Shown: positions 1 to 64,000 of the stretch, piece by piece | How the letters are laid out: each line of letters opens with the position of its first letter | Position numbering within the stretch: the stretch's first letter is position 1 | Assembly (NCBI GenBank): GCA_028068195.1 | Contig: JAPTTX010000090.1 | Coordinates: 59,856 to 123,855, forward strand | Direction of reading: 5' to 3' | Length of the DNA stretch: 64,000 nt | Source of the DNA: Gammaproteobacteria bacterium | Lineage (GTDB): Bacteria > Pseudomonadota > Gammaproteobacteria > Acidiferrobacterales > UBA6901 | Made by a program: the position numbers and the translations under genes | Notes under the pieces: generated by a model | The model's input: only the letters and a program-made list of their open reading frames with translations | Told to the model about the DNA's origin: nothing | Database searches by the model: none

Positions 1-142
1 TTCAAGGATTGATCGCATCAACAATCATTCCGCAAAGCGGCGCCGGTGGGGAGCCCGCCGACATGCAAACGCGACCGCTATTTCTCTGCACCAGCCGGTG
101 GGCCTGGCGACCAGGGGCGGTCCGCGCTGTGGGCCGTCGCCG

Positions 143-1612
143 TCAGGATATCGTCCGTATTGCCTGACCGCACAGGTTGACCAGCGCCCCGACCCAGGGA
201 GTGACGGCAATCATCGCAATACCATTGATGCCCATCATCAGCCGCAGGTCAGGGTCGACTCTGATCGGGCTGGTGTCGGCCGGTGAATCGAAATACATCA
301 GCTTGACCACCCGCAGATAATAAAATGCGCCCACGACCGACAGCAGCACGCCGACCACCGCCAACCAGACGTAACCGGCGTTGACGATCGCCTGGAACAC
401 CAGCAATTTCGCGTAGAATCCGGCCGTCGGCGGCACCCCGGCCATGGAGAACATCAGCAACAGCATTATCAGCGCATGCCACGGGCTGCGCTGGTTGAGT
501 CCCTTGAAGTCATCCAGCTTGTCCCCTTCGAATCCGGTGCGCGACATCACGATGACCATTCCGAAGCCGCCGAGACTCATGGCGGCATAGACCAGCATGT
601 AGAACATCGCCGCCCCGTAACCTGCCGGACCGGCGCTGACGATCCCGAGCAGGAAAAATCCCATATGCGAAATCGTAGAGTAGGCAAGCATGCGCTTGAT
701 GTTGGTCTGTGCGATGGCAATCACGTTGCCGATCCCCATCGACAGCACCGCCATAATGATGAACATTTCCTGCCAGCTCAACGCCAGGCCCTGCAAGCCC
801 CCCACCAGAAGCCGCATGATCATGGCAAACGCCGCGAGCTTGGGCATCGTGCCAATGTAGAGCGTTACCGCAGTCGGCGCGCCGTCATACACATCCGGGA
901 TCCACATGTGAAACGGCACCGCGCCCAGCTTGAACGCCAGACCGACAACGATGAATACCAGGCCGAAGATAAGGATCACGTTTCCCGAAGACATCGTCGC
1001 GATCTTCCGGCTTACCGCTGCGATCTCCAGGCTGCCGGTAGCACCGTACAGCATGGACATGCCGTATAAAAGCATGCCGGAGGCAAGCGCGCCGAGCACA
1101 AAGTACTTCATTGCGGCTTCGGTAGCGTGCGACGAGTCACGCTGAAAGGCCACCATCGCGTACTGGCTCAGCGACAGCAGTTCCAGGCCCAGATACAGGG
1201 TCAGAAAGTGCGCAGCCGAGGTCATGATCATCATTCCGACTATGCCAAAAAGGCCCAGAACGAAATACTCACCGCGGAACATGCCGCGTTCGCGCAGATA
1301 GCGGCGCGAGTAGATCAGCACGAAAAATGCCAAACCGAATATCGCCAGATTCAGAACATCCGACAGCGTATCGGCGACGAACATGTGGTTGAATGTATAG
1401 ACGGGGCTGTGGTGGAAGTCGTGCACGGTGAACACGGCAGCCCCGACCAGCGTAGCCAGCGTTAGAAGATAACCCACATAGCGGTTCGAGTCGTCGAGCG
1501 ACAGGTCCAGGATGAGAATTACGCAGGCCATCACGGCGATGAAGATCTCCGGCGCTGCGGGGGCTATGTTCGGCACTACGATGGTCATAAGTTTGCTTCC
1601 AACTGGATTCAT
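143..1612 (-). CDS. nuoN: NADH-quinone oxidoreductase subunit N
   Basis: 489-aa polytopic membrane ORF of the ND2/NuoN type. It is the last gene of a contiguous nuoA-N array. ATG at 1588 (MTIVVPN...) is an alternative start. Confidence 0.92.
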
Positions 1613-1681
1613 CCCCTTGTCACCAGGCCCCGGTTACCGCCATCCCGCCGGCTCCGAACCATCCGGCCCCACCTGCGCGTG

Positions 1682-3163
1682 TTACGGCTTGCTCACCGCG
1701 ACCTGGGCCAGCAGATGGTTTACTGACGCGTGCATCACATCCAGGAACGGACGCGGCCACAAGCCCATTACCAGCACCGAGACCGCAAGCAGCGCAAGAA
1801 ACGAGAATTCGCGCAGCCCGACATCGTGCAGGGCGGCAACGCGGTCACTGACGACATTGCCGAAAAGCACGCGCTTATACAGCCACAGGGTATAGGCAGC
1901 CCCGGTGACCAGCATGGTTGCGGCCAAAAACGCGTACCAGCCGTTTACCTGGAAGCTGCCGAGTATCACCAGAAACTCGCCGACGAACCCGGAGGTGCCT
2001 GGCAGACCCACATTAGCCATCACGAACAGCATCATGAACACCGCAAATATGGGCATTCGGGTCGCCACCCCGCCATAGTCACGGATCTGGCGCGTATGCA
2101 TCCGGTCATAGAGCACCCCGACGGAAAGAAACAGCGCGCCTGATACGAATCCGTGCGAAATCATCTCAATCAGTCCGCCTTCGATACCCTGGGCATTGAA
2201 AATGAAGAACCCTAGGGTTACGAATCCCATATGCGCGATGGATGAATACGCGATGAGCTTTTTCATGTCCTCTTGAACAAGCGCCACCAGACTTATATAT
2301 ACGATGGCGATGAGCGACAGCGTAATCATCAGCCAGGCGAGCTCGTGGCTCGCACCAGGCAATATCGGCAGACTGAAACGCAAAAATCCGTAAGCGCCCA
2401 TTTTCAGCATGATGGCCGCCAGCACCACCGATCCACCAGTAGGCGCTTCGACATGGGCGTCCGGCAGCCAGGTGTGAACCGGCCACATCGGCACCTTGAC
2501 CGCGAATGCCAGCAGGAATGCCAGAAATATCAGGATCTGCGCGGTCATGCCCAGCTTGAGATTGTAGAAGCTCTGGATGTCGAAACTGTTTCCACCCTTG
2601 AAGTAGAGATAAAGCAAAGCAACCAGCATCAGCACGGAACCGAGCAGCGTATAGAGAAAGAACTTGACCGTCGCATAGACCCGGTTCGGACCGCCCCAGA
2701 TCCCGATAATCACGAACATCGGAATCAGCATTGCTTCCCAGAACACGTAGAACAAAATCGCGTCCATGGAAGAGAACACCCCAATCATGAGGCCTTCCAT
2801 GATAAGGAAAGCGGCCATGTACTGGGATACGCGCGTCTGGATCACTTCCCATCCGGCGATCACGACGATGACGGTCGTAAAACTCGTCAGCAAAATCAAG
2901 GGCAGGGAAATTCCATCGATTCCGATGTGATAGGCGATGTTGAAGGCCGGTATCCACGCATAGTCTTCCACAAACTGCATCGCCGCAGTGTGCTGATCAA
3001 ACCCCGTATACAACGGAATGGTCGCGGCAAGCGCGGCAAGCGCGACCAGCAGGCTCAAGACGCGCGCCCAGCGGGCGTTGGCATCGCCGCCGGTGAACAG
3101 CACGATCACACCGCCGACTATTGGCAGCCATATGGCAAGACTCAGGGCATGGGCGTGATACAT
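1682..3163 (-). CDS. nuoM: NADH-quinone oxidoreductase subunit M
   Basis: ND4/NuoM-like antiporter-type membrane protein. The ORF opens with TTG at 3187, and the ATG at 3163 (MYHAHALSLAIWLPIVGG) was chosen as start. Lies between nuoL and nuoN. Confidence 0.93.
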   Translation of the reverse strand: MYHAHALSLAIWLPIVGGVIVLFTGGDANARWARVLSLLVALAALAATIPLYTGFDQHTAAMQFVEDYAWIPAFNIAYHIGIDGISLPLILLTSFTTVIVVIAGWEVIQTRVSQYMAAFLIMEGLMIGVFSSMDAILFYVFWEAMLIPMFVIIGIWGGPNRVYATVKFFLYTLLGSVLMLVALLYLYFKGGNSFDIQSFYNLKLGMTAQILIFLAFLLAFAVKVPMWPVHTWLPDAHVEAPTGGSVVLAAIMLKMGAYGFLRFSLPILPGASHELAWLMITLSLIAIVYISLVALVQEDMKKLIAYSSIAHMGFVTLGFFIFNAQGIEGGLIEMISHGFVSGALFLSVGVLYDRMHTRQIRDYGGVATRMPIFAVFMMLFVMANVGLPGTSGFVGEFLVILGSFQVNGWYAFLAATMLVTGAAYTLWLYKRVLFGNVVSDRVAALHDVGLREFSFLALLAVSVLVMGLWPRPFLDVMHASVNHLLAQVAVSKP

Positions 3164-3183
3164 GCGGCGGCCTGTCCTCGGAA

Positions 3184-5157
3184 TCAACGATGCAGGAAAA
3201 ATGTCATGAGCAGAAACAGCCCGATAATCATCGCAAACGCGTAATGATAGATGTACCCGGACTGCATGCGTCGCGCGATACGGGAGGTCCAGGCGATGAC
3301 ACGCGCAGTGCCGTTCACCATCAGACCATCAATCAGTTTCACATCGCCGATCTTCCACAGCATGCGGCCAACGGCGCGCGCGCCCGCCACGAAGACGAGA
3401 TCGTTGAAATCATCGAAACCGTACTTGTGGATCAGGATCTCATAGAGCAGGCCCGACTTTTCCCGCACCAGTTTCGGAATCTGCGGGTAGCGGATGTAGG
3501 AAAACCACGCCGTCGCGAAGCCCAAAACAGCAAGCAGGAACGGGGCCGACTGCAATCCCCGCGCAATAAAGGGACCGCTGCCCGCGAAATGCAGCGCCAT
3601 TGCCGCGAGCACGTTGTGCTGCGGCAGGACTTCGATGGAATTTCCGAAAAACTTTCCAAACAGCAGCGGCGAGATCCCCAGCCAGCCGGCGACCGCCGAC
3701 GGAATCGCCAGCAGGACCAGGGGAATGACCACGACGGCCGGCGACTCTTTCAGGTGACTGCGCGTGTGCTCGTCCATGCGCGGCTCGCCGTAAAACGCCA
3801 GAAACAGCATGCGGAACGAATAAAGCGCGGTAACGAAGACGCTGGCCATCACCGCGAAATAGGCGAAACCAGCCCCTGGAATGCGGGAATGGTCGACTGC
3901 CTCTATGATGGCATCCTTGGAAAAAAACCCGGCAAACGGCGGAAATCCCGACAAGGCAAGCGCGCCCACCCACGCGGTAACCAGCGTCCAAGGCATGTAT
4001 TTCCGCAAACCGCCCATCTTGCGCAAATCCTGCTCGTGGTGCATGGCGATGATGACCGACCCGGCCGCCAGAAACAGCAAAGCCTTGAAAAAGGCATGAG
4101 TCATCAGATGGAAGATTGCTGCCGCATACGCCGATGCGCCCAGTGCCACCGTCATATACCCGAGCTGCGATAGCGTCGAATAGGCAATCACCCGCTTGAT
4201 GTCGTTCTGCACCACTCCGAGAAACCCCATGAACAGGGCCGTAATCGAGCCGATCACGAGGATTACGGACAATGCAGTATCCGACAGCTCGAATAGCGGC
4301 GACGCGCGCGCCACCATGAAAATGCCGGCGGTGACCATGGTGGCCGCATGGATCAGCGCGGAGATCGGGGTCGGACCCTCCATCGAGTCCGGCAGCCACA
4401 TATGCAGCGGAACTTGCGCCGACTTTGCCATCGCTCCGACGAAAAGCAGCAGACAGATCAGCGTGATCACCCCGCAGGACAGGCCGGGCATCAGCCGGAC
4501 TGTCGTGTTCGCCAGCTGCGGCGCAATCGCGAATACCCCGCCGTAATCCAAAGTCCCGAAATACTGGTAGATTGCAGCAATCCCCAGCACGAAACCCAGA
4601 TCGCCGACACGGTTCACCAGAAACGCCTTGAGGCTCGCACTCACGGCCGATTCACGCGTATACCAGAATCCGATCAGCAGGTAGGAAATGAGCCCGACCG
4701 CCTCCCATCCGAAAAACAACAGCAAAAAATTGTTCGCCATCACCAGTATCAGCATCGCGAACGTGAACAGCGCGATATAGCTGAAAAAGCGCTGATAGCC
4801 GGGGTCGTCGCTCATGTAGCCAATGGTATAGATATGGACCATGAGCGATACGAACGTCACGACCACCATCATGAGCGCGCTGAGCGGATCGATCAGGAAA
4901 CCGACCTCCATCGGAATCCCCCCGCTCACCCCCCAGGTATACACCGTCCCGTCGAAGCTGTGGCCGAAAACCACAACGTCGCGGAATACCAACAGCGACA
5001 GCACAAAAGCCGCAGCCACGCCCAGTATCGCCGCCGAATGCGCCCCGATTCGGCCGATCTTCCATCCGAACAGGCCTGCAATAGCCGAACCTGCAAGGCA
5101 CGACAGCGGAATCGCCAGGTACACGTCCTGCATGTTCATGGTCATGGCCATCGTCAT
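3184..5157 (-). CDS. nuoL: NADH-quinone oxidoreductase subunit L
   Basis: 657-aa ND5/NuoL-like membrane ORF in the nuo array. Several in-frame ATGs lie near the 5' end. Confidence 0.95.
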   Translation of the reverse strand: MTMAMTMNMQDVYLAIPLSCLAGSAIAGLFGWKIGRIGAHSAAILGVAAAFVLSLLVFRDVVVFGHSFDGTVYTWGVSGGIPMEVGFLIDPLSALMMVVVTFVSLMVHIYTIGYMSDDPGYQRFFSYIALFTFAMLILVMANNFLLLFFGWEAVGLISYLLIGFWYTRESAVSASLKAFLVNRVGDLGFVLGIAAIYQYFGTLDYGGVFAIAPQLANTTVRLMPGLSCGVITLICLLLFVGAMAKSAQVPLHMWLPDSMEGPTPISALIHAATMVTAGIFMVARASPLFELSDTALSVILVIGSITALFMGFLGVVQNDIKRVIAYSTLSQLGYMTVALGASAYAAAIFHLMTHAFFKALLFLAAGSVIIAMHHEQDLRKMGGLRKYMPWTLVTAWVGALALSGFPPFAGFFSKDAIIEAVDHSRIPGAGFAYFAVMASVFVTALYSFRMLFLAFYGEPRMDEHTRSHLKESPAVVVIPLVLLAIPSAVAGWLGISPLLFGKFFGNSIEVLPQHNVLAAMALHFAGSGPFIARGLQSAPFLLAVLGFATAWFSYIRYPQIPKLVREKSGLLYEILIHKYGFDDFNDLVFVAGARAVGRMLWKIGDVKLIDGLMVNGTARVIAWTSRIARRMQSGYIYHYAFAMIIGLFLLMTFFLHR

Positions 5158-5161
5158 GAAT

Positions 5162-5467
5162 TCAACCCTTTAGCTCGTCGAGATCGTCGACGTTGATCGT
5201 GTGGCGGTTGCGGAACAGGACGATGAGAATCGCCAGTCCGATCGCCGACTCAGCAGCGGCCACGGTCAGGATGAAAAATACGAAGACCTGGCCGGCGGCG
5301 TCGCCGAGATAACGGGAGAAGGCGATGAAATTCATGTTCACAGCCAAAAGGTTCAGCTCGATCGCCATCAGCAGGATGACGACATTCTTGCGATTGAGAA
5401 AAATCCCCATCACGCTGAGAGCGAACAGGATCGCGCCGAGCACCAGATAATCAGACAGGGGTATCAT
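5162..5467 (-). CDS. nuoK: NADH-quinone oxidoreductase subunit K
   Basis: 101-aa protein with 3 transmembrane segments, ND4L/NuoK-like ([15 protein letters not shown]...). Position in operon fits. Confidence 0.95.
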
Positions 5468-5519
5468 CTGCCCTCCTCCGGCGTTCCGTCAGTCCGTCGG
5501 CAACAGGAACGTACCGGAT

Positions 5520-6125
5520 TCACGTCTTCTTCTCCGCGGCCATCTTTACGATGCGTACCCGATCCTCAGGCTGCACCCGCACCTGCTGCCCCGGATCCTG
5601 ATACCGGCTCCGCCGGCGCCGGCGCATTGTGAGCGCGATGGCGGCGATGATCGCCACCAGAAGAATCAGGGCGGCAATCTCGAACGGATAGACATAGACG
5701 GTGTACAGCTGCAGACCCAGCTCCCGCGTGTTGCTGTAGCCTGCTGCATGGTCCGGCGGTGCCGGGAAGCTGCGCAGCCCGAAGCGGCGTGGCCCGAGAA
5801 TGATGCTCATTTCCAGGACCATCAGAACCGCAACGATGCCGCCTATCGGCAGGTACTCTCCAAAACCCTCCCGCAACCGGACCAAGTTGATGTCGAGCAT
5901 CATGACCACGAACAGGAACAGGACCATCACCGCCCCTACGTATACCAGCACCAGCGCAATCGCCAGGAACTCCGCCTCCAGCAGTATCCACAGGCCGGCC
6001 GCACTGAAAAACGCCAGAACCAGGAACAGCGCCGCCTTAACCGGATTGCGGATGGTGATAACCATGGCCGCCGCGAACACCAGCACTGCGGAGAAGAAGT
6101 AAAAAACGAATTGCGTAAATGTCAT
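5520..6125 (-). CDS. nuoJ: NADH-quinone oxidoreductase subunit J
   Basis: 201-aa ND6/NuoJ-like membrane ORF between nuoI and nuoK. Confidence 0.93.
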   Translation of the reverse strand: MTFTQFVFYFFSAVLVFAAAMVITIRNPVKAALFLVLAFFSAAGLWILLEAEFLAIALVLVYVGAVMVLFLFVVMMLDINLVRLREGFGEYLPIGGIVAVLMVLEMSIILGPRRFGLRSFPAPPDHAAGYSNTRELGLQLYTVYVYPFEIAALILLVAIIAAIALTMRRRRRSRYQDPGQQVRVQPEDRVRIVKMAAEKKT

Positions 6126-6194
6126 GGTCTATCCAGGCCTCGCCGTTCGCCACCCCCGGCGGCAGCGCCCCTCAAAGCCCATGTTGTCGCGCTG

Positions 6195-6683
6195 CTATCG
6201 GTAGCGGGCATCGGTCGCGCGGTCCTCTGCGATCTGGCGCTCGGTTCTGTCGCCGACCTCAAGCAGCATCGGCTTGGTGTAGTTCAGGTCGCCGCGCTGC
6301 TCGCCGTGATAATCGAATATCCGCGTTTCGACGATCGAGTCAACCGGACACGACTCCTCGCAGAAACCGCAGAATATGCACTTGGTAAGGTCAATCTCGT
6401 AACGCGTGGTTCGGCGTGTGCCATCAGCCCGTTGATCGGACTCGATGGTGATGGCCAGCGCCGGACACACGGCCTCGCACAGCTTGCAGGCAATGCAGCG
6501 CTCCTCGCCGTTCGGATAACGGCGCAACGCGTGCAGTCCGCGGAAACGCGGCGAACTGGGCGTGCGCTCGTCCGGATACTGTATGGTCATCTTGCGGGAA
6601 AAGAGCTGGCGGCCGGTGAGCGCCAGCCCGCGTACCAGCTCCACCAGCAGAAAACTGTGTATGAACCGCTTCAGTGCCTTCAT
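6195..6683 (-). CDS. nuoI: NADH-quinone oxidoreductase subunit I (2x[4Fe-4S] ferredoxin)
   Basis: 162 aa with two CxxCxxCxxxCP motifs ([24 protein letters not shown]). Confidence 0.96.
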
Positions 6684-6700
6684 TCAGCCGTCTCCCGCCC

Positions 6701-7726
6701 CTACCGGAAAATCCGGCCCCACGGAGTAAAGAACATGACCACGCCGATGAGGGTGATCCACACGAGCGTCACCGGGATGAGCACCTTCCAGCCGAGCCGC
6801 ATGATCTGATCGTAGCGGTAGCGCGGAAATGTCGCACGGAACCACAGGAAGAAAAACAGCAGCACCGACACCTTGATCAGGAACCATGCGAGCGGCGGGA
6901 TCCAGGTGAATGGCGCGAAGCCGAATGGCGCCATCCATCCGCCGAGGAACAGGATCGCGGTCAGCGCCGAGATGAGGATCATATTGGCGTATTCGGCGAG
7001 GAAGAAAACGGCGAACGCCATGCCCGAATATTCCACATGAAAACCAGCGACGATTTCCGATTCACCCTCGGCCACATCGAATGGCGAGCGGTTTGTTTCC
7101 GCCACGCCCGATATGAAGTACACGAGAAACAGCGGAAACAGAGGCCAGACATACCAGTGGGCAATGTCTCCGGACTGGCGCAGCACGATTTCCCGCAGAT
7201 TCAGCGTGCCCGCAGCCATGAGCACGCCGACCAGCGCGAAACCCATGGCAATCTCGTAAGCGACGATCTGCGCGGCAGACCGCAGCGACCCCAGGAAGGC
7301 ATATTTGGAGTTCGACGCCCATCCTGCCACCACCACCCCGTACACCCCCATGGATGTCATGGCCAGAACAAACAGCAGGCTTGCGTTGATGTTGGCCAGC
7401 ACCAGCCGGTCCGTGAAGGGAATGACCGCCCAGGCTACGAGCGACGGGCCGATGGCAAGCACTGGCGCCAGCACGAACAGGTACTTGTTCGCACTCGACG
7501 GAATGATGATCTCCTTGAGCAGGAGTTTCAGCGCGTCGGCGATGGGCTGAAGCCAGCCGCGAGGGCCGACACGGTTCGGGCCGATGCGAACCTGCATATA
7601 ACCGATGATCTTGCGTTCAGCGAAAGTGAGGTAGGCAACGGCAACCATGAGCGGCGCCACGATCGCGATGATGCCGCCCAGGCTTCTCAGCGCAAGCTGT
7701 GACCACGGCGGGAAGTCCCGCCACAT
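6701..7726 (-). CDS. nuoH: NADH-quinone oxidoreductase subunit H
   Basis: ND1/NuoH-like sequence begins at [11 protein letters not shown] (ATG at 7726), 18 nt after the nuoG stop. The upstream part of the 518-aa ORF overlaps nuoG in another frame and is Arg/Gly-rich, so it was discarded. Confidence 0.93.
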
Positions 7727-7743
7727 CGAAACAAAAAAGGCGC

Positions 7744-10101
7744 TCACAGATCGACCCCCGCCACGCTCACCGGTCCCTGGCCGGCGAGCGGCGCGGTCTC
7801 GGCATAGCCGCCCGGAATCCAGATACAGCCATCGGGGACGCGCCCGTCGATCTCCAGGCCGAGCGCGACCTCGCCCGCACCTACGACAACACGCACCGCG
7901 GTCGCGCCGGCGACCCCGCAGCGCTGCGCCTCGGTCGCATTGATGCGCGCCAGCGGACGCCCTGCGTCCCGGGTCTGCTGCAGCGGAGCGGCTCGGCGTA
8001 CCACGGGATCGACCGCATACAGCGGCACTTCCGCGACGCGCACCAGGCCGGCGTGCACGCCCGGGGGCGCCCCCAGGGTCCAGCTGCGCAGCCGTGCCGA
8101 GGGCGTCACCGCGTGACGGGCCGCCTCGTCGCGAATCTGCTCCGAGGAGGTATAGTCGAATCCCTCTCTGCCCAGGACATTGCCCAGAACGCGCAGTATC
8201 TTCCAGCCGGGACGGGTCTCGCCCGCCGGACTGACAGCGGCCGCGAAGCTCTGCCATCGGCCCTCGCAGTTAACGAACGTCCCGGAGGTTTCGGTAAACG
8301 GCGCGAGTGGCAGCAGCACATGCGCATAGTCCTGCGCGACATCCTTGAACACCGACAGCACCGTCACGAACTCCGCCGCCCCGAGCGCGCGCCGCGCGAG
8401 GGCGCCGTCCCAGCAGTCGAGCTCGGGTTCCGCGCCCAGAATCAGATAGCCTTGCCGGGGTTGGGCCAGCATCTCGTAGGCGTTGAGTCCTGCCGCCGTG
8501 GCACCCGCCCCCGGACCCCGGTGCGGCAGGCAGCCAGCCAGCCAGCCCCCGGCACTGTTCGCCTCCGCCAGGCGGCCGAGCCGCGCGCTGGACAATTCGG
8601 CAATGAGCTCGGCCAGCGCCCGCAGGTCTGCGGCGCGTTCATGGCCTGAGGCGAAATCCCCGAGCAGCACCGCCGTCCGCTTTCCGGATAGGAGAATCCG
8701 GGCAATCTCCTGTTCCTGGGCGACCGCCGCAGTTCCTGCGGTCCAGGCCGGCACCGGCTGGCGCAGCGGCTGTCCCGCGGCATCCGCCAGGACCTGTGCT
8801 ATGCGCGCGAGCGCCCGCAGCATCTCGTCCGGCGCAGCCACCACCTTCGCATGCAGATCGAAGGTGAATTCATGGTCCATGGGATTGACCGCTGCAATCC
8901 TGGCACCTGCAAGGAACGCCTTGCGCAGGCGGTGACCAATGAGCGGCTGCTCCTTGCGGACGTTGGAACCAATGAGCAGCACCGCATCGAGCGACTCCAG
9001 TTCTTGGATCGTCTGGCCGAGCCAGGGAAACGGCGGCTGCCCCCCATCATCGCTGAAATCACGTGCATGCAGGCGGTGATCGATATTGGCCGAGCCGAGC
9101 GCGCGCACCAGCTTCTGCAACAGATAGAACTCCTCCAGAGTCGAGGTCGGCGACGCCAGCGCCCCGAGCCCCGGAGCACCGTGCGAATCGAGGACCCTGC
9201 GCAGGCCGGCGGCGGTGAATTCGAGCGCCGTCGCCCAGTCGGTTTCGACCAGGCTGCCGTGCTGCCGGATCATCGGCTTCACGAGCCGCTCCTGGGAGTT
9301 GAGGGCCGTATAGCTGAAGCGGTCACGGTCGGACAGCCAGATCTCGTTGATCTCCTCGTTGTCGCGCGGCAGCACCCGCATGACTTTGTTGTGGCGAATT
9401 TCGACGCGGATATTCGATCCGATGCAGTCGTGCGGACTCACCGAGGGTCGGCTTTGCAGTTCCCAGCTGCGCGCCGTAAACCGGAACGGCCGCGAGGTCA
9501 GCGCGCCTACCGGACAGAGATCGATCATGTTGCCTGACAGCTCGGAATCTATGGATTGCTCGACGTATGTGCCGACACGCATGTGTTCCCCGCGTCCGGT
9601 GGCGCCCATTTCCTTGATTCCGCCGATCTCCTGGCCGAAGCGGATACAGCGGGTGCAGTGTATGCAGCGTGTCATTTCGGTCGCGATGAGCGGCCCGATG
9701 TACTTATCCATGACAATGCGCTTTTTTTCCGTGAAGCGCGATACATCACTGCCGTAGCCCACCGAGAGATCCTGCAGGTCGCACTCCCCGCCCTGGTCGC
9801 AGATCGGGCAGTCGAGCGGATGGTTGATCAGCAGGAATTCCATGACCCCCTTCTGGGCGGCGACAGCCTTGGCCGAGTGCGTGCGCACGATCATCCCGTC
9901 GGTGACCGGAGTGGCGCAGGCCGGCAGAGGCTTGGGAATCTTCTCGACGTCCACCAGGCACATGCGGCAGTTGGCCGCCACCGAGAGCTTCCGGTGGTAG
10001 CAAAAGCGCGGAATGTAGATCCCGGCGGCGTCGGCGGCCTCGATGATCATGGAGCCTTCCTTCACCTCGAGCTTCCGGCCGTCTATTTCGATGTGCAGCA
10101 T
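7744..10101 (-). CDS. nuoG: NADH-quinone oxidoreductase subunit G (75-kDa Fe-S subunit)
   Basis: N-terminal 2Fe-2S/4Fe-4S cysteine motifs ([39 protein letters not shown]) followed by a molybdopterin-like fold. ATG at 10101 ([10 protein letters not shown]) is preferred over the TTG at 10116. Confidence 0.95.
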
Positions 10102-10154
10102 TTCAGTTCCGCTCAAGCGCCCTGCTTGGTTGGTCGGTGTTGACTCGGACTCCG

Positions 10155-11429
10155 TCAGGCTGCCGCTACTAGGCAGCTGCGATGGCTCACATGGTACTCG
10201 AACTCATCACGGAATTGCTTGATGAAGCTCGCCACCGGCATGGCCGCGGCATCGCCCAGCGCGCAGATGGTCCGGCCTTCTATGTTGCCAGCCATGCTGA
10301 GAAGCAGATCCAGGTCACCGGGGCGGCCCGCGCCCTGCTCGATGCGCTGGATCACGCGGGCCATCCACCCGGTGCCCTCGCGACAGGGGGTACACTGGCC
10401 GCAGGATTCTTCGTAGTAGAAGTGCGAGATCCGCGCAAGCGTCCGCACCATGCAGGTGGTATCGTCCATGACAATCACCGACCCCGCGCCCAGCAGCGAA
10501 CCGGCCTTGGCGAGCGAGTCATAGTCCATGTTGATATCCATCATCACCTCGCCGCGAACGACCGGCACCGATGAGCCGCCCGGAATCACAGCCTTCAGTC
10601 GGCGTCCGCCGCGCACCCCCCCGGCCAGCTCAAGAAGCGTCGCAAACGGAGTCCCGAGCGGAACCTCGTAGTTCCCGGGCCGGTTCACATGGCCAGATAC
10701 GCAGAAGATTTTGGCCCCCCCGTTGTTGGGCTTGCCCATATTCAGGAACCATTGCGCGCCGTTGCGGAGGATCGAGGGGACCGAGGCCAGGGTCTCAGTA
10801 TTGTTGATCGTTGTCGGCCGACCAAACAGGCCATAGCTGGCCGGAAACGGCGGCTTGAACCGCGGCTGGCCCTTCTTGCCTTCCAGCGACTCGAGCAAGG
10901 CGGTTTCCTCACCGCAGATGTAGGCGCCAGCGCCCAGATGGCTGTGGATCTCGAAGTCGACGCCCGAACCGAGAATGTTGCTGCCAATGAGCCCGGCTGC
11001 GCGCGCCTCCGCCAGCGCGGCCTCGAAGCGCTCGTAAGGTTCGTAGAACTCCCCGCGCATGTAGTTGTAGCCGACGGTCGCGCCGATGGTGTAGCCGGCG
11101 ATGGCCATACCCTCGATGACTGCATGGGGATTGAAGCGCAGAATGTCGCGGTCCTTGAACGTGCCTGGCTCGCCCTCGTCGGAATTGCACACGATATATT
11201 TCTGGCCCGGCGCCGAGCGTGGCATGAAGCTCCACTTCAGGCCGGTCGGAAAGCCGGCACCTCCGCGGCCGCGCAGTACCGCCTTTTTGAGCTCTGCGAT
11301 GATTTCGTCGGCCGGCACCTTTGCACGCAGGACCTTCTTCCAGGCCTCGTAGCCACCGCTGCCCTGATAGGTTGCGAGCGTCCATGGCTTGTCCAAATGG
11401 TTGTTACGGAAACACACCTCGTTAGCCAT
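10155..11429 (-). CDS. nuoF: NADH-quinone oxidoreductase subunit F (NADH/FMN-binding)
   Basis: 424 aa with [22 protein letters not shown] and C-terminal [12 protein letters not shown] motifs. Confidence 0.97.
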
Positions 11430-11435
11430 GGCGCG

Positions 11436-11927
11436 CTACTCCAGGCTGCCGAGGATCTCGTCGATCCGTTCCGGCGTCAGATTTTCAAAGTAAGTCTTGT
11501 CGATCATAAACATCGGTGCCCCCCCGCATGCGGCCAGGCACTCCACTTCCCTGAGTGTAAACCGGCCGTCCGGGGTAGTTTCTCCCAGCCGTATGCCAAG
11601 CCGGTTCTCGAGGTGCTTTACCACCTGCTCGGCTCCGGTCAGCATACAGGATATGTTCGTACAGACGCTGATCTGGTGCCTTCCCACCGGCTTGAGATTG
11701 TACATGGTGTAGAAGGTGGCGACTTCGTACACCTCAATCGGGCGCATTTCCAGCAGCTGCGCGACATAGTCCATCAGCGGTTCGCTCAGCCAGCCGCGCT
11801 CGTCCTGCGCAATACGCAGAGCCGCCATCACGGCAGAGGCCTTGCGTCCTGGCGGATACTTCGCGATCTCGCGCCCTATGCGCGCAAGCGATTCTTCGCT
11901 CAAAGAGGGTCTATCTGCGTCGGTCAA
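11436..11927 (-). CDS. nuoE: NADH-quinone oxidoreductase subunit E (2Fe-2S)
   Basis: 163 aa, thioredoxin-like 2Fe-2S subunit (VCTNISCML ... [10 protein letters not shown]). Its start overlaps the nuoD stop. Confidence 0.95.
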
Positions 11928-13177
11928 CGGTCGATCTCGCCGAATACGATGTCCTGGGTTCCGATTACCGCCACAACGTCGGCGATCATATGTCCTCGCA
12001 CCATCTCGTCGAGAGCAGACAGGTGCGCGAAACCGGGAGCGCGGATCTTCAGACGGAACGGCTTATTGGCGCCGTCTGAAACCAGATAGACGCCGAACTC
12101 GCCCTTCGGATGCTCGATCGCCGCATAGGCCTCCCCCTCGGGTATGCAGAAGCCTTCAGTGAACAGCTTGAAGTGGTGAATCAGCGCTTCCATGTCGTTT
12201 TTCATGACTGCCCGCTTCGGTGGCACCAGCTTGTGGTTCTCGATGATCACCGGACCTGGATTGCGGCGCAGCCATTCCACGCACTGGCGGATGATGCGGT
12301 TGGACTGGCGCATCTCTTCGATGCGTACCAGATAGCGGTCGTAGCAGTCCCCGCCGACTCCCACCGGTATGTCGAAATCCAGGCGGTCATACACTTCATA
12401 GGGCTGCTTCTTGCGCAGATCCCATTCCACCCCGCTACCGCGCAGCATCGGTCCCGAAAACCCGAGTTGCAGCGCCCGCTCCGACGACACGACACCGATA
12501 CCCACCGTGCGTTGCTTCCAGATGCGGTTGTCGGTGAGCAGGGTCTCGTATTCGTCCACGTGGCCCGGAAAACGTTCGGTAAAATCCCAGATGTAATCGA
12601 GCAACGAACCCTGGCGATTGGCGTTGAGCCGTTCGATATCCTTGACGTCGTGCCACTTCGAGGGCTGATACTGCGGCATCTGGTCCGGCAGATCGCGGTA
12701 CACACCGCCGACGCGATAGTACGTAGCGTGCATGCGCGCACCGGACACGGCCTCGTACATGTCCATCAGATCCTCGCGCTCGCGGAAGCAGTACAAAAAA
12801 ACGGTCATGGCCCCGATGTCCAGGCTATGGGAACCGAGCCACAGCAGATGATTGAGGATACGCGTGATTTCGTCAAACATTACGCGTATGTACTGGGCGC
12901 GTACCGGGGGTTCAATGCCCAGCATCTTCTCCATCGCCAGCACGTAGCCGTGTTCGTTGCACATCATGGACACGTAATCCAGGCGGTCCATGTAGCCGAT
13001 GCTCTGGTTGTAGGGCTTGCTCTCAGCCAGCTTCTCGGTCGCCCGATGCAGCAGTCCGATATGCGGATCGGCCCGCTCTATGACCTCGCCGTCGAGCTCC
13101 AGCACGAGACGCAATACACCATGGGCCGCCGGATGCTGAGGCCCGAAGTTCATCGTGTAATTCCTGATCTCAGGCAA
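11924..13177 (-). CDS. nuoD: NADH-quinone oxidoreductase subunit D
   Basis: 417 aa. N-terminus [15 protein letters not shown] and C-terminus DIVFGEIDR are typical of the 49-kDa subunit. Encoded separately from nuoC. Confidence 0.97.
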
Positions 13178-13251
13178 GACTCATGCCTCCAGTCCTGCAG
13201 GGGACCGCAGCCCGCATGCTCCGCTCCGGCATCTCACATGGGATCCGGCGC

Positions 13252-13863
13252 TTACGCTTTGCCGCCACCATAATTCTCCTCACGGATGACGCGCGGAACC
13301 AGAATCCGCGGTTCAATCGTAACAGGCTGATAAATGACGCGACCGCGTTCCGAATCGTAGCGCATCTCGACCTGCCCGGTCAGCGGGAAATCTTTGCGGA
13401 ACGGATGTCCGATGAATCCGTAATCGGTGAGAATGCGGCGCAGATCCGGGTGCCCCTCGAAAATGATCCCGAACAGATCGAACGCTTCGCGCTCATACCA
13501 GTTTGCCGAGTTCCAGATGTCCACAACCGATTCGACCACCGGCATGTCGTCATTCGCGAACACACGCAGCCGCAGACGCTGGTTGCGCGATACAGACAGG
13601 AGGTGGTAGACGACAGCGAAACGCGGGCCAACCCTGGCGCCTCTGGTTGATTCCGCAGCGTAATTAAGGTAGTCGACACCGCACAGGTCAACAAGCTGCT
13701 CGAATGAGAAGAGCGGATTGGTCCGCAGAACGGAACATACCCGATGCAGGGCATCCGTCCTTATCTCGAGCGTGAGCTCACCCGCAGACTGATGCGCCGC
13801 CAGCACCGCTTCGCCGAATTTTTCGGCAGCATGGTCAGCGAGCGCCTTAAGTGATTCGCTCAT
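13252..13863 (-). CDS. nuoC: NADH-quinone oxidoreductase subunit C
   Basis: 203 aa, 30-kDa subunit-like ([22 protein letters not shown]). Confidence 0.95.
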
Positions 13864-13887
13864 GGAATAGGCTCTCGGCGTTCGCAG

Positions 13888-14364
13888 CTAACGGGCTATG
13901 GTATTGGTACGCTTGATCTTGTTTTGCAGCTGGATGATGCCGTACAGCAGCGCCTCGGCGGTCGGCGGACAGCCGGGCACGTAGATGTCCACGGGCACAA
14001 TGCGATCACAACCGCGGACGACGGAATAGGAATAGTGATAATAGCCGCCGCCGTTGGCGCAGGAACCCATGGAGATCACCCAGCGCGGTTCGGCCATCTG
14101 GTCGTAGACCTTGCGCAGCGCCGGTGCCATCTTGTTCACGAGCGTTCCAGCAACGATCATTACGTCCGACTGCCGGGGACTCGGGCGGAATATGACCCCA
14201 AAGCGGTCCAGGTCGTAGCGCGACGCACCGGCATGCATCATCTCCACGGCGCAGCACGCCAGGCCGAAGGTCATGGGCCACAGCGAGCCGGTACGCGTCC
14301 AGTTGATGAGCTTGTCGGCCGAGGTGGTGATCCAGCCTCTCTCCAAGACACCTTCTATTCCCAT
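13888..14364 (-). CDS. nuoB: NADH-quinone oxidoreductase subunit B
   Basis: PSST/NuoB homology starts at [11 protein letters not shown] (ATG 14364) and includes [20 protein letters not shown] and GCPP. The upstream ORF extension overlaps nuoA and was rejected. Confidence 0.95.
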
Positions 14365-14711
14365 TCCAGCGCTCCCTTGCGCCACTCGTATATGAAACCG
14401 ATCACGAGAATGCCCAGAAAGAGCAGCATGGCAAGAAAACCGAATATGCCGATCTGCCGCAGCGCGACGGCCCACGGAAAGAGAAACGCGATCTCGAGAT
14501 CGAAGATGATGAACAGGATCGCTACCAGGTAGTAGCGCACGTCGAACTTCGTGCGTGTATCCTCGAACGCCTCGAAGCCGCATTCGTAGGGCGAGAGCTT
14601 TTCGCTGTTGGGCCGATGGGGACCCAGCAGCCGCCCCATGACCATCGGCATCACGCCGACCGCGATGCCGACCGCGATAAAGAGCAGAACAGGGAGATAG
14701 TTCTCGAGCAT
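14355..14711 (-). CDS. nuoA: NADH-quinone oxidoreductase subunit A
   Basis: 118 aa with 3 transmembrane segments, ND3/NuoA-like (YECGFEAF). First gene of the operon, overlapping the nuoB start by 10 nt. Confidence 0.93.
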
Positions 14712-14768
14712 CAGCTACCCCAGGAGGTTTCTACTTTCTGGCCAGGCTCGCCCAGCGCCTAACCGGCG

Positions 14769-14798
14769 AGTCTAGGCTCCGCATACAGGCAAAGTCAA
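14769..14798 (-). promoter_or_regulatory. putative sigma-70 promoter of the nuo operon
   Basis: On the minus strand the sequence reads TTGACT, an 18-nt spacer, then TAGACT, about 60 nt upstream of the nuoA ATG. Identified by sequence pattern only. Confidence 0.3.
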
Positions 14799-14913
14799 GC
14801 CGCAATCAGCTTATAATTAGTATAACTTTCATATGGTTATCGCCACTTTGGGCTTGGCAGGAATCCCCTGCTGGCGATACCGCCCGGCTCGGGCTGAACA
14901 GATACTGCGTTAA

Positions 14914-14998
14914 TGGTGCCGAAGGCGGGACTCGAACCCGCACGGCTTGCGCCACCGCCCCCTCAAGACGGCGTGTCTACCAATTTCACCACTTCGGC
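14914..14998 (-). tRNA. tRNA-Leu (anticodon GAG)
   Basis: The reverse complement reads GCCGAAGTGGTGAAATTGGTAGACACGCCGTCTTGAGGGGGCGG...GGGTTCGAGTCCCGCCTTCGGCACCA. It folds as a cloverleaf with a long variable arm, anticodon loop TTGAGGG, and an encoded CCA end. Confidence 0.93.
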
Positions 14999-15036
14999 TG
15001 GAAGTCGGAAACCCACCTTTTGTCTATATTAATTAT

Positions 15037-15399
15037 TTATTTCGGCGCTGCCGGCACGCCAGGCACGCCAGGCACGCCAGGCACGGCTGGCGCCGCGGGC
15101 GCGGGTGCCGGTGCCGACGGCACCGAGCTGGCCGGAACCTCCTGGGTCACGCTTTTCGGCCGCCCCTGGCGCGCATCGATGATGGTCAGCGACATGCTGG
15201 TAATGAAAAAAATGGTGGCCAGCACCGCCGTGAGCCGACTGAGAAATGTCGCCGACCCGCGGGCACCGAACAGCGTCTGGGACGCACCGCTGCCAAAGGC
15301 AGCTCCGATATCCGCGCCCTTACCCTGCTGCAACAGCACCAAGCCCACAATGGCAAGTGCCACGAGCACATGGACAACCAACAGCAACTCTTTCAGCAT
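15037..15399 (-). CDS. secG: preprotein translocase subunit SecG
   Basis: [45 protein letters not shown] is a typical SecG sequence. It carries a Pro/Ala/Val-rich C-terminal tail. The secG-tRNA-Leu pairing is conserved. Confidence 0.9.
15053..15088. repeat. 9-bp tandem repeat (GGCACGCCA, about 4 copies)
   Basis: Read directly from the sequence. It encodes the GVPGVPGVP part of the SecG tail. Confidence 0.85.
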
Positions 15400-15486
15400 G
15401 TTCGCACTCACTGCTTTCGGCCAATGCGCGCCCGCTGGTGCGCGCGTTTCGCGGACCTGCGCCCGCCACAAGCATCTGCTCTGGGT

Positions 15487-16239
15487 TCAGCCGGCAGCCC
15501 GGCAGATCGCCAGGAACTCCTGGGCATCCAACGATGCACCGCCGATCAGGCCGCCGTCAATGTCCGGCTGCCCGAAGAGCTGCCGCGCATTGGCCGCCTT
15601 CACGCTGCCGCCATACAGAATCCGGAGCCGCTCGGCCACTGTCGAGCTGATCTGCGCCAAGCGCGCACGAATGAAGGCGTGCACCCCCTGCGCCTGTTCC
15701 GGTGTGGCGGTCTTGCCCGTACCAATGGCCCAAACCGGTTCATAAGCGACGATCGCATGGTCCAGCGCCGCGATGCTAGCCAGCTTCACCACCGCATCGA
15801 GCTGGCGCGCTACCACTGCTTCGGTCTCGTTGGCCTCCCGCTCCGCCAGCGTCTCTCCGACACAGAGGATCGGGACAAGGCCCACGCCCTGAGCCGCCCG
15901 GAATTTCTCGGCCACCACCTGATCGCTCTCTCCGTACAGCGCCCGCCGTTCGGAGTGTCCGACGATAACGTGGCTGCAGCCGAAATCACGCAGCATGGCG
16001 CCCGAGACCTCACCCGTATAGGCGCCTGACTTATGGGGGCTCAGATTCTGCCCGCCCCAGGCGATGCGGCTGCCGCTCAGCCATTCCGCCACGACCGGGA
16101 TGAGGACGAACGGCGGGCAGACCAGGATCTCAGCGTGCGTGACATCACCCAGTCCCTGCTCGATTCCGCTGATCAGCGCCGCTGCCTCCACCTGGGTACC
16201 GTTCATCTTCCAGTTGCCCGCGACCACAGGACGGCGCAT
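15487..16239 (-). CDS. tpiA: triose-phosphate isomerase
   Basis: [32 protein letters not shown] and YGGS motifs. The ATG at 16239 has a GGAGG sequence 5 nt upstream. Confidence 0.96.
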
Positions 16240-16351
16240 CGCATCCTCCACTTATTGTTTAGGCTGGGACCAAAACGACAGAAGCGGGCGCGATGTTACC
16301 GGGCACCGGCGCAGAAAGCAATTTGCCGGGGCCGGATCCGCGTCTGGTGGG

Positions 16352-16390
16352 CCAAAACCGCGCGGCAAGCAGGCCGCTGGCTCCGCGCTG
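16352..16390 (-). terminator. possible hairpin terminator downstream of glmM
   Basis: Minus strand reads CAGCGCGG-N17-CCGCGCGG followed by TTTTGG. The stem has one mismatch. Confidence 0.3.
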
Positions 16391-16405
16391 CCGGCGGGAA
16401 AGCGC

Positions 16406-17758
16406 TCAGGCAGCTTCGTCTGCGGCCCGCTGCACCGTTTCGGCAAGATGCTGTCCAAGCCGCTCGATGAGCTGTTTGTCGCTGCCTTCGAGCATCACCC
16501 GCACCACCGGCTCGGTACCCGAGGCACGCAGCACGACCCGGCCCTGCGAACCGAGCTGCGCCTTGACCTCGCTCAGGGCATTCATGACAGGCTTCGAGCC
16601 GTTGACATCAAAACGCCGGTTCATGCGCACATTGATCATGGTCTGGGGATACACCGCCATGCCGCCCTTCAATTCTGCCAGGCTCCGGCCGGACTGGCGC
16701 AGGACTGCAACGACTTCGAGTGCCGCGATAATGCCATCTCCAGTGGTGCTCTTGTCGAGACAGATGAGATGCCCCGAAGTCTCCCCGCCAAGCTCCCACC
16801 GCTCCTGCTGGAGAATCGACAGAACGTAGCGGTCCCCGACCTGGGCACGCCGGAATGGAATCCCCTTGCCCTGCAACGCCTGCTCGAGCCCCAGGTTGCT
16901 CATCAGCGTCCCGACCACCCCTCCACGCAGGCGGTCCATGGCCTGGCGCGCCTCGGCAATGATGTAGAGCAGCTGGTCACCGTCGACAACCTCTCCGCCG
17001 CCGTCCACCATAATGACCCGGTCACCGTCTCCATCCAGCGCGATCCCCAAATCCGCATGCTGCTCCACCACGGTCCTGCGCAGCAGCCGGGTATCGGTTG
17101 ACCCGCACTCGTGATTGATGTTGAGCCCATCAGGCTGGTTGCCGATCGCCATCACGTCGGCCCCGAGTTCGCTGAATACGTGGGGTGCAATTTGGTAGGC
17201 GGCGCCATTGGCGCAGTCGATGACGATCTTCAGGCCCTCAAGGCTCAGTCGGTGCGGGAAGGTGCTCTTGCAGAACTCGATGTACCGGCCACCGGCATCC
17301 TCGTAGCGCTTGGCCTTGCCGAGATTGCCGGGCTCCACGGTGCGCAGCGTCTCGGACATCATTCTCTCTATTTCGAGCTCCACCTCATCCGGCAGCTTGC
17401 ATCCCTCGGACGAAAAGAACTTGATTCCATTGTCCTGGTAGGGATTGTGCGATGCGCTAATGACGATACCGGCGCGGGCCCGCGCTGTGCGTGTGAGGTA
17501 GGCGATACCGGGTGTCGGCATGGGACCGAGCAGGCGGATATCGACGCCGGCGGCCGACAGCCCGGCCTCGAGCGCCGATTCCAGCAGATAGCCGGAAACC
17601 CGCGTGTCCTTGCCGATGAGAATCTTGGTGTGATCAACGGCACCCTTTCCCAGAACAAGTCCTGCCGCCCAGCCCAGCTTGAGCACGGTTTCAGGCGTGA
17701 TGGGTTCCTCGCCCATGCGCCCGCGGATCCCGTCAGTGCCGAAATAGCGCTTGCCCAT
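16406..17758 (-). CDS. glmM: phosphoglucosamine mutase
   Basis: 450 aa with YFGTDGIRG, active-site [13 protein letters not shown] and DGDGDR motifs. Confidence 0.97.
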
Positions 17759-17785
17759 CCGCCCCCCTCATGCGATTTCTCCACC

Positions 17786-18682
17786 TCATTCCATTGTAGT
17801 CGATTGCCCGCAACCGCAACCTATTACGGCCTCAAGCATGCGGATCGCTTCGCGGGTCGGGCGCACGTCGTGGACCCGGACCATTGCTGCCCCATTTTGC
17901 ACCGCACACACCGCCAGAGCCACACTGGCGTACAACCGCTCGCTGACTGGCAGCCCCAGCACCGCGCCGATCAGGGACTTGCGCGAGAGTCCGGCCAGGA
18001 TGGGTACCTGCAATGCCTTAAAATCCGGGAGTTTACGCAGAAGTTCGAGGTTGTGCGTCAGGGTCTTGCCGAAGCCGAACCCCGGATCCGCGATCAGGCG
18101 GTCCCTCGGGATTCCGGCGCCGACACAAGCATCGATGCGCGCACGCAGGAACCCAAGGACTTCCCCGACCACGTCCCCATACCGGGGATGCCGCTGCATG
18201 GTACGCGGTTCGCCCTGCATATGCATGAGACAGACCGGCAGCCCGAGTTCGCTTGCCGCCTCCAGGGCGCCGGCAGCGCGCAGGGCCATGACGTCGTTGA
18301 TCATTCCGGCGCCGGCAGCGGCCGCGGCGCGCATCACTTCGGGCTTGGACGTATCGACGGAAACCGGCACCGGGACCGCGCGGACCAGAGCCTGAATGAT
18401 GGGCACGATGCGCCTGATCTCTTCCGCGGCTGAAACCGCCTGCGCCCCGGGACGGGTCGACTCGCCACCGATGTCGATGATGTCGGCGCCTTCCCCGACC
18501 ATCGCAAGCGCATGCTCTACCGCCCGCTCCGGCGCAAAAAAGACGCCGCCGTCCGAAAACGAATCGGGGGTAATGTTCAGGATGCCCATGACCGCGGCCC
18601 GCCCCAGATCGAGCGGCCTCCCGCCGCAGTCCAGAACCCTCCCGGAATCCGGGACGCCGGCCACCGGTTCGAGTGCGGTCAT
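17786..18682 (-). CDS. folP: dihydropteroate synthase
   Basis: 298 aa with GILNITPDSFSDGG, DIGGESTRPG and GFGFGKT motifs. The ftsH-folP-glmM order is conserved. Confidence 0.95.
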   Translation of the reverse strand: MTALEPVAGVPDSGRVLDCGGRPLDLGRAAVMGILNITPDSFSDGGVFFAPERAVEHALAMVGEGADIIDIGGESTRPGAQAVSAAEEIRRIVPIIQALVRAVPVPVSVDTSKPEVMRAAAAAGAGMINDVMALRAAGALEAASELGLPVCLMHMQGEPRTMQRHPRYGDVVGEVLGFLRARIDACVGAGIPRDRLIADPGFGFGKTLTHNLELLRKLPDFKALQVPILAGLSRKSLIGAVLGLPVSERLYASVALAVCAVQNGAAMVRVHDVRPTREAIRMLEAVIGCGCGQSTTME

Positions 18683-18716
18683 GGTAAGAGCAAGGCCCGC
18701 CCCGCGATGTAGCCGG

Positions 18717-20636
18717 TCAGTGCTCCGCGGCCGGGGTGTCGATCGGTTTGGTGTTGCGCGGCTGGCGTGCCGCCGGCGAGCCGGGCTGGTCAGAGCCTGA
18801 CGATGCCGGCCCGGCGAAGTCCGCCGGCGGGCGCGGCTGTTTCCCGGCCATGATGTCTTCGATCTGGTCGGAGCTCAAGGTCTCCCATTCAAGCAGGGCC
18901 TTCGCCATCAGCTCGATCTTGTCGCGGTTCTCCTCGATGATCTTGCGTGCCCGCGCGTACTGCTCGTCGATGATGCGCCGGATCTCGTTATCGACCAGCT
19001 GCACCGTGGCGTCGCTGAGATTCTTGTGGGTCGTCACATCGCGTCCCAGGAAAACTTCGCTCTGATTCTCGCCGTAGACGCGCGTGCCGAGCGCATCGCT
19101 CATGCCCCAGCGCGTGACCATATTGCGTGCGATATCAGTGGCGCGCTCGAAATCATTCGCTGCCCCCGTAGTCATCTGATGCATGAATACCTCTTCGGCG
19201 ATTCGGCCTCCCATGAGCACCGCGATCGTCGAGAGCAGCGATTCACGGTCGTGGCTGTAGCGATCTTCGGTCGGAAGCTGCATCGTCACGCCCAGCGCCC
19301 GACCACGCGGAATGATGGTCACCTTGTGGACCGGATCGGTATTCGGCAGCGACTTGGCCACCACGGCATGGCCGGACTCGTGATAAGCCGTATTCATGCG
19401 TTCCTTTTCCGGCATCACAATCGAGCGGCGTTCCGCCCCCATCACGATCTTGTCCTTGGCTTTCTCGAAATCCTCCATGTCCACCAGCCGCTTGTTGGCG
19501 CGGGCCGCGAACAACGCAGCCTCGTTCACGAGGTTGGCCAGATCTGCGCCGGAGAATCCCGGTGTGCCGCGCGCCAGGATACTCGGCACCACGTTGTCGG
19601 ATATCGGCACCTTGCGCATGTGCACCTTCAGGATCTGCTCGCGGCCACGGATATCCGGTAGCGGCACGTACACCTGCCGGTCAAACCTTCCCGGACGCAG
19701 GAGTGCGGGATCGAGCACATCCGGCCTGTTCGTGGCCGCGATAACGATGACACCCTCGGTGCCCTCGAACCCGTCCATCTCCACCAACAGCTGGTTAAGC
19801 GTCTGCTCGCGCTCGTCGTGGCCGCCACCCAGCCCGGCGCCACGCTGCCGCCCGACGGCATCGATCTCGTCGATAAATATGATACAGGGAGCATGCTTCT
19901 TGGCCTGATCGAACATGTCGCGCACGCGCGATGCGCCGACGCCGACAAACATTTCGACGAAATCAGAGCCAGAAATCGAGAAAAACGGCACCTTGGCCTC
20001 GCCTGCGATCGCCTTGGCGAGCAGCGTCTTGCCGGTACCCGGAGAGCCGGTCATCAACACACCCTTGGGGATGCGTCCGCCCAACTTCTGGAACTTGGAG
20101 GGATCGCGCAGAAACTCCACCAACTCGCCGACCTCCTCCTTGGCCTCTTCCACGCCGGCGACATCCTCGAACGTGATCTTGTTCTGTTCCTCCGTGAGCA
20201 TTCGCGCGCGGCTCTTGCCGAAACCCATGGCTCCGCGCCCGCTGCCTCCGCCCTGCATCTGGCGCATGAAAAACACCCACACACCAACCAGCAGCAGCAT
20301 CGGGAACCAGTTGATGAAGATCTGCAGCAGCAGCGACTGCTCCTCTGGCGGCTTGGCATCAATGGTGACGTTATTGCGGAGCAAGTCGCCGATCAGGGCA
20401 CGATTGTCCGTTTCAGGGCTGTAGGTGTTGAATTTGTCGCCGCTCTTGGTGACACCCTGGATCTTGCGGCCTTCGATCGTGACCTTGTTGACCTGTCCAC
20501 TCAGCAGCTGGCTGTAGAACTGCGAATAGGCCATCTGGTGCACCGACGTCTGGCGGTTGCCGAAATTGTTGAACACCGACATCAGCACGACCGCGATGAC
20601 GAGCCACAGGAGAAGATTCTTCGTGAGATTATTCAA
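18717..20636 (-). CDS. ftsH: ATP-dependent zinc metalloprotease FtsH
   Basis: 639 aa with Walker A GSPGTGKT, the AAA second region of homology, and the HESGHA zinc site. Confidence 0.98.
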
Positions 20637-20759
20637 TATCTTGCCTCATTCAGCCGGCGCAGCGCCTTGCCGGAATCCGGAAATAGTGAGACCGCCAGTG
20701 CGGGGTTTGGTTTCCATTCTGCTACGTTTGCACGGTCCCGACAACCGCATTCGGCAGCG

Positions 20760-21386
20760 TCAGTTTCCGCTCCGAAAGCCCTTTCCTACCAAGTATATCT
20801 CGCGGCTGCGCGCCCGGGACGCCCGCGGCTTGCGGACCAGCACCCGCCCGAACCGGCCCCGCATCGCTTGGTGGAACTCCGGGTACCCGCTTCCCTGGAA
20901 CGCTTTCACGAGGAAATCGCCTCCTGGTCGCAGCACCTGGACCGCAAAATCCAGCGCCAATTCCGCAAGATACATCGCCCGCGCCTGGTCGGCCGTGTCA
21001 ATACCGCTTATATTGGGCGCCATATCCGATATTACAAGATCCACCGGCCGACCCTGCAGATGCTCGAGGAGCCGCTCGAGTACGGCTTTTTCGGTAAAAT
21101 CCCCCTGCAGAACGTCCACTGCGGCCACGGATTCCATGGGCAGGACATCCAGCGCAACCACGCGCCCGGCAACGCCCACGCGGCGCGCGGCGTATTGCGA
21201 CCAGCCGCCCGGAGCGGCACCGAGATCAACCACCACCATTCCGGGACGCAGGAGGTGGTCACGGTGATCGATCTCCTGGAGCTTGTACACAGCGCGCGAA
21301 CGGAACCCCTCCTGCTGTGCGCGTCTGACGTATTCATCGGTGAAATGCTCGGCCAGCCAGGCCCTGCTGCTTTTGGTTCGGGCCAT
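20760..21386 (-). CDS. rlmE: 23S rRNA (uridine2552-2'-O)-methyltransferase RlmE/FtsJ
   Basis: Homology starts at [20 protein letters not shown] (ATG 21386) and includes the SAM motif [13 protein letters not shown]. Lies upstream of ftsH. Confidence 0.94.
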
Positions 21387-21498
21387 GGCTAGGCCTCCCG
21401 GGACAGTCGCAACATCGGCATCCGGACATGCACCCCACGATGCTGCCACCGGGATGCGGCCCGGTTACGGTCATCCGCCGCCGCCCGTGCCACGCCAG

Positions 21499-21996
21499 TC
21501 AGTCCCCGGCACAGGCCCGTAGCCCGCGGGTCACGAGCAGCAGTCCGAGCAGACTGTTGGCCAGGAACAGTATGCCCGCAACCCCATGAAGCACGCCGAA
21601 CCGGTGGGCGAGCGGGGTGCCGGCGACCAGCATTCCGTGAGCTAGAACCTTCAGTTTCTGCATCGCCGGCAACAGGCCGAACTGGCCGACCAGATTGATG
21701 ACGAACATCATTGAGAGGACCGGCAGGCGCCAACGGAAGAACCCCCCGAACCCTTCGCGGTAGATCTGTGCCGCAAGCAGGAACAGGCCGCAGGCGAGGC
21801 CAAGGTACCCGGTAATCCAGAACAGTCTGCCCGCAATGTTTCCCGCTACCATGGGGCTCGACAGGGAATGGAACAGCACCGGCGCCACCAGGTAGCCGAC
21901 CGTCCACATGCTTCCGACCCAAAGGGTCAGCGCAAGGGATTCAAGCGCGATAATCAGCGCCGGAACGCGGGCAGGCACGGCCGCACCAGCAGCCAC
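21499..21996 (-). CDS. DUF4149-like integral membrane protein
   Basis: 165-aa ORF with 4 predicted hydrophobic helices and a GTG start 12 nt after the greA stop. The family assignment is from memory of TMEM205/DUF4149-like sequences. Confidence 0.55.
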   Translation of the reverse strand: MAAGAAVPARVPALIIALESLALTLWVGSMWTVGYLVAPVLFHSLSSPMVAGNIAGRLFWITGYLGLACGLFLLAAQIYREGFGGFFRWRLPVLSMMFVINLVGQFGLLPAMQKLKVLAHGMLVAGTPLAHRFGVLHGVAGILFLANSLLGLLLVTRGLRACAGD

Positions 21997-22008
21997 CCAG
22001 GCCGGAGG

Positions 22009-22485
22009 CTAGACATAGCGCACATCCACAATCTCGTAGTGCCGCACACCACCGGGAACCTGCACCTCGACCGCCTCGCCAGCTTCCTTGCCTATCAGGG
22101 CGCGCGCAATCGGCGAGCTGATCGAAATCTTTCCGGAGGCAATATCCGCCTCGTCCTCACCGACGATCTGGTAGGTGACTTCCTGCTGCGTACCCTCGTC
22201 GATCAGATCCAGCGTGGCACCAAATACCACGCGACCGTTGGCATTTACCTTGAGTGGATCGATGACCTGGGCATTCGCCAGTTTGCTCTCGATATCCGCA
22301 ATGCGCCCCTCGATAAACGACTGTTGCTCCTTGGCTGCGTGGTATTCGGCATTCTCGGAGAGATCGCCGTGAGCGCGCGCCTCAGCAATGGCCTGTATGA
22401 TCCGCGGGCGATCACTGGTCTTGAGTCGCTGCAGTTCGACCTTAAGCTTCTCGGCACCCTTGACGGTGAGCGGCACCTTGCTCAT
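22009..22485 (-). CDS. greA: transcription elongation factor GreA
   Basis: 158 aa. [22 protein letters not shown]...[15 protein letters not shown] is a typical GreA sequence. Confidence 0.97.
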
Positions 22486-25400
22486 GCCGCAATCTCCTTA
22501 TGAAGGTCCTGCAGCGGGCTCACATCGAATTCCGTTGCCTGACGGTGCGCCTCGCAGGCAGCGCGGGCGGCGGCGACCGTCGTATAGTTGGTAACCTTGT
22601 GCTGCAGGGCCTCCCGCCGGATCAGCGACGAGTCCGCAATGCTCTGTTTATCGGCAACGGTGTTCACGATGATATCAATCTCGTCATTCTTGAGCATATC
22701 GAGCACATGGGGACGGCCTTCCGAAACCTTGTTTACAGCGCGGGCCTTCACGCCTGCCGCCTCAAGCACCGCAGCAGTACCACGCGTCGCCAGGATCTCG
22801 AATCCGTTGCCGCCGAAATAACGGGCAACCTCGACCGCGGCCTTCCGGTCGGCGTCGCGCACGCTTATGAACAGGCGGCCACGGCGCGGAATCTCCGATC
22901 CTGCGGCGAGCTGTGACTTCGAAAACGCCTCGCCAAACGTGCGCCCGATGCCCATCACTTCGCCGGTGGATTTCATCTCCGGCCCGAGCACGGTGTCCAC
23001 CCCTGGAAACTTGATGAACGGAAACACAGCTTCCTTGACGGAATAATAGTCCGGTATGATCTCCGAAACCACTCCCTGGGATGCAAGGCTCCGCCCCACC
23101 ATGCAGCGGGCTGCGATTTTCGCGAGCGGCCTGGCGGTGGCTTTGGAGACGTAGGGAACCGTGCGCGATGCGCGCGGGTTCACCTCCAAAACGTATACGT
23201 CGTCCCCCTTGACCGCAAACTGGACATTCATGAGGCCGATGACCTTGAGCGCTTTCGCCATCTCCACGGTCTGCGCGCGCAGCCGGTTCTGGATTCCCTT
23301 GCTCAAGCTGAACGGCGGCAGCGAGCATGCCGAGTCGCCGGAATGTACCCCGGCCTCCTCGATGTGCTCCATGATGCCGCCAATCACCACCTTTTTGCCG
23401 TCGCTCACTGCATCCACGTCGACTTCGATCGCATCGCTCAGAAAGCGGTCCAGCAGCACCGGCGAATCGTTCGACACGCGTACTGCCACACGCATGTAGG
23501 TCTCGAGGTCCTCGCGATTGAGCACGATCTCCATGGCCCTGCCACCGAGAACGTACGAGGGCCGCACCACCAGCGGATAGCCGATTTCCTCGGCGAGCTT
23601 CACGGCCTGATCCGGCGTGGTGGCCGTACGGTTCGGCGGCTGCAGCAGCCCCAGCTTCTGGACGAGCTTCTGGAACCGCTCGCGGTCCTCTGCCAGATCA
23701 ATGGAATCCGGGCTGGTGCCGATAATGGGCACGTGGTTGCGCTCAAGCTCGCGTGCGAGCTTGAGCGGAGTCTGGCCACCATACTGCACGATCACGCCCT
23801 TGGGTTGTTCGATGTGGCTGATCTCGAGCACGTCCTCCAGTGTCAGGGGCTCGAAGTACAGACGGTCGGATGTGTCGTAGTCGGTCGAAACCGTCTCCGG
23901 GTTGCAATTGACCATGATGGTCTGGTAGCCATCCTCGCGCAGCGCAAAGGCGGCGTGTACACAGCAATAATCGAATTCTATGCCCTGGCCGATGCGATTG
24001 GGTCCGCCTCCGAGCACCATAATCTTGTCGCGCGGTTCCGGATGAGACTCACATTCCTCATCATAGGTCGAATACATGTATGCCGTGGCCGACGCAAATT
24101 CAGCGGCGCAGGAGTCGACCCGCTTGAACACCGGGCGAACGCTGGCACCGTGGCGCAACTCCCGAAACTGCGTTTCGCTCACCTCCAGCAACTGCGCCAG
24201 CCGCCGGTCGGAAAAGCCCTTGCGTTTCCATGCCCGCAGGCGCTCGCGCGAGGGCCTCTTGCGGGTGTAGCGGCGGATTTCCGCCTCGAGCGATACCAGC
24301 TCTTCGATCTGGACAAGGAACCAAGGATCGATGTGCGTCAAATCGAAGACTGCGTCGACGCTCATTCCCGACCGGAACGCATCGGCGATATACCATATGC
24401 GCTCGGCACCAGGCACCCGCAGCTCATGCTCGATGCGCGTGGCCATCTGGTCGGGCGTCAGCTGCGGATCGATGATCGGCTCCAGGCCGTAGACGCCGGT
24501 CTCCAGACCGCGGATCGCCTTATGCAGCGACTCCTGGAATGTGCGGCCGATCGCCATGACCTCGCCCACCGACTTCATCTGTGTAGTGAGCGTCGGATCG
24601 GCTTTGGGAAACTTTTCGAAGGTGAAGCGCGGAAACTTGGTCACGACATAGTCTATGGTCGGCTCGAATGACGCCGGGGTCGCCCCGCCGGTGATGTCGT
24701 TCTTGAGCTCATCCAGCGTATAGCCGACCGCCAGCTTGGCTGCCACCTTTGCGATCGGGAAACCCGTTGCTTTGCTGGCGAGCGCTGAGGAGCGTGAAAC
24801 CCGCGGATTCATCTCGATCACCAGCATGCGCCCGTCATCGGGGTTGACGGCAAACTGGACGTTGGACCCCCCGGTCTCGACTCCGATCTCGCGCAACACA
24901 GCGATACTCGCGTCACGCATCACCTGGTATTCCTTGTCGGTCAACGTCTGGGCCGGCGCGACCGTGATGGAATCGCCGGTGTGTACGCCCATTGGATCGA
25001 TGTTCTCGATGGAACAGACAATGATGCAATTGTCCTTGCGGTCCCGCACCACCTCCATCTCGTATTCCTTCCAGCCGATGATCGATTCCTCGATCAGCAG
25101 CTCGCGCGTAGGCGAAGCCTCCAGGCCGCGCTCGCAGATCGCGAGGAACTCCTCCTTGTTGTACGCGATTCCTCCGCCGCTGCCACCGAGGGTAAAGGAC
25201 GGGCGGATGATTGCCGGAAACCCGATCATCGCCTGGACCTGCAGCGCTTCCTCCAGGCTGTGCGCGATCGCTCCACGCGCGACGCCGAGCCCGATGGACT
25301 CCATCGCCTTCTTGAACAGCTCGCGGTCCTCGGCCTTATCAATGGCCTCGCGCTTGGCGCCGATCATCTCGACGCCGTAGCGCTCGAGCACGCCTTCGCG

Positions 25401-25709
25401 GTCGAGGTCGAGGGCGCAGTTGAGTCCAGTCTGGCCGCCCATCGTTGGCAACAGCGCATCGGGCCGTTCTTTTGCGATGATCTTGGCGACGGTCTGCCAC
25501 TGGACCGGTTCGATATAGGTCGCATCGGCCAGATCGGGATCGGTCATGATGGTGGCCGGATTGGAGTTGACCAGGATGACGCGATACCCCTCTTCCTTGA
25601 GCGCCTTGCAGGCCTGAGCCCCGGAATAATCGAACTCGCACCCCTGGCCGATAATGATCGGTCCGGCGCCAATGATCAGGATGCTGCGGATATCAGTGCG
25701 TTTCGGCAT
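22482..25709 (-). CDS. carB: carbamoyl-phosphate synthase large subunit
   Basis: Homology starts at [30 protein letters not shown] (ATG 25709), giving 1075 aa with duplicated ATP-grasp halves. The upstream ORF extension overlaps carA and was rejected. Confidence 0.98.
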
Positions 25710-25722
25710 AATGAACCGCCGT

Positions 25723-26931
25723 CTAGGCTCCTCCGGCCTCAATCCCGACAACCGTCGCAGCCGGCGCTGGGGCACATACCGCCGCGGCTGCCTCCGGGCG
25801 GGACTGAGCCTCCATGAGCCGGATGAACCGGTCGAAAAGCGGACTGACGTCGTGCGGCCCGGGGCTTGCCTCCGGATGCCCCTGAAAGCAGAAAACCGGA
25901 CCGTCGGTGCGCTCCAGGCCCTGGACCGAGCCATCGAACAGGGACCGGTGGGTCACGCGCAGCATGGAAGGCAGACTGTCCTCATCGACCGCGAAACCGT
26001 GGTTCTGGCTGGTGATCATGACACGTCCGCTCGCAAGTTCCTGTACCGGATGATTGGCTCCATGATGGCCAAACTTCATCTTTATGGTGCGCGCACCCGA
26101 CGCAAGCCCGAGAAGCTGATGGCCGAGGCAAATACCGAACACCGGGAGACCGCTGGCGATGAAACTGCGAATGGCCGCGATCGCGTAGGTGCATGGTTCG
26201 GGATCACCGGGGCCGTTTGACAGAAAGATCCCGTGCGGACGCCGCGCGAGGACTTCCTCGGCGTTGGTCTTGGCGGGCACCACCGTGACACGGCAGCCGC
26301 GGTCGGCCAACATGCGCAAGATGTTGCGCTTGATCCCGAAATCGTACGCAACCACGTCGAAGCGGCGCTCACCGGCCGCCCGGTAGCCCTGGCCCGGGGC
26401 CCATCCGCCTTCCTCCCACAGATAAGGCTCCTTGGTCGTGACCACCTTTGCAAGGTCCATGCCCTTCAGGCCAGCAAACGCCCGGGCGGCAGCAAGCGCC
26501 GCCCGGCGGTCAATCTTCCCGTCCTCGCCCGCCGCGACGACGCATCCATTCTGGGCCCCCTTCTCGCGCAACAGGCGGGTAAGCTTTCGGGTATCGATTC
26601 CGGAAATTGCCACCACCCTGTGCTTGCGCAGGAATTCCGGCAGACTTGCGGAGGCGCGCCAGTTGCTCACGCGGGCCGGCAGGTCGCGGATCACGAGACC
26701 GGCTGCAAAGACCCTGCTGCTCTCCATGTCCTCGGCATTGACACCGGTGTTTCCGATATGGGGATACGTAAGCGTAACGATCTGCTTGGCGTACGAGGGG
26801 TCGGTGAGTATCTCCTGGTAACCGGTCATGGCTGTGTTGAACACCACCTCGCCGACCGCCTGCCCCGATGCGCCAATGGCCTCACCGGCAAAAAGGGTGC
26901 CGTCTTCCAGGGCAAGCAGGGCAGCGCGCAT
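25723..26931 (-). CDS. carA: carbamoyl-phosphate synthase small (glutaminase) subunit
   Basis: [21 protein letters not shown]..., with the GICLGHQ catalytic Cys motif and HGANHPV. GGAGG lies upstream of the ATG at 26931. Confidence 0.96.
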
Positions 26932-27098
26932 CAGCCGGATACCTCCGCCGGTAGGCATGCGAAAGCGGGCGAGGCCGCACACGCCTCTCCCGCTTTCGGT
27001 AATTCGTTCATTGATTTGGGTGCTTCGGGTTGAAACGCTATTTTACGTGAGCACCCTGCCAAAAGCAAACCGCAACCGCTTCGGCCTGCGCAAGTGTC

Positions 27099-27701
27099 TC
27101 AGTTCGAATTTCCGCTTCCGAACCCCCTGCGGATGTTCCTTTGGTCGTCACCAATCGAACGGATGACCCGCGCCGGATTTCCTCCGACAAGGGTATCCGG
27201 AGGAACGTCCTTGGTGACCACCGAACCCGCAGCTACAACCGAGTTTTCGCCTACCGTAACCCCGCCGATAATCGTTGCGCCGGCTGCGATCCAGACGTTG
27301 CTCTCAATCACGATGGGCTTTCCGATTGTGGCGGCACGACGCTGCGAAGGTTCAAGGGGATGGCCCGCCGTGATGATGCTCACGTTTGGCCCGATCATCA
27401 CATCGTCCGCGATGTCGAGCCCGCCAAGGTCATAGAAAGTGCAGTTCTGATTGACAAAGACATTTCGCCCGACGCGGATTTCGTCCCCACCGGCAGTATA
27501 GAATGGCGGGATCAGCAAAAAACTATCGTCCACCTTTTTACCGGTGAGTTCGCTGAACAGGGCCCGAATTTCGTCCGCATCGTTGAACGTCAAGCGGTTG
27601 ATCGCGGCGGTGATCGCCGTCGCTCGTTTGACGTTTGCCAGCATGGCCGCTGATTCCGGCGTTCTCCTGTAGATTATCTTGGTGCGGCCGTCATTCGGCA
27701 T
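27099..27701 (-). CDS. sugar O-acetyltransferase (hexapeptide-repeat, Maa/LacA-like)
   Basis: 200 aa with left-handed beta-helix hexapeptide repeats (IGPNVSIITAGHP...VWIAAGATIIGGVTVGENSVVAAGSVV). Confidence 0.85.
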   Translation of the reverse strand: MPNDGRTKIIYRRTPESAAMLANVKRATAITAAINRLTFNDADEIRALFSELTGKKVDDSFLLIPPFYTAGGDEIRVGRNVFVNQNCTFYDLGGLDIADDVMIGPNVSIITAGHPLEPSQRRAATIGKPIVIESNVWIAAGATIIGGVTVGENSVVAAGSVVTKDVPPDTLVGGNPARVIRSIGDDQRNIRRGFGSGNSN

Positions 27702-27873
27702 TTGTTATATTCCTCGAGCTACAGTTGAGCGCGCGTTTCGGCGCACAATGGCTGCACCAGGATGCGCCGAGGGTGGCCACATCGCGGAAGGGCCGGAATC
27801 CTCTACCGATGTTGAAAATCCGGACTGAGACAAAGCCCGCCCGGCAGCACCCGCATCGAATGCGCTGCCGCAG

Positions 27874-28800
<927 letters not shown>

Positions 28801-28856
28801 CTAAGAAACTTCTTCGGGAGAAAGAACGCCGGGGCCGGCGACCGGACTGTCGCCGG

Positions 28857-29501
28857 TCACTGAGCGCCGTCGGCGGGCAGTCGCGGCGCTCGGCTGCCCG
28901 GGACGCGCCGGGCGATGCGTCCCAGGGCCGCGATGATCCGGAACGCAAGCAGCGCCGCCAGGATTGCACCATAGATGTCCGGCTCGGTTCTGTCGAGCTT
29001 CACCAGCCACAGGTAATGAAGCACGCCACCGATCGCGATCACATACACCAGCCGGTGCAAGGCCTGCCAGCGCCTGGCGCCCAGTCGCCGCACCATGGCG
29101 TTGCTGGCAGTCAGCGCCAGGGGAACCAACAGCACGAAACTGGCAAATCCCACGGTCATGAACGGTAGCCTGACGATGTCGCGCGCCATTGCGGTCCAGT
29201 CAAAAAACTGGTCGAGCACCACGTACGCCAGGACATGCAGGCAGGCGTAGAAAAACGCGTACAGTCCGAACATGCGCCGGAAGCGGAGCAGCCAGTACGC
29301 CCCCGTGAGGCGGCGCAGCGGGGTCACGCTGAGCGTGACAAGCAGGAATATCAGCGTCCAGCGGCCGGTCGAATGCTCGACTGCCGCAATCGGATTGGCA
29401 CCGAGATCCTGGAGCGGCGCTTCCGCGGCCAGGACCGCGAGCGGCAGCAGACAGCCCGCGAACACTGCACGCTTCAGCCAGAGAATACGCTCCGGGGTCA
29501 T
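28857..29501 (-). CDS. msrQ: protein-methionine-sulfoxide reductase heme-binding subunit MsrQ (YedZ)
   Basis: 214-aa protein with 6 transmembrane segments, ferric-reductase-like, with conserved His residues. Lies immediately downstream of msrP. Confidence 0.88.
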   Translation of the reverse strand: MTPERILWLKRAVFAGCLLPLAVLAAEAPLQDLGANPIAAVEHSTGRWTLIFLLVTLSVTPLRRLTGAYWLLRFRRMFGLYAFFYACLHVLAYVVLDQFFDWTAMARDIVRLPFMTVGFASFVLLVPLALTASNAMVRRLGARRWQALHRLVYVIAIGGVLHYLWLVKLDRTEPDIYGAILAALLAFRIIAALGRIARRVPGSRAPRLPADGAQ

Positions 29502-29504
29502 GCG

Positions 29505-30458
29505 TCAATAGTACTTGTTGAGATCCATGCCCCGGTACAGCTGCGCCACTTGCTCGGCATAGCCGTTGAACAGCAGGGTCGGACGTTTGAAAAAATCCCC
29601 GATGCGCCGCTCGCGTTCCTGGCTCCAGGGCGTGTGATCATCGTGCGGGTTGACGTTGGAATAGAAGCCGTATTCGGACGGCACGGCCCGCATCCAGGTG
29701 GTAAGCGGCTGCTTTTCGACAAAGCTGATCCGCACGATGGACTTGATGCTCTTAAAGCCGTATTTCCAGGGCACCACCAGCCGAACCGGCGCCCCATCCT
29801 GGTTGGGAAGCGCCCGGCCGTAAAGACCTACTGCCAGTATGGTCAGGGGATGCATGGCCTCGTCCATGCGCAGCCCCTCGACATACGGCCAGTGCAGGAT
29901 ATCGGTGCGCTGACCCGGCATTTCCTTGGGGTCATAAAGTGTCACGAATTTCACGTATTTCGCATTGCCGGTAGGTTCGACCTGACGGATCAGGCGGTTG
30001 AGCGGAAATCCGACCCAGGGGATCACCATCGACCAACCTTCGACGCAGCGAAACCGGTAGATGCGGTCCTCCAGCGGATTCTTGCGGATGAGTTCGTCGA
30101 TGCCGTACGTTCCGGGCCGCCTCACCGCACCGTCGACGGTGACCGTCCAGGGGCGCGTCACCAGACTCGCAGCCAGTGTCGCCGGAGAATACTTGTCGGT
30201 CGCGAATTCGTAGAAGTTGTTGTAATGCGTGATGTCCCGGTACGGCGTAGGACGCTCTTTCGTGCTGAAGGGACCGGGGTGCGCCGGCAGCAGCCCGGGC
30301 AGTTCTGAAGCCGGAGCGGGATCCGCGGCAGCCTGGTCAGTCAGGAGCAGCGCCGCGGCCGTGGCCGTAACGGAGGCAAGAAACCGGCGCCGACCGTTAT
30401 ATGCGGTCTCGTCGGTGACCTCGGATGACTGGATCCGCGGCGGTTTGGAAATGAGCAT
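29505..30458 (-). CDS. msrP: protein-methionine-sulfoxide reductase catalytic subunit MsrP (YedY), Tat-exported
   Basis: Twin-arginine signal ([10 protein letters not shown]) and sulfite-oxidase-fold molybdopterin domain motifs (FRCVEGWS). The ATG at 30458 is preceded by GAAGGA. Confidence 0.9.
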
Positions 30459-30554
30459 GGCACATCCTTCGCGCACCGGTGCGGGGGTGGCCGGCGGACT
30501 CCAATTTGGACAGCTCCGGATGACGAAGTTCCATGCCTTCGGGCCGGCCCAGGA

Positions 30555-31073
30555 TCACAGGCTAATATAGGCGTAACCGCGCTTTTGCAGTTCCATCAGA
30601 TCCACCGCGCCCGAATCCACGTACTTGGCGAACGGCAGGATCGCGGCTTTCGTGAGTTTCAGTGCCTTGAGCGTATTGCCGCAGGCATGAAACTCCACCC
30701 CGTAGTCGTTGAGGCTGGAGACGGAATCGCGGATGAACTTGGAAACGGGGCGCAGCGGCTTCTTCAGCAGGATATGGATCCCCGGACCGAACGCCGTCAC
30801 CACGATCCGCACGTCATCGCCGAATTTCCGCAGTACCGCGCTCACCGAGAACAGCACGTGCTCCTGGTACGACGGGTCTGCCTTATTGAACTGGAATACC
30901 ACGAAGTTATGGGGACGCTGGCCGGGAAATATGAGATCGTTGCCGCCGCCGGACCCGGCGAGCGCCACGCGTTCCGTCCCGAGGGCGACCAGTCCGCTGG
31001 CCGCTGCCAGCCCCCCGAGCACCTTGCGCCGCCCGGCGCTGACAGAGCCGGTGACCTTGCGCCGATTTGACAT
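30555..31073 (-). CDS. DsrE/DsrF-like family protein with Tat-type signal peptide
   Basis: 172 aa. The N-terminus has GRRKVLGGLAAASGLVALG. The body resembles the DsrE-like COG1416 family and includes an FHACGNT motif. GAGGA lies 6 nt upstream of the ATG. Confidence 0.7.
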   Translation of the reverse strand: MSNRRKVTGSVSAGRRKVLGGLAAASGLVALGTERVALAGSGGGNDLIFPGQRPHNFVVFQFNKADPSYQEHVLFSVSAVLRKFGDDVRIVVTAFGPGIHILLKKPLRPVSKFIRDSVSSLNDYGVEFHACGNTLKALKLTKAAILPFAKYVDSGAVDLMELQKRGYAYISL

Positions 31074-31166
31074 GGTTTGTCCTCGCGTTCGCTATGGTTT
31101 GGAAAGAGGTCGCCGGATTTCAGGACGCGCGGCCGACCGGAATTATTCCGCAACTTCGCAATGCCG

Positions 31167-32306
31167 CTATCCGAGGAAACTCTTGAGTTTGTCCATCCAC
31201 GACTGCTCGCGCGGATAGTGGCGCGAGCCGCCGGCACGCACCAGCGAATCGAACTCTTCCAGCAGTTCCTTCTGATGCTTGGTCAGATTGACAGGCGTCT
31301 CGATGCTCGTATGGCAATAGAGGTCACCGACACTGCCTGAGCGCACATTGGTCACTCCCTTGCCGCGCAGCCGGAAAACCTTGTCGCTCTGGGTGCCCGC
31401 TGGAATCTTGAGCGTGGCGCGCCCATTGAGGGTAGGGACCTCCACTTCACCGCCTAGGGTCGCCGTGGCAAAGCTCACGGGCATCTCGCAATGGAGGTCA
31501 TCCCCATCGCGCTTGAAGATCGGGTGCTCCTTCAGGCGTATCTGGACATAGAGATCGCCGGACGGGCCGCCGTTCTCCCCCGCCTCGCCCTCTCCGGCCA
31601 AACGAATCTGGTCGCCCTCATCGACTCCGGCAGGCACTTTCACCGACAAGGTCTTCATATGCTTGACCCGCCCTTGACCATGGCAATCGGGACAGGGCGA
31701 GCTGATGATCTTGCCGCTGCCGCGACAGTTTGGACAGGTCTGCTGGATGGAGAAAAATCCCTGCTGCATGCGTACCTGGCCATGCCCGCCGCAGGTCGGG
31801 CAGGTCGTGGGGCTCGTCCCGGTGCGCGCACCGCTGCCATGACAGGTCTCGCAGGTTTCCAGCGAAGGTACACGTATGCGCATCTCGGTTCCGCGCACCG
31901 CCTCTTCCAGGCCGAGCTCAAGGTTGTAACGCAGGTCCGCGCCACGAAAGGTCTGATTGCCGCGCGTGCGCCCTCCGCCCCCGAAAATGTCGCCGAAAAC
32001 GTCGCCGAAGATGTCGGCAAAATTGGCGCCCGCGCCGGCACCGTAAAAGCCGCCCGCACGGCCAGCTGCCGCCGCGCTCGGATCGACTCCGGCATGACCG
32101 AACTGATCATAGGCCGCGCGCTTCTGCGCGTCGCTCAGAACCTCGTAGGCCTCTTTTGCTTCCTTGAAACTCGCCTCGGCGCTCGCGTCACCCGGGTTGC
32201 GGTCCGGGTGATATTTCATCGCCAGACGGCGATAGGACTTTTTGATGTCCGCCTCGGATGTGTTGCGCGGCACCCCTAGAACTTCGTAATAGTCGCGTTT
32301 CGACAT
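31167..32306 (-). CDS. dnaJ: molecular chaperone DnaJ
   Basis: J-domain ([10 protein letters not shown]), G/F region, and four CxxCxGxG zinc-finger repeats. Confidence 0.98.
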
Positions 32307-32476
32307 GGCCTGATGTTGCTAAGTGATCCCGCCCCGGACAGGTCCGGGCCTCTTTATTTCCGCTGCCCGGAATCGGGTGCGGTCCGCCGCCGTGCCGGCC
32401 CCTTCAGGCCACAGCAGTATTGCGGACCGGGATGCGGCCGTTCGCCGCGGCCGGCAGCCGCATCGCCCACGGCAAA

Positions 32477-32515
32477 GGGCGCGGCGGCGAAACCGAGGTT
32501 CCGTCCACCGCGCCC
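32477..32515 (-). terminator. GC-rich hairpin between dnaK and dnaJ (attenuator/terminator candidate)
   Basis: Minus strand reads GGGCGCGGTGG...CCGCCGCGCCC followed by TTTGCC, about 20 nt after the dnaK stop. Confidence 0.35.
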
Positions 32516-32535
32516 CACACAGCCGCTGACTCCGG

Positions 32536-34482
32536 TTACTTCTTGCCCTTGTTGTCCTTCACTTCCTCGAATTCCGCGTCCACGACGTTGTCCTTCGCTG
32601 CCGCCGCAGACTCGGCCCCGCCTCCGGCGGCGCCACCCGGCTCTTCGCCCTGGGCCTGGGAGCCCGCCTGACCGTACATTTGCTCAGCCAGCTTATGGCT
32701 TGCTTCAGCAAGCGCCTGGGACTTGCTCTCGATGGCATCCTTGTCATCGTTCTTGACTACGGATTCGAGGTCCCGAATCGCCGCCTCGATCCTTTCCTTG
32801 TCCGATGCAGGAATCTTGTCACCCATCTCCTTCATGGACTTGCGCACGCTATGGATCAACCCTTCGCCACGGTTGCGCGCATCGACCAGCTCATGCGCCT
32901 TGCGGTCTTCCTCGGCATGGGCCTCCGCATCCTTGACCATGCGATCGATCTCGCCCTCGGATAGGCCGGAGCTCGACTTGATCACGATCTTGTTCTCTTT
33001 GCCGGTCGCCTTGTCCTTGGCCGAAACATGCAGGATGCCGTTGGCGTCGATATCAAAGGTAACTTCGATCTGCGGAACACCGCGCGGCGCCGGCGGAATA
33101 TCACTCAAATCGAACCGTCCCAGCGACTTGTTGCCGCTCGCCATTTCGCGCTCGCCCTGCAGTACATGCACGGTCACCGCCGTCTGGTTGTCGTCGGCCG
33201 TAGAGAACACCTGTGACGCCTTGGTCGGAATCGTGGTGTTCTTCTGGATGAGCTTGGTCATCACTCCGCCCATGGTTTCGATACCGAGCGACAGCGGTGT
33301 CACGTCCAGCAGCAATACGTCCTTGACCTCGCCGCCCAGCACCCCGCCCTGGATCGCCGCTCCGATCGCCACAGCTTCATCCGGATTGACGTCCTTGCGC
33401 GGTTCGCGTCCGAAGAAATCCTTCACCGCTTCCTGCACCTTGGGCATGCGGGTCTGGCCGCCCACCAGGATCACGTCGTCGATCTCGCTAGCCTTAAGGC
33501 CGGCGTCCTTCAGCGCGATCTTGCAAGGTTCCACCGTACGGGCAACCAGATCCTCCACCAGGCTCTCGAGCTTGGCGCGCGTCAGCTTGATGTTGAGGTG
33601 CTTGGGCCCGCTGGCGTCGGCAGTGATGTACGGCAGATTCACCTCCGTCTGCTGGCTCGACGACAGTTCGATCTTGGCCTTCTCCGCCGCGTCCTTCAAG
33701 CGCTGCAGCGCAAGCGGATCCTTGTGCAGATCGACGCCGTTGTCCTTTTTGAACTCATCGACAAGATAGTCGATGATGCGCTTGTCGAAATCCTCGCCCC
33801 CAAGGAAGGTGTCCCCGTTGGTGGAAAGAACCTCGAACTGGTGCTCCTTGTCGACCTCGGCAATTTCAATGATGGAGATGTCAAAGGTGCCGCCACCGAG
33901 GTCATAGACCGCGATCTTGCGGTCGCCTTCCTTCTTGTCCATGCCGAACGCCAAGGCCGCCGCGGTCGGTTCGTTGATGATGCGCTTGACTTCCAGGCCG
34001 GCGATCTTGCCGGCATCCTTGGTGGCCTGGCGTTGCGAGTCGTTGAAATAGGCCGGGACGGTAATCACCGCCTCGGTGACCTCCTCGCCCAGGTAGTCCT
34101 CAGCCGTTTTCTTCATCTTCTGCAGCACGCGCGCCGAAATTTCCGGCGGTGCCATGGCCTTGCCCTTGGCTTCCACCCAGGCATCGCCGTTTTTAGCCTT
34201 GACGATCCGGTACGGGACCATTTTGACGTCGCGCTGGACCACTTCGTCCTCGAATTTGCGGCCGATCAGGCGCTTCACCGCGTAAAGCGTATTGGCGGGG
34301 TTGGTGATTGCCTGGCGCTTGGCCACCTGGCCCACCACCACTTCATTGTCTGCGGTAAACGCAACCACCGACGGCGTGGTACGGTCGCCTTCGCTGTTCT
34401 CGATGACGCGCGGCTTACCCCCCTCCATGACGGCCACGCAGGAGTTAGTAGTGCCCAAATCGATGCCGATAATCTTTGCCAT
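32536..34482 (-). CDS. dnaK: molecular chaperone DnaK (Hsp70)
   Basis: 648 aa with [18 protein letters not shown] and other Hsp70 motifs. Confidence 0.99.
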
Positions 34483-34537
34483 TGTACAATCCTCGCAATA
34501 ACCTTGTTCCCGGTATGATTACCGTGTCTCAAGGCAA

Positions 34538-34567
34538 TAGGTGGGGGGGTAATCGACGTTTTTCAAT
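34538..34567 (-). promoter_or_regulatory. putative sigma-32 (RpoH) promoter of dnaK
   Basis: Minus strand reads TTGAAA, a 13-nt spacer, then CCCCCACCTA, about 55 nt upstream of the dnaK ATG. Compared with the consensus CTTGAAA-N13-15-CCCCATNT. Confidence 0.45.
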
Positions 34568-34578
34568 TGCTTTCCTTG

Positions 34579-35190
34579 TTATGATCCGGAACGTTTTGCC
34601 ACCACGACCATCGCCGGGCGCAGCAGCCGGTTGTGCAGCAGATAGCCGCGCTGCACGGCAGCCAGAACATGATTCTCCGGCACGTCCGCCGACTCGACCA
34701 TGCTCATGGCCTGGTGGCGTTCCGGGTCGAATTTCTCGCCCTTTTGCGGATCCACCACGGTAATCGAGAATTTCTGGAAAATGGCATCCATGAGCTTCAG
34801 CGTGAGATCGAGGCCTTCGACCATTTTCTGCATCAGGGGCCGCTCCACACTTTCGCCGGGCTGGCCCACGACGTCCACGGCACGAGCGCGCTCCAGGCTG
34901 TCCTTCACGGCCAGCATCTCGAGGGCAAAGCGCTCGATACCGTATTTATGGGCATTCGCGACATCCGTCTCAGCACGCCGGCGGACGTTTTCCGTCTCCG
35001 CCCTGGCACGCAGGAATTTGTCGAGGTTCTCCGCCGCCTCCCTGCGGGCCGCGTCAAGCTCCGACTGCAGGCCAGACACCTCGACCGCACCCGCTTGCGC
35101 CGGTCCGGCGGCTGGCTGCGCGCCGACCGTGGCTGCTTCCGGGGCATTTCCGGCCTGGACATCGGTTTCAATGGGGTTCTTCTGACTCAT
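34579..35190 (-). CDS. grpE: nucleotide exchange factor GrpE
   Basis: 203 aa, GrpE-like coiled-coil plus beta domain (...PERHQAMSMVE...VLAAVQRGY). Confidence 0.95.
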   Translation of the reverse strand: MSQKNPIETDVQAGNAPEAATVGAQPAAGPAQAGAVEVSGLQSELDAARREAAENLDKFLRARAETENVRRRAETDVANAHKYGIERFALEMLAVKDSLERARAVDVVGQPGESVERPLMQKMVEGLDLTLKLMDAIFQKFSITVVDPQKGEKFDPERHQAMSMVESADVPENHVLAAVQRGYLLHNRLLRPAMVVVAKRSGS

Positions 35191-35248
35191 GTAGCTGGTA
35201 TGACTCCATATCGCTGCGGCGGTTAAAGCCGCAATTATAGTCCGTCAC

Positions 35249-35277
35249 CAATGGGGACCGCCAAACAGGCTTTCAAG
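35249..35277 (-). promoter_or_regulatory. putative sigma-32 (RpoH) promoter of grpE
   Basis: Minus strand reads CTTGAAA, a 14-nt spacer, then CCCCATTG, about 60 nt upstream of the grpE ATG. This is a near-consensus match. Confidence 0.55.
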
Positions 35278-35296
35278 CCGTGACGGCTGCGGCCGG

Positions 35297-36334
35297 TCAA
35301 CGCGCCTCGGTGCTGAGAACACCCCCCAGCAGGCGCGCGGTGACATCCACAATCGAGATGACCTGGTCGTAGGCCATGCGCGTGGGACCGATGACCCCGA
35401 CCGTTCCCACCACGCGCCCGTCCGCTTGATACGGCGCCATGACCACGCTGCATTCATCTAGCGCCTGGTATCCGGATTCACTGCCGATGAACACCTGGAT
35501 GCTGTCGGCATGCATGCTCCGGTCCAGCAGATGCAGCAGGTCGCGCTTGGCGGTAAACGTTTCGAAGAGCTTGCGCAACTTCTCGACGTCGCCGAGATCG
35601 GGAATTTTCAGCAGGTTCGACTCCCCGCTCACCACCAGATCCGGCTCGCCGCTGTCTCCATCCGCAAATACATGGCGCGCCATGTCGGTGGCATTCTTTA
35701 CCGCACGCTGCATCTCATCGCCATCCGACTGCAGATCCGCAAGCAGGCTGCGTCTGATCTCTCTCAGCGGGCGGCCGGAATACCTGTCGTTGAAGCAGTT
35801 CGCGGCCTCCACCAGTTCGGCGGGAGAATAGCGCCGGTCCACCTTGATCACGCGGTTATGAACCCTGCCGCTGCGGGTGACCAGGATGACCAATACCCGG
35901 TCGGCGGCGGGCAGCGACAGAAACTCGATCTGCCGGAAGGCCTCTTCCTGTCTCGGTACCAGCACGATCCCGGCAAGCTTCGTTACCTGGGAGAGCAGCG
36001 ACGAGGCCGATTCCATCAGATGCATGGGATCACCGTCGTAGGACAACTCGTCTCCCAGACGGTAGATTTCGGAGCTGTCGAGCGGCCGCACCGTGAGCAG
36101 GCTGTCGACAAACATTCGGTAACCCAGTGCCGTTGGAACACGGCCCGCCGAGGTATGCGGCGAACGGATCAGCCCGAGATCCTCGAGGTCCGCCATCACA
36201 TTACGGATAGTGGCTGGACTGAGGTCGAGCCCTGCCTGCTTGGAAAGCGTGCGCGAACCGACCGGTTGCCCGTCGGAAATATACCTTTCAATCAGCGCTT
36301 TAAGCAGAACCTCCGCGCGGGGACTCAAAGCCAT
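35297..36334 (-). CDS. hrcA: heat-inducible transcription repressor HrcA
   Basis: MALSPRAEVLLKALIERYISDGQPVGSRTLSK is a typical HrcA N-terminus. The ORF also opens at a GTG at 36349. Confidence 0.94.
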   Translation of the reverse strand: MALSPRAEVLLKALIERYISDGQPVGSRTLSKQAGLDLSPATIRNVMADLEDLGLIRSPHTSAGRVPTALGYRMFVDSLLTVRPLDSSEIYRLGDELSYDGDPMHLMESASSLLSQVTKLAGIVLVPRQEEAFRQIEFLSLPAADRVLVILVTRSGRVHNRVIKVDRRYSPAELVEAANCFNDRYSGRPLREIRRSLLADLQSDGDEMQRAVKNATDMARHVFADGDSGEPDLVVSGESNLLKIPDLGDVEKLRKLFETFTAKRDLLHLLDRSMHADSIQVFIGSESGYQALDECSVVMAPYQADGRVVGTVGVIGPTRMAYDQVISIVDVTARLLGGVLSTEAR

Positions 36335-36355
36335 TTGCACAAAGTTCACTCCAAT

Positions 36356-36382
36356 CTAGCACTCTGAATGCTAGAGTGCTAA
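36356..36382. promoter_or_regulatory. CIRCE operator (HrcA binding site)
   Basis: CTAGCACTC-N9-GAGTGCTAA, compared with the consensus TTAGCACTC-N9-GAGTGCTAA. Lies directly upstream of hrcA. Confidence 0.85.
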
Positions 36383-36545
36383 ATGGAAGCTGTCAACCTG
36401 CGTGTGGCTTGTCAAATCTGCCCCCCATACCGCCTCGGACCAGCCGGGACCCATGACAGGCCCGATCTGGCGATCGGCCTAAAAGCCGGTTTTGGCGGCT
36501 CCATCGCGCCATGATAGTTTATCGTCAGTCACCGGACCCCGAGCG

Positions 36546-37445
36546 ATGCCCAAAGACGAGCGAATCCTGGCGAGAACCATCAAGACTGTCGGACTGTTCA
36601 GCAAGTCCGGGGACCGGTCCGTCAAGGAAGTCCTCGAGCGAATCTACGACTTTCTGCGTGCCCGTGGCCTGGACATCGTCCTGGAAGAAACCACTGCCGG
36701 CCTGCTTGCATCGGCGGCCACCCGCACCGCGGCACCGGACCAAATCGCCCGGGCCGTGGACCTCGCGATCATCATTGGCGGCGACGGCACGATGCTGAAC
36801 GTGGCCCGCCGCCTCGCGCCTCAAGCAGTCCCTCTCATCGGCGTGAACCTCGGCCGCCGCGGCTTTCTCACCGACATCCCGAAGGATAGCGTGCTGGACA
36901 GCCTGGCGTCGGTGCTGGACGGAGACTTCCGCAGCGAGCAGCGCATCATGCTGAATGTCGAACTGCGGCGTGAGGACCGGGTCGTGCATACGGCGAACGC
37001 GCTGAATGACGTGGTCGTCAACAAGGGCCAGCTGGCGCGTCTCATCGAATTCGAGGTGCATGTCGACGGGGAGTTCGTGAGCAGCACGCGCGGTGACGGC
37101 ATCATCGTCGCCACACCCACCGGATCGACTGCCTACGCGCTGTCCGCCGGCGGACCGATACTGCACCCGACGCTGCCGGCGCTCGTGCTCGTGCCGATCT
37201 GCCCGCATACCCTCAGCCACCGGCCGGTGGCAATCAACAGCAGCAGCCGCGTAGAGATCGTGATGATCAATTCGAGCAATCAAAGCGCGTTCCTGACGTT
37301 CGACGGCCAGATGGGACATGCGCTCCAGGACCATGACCGCATCTGCGTGCGCCGTTCCGACCATCCGGTTACGCTGATCCACCCGTCCGACCACAGCCAC
37401 TACGATGTGCTGCGCACCAAGCTGCGCTGGGGCGAGAATTTCTAG
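36546..37445 (+). CDS. nadK: NAD+ kinase
   Basis: ATG at 36546 (MPKDERIL...). GGDGTML and TPTGSTAYALSAGGPI motifs. Confidence 0.94.
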   Translation: MPKDERILARTIKTVGLFSKSGDRSVKEVLERIYDFLRARGLDIVLEETTAGLLASAATRTAAPDQIARAVDLAIIIGGDGTMLNVARRLAPQAVPLIGVNLGRRGFLTDIPKDSVLDSLASVLDGDFRSEQRIMLNVELRREDRVVHTANALNDVVVNKGQLARLIEFEVHVDGEFVSSTRGDGIIVATPTGSTAYALSAGGPILHPTLPALVLVPICPHTLSHRPVAINSSSRVEIVMINSSNQSAFLTFDGQMGHALQDHDRICVRRSDHPVTLIHPSDHSHYDVLRTKLRWGENF

Positions 37446-37446
37446 C

Positions 37447-39126
37447 ATGCTGCGCGAACTGCTCATCCGCGACTTCGCGATCATTCACAGTCTCGAGCTC
37501 GAGCTCGGCCCGGGGCTGACCGTCGTCACGGGCGAGACTGGAGCGGGAAAGTCGATCCTCGTCGACGCACTGGCACTTGCCCTTGGCGGGCGCGCCGACG
37601 CGGCGGCCATACGCCAGGGCTGCGACCGCAGCGAGGTGTCGGCCACCTTTGGACTGCACGCGCGCCAGGATGCCTCACGCTGGCTCGACGATCACGACCT
37701 CACCGCGGACACAAACGAGGAATGCGTGCTGCGTCGCGTCATCGAGTCGGGCAAGCCGTCGCGCGCCTACATCAACGGCCGTCCCGTGCCCCTGCAAATG
37801 CTGCGTGAGCTTGGCGAACACCTCGTCGACATCCACAGCCAGCATGAGCATCAGTCGCTGCTGCGGCGGGATGTGCAGCGCCAGATCCTGGACGACTACG
37901 CCGGTCTCACCGCGGATCTTGCCCGCCTGGCGGATTGCCATGCCCGCTGGAGATCACTGCGGTCGCGGCGCGATGCGATGAGCCGTGAGGGTTCGGACCG
38001 CAATCAGCGGCTGGAGTTGCTGCGGCACGAGGTGAGCGAGCTGCGTGCCCTGGACCTCGGTGCCGACGAGATTGCGCAGCTTGAGGAAGAACATGCCCGT
38101 CTGGCCAACGCAAGCGAGCTCCTTCAGGGCGCGCAGGCGGTCTCGAACTCCCTCTTTGATGATGACCAGATCGCCCTGGCACCGTCGCTCGCCCAGGCGA
38201 TCGGCCGTCTGGAGGCGCTCAGCGAGCACGATGCCAGGCTCGGGGCAATCATGACCCTGTTGGGCGAGGCTGCCATCCGGATAGATGAAGCCGCGAGCCA
38301 GCTGCATCAGTATCTCGACAACCTGGAGCTCGACCCCCAGCGCCTGCATTGGATTGACCAGCGCATTGCCGCTGTGCACGATCTTGCCCGCAAGCACAAA
38401 GTGCGCCCCGAGGAACTGCCGAATGTCCTTGAGCGGCTGGCCACGGAGCTCGGCGATATCGAGAACCATGACGTAAACCTGGAAACGCTCGATCGCGATC
38501 TGGCATCGGCACGCGCGGCGTATTTCGAGATTGCCCGCTCCGTTTCTGCTTCCCGCCAGACTGCCGCGAAGCGCCTTGCGGGTGAGGTGCGGAAACAGAT
38601 GCAGGGCCTGGGGATGCCGGGAGGCGAATTCGAGATCAGGCTGGCCGGGCTGGACGACAGCCAGGCGACCGCGACCGGGCTCGAGCAGGCGGAATTCCTG
38701 GTCAGCGCCAACGCCGGACAGGCGCCGCGGCCATTGAGCAAGGTAGCTTCGGGCGGAGAGCTGTCGCGTATCAGTCTGGCTCTGCAGGTGGCGACGGCGC
38801 GCATCGGCCGCATACCCACCCTGATATTTGACGAGGTGGACGTTGGCATAGGAGGCGGCGTGAGCGAAGTTGTCGGCCTGCAGCTGCGGGCACTGGGAAC
38901 ACAGCGTCAGGTCATATGCATCACCCACCTGCCCCAGGTCGCGGCGCAGGGCAATCATCACATGCAGGTCAGCAAGCGCACCCAGGATGGCCTCACCATC
39001 ACGCGCATCGCCGCCCTCCCGGAAAAGGAGCGCGTCAGAGAAATCGCGCGCATGCTGGGTGGTATGGAGATCACACGCCAGACCCTGGCACTCGCTACGG
39101 ACATGCTTGACCGTGCATCAGCCTGA
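37447..39126 (+). CDS. recN: DNA repair protein RecN
   Basis: MLRELLIRDFAIIHSLELELGPGLTVVTGETGAGKS (Walker A), a long coiled-coil, and the C-terminal ASGGELSRISLAL signature. The ATG lies 1 nt after the nadK stop. Confidence 0.97.
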   Translation: MLRELLIRDFAIIHSLELELGPGLTVVTGETGAGKSILVDALALALGGRADAAAIRQGCDRSEVSATFGLHARQDASRWLDDHDLTADTNEECVLRRVIESGKPSRAYINGRPVPLQMLRELGEHLVDIHSQHEHQSLLRRDVQRQILDDYAGLTADLARLADCHARWRSLRSRRDAMSREGSDRNQRLELLRHEVSELRALDLGADEIAQLEEEHARLANASELLQGAQAVSNSLFDDDQIALAPSLAQAIGRLEALSEHDARLGAIMTLLGEAAIRIDEAASQLHQYLDNLELDPQRLHWIDQRIAAVHDLARKHKVRPEELPNVLERLATELGDIENHDVNLETLDRDLASARAAYFEIARSVSASRQTAAKRLAGEVRKQMQGLGMPGGEFEIRLAGLDDSQATATGLEQAEFLVSANAGQAPRPLSKVASGGELSRISLALQVATARIGRIPTLIFDEVDVGIGGGVSEVVGLQLRALGTQRQVICITHLPQVAAQGNHHMQVSKRTQDGLTITRIAALPEKERVREIARMLGGMEITRQTLALATDMLDRASA

Positions 39127-39625
39127 ATCGCTCCCGCTTCCGATCATTCCCGGCGCGGACATCCCGAACATACGCGCGGCGGCGATTGCCGACGTGCCCA
39201 CCATTCATCACCTGCTGGAAATATACGCGGCTAAAGGCAACCTGCTGCCGCGTACGATGAGCGAGCTGTACCGCCACCTGCGAGATTTCTTCGTCATCGA
39301 AATCGACCACCGCGTGGTGGCGATCGGGGCCCTCGAGATATTCACCGAGGATCTGGGCGAGGTCCGCAGCCTAGTGGTGGATGCAGCCTACGAACGCCGC
39401 GGCCTCGGGCGCCTCATGGTACAGCGCATAATTGCCGAAGCCCGAAAGATCGGACTGCGCCGTGTGATGGCGCTGACCTACGTGCCCGAATTTTTCCACA
39501 AGCTCGGATTCAAGACCGTCTCCATGGGCTCGCTGCCGGAGAAGGTGTGGTCGGTATGCGTAAAGTGCTACAAGTACAACAACTGCGACGAGGTTGCGGT
39601 GCTCCTCGAACTCAAGCAGCCATGA
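39113..39625 (+). CDS. GNAT-family N-acetyltransferase (ArgA-like short form)
   Basis: Acetyl-CoA motif RRGLGRLMVQRI and a C-terminal Cys-containing tail. No in-frame ATG is present. GTG 39113 or TTG 39107, inside the recN 3' end, are the only plausible starts. Confidence 0.8.
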   Translation: MHQPESLPLPIIPGADIPNIRAAAIADVPTIHHLLEIYAAKGNLLPRTMSELYRHLRDFFVIEIDHRVVAIGALEIFTEDLGEVRSLVVDAAYERRGLGRLMVQRIIAEARKIGLRRVMALTYVPEFFHKLGFKTVSMGSLPEKVWSVCVKCYKYNNCDEVAVLLELKQP

Positions 39626-39643
39626 CGGCGGAATTCCGGCATT

Positions 39644-40099
39644 TCAGGCTGCGTTGGTGGTCCGGCCTTTCTTTGAGCAGACTCCGCTCTTCTTCATGCC
39701 TTCGCAGGTGCCGTAGATATACAGGGAGTGTTCTTCCATGATGAATCCGACCTTTTCGGCGATCTTGCGCTGCCGCGCCTCGATGGCTGGATCGTAGAAC
39801 TCGAATACCTTGCCGCATTCCACGCAGACCATGTGATCGTGATGGTGCCCCTGATTCAGCTCGAACACCGCCCTTCCGCCCTCAAAATTATGGCGGATCA
39901 CGAGCCCCGCCGCCTCGAACTGCGTCAGCACGCGGTAGACGGTCGCCAGACCCACCTCCTCGCCCGATTCGAGGAGCGACTTGTAGACATCCTCGGCCGA
40001 CATATGCCGCTCCTGCGCTTCCTCCAGGATGCTGAGGATCTTGAGCCGCGGAAGGGTAGCCTTCAGTCCTGCCTTCTTGAGATCGACACTGTCCGACAT
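39644..40099 (-). CDS. fur: ferric uptake regulator Fur
   Basis: MSDSVDLKKAGLKATLPRLKILSILEE..., HHHDHMVC..CG metal-site motifs. ATG at 40099. Confidence 0.94.
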   Translation of the reverse strand: MSDSVDLKKAGLKATLPRLKILSILEEAQERHMSAEDVYKSLLESGEEVGLATVYRVLTQFEAAGLVIRHNFEGGRAVFELNQGHHHDHMVCVECGKVFEFYDPAIEARQRKIAEKVGFIMEEHSLYIYGTCEGMKKSGVCSKKGRTTNAA

Positions 40100-40200
40100 G
40101 GTTGGCCCCCGGATGCACATTGGATACAGCCGCGCGGTGAATATATCATCGCGCTGGGCTATCATGCCGGAAGTTTAAAACACTTGGCTCCAAATCCAAA

Positions 40201-40575
40201 ATGAGAATAGTTATCGTTGTCTTGCTGCTACTCATTGGCAGCACGCTGAGCGGCTGTTTTTCCGAGTTCAGGATCAGCGTCCCGCAGGGAAACGTCGTGA
40301 CCAGTCACGAAATCGCCCAGCTGAGGCTGGGTATGACGAAGCGCCAGGTCAGATTCGTCTTGGGCACACCGCTTGTCCGGGATCCTTTCAACCCGGGGCG
40401 CTGGGACTATTACAATTCGGTCGCCAAAATGGGCGGAAAGCCGGTTCAGCACCGGCTCACGCTGTTTTTCAAGGGGGACGTGCTGACGAATGCCGAGGGG
40501 GATCTGGCACCAGCCGATCTCAAGGCAGGGAAGCAGCCCGGGCCGTTGCCGGCCACGCACACCTCCTCGTCCTGA
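40201..40575 (+). CDS. bamE: outer membrane protein assembly factor BamE (OmlA/SmpA)
   Basis: Lipobox LSGC and a conserved body (QGNVVTSHEIAQLRLGMTKRQVRFVLGTPL). Divergent from fur, as in Pseudomonas. Confidence 0.88.
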   Translation: MRIVIVVLLLLIGSTLSGCFSEFRISVPQGNVVTSHEIAQLRLGMTKRQVRFVLGTPLVRDPFNPGRWDYYNSVAKMGGKPVQHRLTLFFKGDVLTNAEGDLAPADLKAGKQPGPLPATHTSSS

Positions 40576-40587
40576 AGACCGTTACGC

Positions 40588-40899
40588 TCAGACGGTACGG
40601 CGGTTGGTAGGCCGCTGAAGTCTTGCCCGGTGCCGCCGGGCAGCTTTCGGGTCCACCCGCAGGGCGCGGTAGATTTCAATCCGATCGCCCGCGCGCACAA
40701 TGTCCGTCAAGGACACGATCTCTCCGAATATGCCCACTGCATTGCGCGCGAGATCGATTTCCGGGCAGCACCGCAGAATTCCGCTCTGCTGGATAGCTGC
40801 CAGCACGCTAGTCAGAGGCGCAACCGCGACCGCGATCAGCCATTGATGCGCAGGGGCAGCATATGCCACCTCCGCGTGAACCGATTCATCGCCTGCCAT
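40588..40899 (-). CDS. rnfH: RnfH-family ubiquitin-like protein (UPF0125)
   Basis: 103 aa (..VAYAAPAHQWLIAV....IFGEIVSLTDIVRAGDRIEIYRAL). Its start overlaps the ratA stop. Confidence 0.85.
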   Translation of the reverse strand: MAGDESVHAEVAYAAPAHQWLIAVAVAPLTSVLAAIQQSGILRCCPEIDLARNAVGIFGEIVSLTDIVRAGDRIEIYRALRVDPKAARRHRARLQRPTNRRTV

Positions 40900-41323
40900 A
40901 CAACTGCACTGCGCGCACGCGGAAGCTGTCGACCATTCCGTTGGCAATGTGTTGAAACACCGGACCGACCACCAGACCCAGCATCCTGCTGGAAAACTCG
41001 AATTCCAGGTCGAAGGATACCTTGCAGGCGCGCTCGTCCAGCGGTGTGAAGCGCCAATGGCCGAGGAGATGTCGGAAAGGACCTTCGACGAGACGCATTT
41101 CCATCAGCTCCACAGGGCGCCCGTCGTTGCGCGTGGTAAACGTTTTGTGAATGCCGCCGTAGTCGATGTCGATCGCCGCCGTGACGCTGTCGCCTTCGCG
41201 CTTGAGAACGCGGGCGCCGCCACACCACGGCAAGAACTGGGGATAGGCCTCGATGTCGGCCACCAGCACATACATCTCTGCGGCGCTATACGGCAGCAGA
41301 GCGCTCTTGTGTATGGTCGTCAC
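40886..41323 (-). CDS. ratA: SRPBCC/START-domain protein RatA (ribosome association toxin / Coq10-like)
   Basis: TTIHKSALLPYSAAEMYVLVADIEAYPQFLPWC is a typical N-terminus. No ATG is present. The GTG at 41323 overlaps the upstream stop in a GTGA arrangement. Confidence 0.85.
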   Translation of the reverse strand: MTTIHKSALLPYSAAEMYVLVADIEAYPQFLPWCGGARVLKREGDSVTAAIDIDYGGIHKTFTTRNDGRPVELMEMRLVEGPFRHLLGHWRFTPLDERACKVSFDLEFEFSSRMLGLVVGPVFQHIANGMVDSFRVRAVQLYGRR

Positions 41324-42702
41324 AGAAATATCCGCATGTTGAAGGCGACGATCAGCAGCCAGACAGGAACAGCCAGGCGCGTAAGCCACAACCATGCATC
41401 ATAAGTGCAACGTGACCGCACGGAAAGCGCCTCCCGCGTCATCGCTGTCGACAGCACCCAGGCCGCGAATACCGCAGACAGCACTCCGATCAGAGGCATG
41501 ATGAAACCCGACGTGAGGATCTGCAGAATATCGAACAGTCCGAACGATTCGGTGAGGCCCAGGAAACGGAAGGAGAACTTCCACTCGCTCAAGGAGAGTA
41601 TTGTGACGATGCCGAGCAGCCATGAGCCGATACCGCTCACAATACCCGCCCTGAGCCGCGTCATGCCCCGGCTCTCGATGAGCCAGGTCACCGCGGGTTC
41701 CGCCAGCGCAATGCTCGACATCCAGGCCACGAGCACCAGGAATACTAGAAACACGGTCTCCATCAGTCCGCCCAGAGGCAACACATCGAACGACACCGGC
41801 AACGCCCGGAACACCAGTGCCGGCCCCTGCGTCGGGGTCGCGCCCGCGGCGTAGAGTACCGGCAGGATGACCATGCCGGCCGTAACCGTCGCCGCGATGT
41901 CAATCAGTACCACGACGGTCGCGGCACGCGCGATCGAGGTGCGGTTCGGCACGTAGGCCCCGTACATCATCATGGCGCCAGCCCCAAGACCAAGGCTGAA
42001 AAATGTGTCGCCGAGCGCAGTGAGGATGCCCTGCCCGGACAGTTTGAGAAAATCCGGCGTCACAAAGAACGCCACCGTGTGCACGATATCGCCGTTGAAT
42101 ACGGCGTATACGGCAAGGACGGCCAGCAGTACCAGCAGAACCGGCACGACCAGCCTGGAAACGGCCTCCAGACCGTGGCGTACACCGCGTATCACGACGG
42201 TCATGGTCATCACCATGAACAGGCTGTGCCAGAAAAGCTGCCTCTCCGGATTGCTGACGAAGGCAGAGAAGTCGCTCGCCGCGGAATCGGCACTGAGATT
42301 CTTCAGTAGACCGGCTACCGACCGCACGAGGTAAGCCAGAAGCCAGCCGGCAATGACGCTGTACCAGGACAGGATCAGAAGTCCCGAGGCTACAATCAGC
42401 ATGCCCAGGATCAGCCAGGCACGGGACCGCCGCGTGCGCCGGATCAGGTCATGCATGGTATTGACCGGGGATAACCGCCCGAGCCGCCCCAGCATCAGCT
42501 GGGCGGTAAATAGCGGCAGCCCGAGCAAAAACATGAAAATCACGTAGACCGTGATGAAAGCGCCGCCGCCGTACTGCACGACGTGATAGGGGAACTGCCA
42601 GATATTGTTGAGACTGATGGTAAATCCGGCTGCGGCAAGGACAAATCTCCGGGAAGAAGACCACAGTCCATGCGCGGACCTGGCCGCCCTTATCCGCGCC
42701 AT
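41320..42702 (-). CDS. sodium-dependent transporter, neurotransmitter:sodium symporter (NSS/SNF) family
   Basis: 460-aa polytopic ORF with an N-terminal WSSSRRFVLAAAGFTISLNNIWQFPY motif. Confidence 0.9.
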   Translation of the reverse strand: MARIRAARSAHGLWSSSRRFVLAAAGFTISLNNIWQFPYHVVQYGGGAFITVYVIFMFLLGLPLFTAQLMLGRLGRLSPVNTMHDLIRRTRRSRAWLILGMLIVASGLLILSWYSVIAGWLLAYLVRSVAGLLKNLSADSAASDFSAFVSNPERQLFWHSLFMVMTMTVVIRGVRHGLEAVSRLVVPVLLVLLAVLAVYAVFNGDIVHTVAFFVTPDFLKLSGQGILTALGDTFFSLGLGAGAMMMYGAYVPNRTSIARAATVVVLIDIAATVTAGMVILPVLYAAGATPTQGPALVFRALPVSFDVLPLGGLMETVFLVFLVLVAWMSSIALAEPAVTWLIESRGMTRLRAGIVSGIGSWLLGIVTILSLSEWKFSFRFLGLTESFGLFDILQILTSGFIMPLIGVLSAVFAAWVLSTAMTREALSVRSRCTYDAWLWLTRLAVPVWLLIVAFNMRIFL

Positions 42703-42799
42703 TTCATATTTACCAGGTGAGTGGTCTCAAAATAGGCCCCATGCTGCCTGTTATTATACGATACCATGATCGGTTCATATCGCTCCTGAAGTCCCATCC

Positions 42800-43273
42800 A
42801 TGACCAAAAAACCGGAAAAATCCGCCTCGAGCACCATTGCCCAGAACAAAAAGGCATGGCACGACTACTTCATCGAGGACAAATACGAAGCCGGACTTTC
42901 ACTGGAAGGCTGGGAGGTAAAAAGTCTGCGCGCCGGCCGCGTACAGCTGAAGGAAAGCTACGTCATCGTTAAGGACGGTCAGGTCTATCTCTTCGGCGCC
43001 CATATTTCACCACTCGCCTCGGCTTCCACCCATGTCCATCCCGATCCGACGCGTACCCGCAGGCTGCTGCTACACGCCGAAGAAATCAGCCGGCTTATCG
43101 GCTCCGTGGAACGCAAGGGGTATACGCTCGTACCATTGTCGCTATACTGGAAGCGCGGCCGAGCTAAACTCGAAGTCGGGCTGGCCAAGGGCAAGCAGCA
43201 GCATGACAAGCGCGCGACCCTCAAGGAGCGCGAATCGGAGCGCGAGGCACAGCGGGCCTTGAAATCCCGCTAA
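42800..43273 (+). CDS. smpB: SsrA-binding protein SmpB
   Basis: 157 aa. [34 protein letters not shown] is a typical SmpB sequence. Confidence 0.97.
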
Positions 43274-43388
43274 CTAGCCCCTATTTGTAGAATCGGCAGA
43301 GGAAAATTGCCGGTTTATGCTATGATTTGGCAATCAAGATCAGGCGCAGATCGAGCATCGTGCGCGTGGTGTTTGTATCAGATTCCTT

Positions 43389-43741
43389 GGGGGCGACACG
43401 GCTTCGACGTGGGTCGCGAAACCTCCGGAGCATGCCGAGGTGCAGAGTTCCTCGTAAAACCAGCTGCAAACCAATAGTTGCCAACGACGACAACTACGCC
43501 TTAGCGGCTTAATCCCCGCTAACCTCTCACCCGCGTTTCGCCTGTGGGCCGGACTGAGAGGTCGATCACACAGGATCGCGTAGCCCCGTGCCTGTTGGGT
43601 CTGCGCTAAATCGAAGCAGGCTAAACCTGTCGACACCCTGTCTGTTGGGAGACGGCAGGCGAAAACGATAACAGACTACGCATGTAGAACCGGACGGCGG
43701 AGGACTTGCGGACGCGGGTTCGATTCCCGCCGCCTCCACCA
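43389..43741 (+). ncRNA. ssrA: tmRNA (SsrA)
   Basis: The 5' GGGGGCG pairs with the 3' CGCCUCC-ACCA, with the G3:U identity pair. A tRNA-like T-arm (GGGTTCGATTCCC) is present. The tag reading frame at 43480-43512 encodes ANDDNYALAA followed by a stop. Confidence 0.95.
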
Positions 43742-43774
43742 TTAACTAATCCAACGACATCCAACAACATCCTG

Positions 43775-43810
43775 AAGGCCGCCGAGAGCGGCCTTTTTCT
43801 TGGGTTTTTT
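43775..43810 (+). terminator. rho-independent terminator after ssrA
   Basis: AAGGCCGC-CGAGA-GCGGCCTT stem-loop followed by TTTCTTGGGTTTTTT. Confidence 0.7.
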
Positions 43811-43819
43811 ATCCGATAA

Positions 43820-43906
43820 GGGGTAACATCATCCGATAGCATCCAGTCCTGAAGTGGGGTAACTCTGCGGGGTAACTCCACAATCTGAAAAGGAGTTACC
43901 CCACTT
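43820..43906. repeat. GGGGTAAC(TC) repeats and 14-bp inverted repeat at the integrase 5' end
   Basis: Direct copies at 43820, 43856 and 43869. AAGTGGGGTAACTC (43852-43865) is the perfect inverse of GAGTTACCCCACTT (43893-43906), which overlaps the int ribosome-binding site. Confidence 0.85.
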
Positions 43907-45094
43907 ATGGCTCTGACCACAGCTGCACTTCGCAACGCAAAGCCCGGCGAGAAACCCACCAAGCTCTTTGACGAACGCGGCCTGTTCCTGCTCATTACCC
44001 CGCCCGGGGGGAAGTGGTGGCGCTTCCGCTACAAGTTCAACGGCAAGGAAAAACTGTTGTCTCTCGGCACCTATCCGGACGTGAGCCTGAAAGTCGCGCG
44101 CGAACGGCGCGACGCGGCGCGCAAACTCGTGGCGGATGGCATCGATCCCAGCGCCACCCGCAAGGCGCAGAAGTCTGCGCGTGCCGACCGCGCAGCAAAC
44201 AGTTTCGAGGCAATTACGCGGGAGTGGTATGAAAAGCGCGCACCGACATGGGCGGCGAATCACGCCGACCGCATTATCCGCCGTTTCGAGCGCGACATAT
44301 TTCCGTGGATCGGCGGGCGACCCGTTGCCGAAATCGCCGCGCCGGATCTGCTGGCGGTGTTGCGCCGCATCGAGGAGCGCGGAGCGTTGGAGACTGCGCA
44401 TCGGGCGCTTGCCAACTGCAGGCAGGTCTTCTGCTACGCAGTCGCTACCGGCCGCGCCGAACGCGATCCTTCCGCCGCCCTGCGCGGCGCGCTGCCTCCT
44501 GTGAAGGGTAAGCACTTTGCCGCGACCACCGAGCCGAAACGGGTTGCTGAAATCCTGCGGATCATGGACGGCTACCAGGGCACGTTTACCGTGCACTGCG
44601 CCCTGCGCCTTGCCCCGCTCGTCTTTGTGCGCCCTGGTGAACTACGCAAGGCCGAATGGGCCGACATCGATCTGGACGCGCGAGAGTGGCGCTACACCGC
44701 GACCAAGACCAACACCCCGCACATTGTCCCTCTTTCCCGTCAAGCCGTGGAGATCCTGCGCGAACTGCAACCGCTCACCGGGCACGGGCGCTTTGTCTTT
44801 CCGAGTGCCCGCAGCGCAGCGCGCCCGATGAGCGATAACGCGATTCTCGCCGCCATGCGGCGCTTGGGGATCGGCAAAGAGGAGATGAGCGGTCACGGTT
44901 TCCGCGCCGTGGCGCGGACCATCCTCGATGAAGTCCTTGACGTGCGCCCCGACTACATTGAACACCAGCTCGCCCATACCGTGCGTGACCCGAACGGGCG
45001 CGCCTACAACCGTACAGCACACCTGCTCAAGCGGCACAAGATGATGCAGCAGTGGTCGGACTACCTCGACCAGATCAAGGCTGGCGCAGACTGA
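43907..45094 (+). CDS. int: tyrosine-type site-specific integrase (P4/CP4-57-like, DUF4102 N-terminal domain)
   Basis: 395 aa. The N-terminus LRNAKPGEKPTKLFDERGLFLLITPPGGKWWRFRYKFNGKEKLLSLGTYP fits this family. The catalytic-domain R...HGFR...H...Y pattern is present (HGFRAVARTIL, HQLAH, AYNRTAHL). Confidence 0.95.
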   Translation: MALTTAALRNAKPGEKPTKLFDERGLFLLITPPGGKWWRFRYKFNGKEKLLSLGTYPDVSLKVARERRDAARKLVADGIDPSATRKAQKSARADRAANSFEAITREWYEKRAPTWAANHADRIIRRFERDIFPWIGGRPVAEIAAPDLLAVLRRIEERGALETAHRALANCRQVFCYAVATGRAERDPSAALRGALPPVKGKHFAATTEPKRVAEILRIMDGYQGTFTVHCALRLAPLVFVRPGELRKAEWADIDLDAREWRYTATKTNTPHIVPLSRQAVEILRELQPLTGHGRFVFPSARSAARPMSDNAILAAMRRLGIGKEEMSGHGFRAVARTILDEVLDVRPDYIEHQLAHTVRDPNGRAYNRTAHLLKRHKMMQQWSDYLDQIKAGAD

Positions 45095-45262
45095 ACCCGA
45101 TCGACGCTCAAGCACTACACACGCGAGCGCCGCCGGGCCATCCATCGGGTGCAGGCTGCGCCGGCCAGGAGCGGTTTATTTCTCCACCGCCTTCCGTTCT
45201 CTCTCATCGAGCTTTTTGGCGATGCGCCGCCGCATCCGCATCTTGTGCTCCATTTTTTTCCA

Positions 45263-45298
45263 GCTGGTAGGGGATATCCGGCTGGTAGGGGATATCCG
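45263..45298. repeat. perfect 18-bp tandem duplication (GCTGGTAGGGGATATCCG x2)
   Basis: Read directly from the sequence, in a stretch with no convincing CDS. Confidence 0.9.
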
Positions 45299-45784
45299 GG
45301 CGGAGCTGTATCCCCGGGGTGTGAAGCCCGATCCTCGGACGACAGCCTGCTTCCGGCATTTGCGTGCTCGCCATCGGCTCGCGGCCGGCAAGAACCGACT
45401 GCAACGGACCAGAAGCCCTGCGTCGCCGTCGCGTATGCAGCACGACGCAGGTCGGCATGCCGCGCGATCGCGGACCCATCGTCTTCGGTCTCTTCGATCC
45501 ATCGTCATTGAACAATGTGTCCCGACGATAATGGCTCCACCGGCATGGTCGGGCCGTCATCACGCTCGAGATCGACGCCGGCGATGGGATCAAAGGCCTG
45601 CGTGTATGGCAGCGCGCGCCCTGTCCGGTGCTGCCGGCATCGCAGGGATCCGTCGCTCTCGTTCCTGACCGACCCTGCATTTCCACGTCCGGCGAGAGAC
45701 CGATGACCGGCAGGTTGCGTTGTTTTGAATGTGTTGAACAATGCATTCAGGCCATCGTGGCCGGTTACTCACAACGGAGGAATC

Positions 45785-46018
45785 ATGGAATCTCAAGAAC
45801 CGCAGAAGTCCTACCCGCATCCGGTCCGCTGGTACCGTGGCCTCGACGGCGGAAAAAAGTACCTGGTGAAGCTCGCCGCCGCCGGACTGACGCTCGGCTT
45901 GATCGGATGGCTCTACATTCCGAGGTCGGCGGTGTACTGGCACTACGGGGATCAGCTGCTGGGCGGCATCGTCGCGGGGCTCGCCCTTGCGATCCTGACC
46001 GACCGTCATCAGGACTGA
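45785..46018 (+). CDS. hypothetical small membrane protein (2 transmembrane segments)
   Basis: 77 aa (MESQEPQKSYPHPVRWY...). GGAGG lies 4 nt upstream of the ATG, and a hairpin terminator follows. No recognisable family. Confidence 0.5.
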   Translation: MESQEPQKSYPHPVRWYRGLDGGKKYLVKLAAAGLTLGLIGWLYIPRSAVYWHYGDQLLGGIVAGLALAILTDRHQD

Positions 46019-46075
46019 TCTCAGTCCGGGGGCGGATGGCGCTCTGCCTTCTGTCCGACATCCGAACGGGATGCC

Positions 46076-46100
46076 GGGCAGGATCTGCCCCCTATTTTTT
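46076..46100 (+). terminator. rho-independent terminator candidate
   Basis: GGGCAG-GAT-CTGCCC stem-loop followed by CCTATTTTTT. Confidence 0.45.
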
Positions 46101-46438
46101 GCGCCCCATCCGATCTTCGCGCGCCTCGCCAAGCCTTCGCGGACCCGGCGTCGCCGGCGGATGGGTCCGGAAACGGGCCGCCCGCACGCTTATCTCTCCA
46201 TATCGCCGCCTAAGGACACTGCGGCGGCGGGAGAGACGCGCGACCGGGTCATGCGCGGACCTGCACCCGAATGGGCGCGCGTCGCCGCTCGCCAGAATAG
46301 ATGTACGCAGAATTCTGATTGTCCTGGGAAAACGGAAACGGGATCGCGATGCCGGTCGCCGTTTGATCCACCGGTGGGTCCACATCCGATGAACGTCGGC
46401 ACATCGGGACAGGCGGGCATGATCCGCCCCTCCCGCGC

Positions 46439-46633
46439 TCACTTTGTTTTGAACGCCCCGGGGTGTTTCCGGTAGAGATAGCCGACGTACCCCAGGATTG
46501 CGACAGAAGACACGGCGGAGACGGCCCCGATGGCCCGATCCCCGCCGAAGGCGATCGCAATACCCATCGCGGCGAGGGTGCCCCAGCCTATGATGTGTGC
46601 GATTCGCACTTCAGTGTTCTTGGTCATGGTCAT
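46439..46633 (-). CDS. hypothetical small membrane protein (2 transmembrane segments)
   Basis: 64 aa (MTMTKNTEVRIAHIIGWGTLAAMGIAIAFGG...). GGAG lies 6 nt upstream of the ATG. Confidence 0.45.
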   Translation of the reverse strand: MTMTKNTEVRIAHIIGWGTLAAMGIAIAFGGDRAIGAVSAVSSVAILGYVGYLYRKHPGAFKTK

Positions 46634-46965
46634 GGTCTGTCTCCGTCGGTGCCGCGGAGCTCTCTTCGGGAGCGCCTATTACAGGATGTCGAGGTCATCG
46701 CCACGCCCGCCGAAATGAACAGGGCCGTGGTGACGCTCATGGATACCCCCCATCCTGTTTGGCTGTTCTCTACTTTAGCACTTTCCCCCTGAGCGTTCAC
46801 GGTGGAGGATTCCGGGCTGCGTCCATCATGTGCCCGGTCCATTCCTTCCAGACTGAAATTTGAAGACCGCAGACCTCACAATCCGTCGGGGTGCCGGGGG
46901 TACCGGGTTGCATATTTCCAGGTCCGGGTGAAAGTGGAACGGATCACCACAACTGGAGACGATGC

Positions 46966-47709
46966 ATGTCCGATACGACGAAATACCTGACGACTGAGGA
47001 ACGCCAACTCTATCGGTACTTAGTGGGGCGTCGAATATGGGAGCTGCTGGTGGGCTGGGGGCTCACGGTGCTGGCCATGGTGCCCGGACCCTGGCTCGGG
47101 ATCGGCGCGGCGGAAACCTATGGCGATGCCGGCATGACGGTCGCCTTTGCGGTGATTGGGATCATGCTGTGGGTTGGGATGACCTATATCCAGCGGGCGG
47201 AGAAGACCTACCGCCTCTACCGTACCATCACGGTGGCCGGCGAATCGCGGGAAGCGCATCGCCTGCTGGGGCAGGGACCGGGTCCTCGGCCGATGTCGAT
47301 CCCGAAGGAGGTCGGGCAGCGGATTAAGCAAAACTACCGGCGGGTCGGCCTCACCGTGGCGCTTGCGATCGCGGCGGTGGCGGGGGTCGCCCTCTGGATT
47401 GCGCGGGTGCAGCAGAACGATCACGACCGGGCCGTGGCCTGGGCCGTGGCCGAGGCCAAGGCGGTCTACTCGGCGGAGTTGCGCGATCACGCCGCCTGGG
47501 ACCGGGCGCATCCGAAGTGGGTGCGCGTGCCGCCCGATAGCCCGCGTGCGATCCGGTGGACCGGACCCAACGGCCGCCAGGCGTTTGCGCACACCGCCAT
47601 CTACAACCGCATCTCCAAATGGTGCGAGGCGCATTGGGACGACAATAACGCCCGGTTCAGCTACAAGTGCCAGGGCTACCTCTATGGCTGGCATGCGTAC
47701 CTCTACTGA
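46966..47709 (+). CDS. hypothetical membrane protein (3 predicted transmembrane segments plus a soluble C-terminal domain)
   Basis: 247 aa from the ATG at 46966, with GGAG 7 nt upstream. Composition is coding-like, and a strong terminator follows. No recognisable family. Confidence 0.6.
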   Translation: MSDTTKYLTTEERQLYRYLVGRRIWELLVGWGLTVLAMVPGPWLGIGAAETYGDAGMTVAFAVIGIMLWVGMTYIQRAEKTYRLYRTITVAGESREAHRLLGQGPGPRPMSIPKEVGQRIKQNYRRVGLTVALAIAAVAGVALWIARVQQNDHDRAVAWAVAEAKAVYSAELRDHAAWDRAHPKWVRVPPDSPRAIRWTGPNGRQAFAHTAIYNRISKWCEAHWDDNNARFSYKCQGYLYGWHAYLY

Positions 47710-47783
47710 GGCGCCTGCCGGAAAACCGCAGCGACGTTGTGCTGCCTTCCCGCGCCCATGTCCCGGCGCTTTATCGAATCCGG

Positions 47784-47812
47784 AAACCCGGCACGCGCGT
47801 GCCGGGTTTATC
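47784..47812 (+). terminator. rho-independent terminator (bidirectional-looking)
   Basis: AAACCCGGCAC-GCGC-GTGCCGGGTTT perfect stem followed by a T-rich run. Confidence 0.6.
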
Positions 47813-47892
47813 CGCGGGGGACGGATCATCCCCCACACGGGCCTTGGGCGCACGTATCCTCAACTGCAACTTATCAGCAAGGAGAATCCATT

Positions 47893-48129
47893 ATGCGCAT
47901 CCTGTTCGACACCCTGGCCTACTACGCTACCTTACGCAAATCCGGCGTGCCGGAAGACCAGGCGCACGCGCTGACGCGCGCCCTGGAGGCGGCACTCTCG
48001 CAGGGAGTCGCCCGGCGCGAGGACCTCGAGGCGCTTGCCTGCCGGATCGAGACGGCCTTCAGCGCGCTCGTGCGCGAGCTCGCCGCGGGCGCCGTCCCGG
48101 CCCTCCCCCGGATCGCCGCAGCACCCTGA
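47893..48129 (+). CDS. DUF1640-like small protein
   Basis: 78 aa. MRILFDTLAYYATLRKSGVPEDQAHALTRALE resembles the DUF1640 N-terminal pattern (assignment from memory). AAGGAG lies 8 nt upstream of the ATG. Confidence 0.5.
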   Translation: MRILFDTLAYYATLRKSGVPEDQAHALTRALEAALSQGVARREDLEALACRIETAFSALVRELAAGAVPALPRIAAAP

Positions 48130-48577
48130 GCGCGGGGGTCTCGCAGGGCTCCGCACCCAAGGAAAACTGGAGGGCGGACACCTGGGCATCGATCGTGATA
48201 TCTACCGGGGCGCCGGCGGACGGCGGACCGCAGCGCCGGTGTGCGGAAGCGTCCGTCAGGATCCAGCGCGGGCTGGTCGCTGCGGCAACGACTCATGGCT
48301 CGCAGGAGGGGTCAGTGACATCGGGGCGGCGCCGATCCGGCGGGGGATGGCGGTGGCGAAGGGCGTATACGGCGTGGCAGGCCGGGTGCGCGACGGGAAT
48401 GCGGAAGGGGCGACGGCTCCTGACCGTCACGGACGGCACGGCTTAGGCGGGGCGCGCCGCTTCAGATCGCAACGATCGTCACCGCGATGGGACGCCCGGG
48501 TGATGGAAAGCGCCACTACTGGCGCCACGACTAAAGGAACCCGACGGTCACAGGCCCAGGCGTGAGATCGATGAGAG

Positions 48578-48787
48578 TCAGGTCCGGGCGCCCCGGGACT
48601 TTCGCGATCGTGACGGGACTGTACCGCGATTGCGGGGCGTCCGGGTCGACACCTTGCGCGGGGATCTCGCTGCACGCGGCTTCGGATGCTTGCGGTGATT
48701 GCGGTCGTTGAGCCAAGCCAGGGCCAATGCGACCACCGTGAACAGGCTCATGGTGATGAGTCCCGGGACGACGGCGATGTGGTTCAT
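48578..48787 (-). CDS. possible small single-pass membrane protein
   Basis: MNHIAVVPGLITMSLFTVVALALAWL... with GGGAG 6 nt upstream. The tail is low-complexity and basic, and an alternative frame looks equally coding-like, so this call is weak. Confidence 0.25.
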   Translation of the reverse strand: MNHIAVVPGLITMSLFTVVALALAWLNDRNHRKHPKPRAARSPRKVSTRTPRNRGTVPSRSRKSRGART

Positions 48788-49352
48788 GGTGTTCTCCCAG
48801 CTTTCCGCGGCTCGGGGGGGAACCCGCCCCCTGGCCACACGATCTTGGATCAGCGGCACATCTGGCCGCTTCCTACTGATACAGGGACCGGAAGATGATC
48901 CTGTTGCACCCCATGACGGTCGGCAGGGTCATGGGCAAGGCTCCATCAGAGTGCCGAGCCAGTATACACGAGGATCGATTCCGGGTGTCCTGCTTCGCCC
49001 GGTTGGCCTAAAGGAATTCCGGCGGCCCGTTCCGGCATCCCCTTACGTGCGTCAGCCTCAAAGCGCTGTCGACTGAACCCCGTCAGCGTCGCCGGACTCA
49101 AGCCCGGTTCTGCCTAGGCGAATGGCGGCTTTGCGCAGCCGGAATCAGTGACCGGAATGGGCCGGAATGCGCACGAGGATACGCAGAGGGGAGTTGGGAT
49201 GTCTTGTTGCATACCCCGAAATATCACGACGCTATGGATTGAGATTATGACCAAGTACGCGCCCGGGTGCCCTTGTCGGTGCCGACATGGGCGTGCTCAC
49301 TGGATTTTTGTTCAGCCTGATAGCGTTATCGAACGCACTGACCGTTACCGTC

Positions 49353-49362
49353 TATCTAGAAA
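49353..49362. repeat. target-site duplication, left copy (TATCTAGAAA)
   Basis: An identical 10-mer flanks the other end of the IS (11 nt if the next C is counted). Confidence 0.8.
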
Positions 49363-50893
49363 CAATGGTACTGACTTAAGGAATCTGTTCTCCGGTCAGG
49401 AGGAAGAGGGCTGAACCCTCCTCGGTTATCATGACGGTGTCTGACGCCGTATCACGATAACCACAATGGAGGATCAGCCCGGATGCATCGTAACAAAAAG
49501 GAACACCTGTTGGCACAGATTCAGCGTTTCCGCAGACGGTTTGCCCAGTCGGCTGGGGGCACTTTGATCCGGGTGATCCCGAAAGACGCCGTCCTGCGCT
49601 GGATCCGTGAGGAAGTGGGCCCGTATCGGGAGCGTCTCTATGGTCCCTTTCGGACCCTGGGGCTTTTTATCGAGCAGGTGCTCTCGCCCGATCACAGCTG
49701 CCAGGATGCCGTGGCACGGGGCTTGAGCGCCCGGGTGGCCCTGGGGGAGCCTCCCGCGCGCCTCGATACCGGGGGGTACTGTCGGGCCCGCGCCCGACTG
49801 CCGCTCGCGTTGCCCGCGCGCGCCGCACGCGAGGTGGGCGCTTCCTTGAGCCGCACCGCGCCCCAGGCCTGGCGCTGGCGGGGCTCAGGAGGTGAAACTC
49901 ATCGACGGGACCATGGTGTCGATGCCGGATACGCGGCCCAACCAGCACCGATTTCCGCAACCGTGCTCTCAGGCCCCGGGGTGTGGATTCCCGCTTGCCC
50001 GGCTCGTCGCGATCGTCTCGCTCAACTCGGGGGCAGTCCTTCAGTGGGCGTCGGACCCGGGGCGGGCAAGGGCACGGGCGAGATGGCACTCCTCTGGCGC
50101 CTGAAGGCCACATTTCGCCCGGCCGATGTCGTCATCGCCGATCGCTACTACACGAGCTATTTCCTGATCTCCGCCCTCCTGGCGCTCGGGGTGGATGTCG
50201 TGTTTCGTCAGCATGGGGGCCGCTCCACGGACTTCCGCACCGGCACCCGCCTCGGTGCGCGCGATCACCTTGCGCGCTGGGAGCGCCCGGCTCGTCCGGC
50301 GTGGATGGACGAAGCCACCTACGCCGAAATGCCCGAGACCCTTTGCCTTCGCGAGGTGCGCATCGGGGGCTATACGCTGGTGAGCACCTTCACCTCGCCC
50401 CGGGAAGTACACAAGCAGGAGCTGCTCCGTCTCTACCGGAACCGCTGGCACCTGGAGCTTGACCTGCGCTCCATCAAGGCGGTGATGCAGATGGAGGTGC
50501 TGCGCTGCAAGACCCCGGAGATGGTGGAAAAAGAGATCGCCGTGCACTTCCTCGCCTACAACCTCGTGCGCACCGTCATGGCACGGGCTGCGGTGATGAG
50601 TGAGCAGTTGCCGCGACAGCTGAGCTTCAAGGGCACCTTGCAGCTGCTCAACACCTTCGAGACGAGTCTGCGGCACTGCCCGCGAGGAGCGCTTGAGGAG
50701 CGGACCGCGGCGTTGCTGCACGCAGTGGCCCAATGCCGGCTCGCCTACCGGCCCAACCGGGTGGAACCGCGCCTCGTCAAGCGACGACCGCACCGAACCC
50801 GGTGGCTGCAGGAGCCCCGACACGTCTGGCGTACCCGGCTGCGTCGAAAGCAGACGCAGCGGAGACGCCAATGCGCTTAAGTCAGCACCATTG
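49363..50893 (+). mobile_element. IS4-family insertion sequence (1531 bp)
   Basis: 18-bp terminal inverted repeats, CAATGGTACTGACTTAAG and CTTAAGTCAGCACCATTG, match at 17 of 18 positions. A direct target duplication flanks the element, and it encodes a single DDE transposase. Confidence 0.88.
49483..50880 (+). CDS. IS4-family DDE transposase (central segment apparently out of frame)
   Basis: The C-terminal YRNRWHLELDLRSIK...LRCKTPEMVEKEI..HFLAYNL and ADRYY motifs are IS4-like. The conserved VKLIDGTMVSMPDTRPNQHRFPQP block is encoded in the +1 frame (ORF 49892-50104). See findings. Confidence 0.85.
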   Translation: MHRNKKEHLLAQIQRFRRRFAQSAGGTLIRVIPKDAVLRWIREEVGPYRERLYGPFRTLGLFIEQVLSPDHSCQDAVARGLSARVALGEPPARLDTGGYCRARARLPLALPARAAREVGASLSRTAPQAWRWRGSGGETHRRDHGVDAGYAAQPAPISATVLSGPGVWIPACPARRDRLAQLGGSPSVGVGPGAGKGTGEMALLWRLKATFRPADVVIADRYYTSYFLISALLALGVDVVFRQHGGRSTDFRTGTRLGARDHLARWERPARPAWMDEATYAEMPETLCLREVRIGGYTLVSTFTSPREVHKQELLRLYRNRWHLELDLRSIKAVMQMEVLRCKTPEMVEKEIAVHFLAYNLVRTVMARAAVMSEQLPRQLSFKGTLQLLNTFETSLRHCPRGALEERTAALLHAVAQCRLAYRPNRVEPRLVKRRPHRTRWLQEPRHVWRTRLRRKQTQRRRQCA

Positions 50894-50903
50894 TATCTAG
50901 AAA
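50894..50903. repeat. target-site duplication, right copy (TATCTAGAAA)
   Basis: Identical to 49353-49362. Confidence 0.8.
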
Positions 50904-50918
50904 CGCTCAAGCACCATT

Positions 50919-51137
50919 TCACCTTATTATTCCTCCCCGAGCATCGTGAAGACCGGCAGTGGGCTCGAGGATCAGGCTGATGCGCAGCAGCAGCGTGCTC
51001 TTACCCGAGCCGCTCGGGCCGAGCAGGGCCATGAGCTCCCCGGCGTCCACTGAGAAGCTGATGTCCTGCAGGGCGGTTACCGCGAGCGTGCCGCTGCCGT
51101 AGATCTTGCTCAACCCCCGTACGGTGAGCACTGCCAC
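50919..51137 (-). pseudogene. N-terminal fragment of an ABC transporter ATP-binding protein
   Basis: MAVLTVRGLSKIYGSGTLAVTALQDISFSVDAGELMALLGPSGSGKSTLL contains the Walker A motif. The ORF stops about 20 aa later. Q-loop, signature and Walker B motifs are absent. Confidence 0.65.
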
Positions 51138-51248
51138 TTCAGCCCCCGAGCGCGAGCGAGGGTGGCGTGCGGAACTGAACTACACGATCGCACCGCGGCG
51201 CAGGACCCGCAGGCGAACCAAAATAGGATAGGTTATTTTTTACGCGCC

Positions 51249-52271
51249 CTAACCGCCGGTAGCAGACATGAAGCGCACAATCTTCTGTGGCATCTCGCGG
51301 AACTCATGCCGCTCCGGTTTGAGATCAATTGCGGCCCGGATCGCCGCTACCAGCTCGGTATCGCAGGCACCCGCGCGCAGTAACGGCCGAAACTCGTACT
51401 TCTCGTTCTGTCCCAGACACATGTATAGTGTCCCGTCCACCGTCAAACGCACGCGATTGCAAGTAGCGCAAAAATGTTGCGAGATCGGCGTGATGAATCC
51501 GACGGAAAAATTTCCGTCCGGCGTTTGCAAATAGCGGGCGGGTCCACCGCCCGGCACAATGCCATCAACCAGATTAAAGCGCTGCTGCAATTGGTGCTTC
51601 CTCGGCTGTAGATCCAAGTATTGAGCGTTGCGGCCAGACTCGCCCACGGGCATCGTTTCAATCAGGCGCAATACAAAGCCATGGCCCATGCAAAACTCAA
51701 CCATGCCGTCGATCTCGTCATCATTCACACCGGAAAGCGCCACCATATTGATCTTGATCGGCGCGAATCCGGCCTCTTTCGCCGCCATCAATCCAATGAT
51801 GACACGGTCGAGACAATCACGCCCGGTAATGCGGGCAAAACGCTCGTGCTTAAGTGAATCAAGACTCACATTGATGCGGGTGATGCCTGCCTCCCTGAGC
51901 GCCTCGGCATGCTTGCCGAGCTGCGTCGCATTAGTGGAAAGCGAAATATCCCGGATTCCGGGCAGGCGGTGCAGCCGCGTCGCCAGCTTCGCTAGGTTAT
52001 GCCGTAGCAGCGGTTCGCCACCGGTAAGACGAATGCGGTTTATTCCCAGTCGCGCAAACACGAGAAGCAGGCGCTCAATCTCATCGAAGGTAAGCCAGTT
52101 TTCCCGTTCTTCGAAGTCATTAGATTTCTTCGGCAAACAATACATGCAGCGCAGGTCGCAACGGTCGGTAACCGAAAGACGCAGATATTCGATCCGTCGC
52201 CCAAAACGGTCGACAAGGTTGGATTCAGGATTATTCATGCCGGCAGGCCTTTCAGACACGGGCTGCGGCAT
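51249..52271 (-). CDS. moaA: GTP 3',8-cyclase MoaA (radical SAM)
   Basis: CDLRCMYC radical-SAM cluster motif, a C-terminal CATCNRVRLT cluster motif, and a terminal GG. ATG at 52238 (MNNPES...) is an alternative start. Confidence 0.93.
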   Translation of the reverse strand: MPQPVSERPAGMNNPESNLVDRFGRRIEYLRLSVTDRCDLRCMYCLPKKSNDFEERENWLTFDEIERLLLVFARLGINRIRLTGGEPLLRHNLAKLATRLHRLPGIRDISLSTNATQLGKHAEALREAGITRINVSLDSLKHERFARITGRDCLDRVIIGLMAAKEAGFAPIKINMVALSGVNDDEIDGMVEFCMGHGFVLRLIETMPVGESGRNAQYLDLQPRKHQLQQRFNLVDGIVPGGGPARYLQTPDGNFSVGFITPISQHFCATCNRVRLTVDGTLYMCLGQNEKYEFRPLLRAGACDTELVAAIRAAIDLKPERHEFREMPQKIVRFMSATGG

Positions 52272-52390
52272 CTTCCCATCCCTGCATCTGCACCTAGCTT
52301 ACCCAGTTCCATATTTTTCGGAAATACCCAACGTTGCTTGTCCAGGAATCGTCTTAACACGTTGTTGACTGCGCCTGTTGTCGCCGTAAG

Positions 52391-52588
52391 CTAATTCATT
52401 TTCCGGCACCCAGATCTTCTGGAACCTTCTTCCAGATCAACGTCGGACGACTCCCCTCGCACGCAGTTCTGGAACGCCTTAATGGACGCACCGAGATCGC
52501 CGCCAAGACTGCGAAGCTTTTTGGTACCGAAAATCAGCAAAACAATTGCCAAGACAATCAGCCCATGCCAAATACTGAACTCACCCAT
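52391..52588 (-). CDS. twin-arginine translocase TatA/TatE-family protein
   Basis: [40 protein letters not shown] is close to the TatA consensus. AGGAG lies 8 nt upstream of the ATG at 52588. Confidence 0.8.
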
Positions 52589-52652
52589 TTCAGGTTTCTC
52601 CTGACAGTTTTCAAAACATTTCACCGAAAGGCCGAAACGATACGCCCGAGAC

Positions 52653-52782
52653 CTATCGGATCCAGCGTTCGAGGGCTACTTTGTTGCCCGCATGCGCCTT
52701 GATCCAGCGCTCACCCTTTGTGGTTTGCTCAGGCTTCCAAAACGGCGCCCGCATCAAACGCTGCATGCTGCACGCGCACCAT
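52653..52782 (-). pseudogene. moaE: moaE remnant (internal deletion, out of frame)
   Basis: An ATG 4 nt after the moaD stop encodes MVRVQHAAFDAGAVLEA followed by a stop, which is a MoaE-like N-terminus. A shifted frame encodes [32 protein letters not shown] followed by a stop, which is a MoaE-like C-terminus. Only 130 nt remain where about 450 nt are expected. Confidence 0.55.
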
Positions 52783-52786
52783 CGGA

Positions 52787-53041
52787 TCAGCCTCCCGTCA
52801 TCGGAGGGAAAAAGGCGACCTCATCGCCGTCCGCCACCGTTGTCTCGGCGCTCGCCATCGCGCAGTTGACGGCGATCCGCACCTGTGCCGCGTCCCTAAG
52901 CACCTCGCCCCATGGCGCCCCGCGTTGTCTAAGTGCTGCAATCAGGCTGCGCACATCCTCTACTCCAGAAGGGAGTGCCAAGTGCTCCCGCGCCATGCCC
53001 AGGCGCTCACGCAATTGAGCGAAGTAAAGTATCTGTACCAT
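52787..53041 (-). CDS. moaD: molybdopterin synthase sulfur-carrier subunit MoaD
   Basis: 84 aa. MVQILYFAQLRERLG...DGDEVAFFPPMTGG, with the terminal GG. Confidence 0.9.
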   Translation of the reverse strand: MVQILYFAQLRERLGMAREHLALPSGVEDVRSLIAALRQRGAPWGEVLRDAAQVRIAVNCAMASAETTVADGDEVAFFPPMTGG

Positions 53042-53786
53042 GGCGTTCTCCACAGGTCGAACATGAATCGTTGCGACGCAAGCGGATCCGACGGCTCACA
53101 TATCCGAGACCATCAAAGATCACCATCTCGCTGTCGAGCCGTGCCGGCAGATTCAGTATCTGTTTCAACACCTCGAGTGCCTGCCAGCATCCAAGCAATC
53201 CCGCCATCGGGCCGAGAATACCGCCTTCGACACATCCCTGGGTCGTGTTGCGGTCCGGTATTTGGGGCCAAACGCATTGGTAACATGCCCCGCCGGGAAC
53301 GAATGCAGCGAGTTCGCCGGTGAACCTCGATAGCGCCGCGGACACCAGAGGTTTGCAGGCCTGCACGCAGGCGGCGTTAACAAGATAGCGCGTCGGAAAA
53401 TTGTCGCAGCCGTCGGCCACAAGATCGTAACAAGCCACGATTTCCGCGATGTTATCCGCACACAGGCGTGTATGCTCGGTAACGAGCACCCCGGGATTGT
53501 TTTCGTTGATACGCCGTGCGAGTCGCGCGGTCTTGGGCTTTCCGATATCGGTCGTGGTGTAAGCGATCTGACGATGCAGGTTGCTGAGCATAATCTTGTC
53601 GCCGTCCGCAACTCCCAACGTGCCCACGCCGGCAGCGGCGAGATAGCTCGCGAGCGGCACGCCCAATCCGCCCACACCGACCACGAGTACGCGCGCGTCG
53701 AGCAGCCGTTGCTGGCCTTCCGCACCGACCTCGTCGAGCAAGATCTGCCGCACGTAACGGATGAACTGATCCTCAGTCAGCGCCAT
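53007..53786 (-). CDS. moeB: molybdopterin-synthase adenylyltransferase MoeB (ThiF family)
   Basis: RYVRQILL, GVGGLGVPLASYLAAAGVG, LSNLHRQ, and CYQC...CSTCG zinc motifs. Overlaps the moaD start by 35 nt. Confidence 0.9.
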   Translation of the reverse strand: MALTEDQFIRYVRQILLDEVGAEGQQRLLDARVLVVGVGGLGVPLASYLAAAGVGTLGVADGDKIMLSNLHRQIAYTTTDIGKPKTARLARRINENNPGVLVTEHTRLCADNIAEIVACYDLVADGCDNFPTRYLVNAACVQACKPLVSAALSRFTGELAAFVPGGACYQCVWPQIPDRNTTQGCVEGGILGPMAGLLGCWQALEVLKQILNLPARLDSEMVIFDGLGYVSRRIRLRRNDSCSTCGERHGTDTLLRSIA

Positions 53787-54246
53787 GTCGCCACACCCCA
53801 CTTTTGCCTCCCGTTTTCTCTAAAAAGGAGGGCTTCCGATCATCATTTTCAGGTCGACTGCCTTGCGCATATCGTAGGTCGTGAGCGCCGCCATCTCCAC
53901 GCCTGTCTCGCCAGCGATCCGGCAGGTGGCGGAAACCCTCAGCATGCCGATCGCCGCATTGAACCCGATCTTAATGCTCGCTATTCTCCGCAATAGCGAA
54001 TGACGTAACGGAACCAGTTCGGCACAACGCCTGACCGCCTGAATACCGGCGATCTGCGCCACCGCCGGGACATCGCCTTTTGTGGCTCTCAGTCATAATC
54101 AAACACAATATCCCCAAACGCTTGCGCACCTGCGCCATCGCCGTGGCAGAGCGCACCATCACGGCTTTTCCTGATACGTTCGCCATACGCGTCTTGCCCG
54201 GTGTATCAAGATGGGCAAGACGGTTTACGGCCGCTGTGGTATTCAT
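53773..54246 (-). pseudogene. moaC: moaC (cyclic pyranopterin monophosphate synthase) with frameshifts and an internal deletion
   Basis: MoaC homology is split over three frames. The first break is at the A4 run (54078-54081). The second is near 53833-53834, where IGPSFLEKTGGKSGVW continues in another frame. See findings for the other lesions. Confidence 0.75.
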
Positions 54247-54258
54247 CTGGCGACCTTC

Positions 54259-55548
54259 TCAGGAAAGCAAATCCGAGAAAGGAAGGAACCGGACCGTTTG
54301 GCCATGGGCCACTCTTTGACACTCCGGCACCTCCACCAGTCCCTCCGCCCAGGTGGCGGAACTGAGCACTGCCGAACCCTGGTTGGGATAGATCTCTGCG
54401 ATGGCGGCGCCATCCTCTGTCGAACGCAGCCGCGCGCGCAAATACTCCCGGCGCTTTTTTTCCCCTGACCACTCAAAGCCCGCCACGACTGGGAAGCTTC
54501 GCGGCGCCGCATCCGCGCCACCGTGACCGCGCGCAACACCCTGACTACACAGAATGAAGGGACGCGCAAACAGGCAAAAGGTCACGAATGCCGACACGGG
54601 ATTGCCCGGCAACCCCAAAAACGGGGTCGTGCCGATGCGTCCGAAAACAAATGGCTTGCCGGGCTTGATCGCCACCTGCATCAGATCGAGATTCCCCAGA
54701 TCCCGGATAACCGCCTTGACGTGATCCTCCTCGCCAACGGAAACCCCGCCAGCAGCGATCACGACGTCTGCAGCCTCGGCTGCACGTTCCAGAACCTCTC
54801 GGGTTTGCCCCGCATCGTCCGGTACCTGGCCGATATCAAGCCGCTCGCACCCTAATCCCTGAATCAGCCCTGACAGCGTGTAACGATTGGAATTGTAAAT
54901 CTGGCCCGGACCCAGAGCCGCGCCCGGCTCAACCAGCTCGTTGCCCGTGCACACCAGCGCCACGCGCAGCCGCCGGAATACCGGCAGTCGAGCCAATCCC
55001 ATGGAACCCGCAAGCCCGAGATCTGGGGCGCGCAGGCGCCTGCCGCGGCTAAGGAGGCAGGCGCCCACGGCGATGTCTTCGCCCTTGTGCCGAACGTTCA
55101 CGCCGCACGTCACCGGACCTGTGATTACCACCGCTCCATCGGACTCGGTCCGGCAATGCTCCTGCATCACCACGGCGGCGGCACCGGACGGCAGCCAGGC
55201 CCCGGTGAATATGCGCGCCGCAGTGGCGGGCGCGAGCGGCCGCCCGACCTGGCCGGCTGCAATGCGCTGCGACACCCCAAGGCGAAGCTGGCCGGACTTT
55301 CCGCAATCGTGGCTTGTCAGGGCGTAACCATCCATGGCACTGCTATCTGCGCCGGGAACGTTTATGGGAGAGCATTGGTCCTCCGCGAGCACACGCCCCA
55401 ACGCAGATTCCGTCGCCACGACCTCCGTTTCCACCATGGGCAGCGCGCGCACAACCAAGTGCCGTCGGGCCTGTTCAACGGAAAGGACAGGTGCCGAATC
55501 GAAATCGCTTGCGCCTGAAGCGGAGTACATGGTGGGTGACCCGCTCAT
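54259..55548 (-). CDS. moeA: molybdopterin molybdotransferase MoeA
   Basis: 429 aa with SAMDGYAL, GEDIAVG, GQIYNSNR, GGVSVGEEDHVK, IKPGKPFVFG and GLPGNPVSAF motifs. Confidence 0.93.
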   Translation of the reverse strand: MSGSPTMYSASGASDFDSAPVLSVEQARRHLVVRALPMVETEVVATESALGRVLAEDQCSPINVPGADSSAMDGYALTSHDCGKSGQLRLGVSQRIAAGQVGRPLAPATAARIFTGAWLPSGAAAVVMQEHCRTESDGAVVITGPVTCGVNVRHKGEDIAVGACLLSRGRRLRAPDLGLAGSMGLARLPVFRRLRVALVCTGNELVEPGAALGPGQIYNSNRYTLSGLIQGLGCERLDIGQVPDDAGQTREVLERAAEAADVVIAAGGVSVGEEDHVKAVIRDLGNLDLMQVAIKPGKPFVFGRIGTTPFLGLPGNPVSAFVTFCLFARPFILCSQGVARGHGGADAAPRSFPVVAGFEWSGEKKRREYLRARLRSTEDGAAIAEIYPNQGSAVLSSATWAEGLVEVPECQRVAHGQTVRFLPFSDLLS

Positions 55549-55561
55549 TCGGCCATGAGCC

Positions 55562-56095
55562 TCACGTTTCGAGCAACCGCGGCAGCATTTCCACGAGGTT
55601 GCACGGCCGATTTCGATAGTCGAGCTGATCCTTGATCAGGCGATCCCACGCGGTGCGGCAGGCTCCAGTGGAACCGGGAATGCAGAAGATGAACGTATCG
55701 CGCGCGATCCCGGCGAAGGCGCGCGACTGCAGCGTCGAGGTCCGGATCTCCTCGTAGGAGATGGCCCGGAACGTCTCGCCGAAACCCTCGATCACTTTGT
55801 CGAGCAATGGCCGGATCGCCTCCGGTGTGCGGTCGCGCCCAGTGAGGCCTGTGCCGCCGGTGGTCAGAACCGCGTTGACTTTGTCGTCGGCAACCCAGCG
55901 CGATACGATCGCGCGCATCTGATAGATATCGTCGCGCATGATGGCTCGCTCGGCGAGCACATGCCCGGCAGCCTGCAGCCGCTCGATCAGCGCTTGCCCG
56001 GAGGTGTCGCTTTTCTCGTCACGGGTGTCGGAAATCGTTAATACCGCGATCCGTAACGGCACAAACGGTCGCTCCTTGTCACCCCCAGCATGCAT
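55562..56095 (-). CDS. moaB: molybdenum cofactor biosynthesis protein MoaB (MogA-like)
   Basis: 177 aa with IAVLTISDTR...TTGGTGLTGRD...IPGSTGA motifs. AGGAGG lies 6 nt upstream of the ATG. Confidence 0.9.
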   Translation of the reverse strand: MHAGGDKERPFVPLRIAVLTISDTRDEKSDTSGQALIERLQAAGHVLAERAIMRDDIYQMRAIVSRWVADDKVNAVLTTGGTGLTGRDRTPEAIRPLLDKVIEGFGETFRAISYEEIRTSTLQSRAFAGIARDTFIFCIPGSTGACRTAWDRLIKDQLDYRNRPCNLVEMLPRLLET

Positions 56096-56423
56096 GGCTG
56101 CCTCCTGTATGACTAAATTCGGCTGATCAGACGGGCCGCGATGCGCTGGGCCACCGCAAGGCGAAACTCACCCGCACCCCACCTCCAGCATCAATCAGTG
56201 CTGGCAACCCACCAACGTCAAATTTGTAGGTTATGCCGACCGAGACCACCCAGGGGACTATTGCCTGCCGCAACCGTCGGCACCTTACTCATTGCAATGG
56301 CTATAGCCAAATACGCTGAACGCGAAGCAGCGCGATGGCCAAGGCCGTGGGGTTCATTTTAGTGCTGGTGCTAGAGCGCATGACGATTCCTCCGAGTTCT
56401 TGAGGCCCTACCTCATCGCCGTG

Positions 56424-59400
56424 TTACACTTGGAGCTTCGGCGCCTTAAGGAAGCGGTCAGCCGGCGGCGTCGTTCTCTCCACCTTGACCCGGGTGTCGT
56501 AGTAGCACGCGCTTCCCCCTACCGGGTCTTCCATGCATGTACCCCAACCGTCCTTATCGGTCAGACTTGGATCAAGACGCATCACCGCGTTAAGCCGGGT
56601 ATGGGTATTCAGGTACCGATCGCCACGATAAGTCGTGCCATTGATGGTCCATTCCCCCGAGTTGTAATGCCAGCGTCCGAATGCCGCGGGAAAGGAAACT
56701 ACACCTGGTCGTACTCCCGGCATGATCTGGACCGGCGCTTTCAGCCCTCGCGGATAGGTGGCTGACCGCACGAGCACCCAGTCACCATCCTTCACCCCCA
56801 ATTGTCGCGCGTCCATCGGGTTGATTTCGGCGTAGGATTCCGGCATGAGCTCGACCAGCCATTTGTCGGCCCAGGTCCGGGATTTACTGTGGATGGGCTG
56901 CTTGTACGTGATCAGCGTAAACGGATAGTCCTTGGCACGATCCACGGAGTCGTACAGCGTTCCGTCGTGGAAACGGATGTCTTCATGCTTCGCGACCGGG
57001 GAGAAAAGTTCTCCAGTGAGCGCGTTATGCGTCGTGCCAACGATCGGATTGTAGATCTGGCACGGCAGCTTTTCCTGGCCGTACCGGTGGGTCATGACCT
57101 TGGGCACCGGGGTAGCCGGCACGTAACCCACGTCATAGTCCTCGAACCGGCCCCCGCGGCCCAATACATAGGCCACTTTTCGCCATTGCGCTTCGGTCAG
57201 CGCCCGGCCGTAGCGTGGCTTCCAGCGGGCAATAGATTTCCATTCGAGATCGGTGGACGCGTCGGGCACAGGACCCGTTTTTACCAGCGTTTTGCCGCGA
57301 CGTTCGAGGTACGACGGATAATAGGCGATGTTGGCCGCCATCTTGAGGTAGAAGTCTTCACGGGTATTGAGTTCTCCTCCTTCCATGAATGCATTTTTGC
57401 CGAACCCCGGTACACCGAGTTTTTTCGCCACGTCGATCAGGAACTGCTCGACTGACATCGGTTCGCCATCCGGCGTCTTTGCTGTCAGAGGTTCCACGAC
57501 GGGCTGCCGCACCCCAATCGCGGACATCGTATAGGTAGGCCATCCAGGCAACGCCCCCCACGCTTCCAGGTAACCCGTGTCCGGGACGATATAGTCCGCG
57601 TACGAAGACGTCTCGGAGATGAGAATGTCGCTTGCGATGAATAACGGCAGCTTCTTGAGGTCCTTGACGAGCCGGAACAGGGGCAGATTCTCATCAGGGT
57701 AGCCGCTCATCCCGGGTGGCGCCGACCATAACGGATTGCCTTCGTGCATCATCAGGATCTTGACAGGATAGGGATACTGATACCACGCGCCCGCAAACAG
57801 CTCCTGCCAGATGCCAAACCCGAACGGGTACCAGGGCCGCGGCGCGGGAAATGGACTCTTGCCCTGGGCCACCGCCTCCTTATATATCGAGGTGTCCTCG
57901 TAAAAACTTCCTTCCCGCGAGATCGTCACGCCTGCCGGCACGCGGCGCTTGGGTGCTGGCCACGTGTTGAGATTATAAGGGGCGCCCTTATATCCACCCA
58001 TGAAGTCGGCCGGCGCGCCACCGGTTGCGGTCCCACCGACCCAATCCATGTTGCCAACCAGGAAGTTCAACGTCATGATGCCGCGCCCGGTATAAAACCC
58101 GTTGGTATGCTTTACGGGACCGCGATAGAAGTCGGCCACCGCCCGGCGGCCATGGGCAGTGAACTCCCTCGCAAGACTGATGATGGTGGGTTCGGGCACG
58201 CCAGCGATCTGCGCATACTCCGCAGAGGATTTGGACCGGGCCTCCTCCCAAAGCCATTGGAAACCCGTTCGGCACGGGATGCCATTCACCCTGATCGGCG
58301 CGGGCGACAGCGTCCCGCTAGGCCAGAGGCTGCCCGCCGAGCTGCGCTCGGCGGGAGCGGGTCTGCCGGAAGCGGCGTCGATGACCACCGGCGATGCCGC
58401 CGTCGGGCTCGATGCTCTGGCCAAACCTGCTGCCTCCGCCGTCAGAAACTTTCTATGCAGCGGATGCTTGGGATCCTCAACCACCAGCCAGGTGGCATTG
58501 GTAAAATCAACTTCTCCCTTCCGCTTCGCAGCCGCGTGGCTTGGATAGGACAGAAATGGTGCATTGTACAGCTGGTTCTCCAAGATATGGCGGATCATCC
58601 CCATGACGATGCCGCTGTCGCCACCCGGCTTGACCTTCACGAACTGGTCGGCCCGTATCGCTCCGTTGGGCGCCCGGGCGTCCACCAGGACGAACTTCAG
58701 ATCTCCACCGTTGATGAATTGCAGATTCGCCGGATTTCCCCCCTTCGAGGAGGCGAGCGAAACCTTGCGGCTCAGCGTCTGCATCGGGAAGTTCGCCTGG
58801 TAGATATTCGCGCCAAACCAGATGATAAAGTCGGCGTTGATAATATCCGGCTTTACCATGTTGGTTTTCCCGTCCAGTGACTGGCGCGTCGCTACGTGGT
58901 GACTCAGTTCGCAGATACTGACGTGTGGGATGGCGTTGACCGATCCGAAGGCATTCGCAAAGCGCGTGAGAAAGGTCGACTGTCCCGGCTCAGCCCGCCC
59001 CCAGAACATGGTAAACTGATTGGTAATGGGTCCGAGATCCGGGTGTTTGGGATCCACCGGCGTGTTCGGGCCTCGCCCCTCTTTCCACAGGTCCTTGAAC
59101 CCTTCCACGTAACGGGTCTCCTCCCCGGCCACGTCCTTGAACAGATGGCCGCCGTTCGTGACCTCATCGATCAACTGGGTCCAGCTGATGGTCTTCCACT
59201 TATTCGACCCTCTGGGTCCCACCCGTTTTAACGGGAAAAACACGCGATTGCGGTCATACAGCGACTGGCGGCCCGCTTGGCCGCGTGCGCACAAGGAGTG
59301 GGCTTCCCGGAATTTAAGCGATTCCTCCACCGGCGTGCTGTACGTCAAGTGCGGTTCGGTCGTGTTGGGGTGATAGGGGTTTCCGTCGAGCTTCATCAGC

Positions 59401-59639
59401 ACGCCGTTGAACACGCGCGCCTCGATACCGCAATCGCTGCGGCATTGGCGACACACGCTGTAACGCACTTCGACGTTCTTCCACAATTCAGTGCGCATCG
59501 GGTAGGCATAAACCCCCTCGCGATGAAAGAGACCTGGCAACCAGGGCCATGAACCCCAGAGCGCAGCAATACCGCTTCCAGCCGCAACGCTGCCCAGCAT
59601 GAAGGTCCTGCGGGAGACTTTTTGCTCTAATATGCTCAT
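56424..59639 (-). CDS. Tat-exported molybdopterin (bis-MGD) oxidoreductase catalytic subunit, TtrA-like
   Basis: 1071 aa. It has a twin-arginine signal (VSRRTFMLGSVAAGSG) and an N-terminal CxxCxxxC...C 4Fe-4S motif (CRQCRSDCG...LCARG). Its size, the BCA gene order and blocks such as LDGNPYHPN, LKRVGPRGSNKWKTISW, LPLFIASD..SETSSYADYIVPDT and EDFYLKMAANIAY resemble tetrathionate reductase TtrA as I remember it. Confidence 0.88.
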   Translation of the reverse strand: MSILEQKVSRRTFMLGSVAAGSGIAALWGSWPWLPGLFHREGVYAYPMRTELWKNVEVRYSVCRQCRSDCGIEARVFNGVLMKLDGNPYHPNTTEPHLTYSTPVEESLKFREAHSLCARGQAGRQSLYDRNRVFFPLKRVGPRGSNKWKTISWTQLIDEVTNGGHLFKDVAGEETRYVEGFKDLWKEGRGPNTPVDPKHPDLGPITNQFTMFWGRAEPGQSTFLTRFANAFGSVNAIPHVSICELSHHVATRQSLDGKTNMVKPDIINADFIIWFGANIYQANFPMQTLSRKVSLASSKGGNPANLQFINGGDLKFVLVDARAPNGAIRADQFVKVKPGGDSGIVMGMIRHILENQLYNAPFLSYPSHAAAKRKGEVDFTNATWLVVEDPKHPLHRKFLTAEAAGLARASSPTAASPVVIDAASGRPAPAERSSAGSLWPSGTLSPAPIRVNGIPCRTGFQWLWEEARSKSSAEYAQIAGVPEPTIISLAREFTAHGRRAVADFYRGPVKHTNGFYTGRGIMTLNFLVGNMDWVGGTATGGAPADFMGGYKGAPYNLNTWPAPKRRVPAGVTISREGSFYEDTSIYKEAVAQGKSPFPAPRPWYPFGFGIWQELFAGAWYQYPYPVKILMMHEGNPLWSAPPGMSGYPDENLPLFRLVKDLKKLPLFIASDILISETSSYADYIVPDTGYLEAWGALPGWPTYTMSAIGVRQPVVEPLTAKTPDGEPMSVEQFLIDVAKKLGVPGFGKNAFMEGGELNTREDFYLKMAANIAYYPSYLERRGKTLVKTGPVPDASTDLEWKSIARWKPRYGRALTEAQWRKVAYVLGRGGRFEDYDVGYVPATPVPKVMTHRYGQEKLPCQIYNPIVGTTHNALTGELFSPVAKHEDIRFHDGTLYDSVDRAKDYPFTLITYKQPIHSKSRTWADKWLVELMPESYAEINPMDARQLGVKDGDWVLVRSATYPRGLKAPVQIMPGVRPGVVSFPAAFGRWHYNSGEWTINGTTYRGDRYLNTHTRLNAVMRLDPSLTDKDGWGTCMEDPVGGSACYYDTRVKVERTTPPADRFLKAPKLQV

Positions 59640-59640
59640 G

Positions 59641-60855
59641 TCACGCTTCCTCCTTCATTGACCCAGACTCAATGGCGGCAGACTGCGGGCTATCACCACC
59701 GCCCTGACCTGACCAGACCAACACCCAGCCTTTGTCCCAGGGCAGCAGCAACAGCGCCAACACGATCAGCAGCGCCATGATGCCCACAATTCCGATCGCG
59801 ACCTGAATGCTGTCCATGCCGAACACCGGGAGCGCATACCGCACCAAGCCCTGCGACACCTTGGGCTGCAATTCCCCGCCGATCACCGTATCAAATCGCA
59901 TGGCAAAGACGCTCACCAGCACCAGAAGTGCCGTCACGCTCGCCCCCCAGGACGAGCGGCGCACGGCCCCGAAAAACGTCATCACCATGGCCACCACCAG
60001 AAGGCCCAGTTGGAGCCCCAGGTACATGAACGCGAGCGGTCCGCCCGGGAAAAAAATCTGACTAAATCCCCGGAACACCGGAGCGGAGGTATAGGCAGAA
60101 ACCCCGGAATTCACGACGTCTACGATGTCAAGGAACAGATCGACGAAGATCATCCACATCAGCACTCTCATCAACCCGTCGACGATGCCGCTATCCACTT
60201 TCCCAGTCCCCACACCGCCTTCGATGATCACGTAGGCCAGTATCATCAGGGCGATACCGGACACGATCGCCGAGACGATAAACATTGGCATCATTAAAGG
60301 GTTGCTCCACAGCGGGCGCGCCTTGATCGCTCCGAACACGAAGCCGACGTAGCCGTGGAAAGCAAAAGCAAGCAAGATGCCGATGATCGATAAAATGACG
60401 AGTATTCCGTGGTCCCGATGCTGCGAGGCTTCGGAGGTGTCGCGCGACCCCAGGGTCAGAAACTTATGCCACGCTTTGCGCCAGCCGTGTGCGTATTCGG
60501 CCAAAAATATGTTGTCGAGGCGGAATATATAGTAGATTTCGGCCACTACCAGCACCATGTACGCCGTCCAGATCACGATGAACAAGCCGAGTGGAGAGTA
60601 GGGGATATGATCCCGCGTATAGAGCTCCCAGAATCGCGATCTCTGTACCGCCTCCGACAGCGGTCCGAGCGGAGCACCAATCAGGAATACCAAGGTCATG
60701 ATCGCGCTCAGTCTCGTGAGCGGTTCGAATTTCTTCAGGCCGAAAACCTTCGATAGCGATCCCACGATGAAGGATCCCGCAACCAAACCGGAAAGGAACG
60801 GATAGATGACCAGCGGCAATCCCCAGTAGATGTGTTCAAGGCCTAGCATGCGCAT
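59641..60855 (-). CDS. NrfD/PsrC-family quinol-interacting membrane subunit (TtrC-like)
   Basis: 404-aa polytopic ORF (HIYWGLPLVIYPFLSGLVAGSF...). GGAGGAG lies 8 nt upstream of the ATG. Its stop is 1 nt before the catalytic-subunit ATG. Confidence 0.88.
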   Translation of the reverse strand: MRMLGLEHIYWGLPLVIYPFLSGLVAGSFIVGSLSKVFGLKKFEPLTRLSAIMTLVFLIGAPLGPLSEAVQRSRFWELYTRDHIPYSPLGLFIVIWTAYMVLVVAEIYYIFRLDNIFLAEYAHGWRKAWHKFLTLGSRDTSEASQHRDHGILVILSIIGILLAFAFHGYVGFVFGAIKARPLWSNPLMMPMFIVSAIVSGIALMILAYVIIEGGVGTGKVDSGIVDGLMRVLMWMIFVDLFLDIVDVVNSGVSAYTSAPVFRGFSQIFFPGGPLAFMYLGLQLGLLVVAMVMTFFGAVRRSSWGASVTALLVLVSVFAMRFDTVIGGELQPKVSQGLVRYALPVFGMDSIQVAIGIVGIMALLIVLALLLLPWDKGWVLVWSGQGGGDSPQSAAIESGSMKEEA

Positions 60856-60873
60856 GATGGCGTCTCCTCCGTA

Positions 60874-61938
60874 TCAGATCTCGTCGTCCACATCGGCGAC
60901 CCGGCTGTTGTTGGCGTTGCTCGTATAGGGGTACACCATCCGCTGGACATTCGGGTCGGGGTCGGTCGTGATCTCGCCGCTCATGCCGATGTAGAACACG
61001 TGCGGCTTGGTCCCGTACTCCGGGTGACGGACGACGCGCGGGTAGTGCGCCAGCAATTGGGAAACCTCGCTGTTGGGATCGTTGAAATCTCCGAACACCC
61101 GCGCCCGACCCACGCAGGTGGTCACGCACGCGGGCAACAGTCCCGCATCGACGCGCTCGACGCAAAACGTGCATTTATCGGCAGTATGCGACACCGGATC
61201 GAGATAGCGGGCGTCGTAGGGGCAGGCGTTAACACAGGTGCCGCAGCCGATGCACAGGCGGTGGTCGACCAGCACAATGCCGTCCTGGCGCTTGAACGTG
61301 GCCTTGACAGGGCACACTTCCACGCACGGCGGGTCATCGCAATGGTTGCAGATTTTCGGGACTGCCATGACCCGCACTTCCTGGCGGTAGCGCTGACCGT
61401 TATCTAGGACGACATCGCCGTTCGGATCCGGCACCGTATCTCCGGTCTGATACACGTCCACCCACGTGCGGAACGTACCGAGCGCCACATTGTTCTCGGA
61501 CTTGCACCCCACGACACACGCCTGGCACCCCACGCATTTGCGCACATCGATTACCATTCCCCAATGATGCTTGGGATGACTTTTCGGTATGCGGTCGAAC
61601 CGGTCATGATAGATAGGCAGATTGTTCGGATTGAGAACCGTGCCCCAGTCGTCCCAGCCGTCTTTGGTTTTCAGGCGCGGATTGTTCCATCCCTCCCAGC
61701 TCGGGTTCTCCGCGGGATTGACGCCGGTCTTTCCCGAAAGCCAGTAGAGCCCACTGTCGGCCGGCGGATCCTCCGCTGTTCCGCCTCTCGGACTCCTTGT
61801 GCCGGCGCTGGCTTGTACTGCCTTAGGAACGGACTGCAGCGCCGTTAACCCCAGCCCCCACAACAGGGATTTCTTCAGAACGTCTCGGCGTGGTTCGCTT
61901 GATTCTTTCCCACCGCTCTTCGGAGATTGCTTGGACAT
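60874..61938 (-). CDS. 4x[4Fe-4S] ferredoxin-type electron-transfer subunit with Tat signal (TtrB-like)
   Basis: Four Cys clusters (CVGCQACVVGC, CNHCDDPPCVEVCP, CIGCGTCVNACP, CTFC...C..C) and an N-terminal EPRRDVLKKSLL motif. The second ATG (61938) has GGAGG at 6 nt, and the ORF also opens at 61944. Confidence 0.9.
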   Translation of the reverse strand: MSKQSPKSGGKESSEPRRDVLKKSLLWGLGLTALQSVPKAVQASAGTRSPRGGTAEDPPADSGLYWLSGKTGVNPAENPSWEGWNNPRLKTKDGWDDWGTVLNPNNLPIYHDRFDRIPKSHPKHHWGMVIDVRKCVGCQACVVGCKSENNVALGTFRTWVDVYQTGDTVPDPNGDVVLDNGQRYRQEVRVMAVPKICNHCDDPPCVEVCPVKATFKRQDGIVLVDHRLCIGCGTCVNACPYDARYLDPVSHTADKCTFCVERVDAGLLPACVTTCVGRARVFGDFNDPNSEVSQLLAHYPRVVRHPEYGTKPHVFYIGMSGEITTDPDPNVQRMVYPYTSNANNSRVADVDDEI

Positions 61939-62401
61939 GTCCATCCTCCTCGTTCAGGATCCCCCGCCACAGCTCGGTTGCGCGTTTCCCGATGCGACGG
62001 TTTAGACCTTTATTTGGATTACAACGCAATACGTGATCCTGCCCAACCACGCAGCTTGGGTGGAATGTGCCCGGCGCAATGTACCCTCGCGCTTTGGGGT
62101 TTCAGAACCTCCCGCGCACACCCGGCAGCTGCCATTGCGAATTATGTGCCCCTTTATGACTTCTGTATGACAAATTTATTAACATACGTTCGGACAGGAT
62201 TTTTGCCTTTTATCAAAAATTAACGGTATTTTTGCCTCAAAATAGTTAGGCAACGGCGTGAATCGGGCTGCGCGGCTTTGGGTCGATTTTTTTGGCTCGA
62301 TTTTTCAAGCACAAAGCTGGGGCGTGTTGCAAATCCCTAAAACCATCCGACACAATGGCCAAACCTTGTATGGGGAACGGGTTATCTGAAAGGAGAACTT
62401 C

Positions 62402-63037
62402 TTGTCTCAAACAGCGACCGCAAGCCTCGGGGAACGTGAAGCGCTCTCGGAAATCTTCTTGCTTTTTTCGGCGCTATTCGATGGACCGCCGCCGACTCAA
62501 ATAGTCCCGAAGCTGCTAACGGAAACCTTTCCTGAATTGAGCAAAGCCGTAGGGCTGACTCCGCTTCGGGAAGCCATTGACCCAGCCGACTTCGCTACAG
62601 AATATGAGCCCTTGTTCCTCATCCCCGACGCCACGAATCCGCTCAGTCTCTACAGCAATCACTACGCTACCAGCGAGAAAAGCGGGGGGAAGGATCTCGC
62701 CGCGGAATTGGTCGTGCTGGCGGCAGCCTTGCAAATACCCTGGAGAAAGACCGAATTCGTCCCTGGCCGGGCCTACCCGGTCACCCCCGATCATCTGAGC
62801 GTCGAATTCGCGTTGCTGTCCGTCCTGGTCCTGAGAAATCCCGACACCGAAATCGCGGGCAAATCGGTCTTCATCTGGGCTGATCGGATGGCCAGAGAGG
62901 CCACGCAGACGCTCGAGAAACTGCATCAGATCCTGCAGGCGCTTCCGCGAAGATATCCGGCTTACGATACCGTCATTGCCCTTGCGCTTGCCTTCATGCA
63001 AACCTACGTGCAGGTGGAATTTTCGACGTCACCGTGA
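62402..63037 (+). CDS. TorD/DmsD-family redox-enzyme maturation chaperone
   Basis: 211 aa from a TTG start with AGGAG 6 nt upstream. EYEPLF and PDHLSVEFALLSVL motifs are typical of the TorD-like family. Confidence 0.78.
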   Translation: MSQTATASLGEREALSEIFLLFSALFDGPPPTQIVPKLLTETFPELSKAVGLTPLREAIDPADFATEYEPLFLIPDATNPLSLYSNHYATSEKSGGKDLAAELVVLAAALQIPWRKTEFVPGRAYPVTPDHLSVEFALLSVLVLRNPDTEIAGKSVFIWADRMAREATQTLEKLHQILQALPRRYPAYDTVIALALAFMQTYVQVEFSTSP

Positions 63038-63538
63038 TCCGGATTCTGTCTTACGGATAAAGAACGCCCAGCCCTTCGGCTGGATGGGCGTGATCTGCAG
63101 CAATGAATAGCCAGTGGCGCGACACCAGGCATCCACTTCATCCTTCGAGGCGGAACAGTTGCTAACCAGTTTCATGATCTCGCCGGGCCGCATCCCGTCC
63201 AGGATTAGCTTTGCCTCCACGACTGGCCCTGGGCAGTGCAGTCCGCGCACATCCAAGGATACGTTGACCTTGATCGGCGCCCGCTTACCCTTGCGAATGT
63301 AGTAACCGTTAGCCCTCGCTGTGTCTTTCCCGATTTTGAGGATTTCATTGTCCGTCAGCTTCATCCACGAGAACAAGTCATCCCGCGTACCAGGACAATC
63401 CGAGATCAATAGCAGTATCTCACCCGGCTTGAGATCGTCCAGCACCCTCTTGGCGCCGAGCAGGGTATGCGGACATTTCATTCCAGTGAGATTTAAAGTG
63501 ACATTAGCGGTGATTGGCATTGATCGAGCTTTCGTCAT
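63029..63538 (-). CDS. tandem TusA/SirA-like sulfurtransferase-domain protein
   Basis: Two TusA-like repeats. Domain 1 reads LNLTGMKCPHTLLGAKRVL..GEILLLISD. Domain 2 reads LDVRGLHCPGPVVEAKLIL..GEIMKLVSN. The start is uncertain (ATG 63538 or TTG 63547). Confidence 0.8.
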   Translation of the reverse strand: MTKARSMPITANVTLNLTGMKCPHTLLGAKRVLDDLKPGEILLLISDCPGTRDDLFSWMKLTDNEILKIGKDTARANGYYIRKGKRAPIKVNVSLDVRGLHCPGPVVEAKLILDGMRPGEIMKLVSNCSASKDEVDAWCRATGYSLLQITPIQPKGWAFFIRKTESGSR

Positions 63539-64000
63539 GGCTTTCAATCAAATTTCAACGGAAAAATTGATAGGAGAAAATTTCAATCATCATCTCGTAA
63601 AAATGCTCACATTCAACTGGGGTGTCCGCCCTCCTTGTGCCTGCCGAGCCATCGGGCTCAGAAAAGTCTGGTTTTTAGCAAGTCCCGACACCAATTCTCC
63701 GCGATCACCACCCATGCCGGCTTCACAACATTATGACCCACTGCATGTCATGCCATGCGTGCCAAATTGTTTGACCGCGCATAGGACGTAGGCTTTTGGG
63801 CCGCAAGCGGATTGGCGCCCGGGGTGGTACCGGCGAACGGCGCCAGGCCACTGGAAAGTACCGCTACAATGATGATCCCCGCCGGCCACTGATCTCTTCA
63901 TGATTATCTCCAAGCAAATCAGACCGGAATTCGACGACGCAGTTCTCTCCAAAAAAAATGGGGGCCGGAGCCCCCGCAAATTCACTCTGGGAGGAGAAAT

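What the first reader, a model, noticed from the sequence alone, without database searches (positions are those of the whole stretch)
51249..63547. Self-contained Mo/sulfur module: Ttr-type BCA oxidoreductase, TorD chaperone, tandem TusA, private TatA and a Moco biosynthesis set
About 12 kb of one locus combines several components.
- A periplasmic (Tat-signal) bis-MGD enzyme in FeS-NrfD-catalytic order, the order used by tetrathionate reductase ttrBCA.
- A divergent TorD-like maturation chaperone.
- A two-domain TusA sulfur carrier.
- An extra TatA.
- moaA, moaB, moeA, moeB and moaD.

No ttrRS-type two-component regulator is visible in the window. A TusA-type cytoplasmic sulfur relay next to a periplasmic Ttr-like enzyme is not a combination I know as described. 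It suggests a thiosulfate, tetrathionate or polysulfide-handling system whose direction and substrate are open. The TtrA assignment rests on size, gene order and remembered motifs, not on an alignment.
Basis: partly seen in the sequence, partly recalled or inferred. Interest (0 to 1): 0.7.

Follow-up and report, generated by a model that had tools for sequence, protein, structure and literature searches.

The report
Island-borne Ttr-like molybdoenzyme with maturation kit
A mine-drainage bacterium carries, on a mobile genomic island, a three-subunit periplasmic molybdenum respiratory enzyme with its own partly decayed cofactor-building and export genes. The enzyme is a relative of tetrathionate reductase, not a true one, its substrate is unproven (arsenate is as likely as tetrathionate), and the TusA gene next to it most likely serves cofactor synthesis.

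Summary
All the listed genes are present at 51249-63547. The window is from an Acidiferrobacterales MAG from mine drainage, and the module lies on an island integrated at tmRNA.

- **The kit is not self-contained.** moaC is a pseudogene and moaE is a deletion remnant. A porin and a cytochrome-c-like gene are destroyed, and mobA is absent. A relative (L103, catalytic subunit 93% identical) shows the fuller ancestral layout.
- **The enzyme is Ttr-like, not TtrA.** The catalytic subunit belongs to the TtrA/SrdA/arsenate-reductase lineage, but it scores 574 bits against a TtrA cut-off of 1750 and is 33.5% identical to real TtrA. It keeps the Gly-Arg pocket motif (ArrA R165) that verified tetrathionate reductases lack.
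- **Its clade is uncharacterised** and spread across phyla in acid mine drainage.
- **Neighbours in relatives.** TorD, TatA/TatC, Moco genes and oxyanion-sensor two-component systems recur. TusA does not (1 of 80 loci).
- **Arsenic context.** ars genes recur next to enzymes with the same pocket, including on enterobacterial plasmids and on this island.
- **TusA.** The tandem TusA, with MoeB, MoaD and a rhodanese in the intact relative, fits sulfur supply for molybdopterin.

Verdict: a new variant of a known kind. Its substrate is unresolved; I lean to a metalloid oxyanion. Interest is moderate.

The parts
43389..43741 (+). tmRNA (ssrA), the integration site and left border of the genomic island
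   Evidence: ARAGORN and Rfam RF00023 at 241 bits. smpB lies just upstream.
43907..45094 (+). P4-type tyrosine integrase of the island
   Evidence: Pfam Arm-DNA-bind_3, Phage_int_M and Phage_integrase.
49483..50880 (+). IS4-family DDE transposase inside the island
   Evidence: PF01609. It is followed at about 50900-51145(-) by a truncated ABC-ATPase N-terminus, read from the sequence.
51249..52238 (-). moaA (GTP 3',8-cyclase)
   Evidence: TIGR02666 at 375 bits, above the 284 cut-off. dN/dS is 0.13 against L103.
52391..52588 (-). tatA/E-family Tat translocase subunit, 65 aa
   Evidence: TIGR01411 at 63 bits, above the 53.9 cut-off. The position is conserved in L103.
52653..52786 (-). moaE remnant: N-terminal ~16 codons plus C-terminal 37 codons, with about 314 bp deleted between them
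   Evidence: Sequence reading. The intact moaE in L103 is 149 aa, and blastn shows L103 17909-18223 missing from the window.
52787..53041 (-). moaD (ThiS-fold sulfur carrier, C-terminal GG)
   Evidence: ORF translation. The L103 orthologue carries PF02597. dN/dS is 0.15.
53007..53801 (-). moeB (MoaD adenylyltransferase, ThiF family)
   Evidence: PF00899 at 232 bits and the MoeB NCBIfam models.
53820..54246 (-). moaC pseudogene, split over two frames, with substitutions and an internal deletion
   Evidence: Fragmentary MoaC model matches in two overlapping ORFs and comparison with the L103 moaC.
54259..55548 (-). moeA (molybdenum insertase)
   Evidence: MoeA_N, MoCF_biosynth and MoeA_C domains.
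55562..56095 (-). moaB
   Evidence: TIGR02667 at 269 bits, above the 222 cut-off.
56198..56324 (-). 3' remnant of an outer-membrane porin gene; about 1.1 kb has been deleted
   Evidence: L001 and L103 carry a porin gene, itself split into two reading frames there, between the catalytic gene and moaB. Synteny is broken at window 56324-56436.
56424..59639 (-). Catalytic Mo-bisPGD subunit A, 1071 aa. It has Tat signal SRRTF, an FS0 cluster at C63/C66/C70/C117, predicted Mo ligand C243 and pocket residues G214-R215.
   Evidence: Pfam and NCBIfam, alignment to ArrA 6CZ7, pocket alignment and dN/dS of 0.055.
59641..60855 (-). Membrane quinol/quinone subunit C, NrfD/PsrC family, about 9 TM segments
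   Evidence: PF03916 at 102 bits and a crude hydropathy scan.
60874..61944 (-). Four-cluster ferredoxin subunit B with a twin-arginine leader (PRRDVLK)
   Evidence: Fer4_11. The best NCBIfam match is TtrB at 241 bits, below the 416 cut-off.
61945..62401 (.). Divergent control region between B and torD. It holds a weak Fnr-like half-palindrome at 62203-62216.
   Evidence: About 90% conserved with L103 and L095. The FNR-box match is not above chance window-wide.
62402..63037 (+). TorD/DmsD/NarJ-family maturation chaperone
   Evidence: PF02613 at 31.1 bits, above the 22.2 cut-off. In the closest other genera the homologue follows A directly.
63029..63520 (-). Tandem (two-domain) TusA-family sulfur carrier
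   Evidence: 2 x PF01206. The CP(x)P cysteine and a second cysteine are invariant in each domain across 28 homologues.
63642..63901 (-). Dead cytochrome-c-like gene upstream of tusA
   Evidence: Alignment with the intact 130-aa CxxCH ORF of L103 and L097 shows a 2-bp deletion, Cys-to-Arg and Cys-to-stop changes in CxxCH, and a ~130-bp deletion.

Best explanation
This is a horizontally acquired anaerobic-respiration module in an acidophilic Acidiferrobacterales bacterium.

**The enzyme (shown by homology)**
- B (4x[4Fe-4S]) and A (Mo-bisPGD, Cys243 ligand) are exported folded through Tat.
- They dock on the NrfD-type subunit C.
- Inferred: C exchanges electrons with the quinone pool, so quinol electrons flow C to B to A to a periplasmic oxyanion.

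**The other genes are a maturation kit**
- TorD holds apo-A until the cofactor is inserted.
- TatA adds export capacity.
- MoaA, MoaB, MoeA, MoeB and MoaD raise molybdopterin supply. MoaC, MoaE and MobA must now come from elsewhere in the genome.
- Inferred: the tandem TusA delivers persulfide sulfur to MoeB-activated MoaD, together with a rhodanese in intact relatives. It does not handle the respiratory substrate.

**Regulation.** An Fnr-type regulator just beyond the window probably gives anaerobic induction.

**Substrate.** The enzyme is not a true tetrathionate reductase. I commit to a tetrahedral metalloid oxyanion, with arsenate first and selenate second, at about 0.45. Tetrathionate or another polythionate is at about 0.3. 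Another or unknown substrate takes the remaining ~0.25.
For: **Architecture and families:**

**Island context**
- Core genes up to smpB, then tmRNA, an integrase and IS elements.
- The same island carries arsR-arsD-arsA-...-arsC 4-8 kb past the window end, plus an Fnr-like gene divergent from tusA.

**Selection.** dN/dS against the L103 lineage is 0.055-0.087 for A, B and C, and 0.10-0.28 for the kit genes.

**The kit recurs among 80 related loci**
- TorD-like proteins in about 40.
- tatA in about 15 and tatC in 8.
- moaA, moeA or moaB in about 12.
- PhnD-like PBP plus kinase plus regulator in about 25.

**Not TtrA**
- 574 bits against a 1750 cut-off, and 33.5% identity.
- The pocket is GR...H...C...HH in 154 of 194 homologue clusters. 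PGAP-named TtrA from ttrRS-ttrBCA plasmid loci instead has NT...AHGAYCGLAYR.
- phmmer aligns R215, H239 and C243 with ArrA R165, H189 and C193.

**ars linkage of enzymes with the same pocket**
- On the Citrobacter arsenatis plasmid, BCA is divergent from arsR of arsRDABC.
- In Cytobacillus, BCA sits in an ars island.
- In Alicyclobacillaceae the order is arsR-arsC-B-C-A-torD-tatA-tatC-moaA.

**TusA as Moco sulfur donor**
- PMC5372717 and PMC3831636 describe this role.
- The intact relative has moaA-rhodanese.
- Sulfurimicrobium lacus has rhodanese...TusA2-DUF3579-moaA-moaD beside another Mo enzyme.
Against: - No member of this clade has been assayed.
- The GR motif also occurs in a Psr/Phs-like enzyme (L087), so it may be ancestral rather than arsenic-specific.
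- ArrA residues Y166, S190 and K198 are not conserved.
- Most related loci (about 85-90%) have no ars neighbour. Co-location on resistance islands could be hitch-hiking: the neighbours are cus, mer and copA in A. sulfuriphilus and chrA in L103.
- Tetrathionate is stable and abundant in acid mine water, and TtrA is the best curated match.
- The tandem TusA also sits beside the dsr operon in another genome, so a dissimilatory role is possible.
- With moaC, moaE, the porin and the cytochrome gene dead, the window copy may be on its way to loss.
- I could not place the Anaeromyxobacter PSR-1 or Pyrobaculum arsenate reductases, or SrdA, in my tree.
Confidence: 0.5

Rival explanations
1. The locus encodes a genuine tetrathionate (or thiosulfate/polythionate) reductase. 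The tandem TusA is a cytoplasmic sulfur relay that processes the sulfur product or substrate.
For: - TtrA and TtrB are the best curated matches, aligned over the full length.
- The order is BCA, both A and B have Tat leaders, and C has about 9 TM segments.
- The niche is acid mine drainage.
- Sulfobacillus relatives are called Ttr in the literature (PMC5114278, PMC4378227).
- TusA/DsrE proteins react with tetrathionate in Metallosphaera (PMC4175335).
- A TusA2 homologue lies next to dsrABEFHC.
Against: - The scores are a third of the TtrA cut-off, and there is no TtrRS.
- The pocket differs from the ttrRS-linked TtrA compared here, and PMC12949373 reports that both verified Ttrs lack the GR motif.
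- The Sulfobacillus-type 'Ttr' subclade has yet another pocket (GE..GNGQICNNN).
- TusA is absent from 79 of 80 related loci.
- TusA is cytoplasmic and the enzyme periplasmic, and no thiosulfate importer (YeeE/TsuA) is nearby.
Confidence: 0.25
2. The enzyme runs in the oxidative direction. It would act as a thiosulfate:quinone or arsenite:quinone/cytochrome oxidoreductase (Arx-like) that feeds electrons into the chain. The adjacent small cytochrome c of intact relatives would be its partner.
For: - Intact relatives carry a CxxCH 130-aa ORF next to tusA.
- Ca. Acididesulfobacter has several cytochrome c genes upstream of BCA.
- At acid pH the quinone potential rises, so thiosulfate oxidation becomes feasible. 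This is an inference from the potentials quoted in PMC12949373.
- The host order consists of sulfur and iron oxidisers.
Against: - The cytochrome gene is dead in the window, yet A, B and C remain under strong purifying selection.
- An Fnr-type regulator suggests anaerobic use.
- The NrfD-type anchor is typical of quinol-oxidising reductases.
- Pfam does not recognise the 130-aa ORF as a cytochrome.
Confidence: 0.12
3. In this genome the module is a decaying relic with no current function.
For: - Five lesions: the moaC pseudogene, the moaE deletion, the porin deletion, the dead cytochrome gene and the lost rhodanese.
- IS elements and a truncated ABC gene lie alongside.
Against: - A, B, C, TorD, TusA, TatA, MoaA, MoaB, MoaD, MoeA and MoeB are all intact.
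- Their dN/dS against L103 is 0.055-0.28. This measures constraint over the whole divergence, not recent history.
- The lost functions are ones a housekeeping copy can supply.
- Transcripts 91-96% identical to B and A occur in mine-drainage metatranscriptomes. This is weak evidence and comes from relatives.
Confidence: 0.1

Closest known systems
Tetrathionate reductase TtrBCA/TtrRS of Salmonella enterica (and Shewanella sp. ANA-3)
   Same: - Gene order is FeS, then membrane, then catalytic subunit.
- Both A and B have Tat leaders.
- The membrane anchor is NrfD-type with about 9 helices.
- The Mo ligand is a cysteine.
- It is the best curated HMM match.
   Different: - Identity is 33.5%, with 574 bits against a 1750 cut-off.
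- The pocket has GR and CELSHH instead of NT and CGLAYR.
- There is no TtrRS.
- B carries a ~120-aa N-terminal extension.
- Dedicated TorD, TatA and Moco genes are present.
Ttr-like respiratory arsenate reductases (Pyrobaculum aerophilum PAE1265; Anaeromyxobacter sp. PSR-1; Geobacter sp. OR-1) and SrdBCA selenate reductase of Bacillus selenatarsenatis. [quoted passage not shown]
   Same: - It belongs to the same broad lineage by best-model match.
- It has the GR motif reported for all As-binding members (PMC12949373).
- The order is BCA.
- It is ars-linked in several lineages.
   Different: - The relationship to those specific proteins is untested here, because their sequences were not obtainable.
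- None appeared among the 120 listed hits of either search, which reached down to about 33-37% identity, but only about a quarter of entries carry names.
- The clade is confined mostly to acid mine drainage organisms.
'ttr operon' tatA-ttrB-ttrC-ttrA-ttrD-tatC of Sulfobacillus acidophilus TPY (PMC5114278; PMC4378227)
   Same: - It is an acidophile Ttr-like BCA with a private TatA/TatC and a TorD-family 'TtrD'.
- It falls in the same ~50%-identity clade (the S. benefaciens AMDSBA1 locus L059).
   Different: - The Sulfobacillus-type branch has a different pocket (GE..GNGQICNNN).
- It has no Moco genes and no TusA.
- Its function rests on transcriptomics only.
Arsenate respiratory reductase ArrAB (Shewanella sp. 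ANA-3, PDB 6CZ7)
   Same: - It is the closest solved structure by both sequence and fold.
- R165, H189 and C193 align with R215, H239 and C243.
   Different: - It scores only 97 bits against a 1600 ArrA cut-off.
- The window enzyme is ~250 aa longer and has an NrfD membrane anchor in BCA order.
- Y166, S190 and K198 are not conserved.
- The structural model is of low confidence (pLDDT 66).
E. coli IscS-TusA-MoeB-MoaD sulfur relay for molybdopterin (PMC5372717, PMC3831636), and the MoeB-rhodanese fusion in MOCS3
   Same: - TusA-family carrier, MoeB and MoaD are encoded together.
- Intact relatives add a rhodanese.
   Different: - The TusA is a tandem two-domain protein with an extra conserved cysteine per domain.
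- It falls below the TusA, YedF and YeeD equivalog cut-offs.
- Its role here is inferred from gene context only.

Membership tests
Bona fide tetrathionate reductase (TtrBCA) | Catalytic subunit reaches the curated TtrA equivalog score (NF011567, 1750 bits) | tested here: not met
   573.8 bits, although aligned over the full length. Identity to PGAP-named TtrA is 33.5%.
Bona fide tetrathionate reductase (TtrBCA) | Gene order ttrB-ttrC-ttrA, with Tat leaders on both A and B | tested here: met
   The order is 61944 to 56424 on the minus strand. The leaders are SRRTF in A and PRRDVLK in B.
Bona fide tetrathionate reductase (TtrBCA) | Nine-helix membrane subunit (criterion quoted in PMC12949373) | tested here: inconclusive
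   A crude Kyte-Doolittle scan gives about 9 segments. No dedicated topology predictor was available.
Bona fide tetrathionate reductase (TtrBCA) | Active-site pattern of verified Ttr (no Gly-Arg at the ArrA R165 position) | tested here: not met
   The window has W-G214-R215-A, whereas TtrA from ttrRS-ttrBCA loci has -NTS. The criterion comes from PMC12949373.
Bona fide tetrathionate reductase (TtrBCA) | Adjacent TtrS/TtrR two-component regulator | tested here: not met
   There is none in the window or in the 9.5 kb beyond it; an Fnr-type gene sits there instead. Many relatives have PBP-HK-RR systems.
Bona fide tetrathionate reductase (TtrBCA) | Tetrathionate reductase activity | not testable with these tools
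   This needs an enzyme assay.
Ttr-like arsenate reductases / TtrA-SrdA-archaeal Arr lineage | Gly-Arg motif equivalent to ArrA G164-R165 | tested here: met
   phmmer alignment to 6CZ7. G214 is invariant and R215 at least 90% conserved in the 20-sequence alignment of the acid-mine clade, although derived sub-branches replace the Arg. 154 of 194 homologue clusters carry GR/H/C/HH. Caveat: the motif is also present in a Psr/Phs-like enzyme.
Ttr-like arsenate reductases / TtrA-SrdA-archaeal Arr lineage | Phylogenetic clustering with PAE1265, PSR-1 TtrA or SrdA | not tested
   The reference sequences could not be retrieved. They were absent from the named top hits.
Ttr-like arsenate reductases / TtrA-SrdA-archaeal Arr lineage | Arsenic-linked genomic context or regulation | tested here: inconclusive
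   An ars operon lies on the same island 4-8 kb away, but behind IS remnants. Adjacency is strong in L090, L067, L054 and L073, and absent in most loci.
ArrA (respiratory arsenate reductase, NF041714) | Curated score of 1600 bits | tested here: not met
   97.5 bits.
PsrA/PhsA (polysulfide/thiosulfate reductase, NF012032) | Curated score of 694 bits | tested here: not met
   206 bits in fragments.
TorD/DmsD/NarJ maturation chaperones (PF02613) | Pfam gathering score | tested here: met
   31.1 bits against 22.2. Homologues follow A in L002-L007 and L024.
TusA family (PF01206) | TusA fold with the CPxP cysteine | tested here: met
   There are two domains, 118.9 bits in total. The cysteines are invariant. 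The TusA, YedF and YeeD equivalog cut-offs are not met.
Complete Moco (bis-MGD) biosynthesis set | Intact moaA, moaC, moaD, moaE, moeB, mogA/moaB, moeA and mobA | tested here: not met
   moaC is a pseudogene, moaE is a remnant, and no mobA is present. moaA, moaB, moaD, moeA and moeB are intact.
tmRNA-integrated genomic island | ssrA followed by a tyrosine integrase and foreign cargo, with a direct repeat at the far end | tested here: inconclusive
   tmRNA and the integrase are adjacent. No attR was found within the available 30 kb.

The most novel reading that the evidence does not exclude
The GR/H/C/HH-pocket enzymes would be an unrecognised family of respiratory metalloid-oxyanion (arsenate, possibly selenate) reductases. 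The family comprises the acid-mine clade containing this window plus the sister clade on enterobacterial and Vibrio replicons. It would be spread by horizontal transfer together with its own maturation kit. It would account for arsenate respiration in organisms lacking ArrA (for example Citrobacter) and for As(V) reduction at low pH.
Probability: 0.3. Interest if true: 0.65.

Novelty: new variant of a known kind. Interest (0 to 1): 0.4.

Why it matters
**Mis-annotation.** Annotation pipelines and metagenome surveys label this whole group 'tetrathionate reductase'. The pocket comparison shows that the label is unsafe. If the acid-mine clade reduces arsenate or selenate, models of arsenic and selenium mobility in mine drainage would change, as would counts of 'ttrA' genes.

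**Plasmid-borne relatives.** The sister clade next to arsRDABC on conjugative plasmids of Citrobacter, E. coli, Salmonella and Enterobacter is a ready, genetically tractable test system.

**What a portable kit needs.** The locus shows what a complex molybdoenzyme carries with it: a chaperone, a Tat subunit, Moco genes and sulfur carriers. It also shows which parts are lost first once a host supplies them.

Tried and rejected
- **TusA in related loci.** tblastn and phmmer found no tandem TusA in 80 related genome loci, and only one single-domain TusA, 7 kb away.
- **Plasmid search with the 24.5-kb region.** Megablast matched only the tmRNA.
- **Far end of the island.** No repeat of the tmRNA 3' end (attR) was found in the window or in L083.
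- **FNR boxes.** 24 matches against 15.8 expected window-wide, which is not significant. The one site upstream of B is only partly conserved.
- **Promoters and riboswitches.** The sigma-70 scan was uninformative. The Rfam scan found only tmRNA and no Moco riboswitch.
- **Structure.** The AlphaFold model of A has mean pLDDT 66, with the active-site loop below 50. Foldseek ranks ArrA first, but TM-scores are similar for all DMSO-reductase-family members, so the model gives fold confirmation only.
- **Expression.** Metatranscriptome runs held only 91-96%-identical fragments from relatives.
- **PSR-1 and OR-1 proteins.** The third homologue search, with the Citrobacter enzyme as query, did not surface them.
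- **Rejected: assembly artefacts.** The same lesions are present in a second deposited contig (100% identical over 10,972 bp) and in contigs from a mine-drainage run.
- **Rejected: Sre-, Psr- or Soe-type enzyme.** The Psr/Phs score is low, the enzyme has a Tat signal, and TtrA is the dominant match.

Full report
**1. What is there**

On the minus strand the order is:
- moaA (51249-52238);
- tatA (52391-52588);
- moaD (52787-53041, ending in GG);
- moeB (53007-53801);
- moeA (54259-55548);
- moaB (55562-56095);
- the 1071-aa catalytic subunit A (56424-59639);
- an NrfD-family membrane subunit C (59641-60855);
- a four-cluster ferredoxin B (60874-61944).

A PF02613 (TorD/NarJ) protein lies divergent from B at 62402-63037(+). 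A two-domain TusA lies convergent with it at 63029-63520(-). A carries an SRRTF Tat motif and a CxxCxxxC...C FS0 cluster. B carries a PRRDVLK leader.

- moaC survives only as a degenerate pseudogene split over two frames (53820-54246).
- moaE survives only as about 16 N-terminal and 37 C-terminal codons (52653-52786).

mobA is absent. The Moco set is therefore not self-contained.

**2. Where it sits**

- Window positions 1-43 kb are core chromosome: the nuo operon, glmM, ftsH, carB, dnaK, fur and smpB.
- A tmRNA gene (43389-43741) is followed directly by a P4-type integrase (43907-45094), then unknown ORFs, an IS4 transposase and a truncated ABC ATPase. The module is therefore cargo of an island integrated at ssrA.
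- NuoF and GlmM fall in 90% clusters named 'Acidiferrobacterales bacterium'. The DNA occurs in mine-drainage metagenomes.
- A deposited MAG contig is 100% identical over 10,972 bp and extends 9.5 kb further. That extension carries an Fnr-type regulator divergent from tusA, IS remnants, arsR-arsD-arsA-HMA-OsmC-arsC, another IS and a group II intron gene.
- No attR was found.

**3. The intact ancestor and the decay**

A related lineage (L103/L104, with A 93% identical in amino acids and about 85% in DNA) shows a fuller layout:

chrA ... Fnr | a 130-aa CxxCH ORF - tandem TusA, convergent with TorD | IS | B-C-A - porin - moaB-moeA-moaC-moeB-moaD-moaE-tatA-orf82-moaA-rhodanese.

Relative to this layout, the window:
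- has lost about 1.1 kb of the porin gene (remnant at 56198-56324);
- has lost about 314 bp of moaE;
- has further degraded moaC, which is already frameshifted in L103;
- has killed the cytochrome-like gene through a 2-bp deletion, Cys-to-Arg and Cys-to-stop changes in CxxCH, and a ~130-bp deletion (63642-63901);
- lacks the rhodanese.

The porin is itself split into two reading frames in L103 and L001.

The remaining genes are constrained. dN/dS against L103 is 0.055 for A, 0.087 for B and 0.087 for C. It ranges from 0.10 to 0.28 for moaB, moaA, moaD, tusA, moeA, moeB, tatA and torD.

**4. What the enzyme is related to**

- The best curated model is TtrA, aligned over the full length, but at 574 bits against a 1750 cut-off. 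PhsA scores 206, DmsA 138 and ArrA 97.
- PGAP-named TtrA from ttrRS-ttrBCA plasmid loci is 33.5% identical.
- Relatives at 47-93% identity come almost entirely from acid-mine organisms of many phyla. They include Acidithiobacillus sulfuriphilus (71%), Acidiferrobacter (70%), Sulfobacillus, Alicyclobacillaceae, Acididesulfobacillus, Actinomycetes, Nitrospirae and 'Acididesulfobacter'.
- In the 50%-identity library the clade collapses to essentially one representative (56% identical), with the next at about 43-45% identity. The wider family has 236 clusters at E<=1e-30.
- The DMSO-reductase literature names the lineage 'TtrA/SrdA/archaeal arsenate reductase'. Its known substrates are tetrathionate, selenate and arsenate (PMC7331816).

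**5. The active-site comparison**

A 2026 study of the second verified Ttr reports that a Gly-Arg pair (ArrA R165, an arsenate ligand) is present in Arr, Arx and Ttr-like arsenate reductases. The same study reports it absent from true Ttr (PMC12949373).

- phmmer against ArrA 6CZ7 aligns window R215, H239 and C243 with R165, H189 and C193.
- In my alignment and neighbour-joining tree, the window clade reads WGRA...PHVSICELSHH.
- A sister clade reads GGRI...EHTNxCELSHH. It includes a conjugative plasmid of Citrobacter arsenatis (the same protein cluster occurs in E. coli, Salmonella and Enterobacter), Vibrio, and acidophilic alpha- and betaproteobacteria.
- True TtrA reads -NTS...AHGAYCGLAYR.
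- 154 of 194 homologue clusters share GR/H/C/HH.

Derived sub-branches have altered the pocket:
- the Sulfobacillus type reads GE..GNGQICNNN;
- an Actinomycetes type reads YGMA..AADAICDLNRM;
- L064 and L066 have lost the cysteine ligand.

Two caveats apply. A Psr/Phs-like enzyme also has GR, so the motif may be ancestral. ArrA residues Y166, S190 and K198 are not conserved.

The AlphaFold model was too weak to add more than fold confirmation (pLDDT 66, with ArrA as top Foldseek hit).

**6. Neighbourhoods**

Across 80 related genome loci, BCA order is universal wherever the flanks are present.

| Neighbour | Loci |
|---|---|
| TorD-family gene | about 40 |
| tatA | about 15 |
| tatC | 8 |
| moaA, moeA or moaB | about 12, in at least four lineages |
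| PhnD-like periplasmic binding protein + histidine kinase + response regulator | about 25 |
| TusA | 1 (single domain, 7 kb away) |

The chaperone, Tat and Moco neighbours are therefore ordinary for this clade. A tatA-ttrBCA-ttrD-tatC operon has already been described in Sulfobacillus acidophilus (PMC5114278). TusA is not an ordinary neighbour.

ars genes recur beside enzymes with the GR/H/C/HH pocket:
- On the Citrobacter plasmid, B is 186 bp from a divergent arsR of arsRDABC, with GNAT and glutathione synthase genes nearby.
- In Cytobacillus the order is arsC-arsD-arsA-...-gshF-methyltransferase-MarR-GNAT-B-C-A-TorD.
- In Alicyclobacillaceae the order is arsR-arsC-B-C-A-torD-tatA-tatC-moaA.
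- The window's own island carries an ars operon.
- Several further loci have arsR alone.

Most loci have no ars neighbour. Other island contexts carry copper, mercury or chromate genes, so hitch-hiking on resistance islands remains possible.

**7. The tandem TusA**

- Its family (about 162 aa) is common in betaproteobacterial sulfur oxidisers.
- Both domains keep the CP(x)P cysteine plus a second invariant cysteine. Neither reaches the TusA, YedF or YeeD equivalog scores.
- The closest homologues (77-80% identical) keep the Fnr-TusA-TorD-BCA arrangement. That is vertical conservation within one lineage.
- Distant homologues lie in other settings. One is divergent from dsrABEFHCMK. Another sits between prmC and exbB.
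- In Sulfurimicrobium lacus the order is rhodanese-polyferredoxin-TusA-DUF3579-moaA-moaD. That cluster sits beside a Psr/Phs-like enzyme with a porin and TorD, and next to an Arr/Arx-like enzyme with arxXSR-like regulators.

In E. coli, TusA supplies the sulfur for the MoaD thiocarboxylate, and MOCS3 uses a rhodanese domain for the same step (PMC5372717, PMC3831636). The simplest reading is therefore that TusA (plus the rhodanese), MoeB and MoaD form the sulfur relay for molybdopterin. A more general or dissimilatory role cannot be excluded.

**8. Mechanism and verdict**

Shown by homology:
- a Tat-exported A/B pair on an NrfD-type quinone-interacting anchor;
- a chaperone, a Tat subunit and Moco genes as accessories.

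Inferred:
- electron flow from quinol to a periplasmic oxyanion;
- anaerobic control by Fnr;
- TusA acting in cofactor sulfuration.

The substrate is open. I weight a tetrahedral metalloid oxyanion (arsenate, then selenate) at about 0.45, tetrathionate or another polythionate at about 0.3, and another or unknown substrate at the remaining ~0.25. An oxidative direction (confidence 0.12) and decay into a relic (0.1) are separate rival readings rather than substrate options.

The finding is real, but it is less exotic than proposed. It is an uncharacterised variant within a known enzyme lineage, carried with a typical though unusually complete and now eroding maturation kit. Weak evidence of expression exists only for close relatives.

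Noticed in passing
window 43389-45094: smpB, tmRNA and a P4-type integrase mark the left end of a genomic island more than 30 kb long. It carries the module, IS elements and, beyond the window, an ars operon. No attR was found.
   Followed up: partly
window 63642-63901 (-): A 130-aa CxxCH (cytochrome-c-like) gene is intact and co-directional with tusA in relatives. In the window it is destroyed by a frameshift, two Cys codon changes and a ~130-bp deletion. Pfam does not recognise the intact protein.
   Followed up: yes
window 56096-56423; L001 6596-7713; L103 13312-14429: Relatives carry a porin gene between the catalytic gene and moaB, itself split into two reading frames there. The window keeps only its last ~126 bp. 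Sulfurimicrobium lacus also has an intact porin right after a periplasmic Mo enzyme.
   Followed up: partly
window 49483-51248: An IS4-family transposase is followed by the N-terminal ~80 codons of an ABC-transporter ATPase on the minus strand, apparently truncated. In L103 a rhodanese sits in this position.
   Followed up: partly
L090 (Citrobacter arsenatis plasmid NZ_CP037863.1, 28.2-38.1 kb): A Ttr-like B-C-A-chaperone operon is transcribed divergently from arsR of arsRDABC. PGAP annotates it only as DsrO, hypothetical protein and 'molybdopterin-dependent oxidoreductase'. The same protein cluster occurs on E. coli, Salmonella and Enterobacter plasmids. It is a candidate for ArrA-independent arsenate reduction.
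   Followed up: partly
L059, L032, L035, L037, L038, L047; L048, L055, L056; L064, L066: Sub-branches of the acid-mine clade have replaced the pocket residues: GE..GNGQICNNN in Sulfobacillus and YGMA..AADAICDLNRM in Actinomycetes. L064 and L066 lack the Mo-ligand cysteine and have no B or C genes. These changes suggest shifts or loss of function.
   Followed up: no
L087 (Sulfurimicrobium lacus AP022853.1, 2.347-2.364 Mb): The tandem TusA-DUF3579-moaA-moaD cluster lies between a Psr/Phs-like enzyme cluster and an Arr/Arx-like enzyme. The latter has a polyferredoxin and a phosphonate-binding protein, kinase and sigma-54 regulator set (arxXSR-like).
   Followed up: partly
L101 (8001-8489 and flanks): A tandem-TusA homologue sits divergent from a complete dsrABEFHCMK-type operon. 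This fits a role for the family in dissimilatory sulfur oxidation in that organism.
   Followed up: no
window 45204-48859: Several island ORFs (180, 134, 272, 259 and 93 aa) have high GC3, and none of those scanned (all but the 93-aa ORF) has a Pfam match even at E<=0.05. Their function is unknown.
   Followed up: partly
window 1-8000: The nuoN-nuoL region has strong positive AT skew (about 0.2-0.25) and lower G+C than the rest of the window.
   Followed up: no
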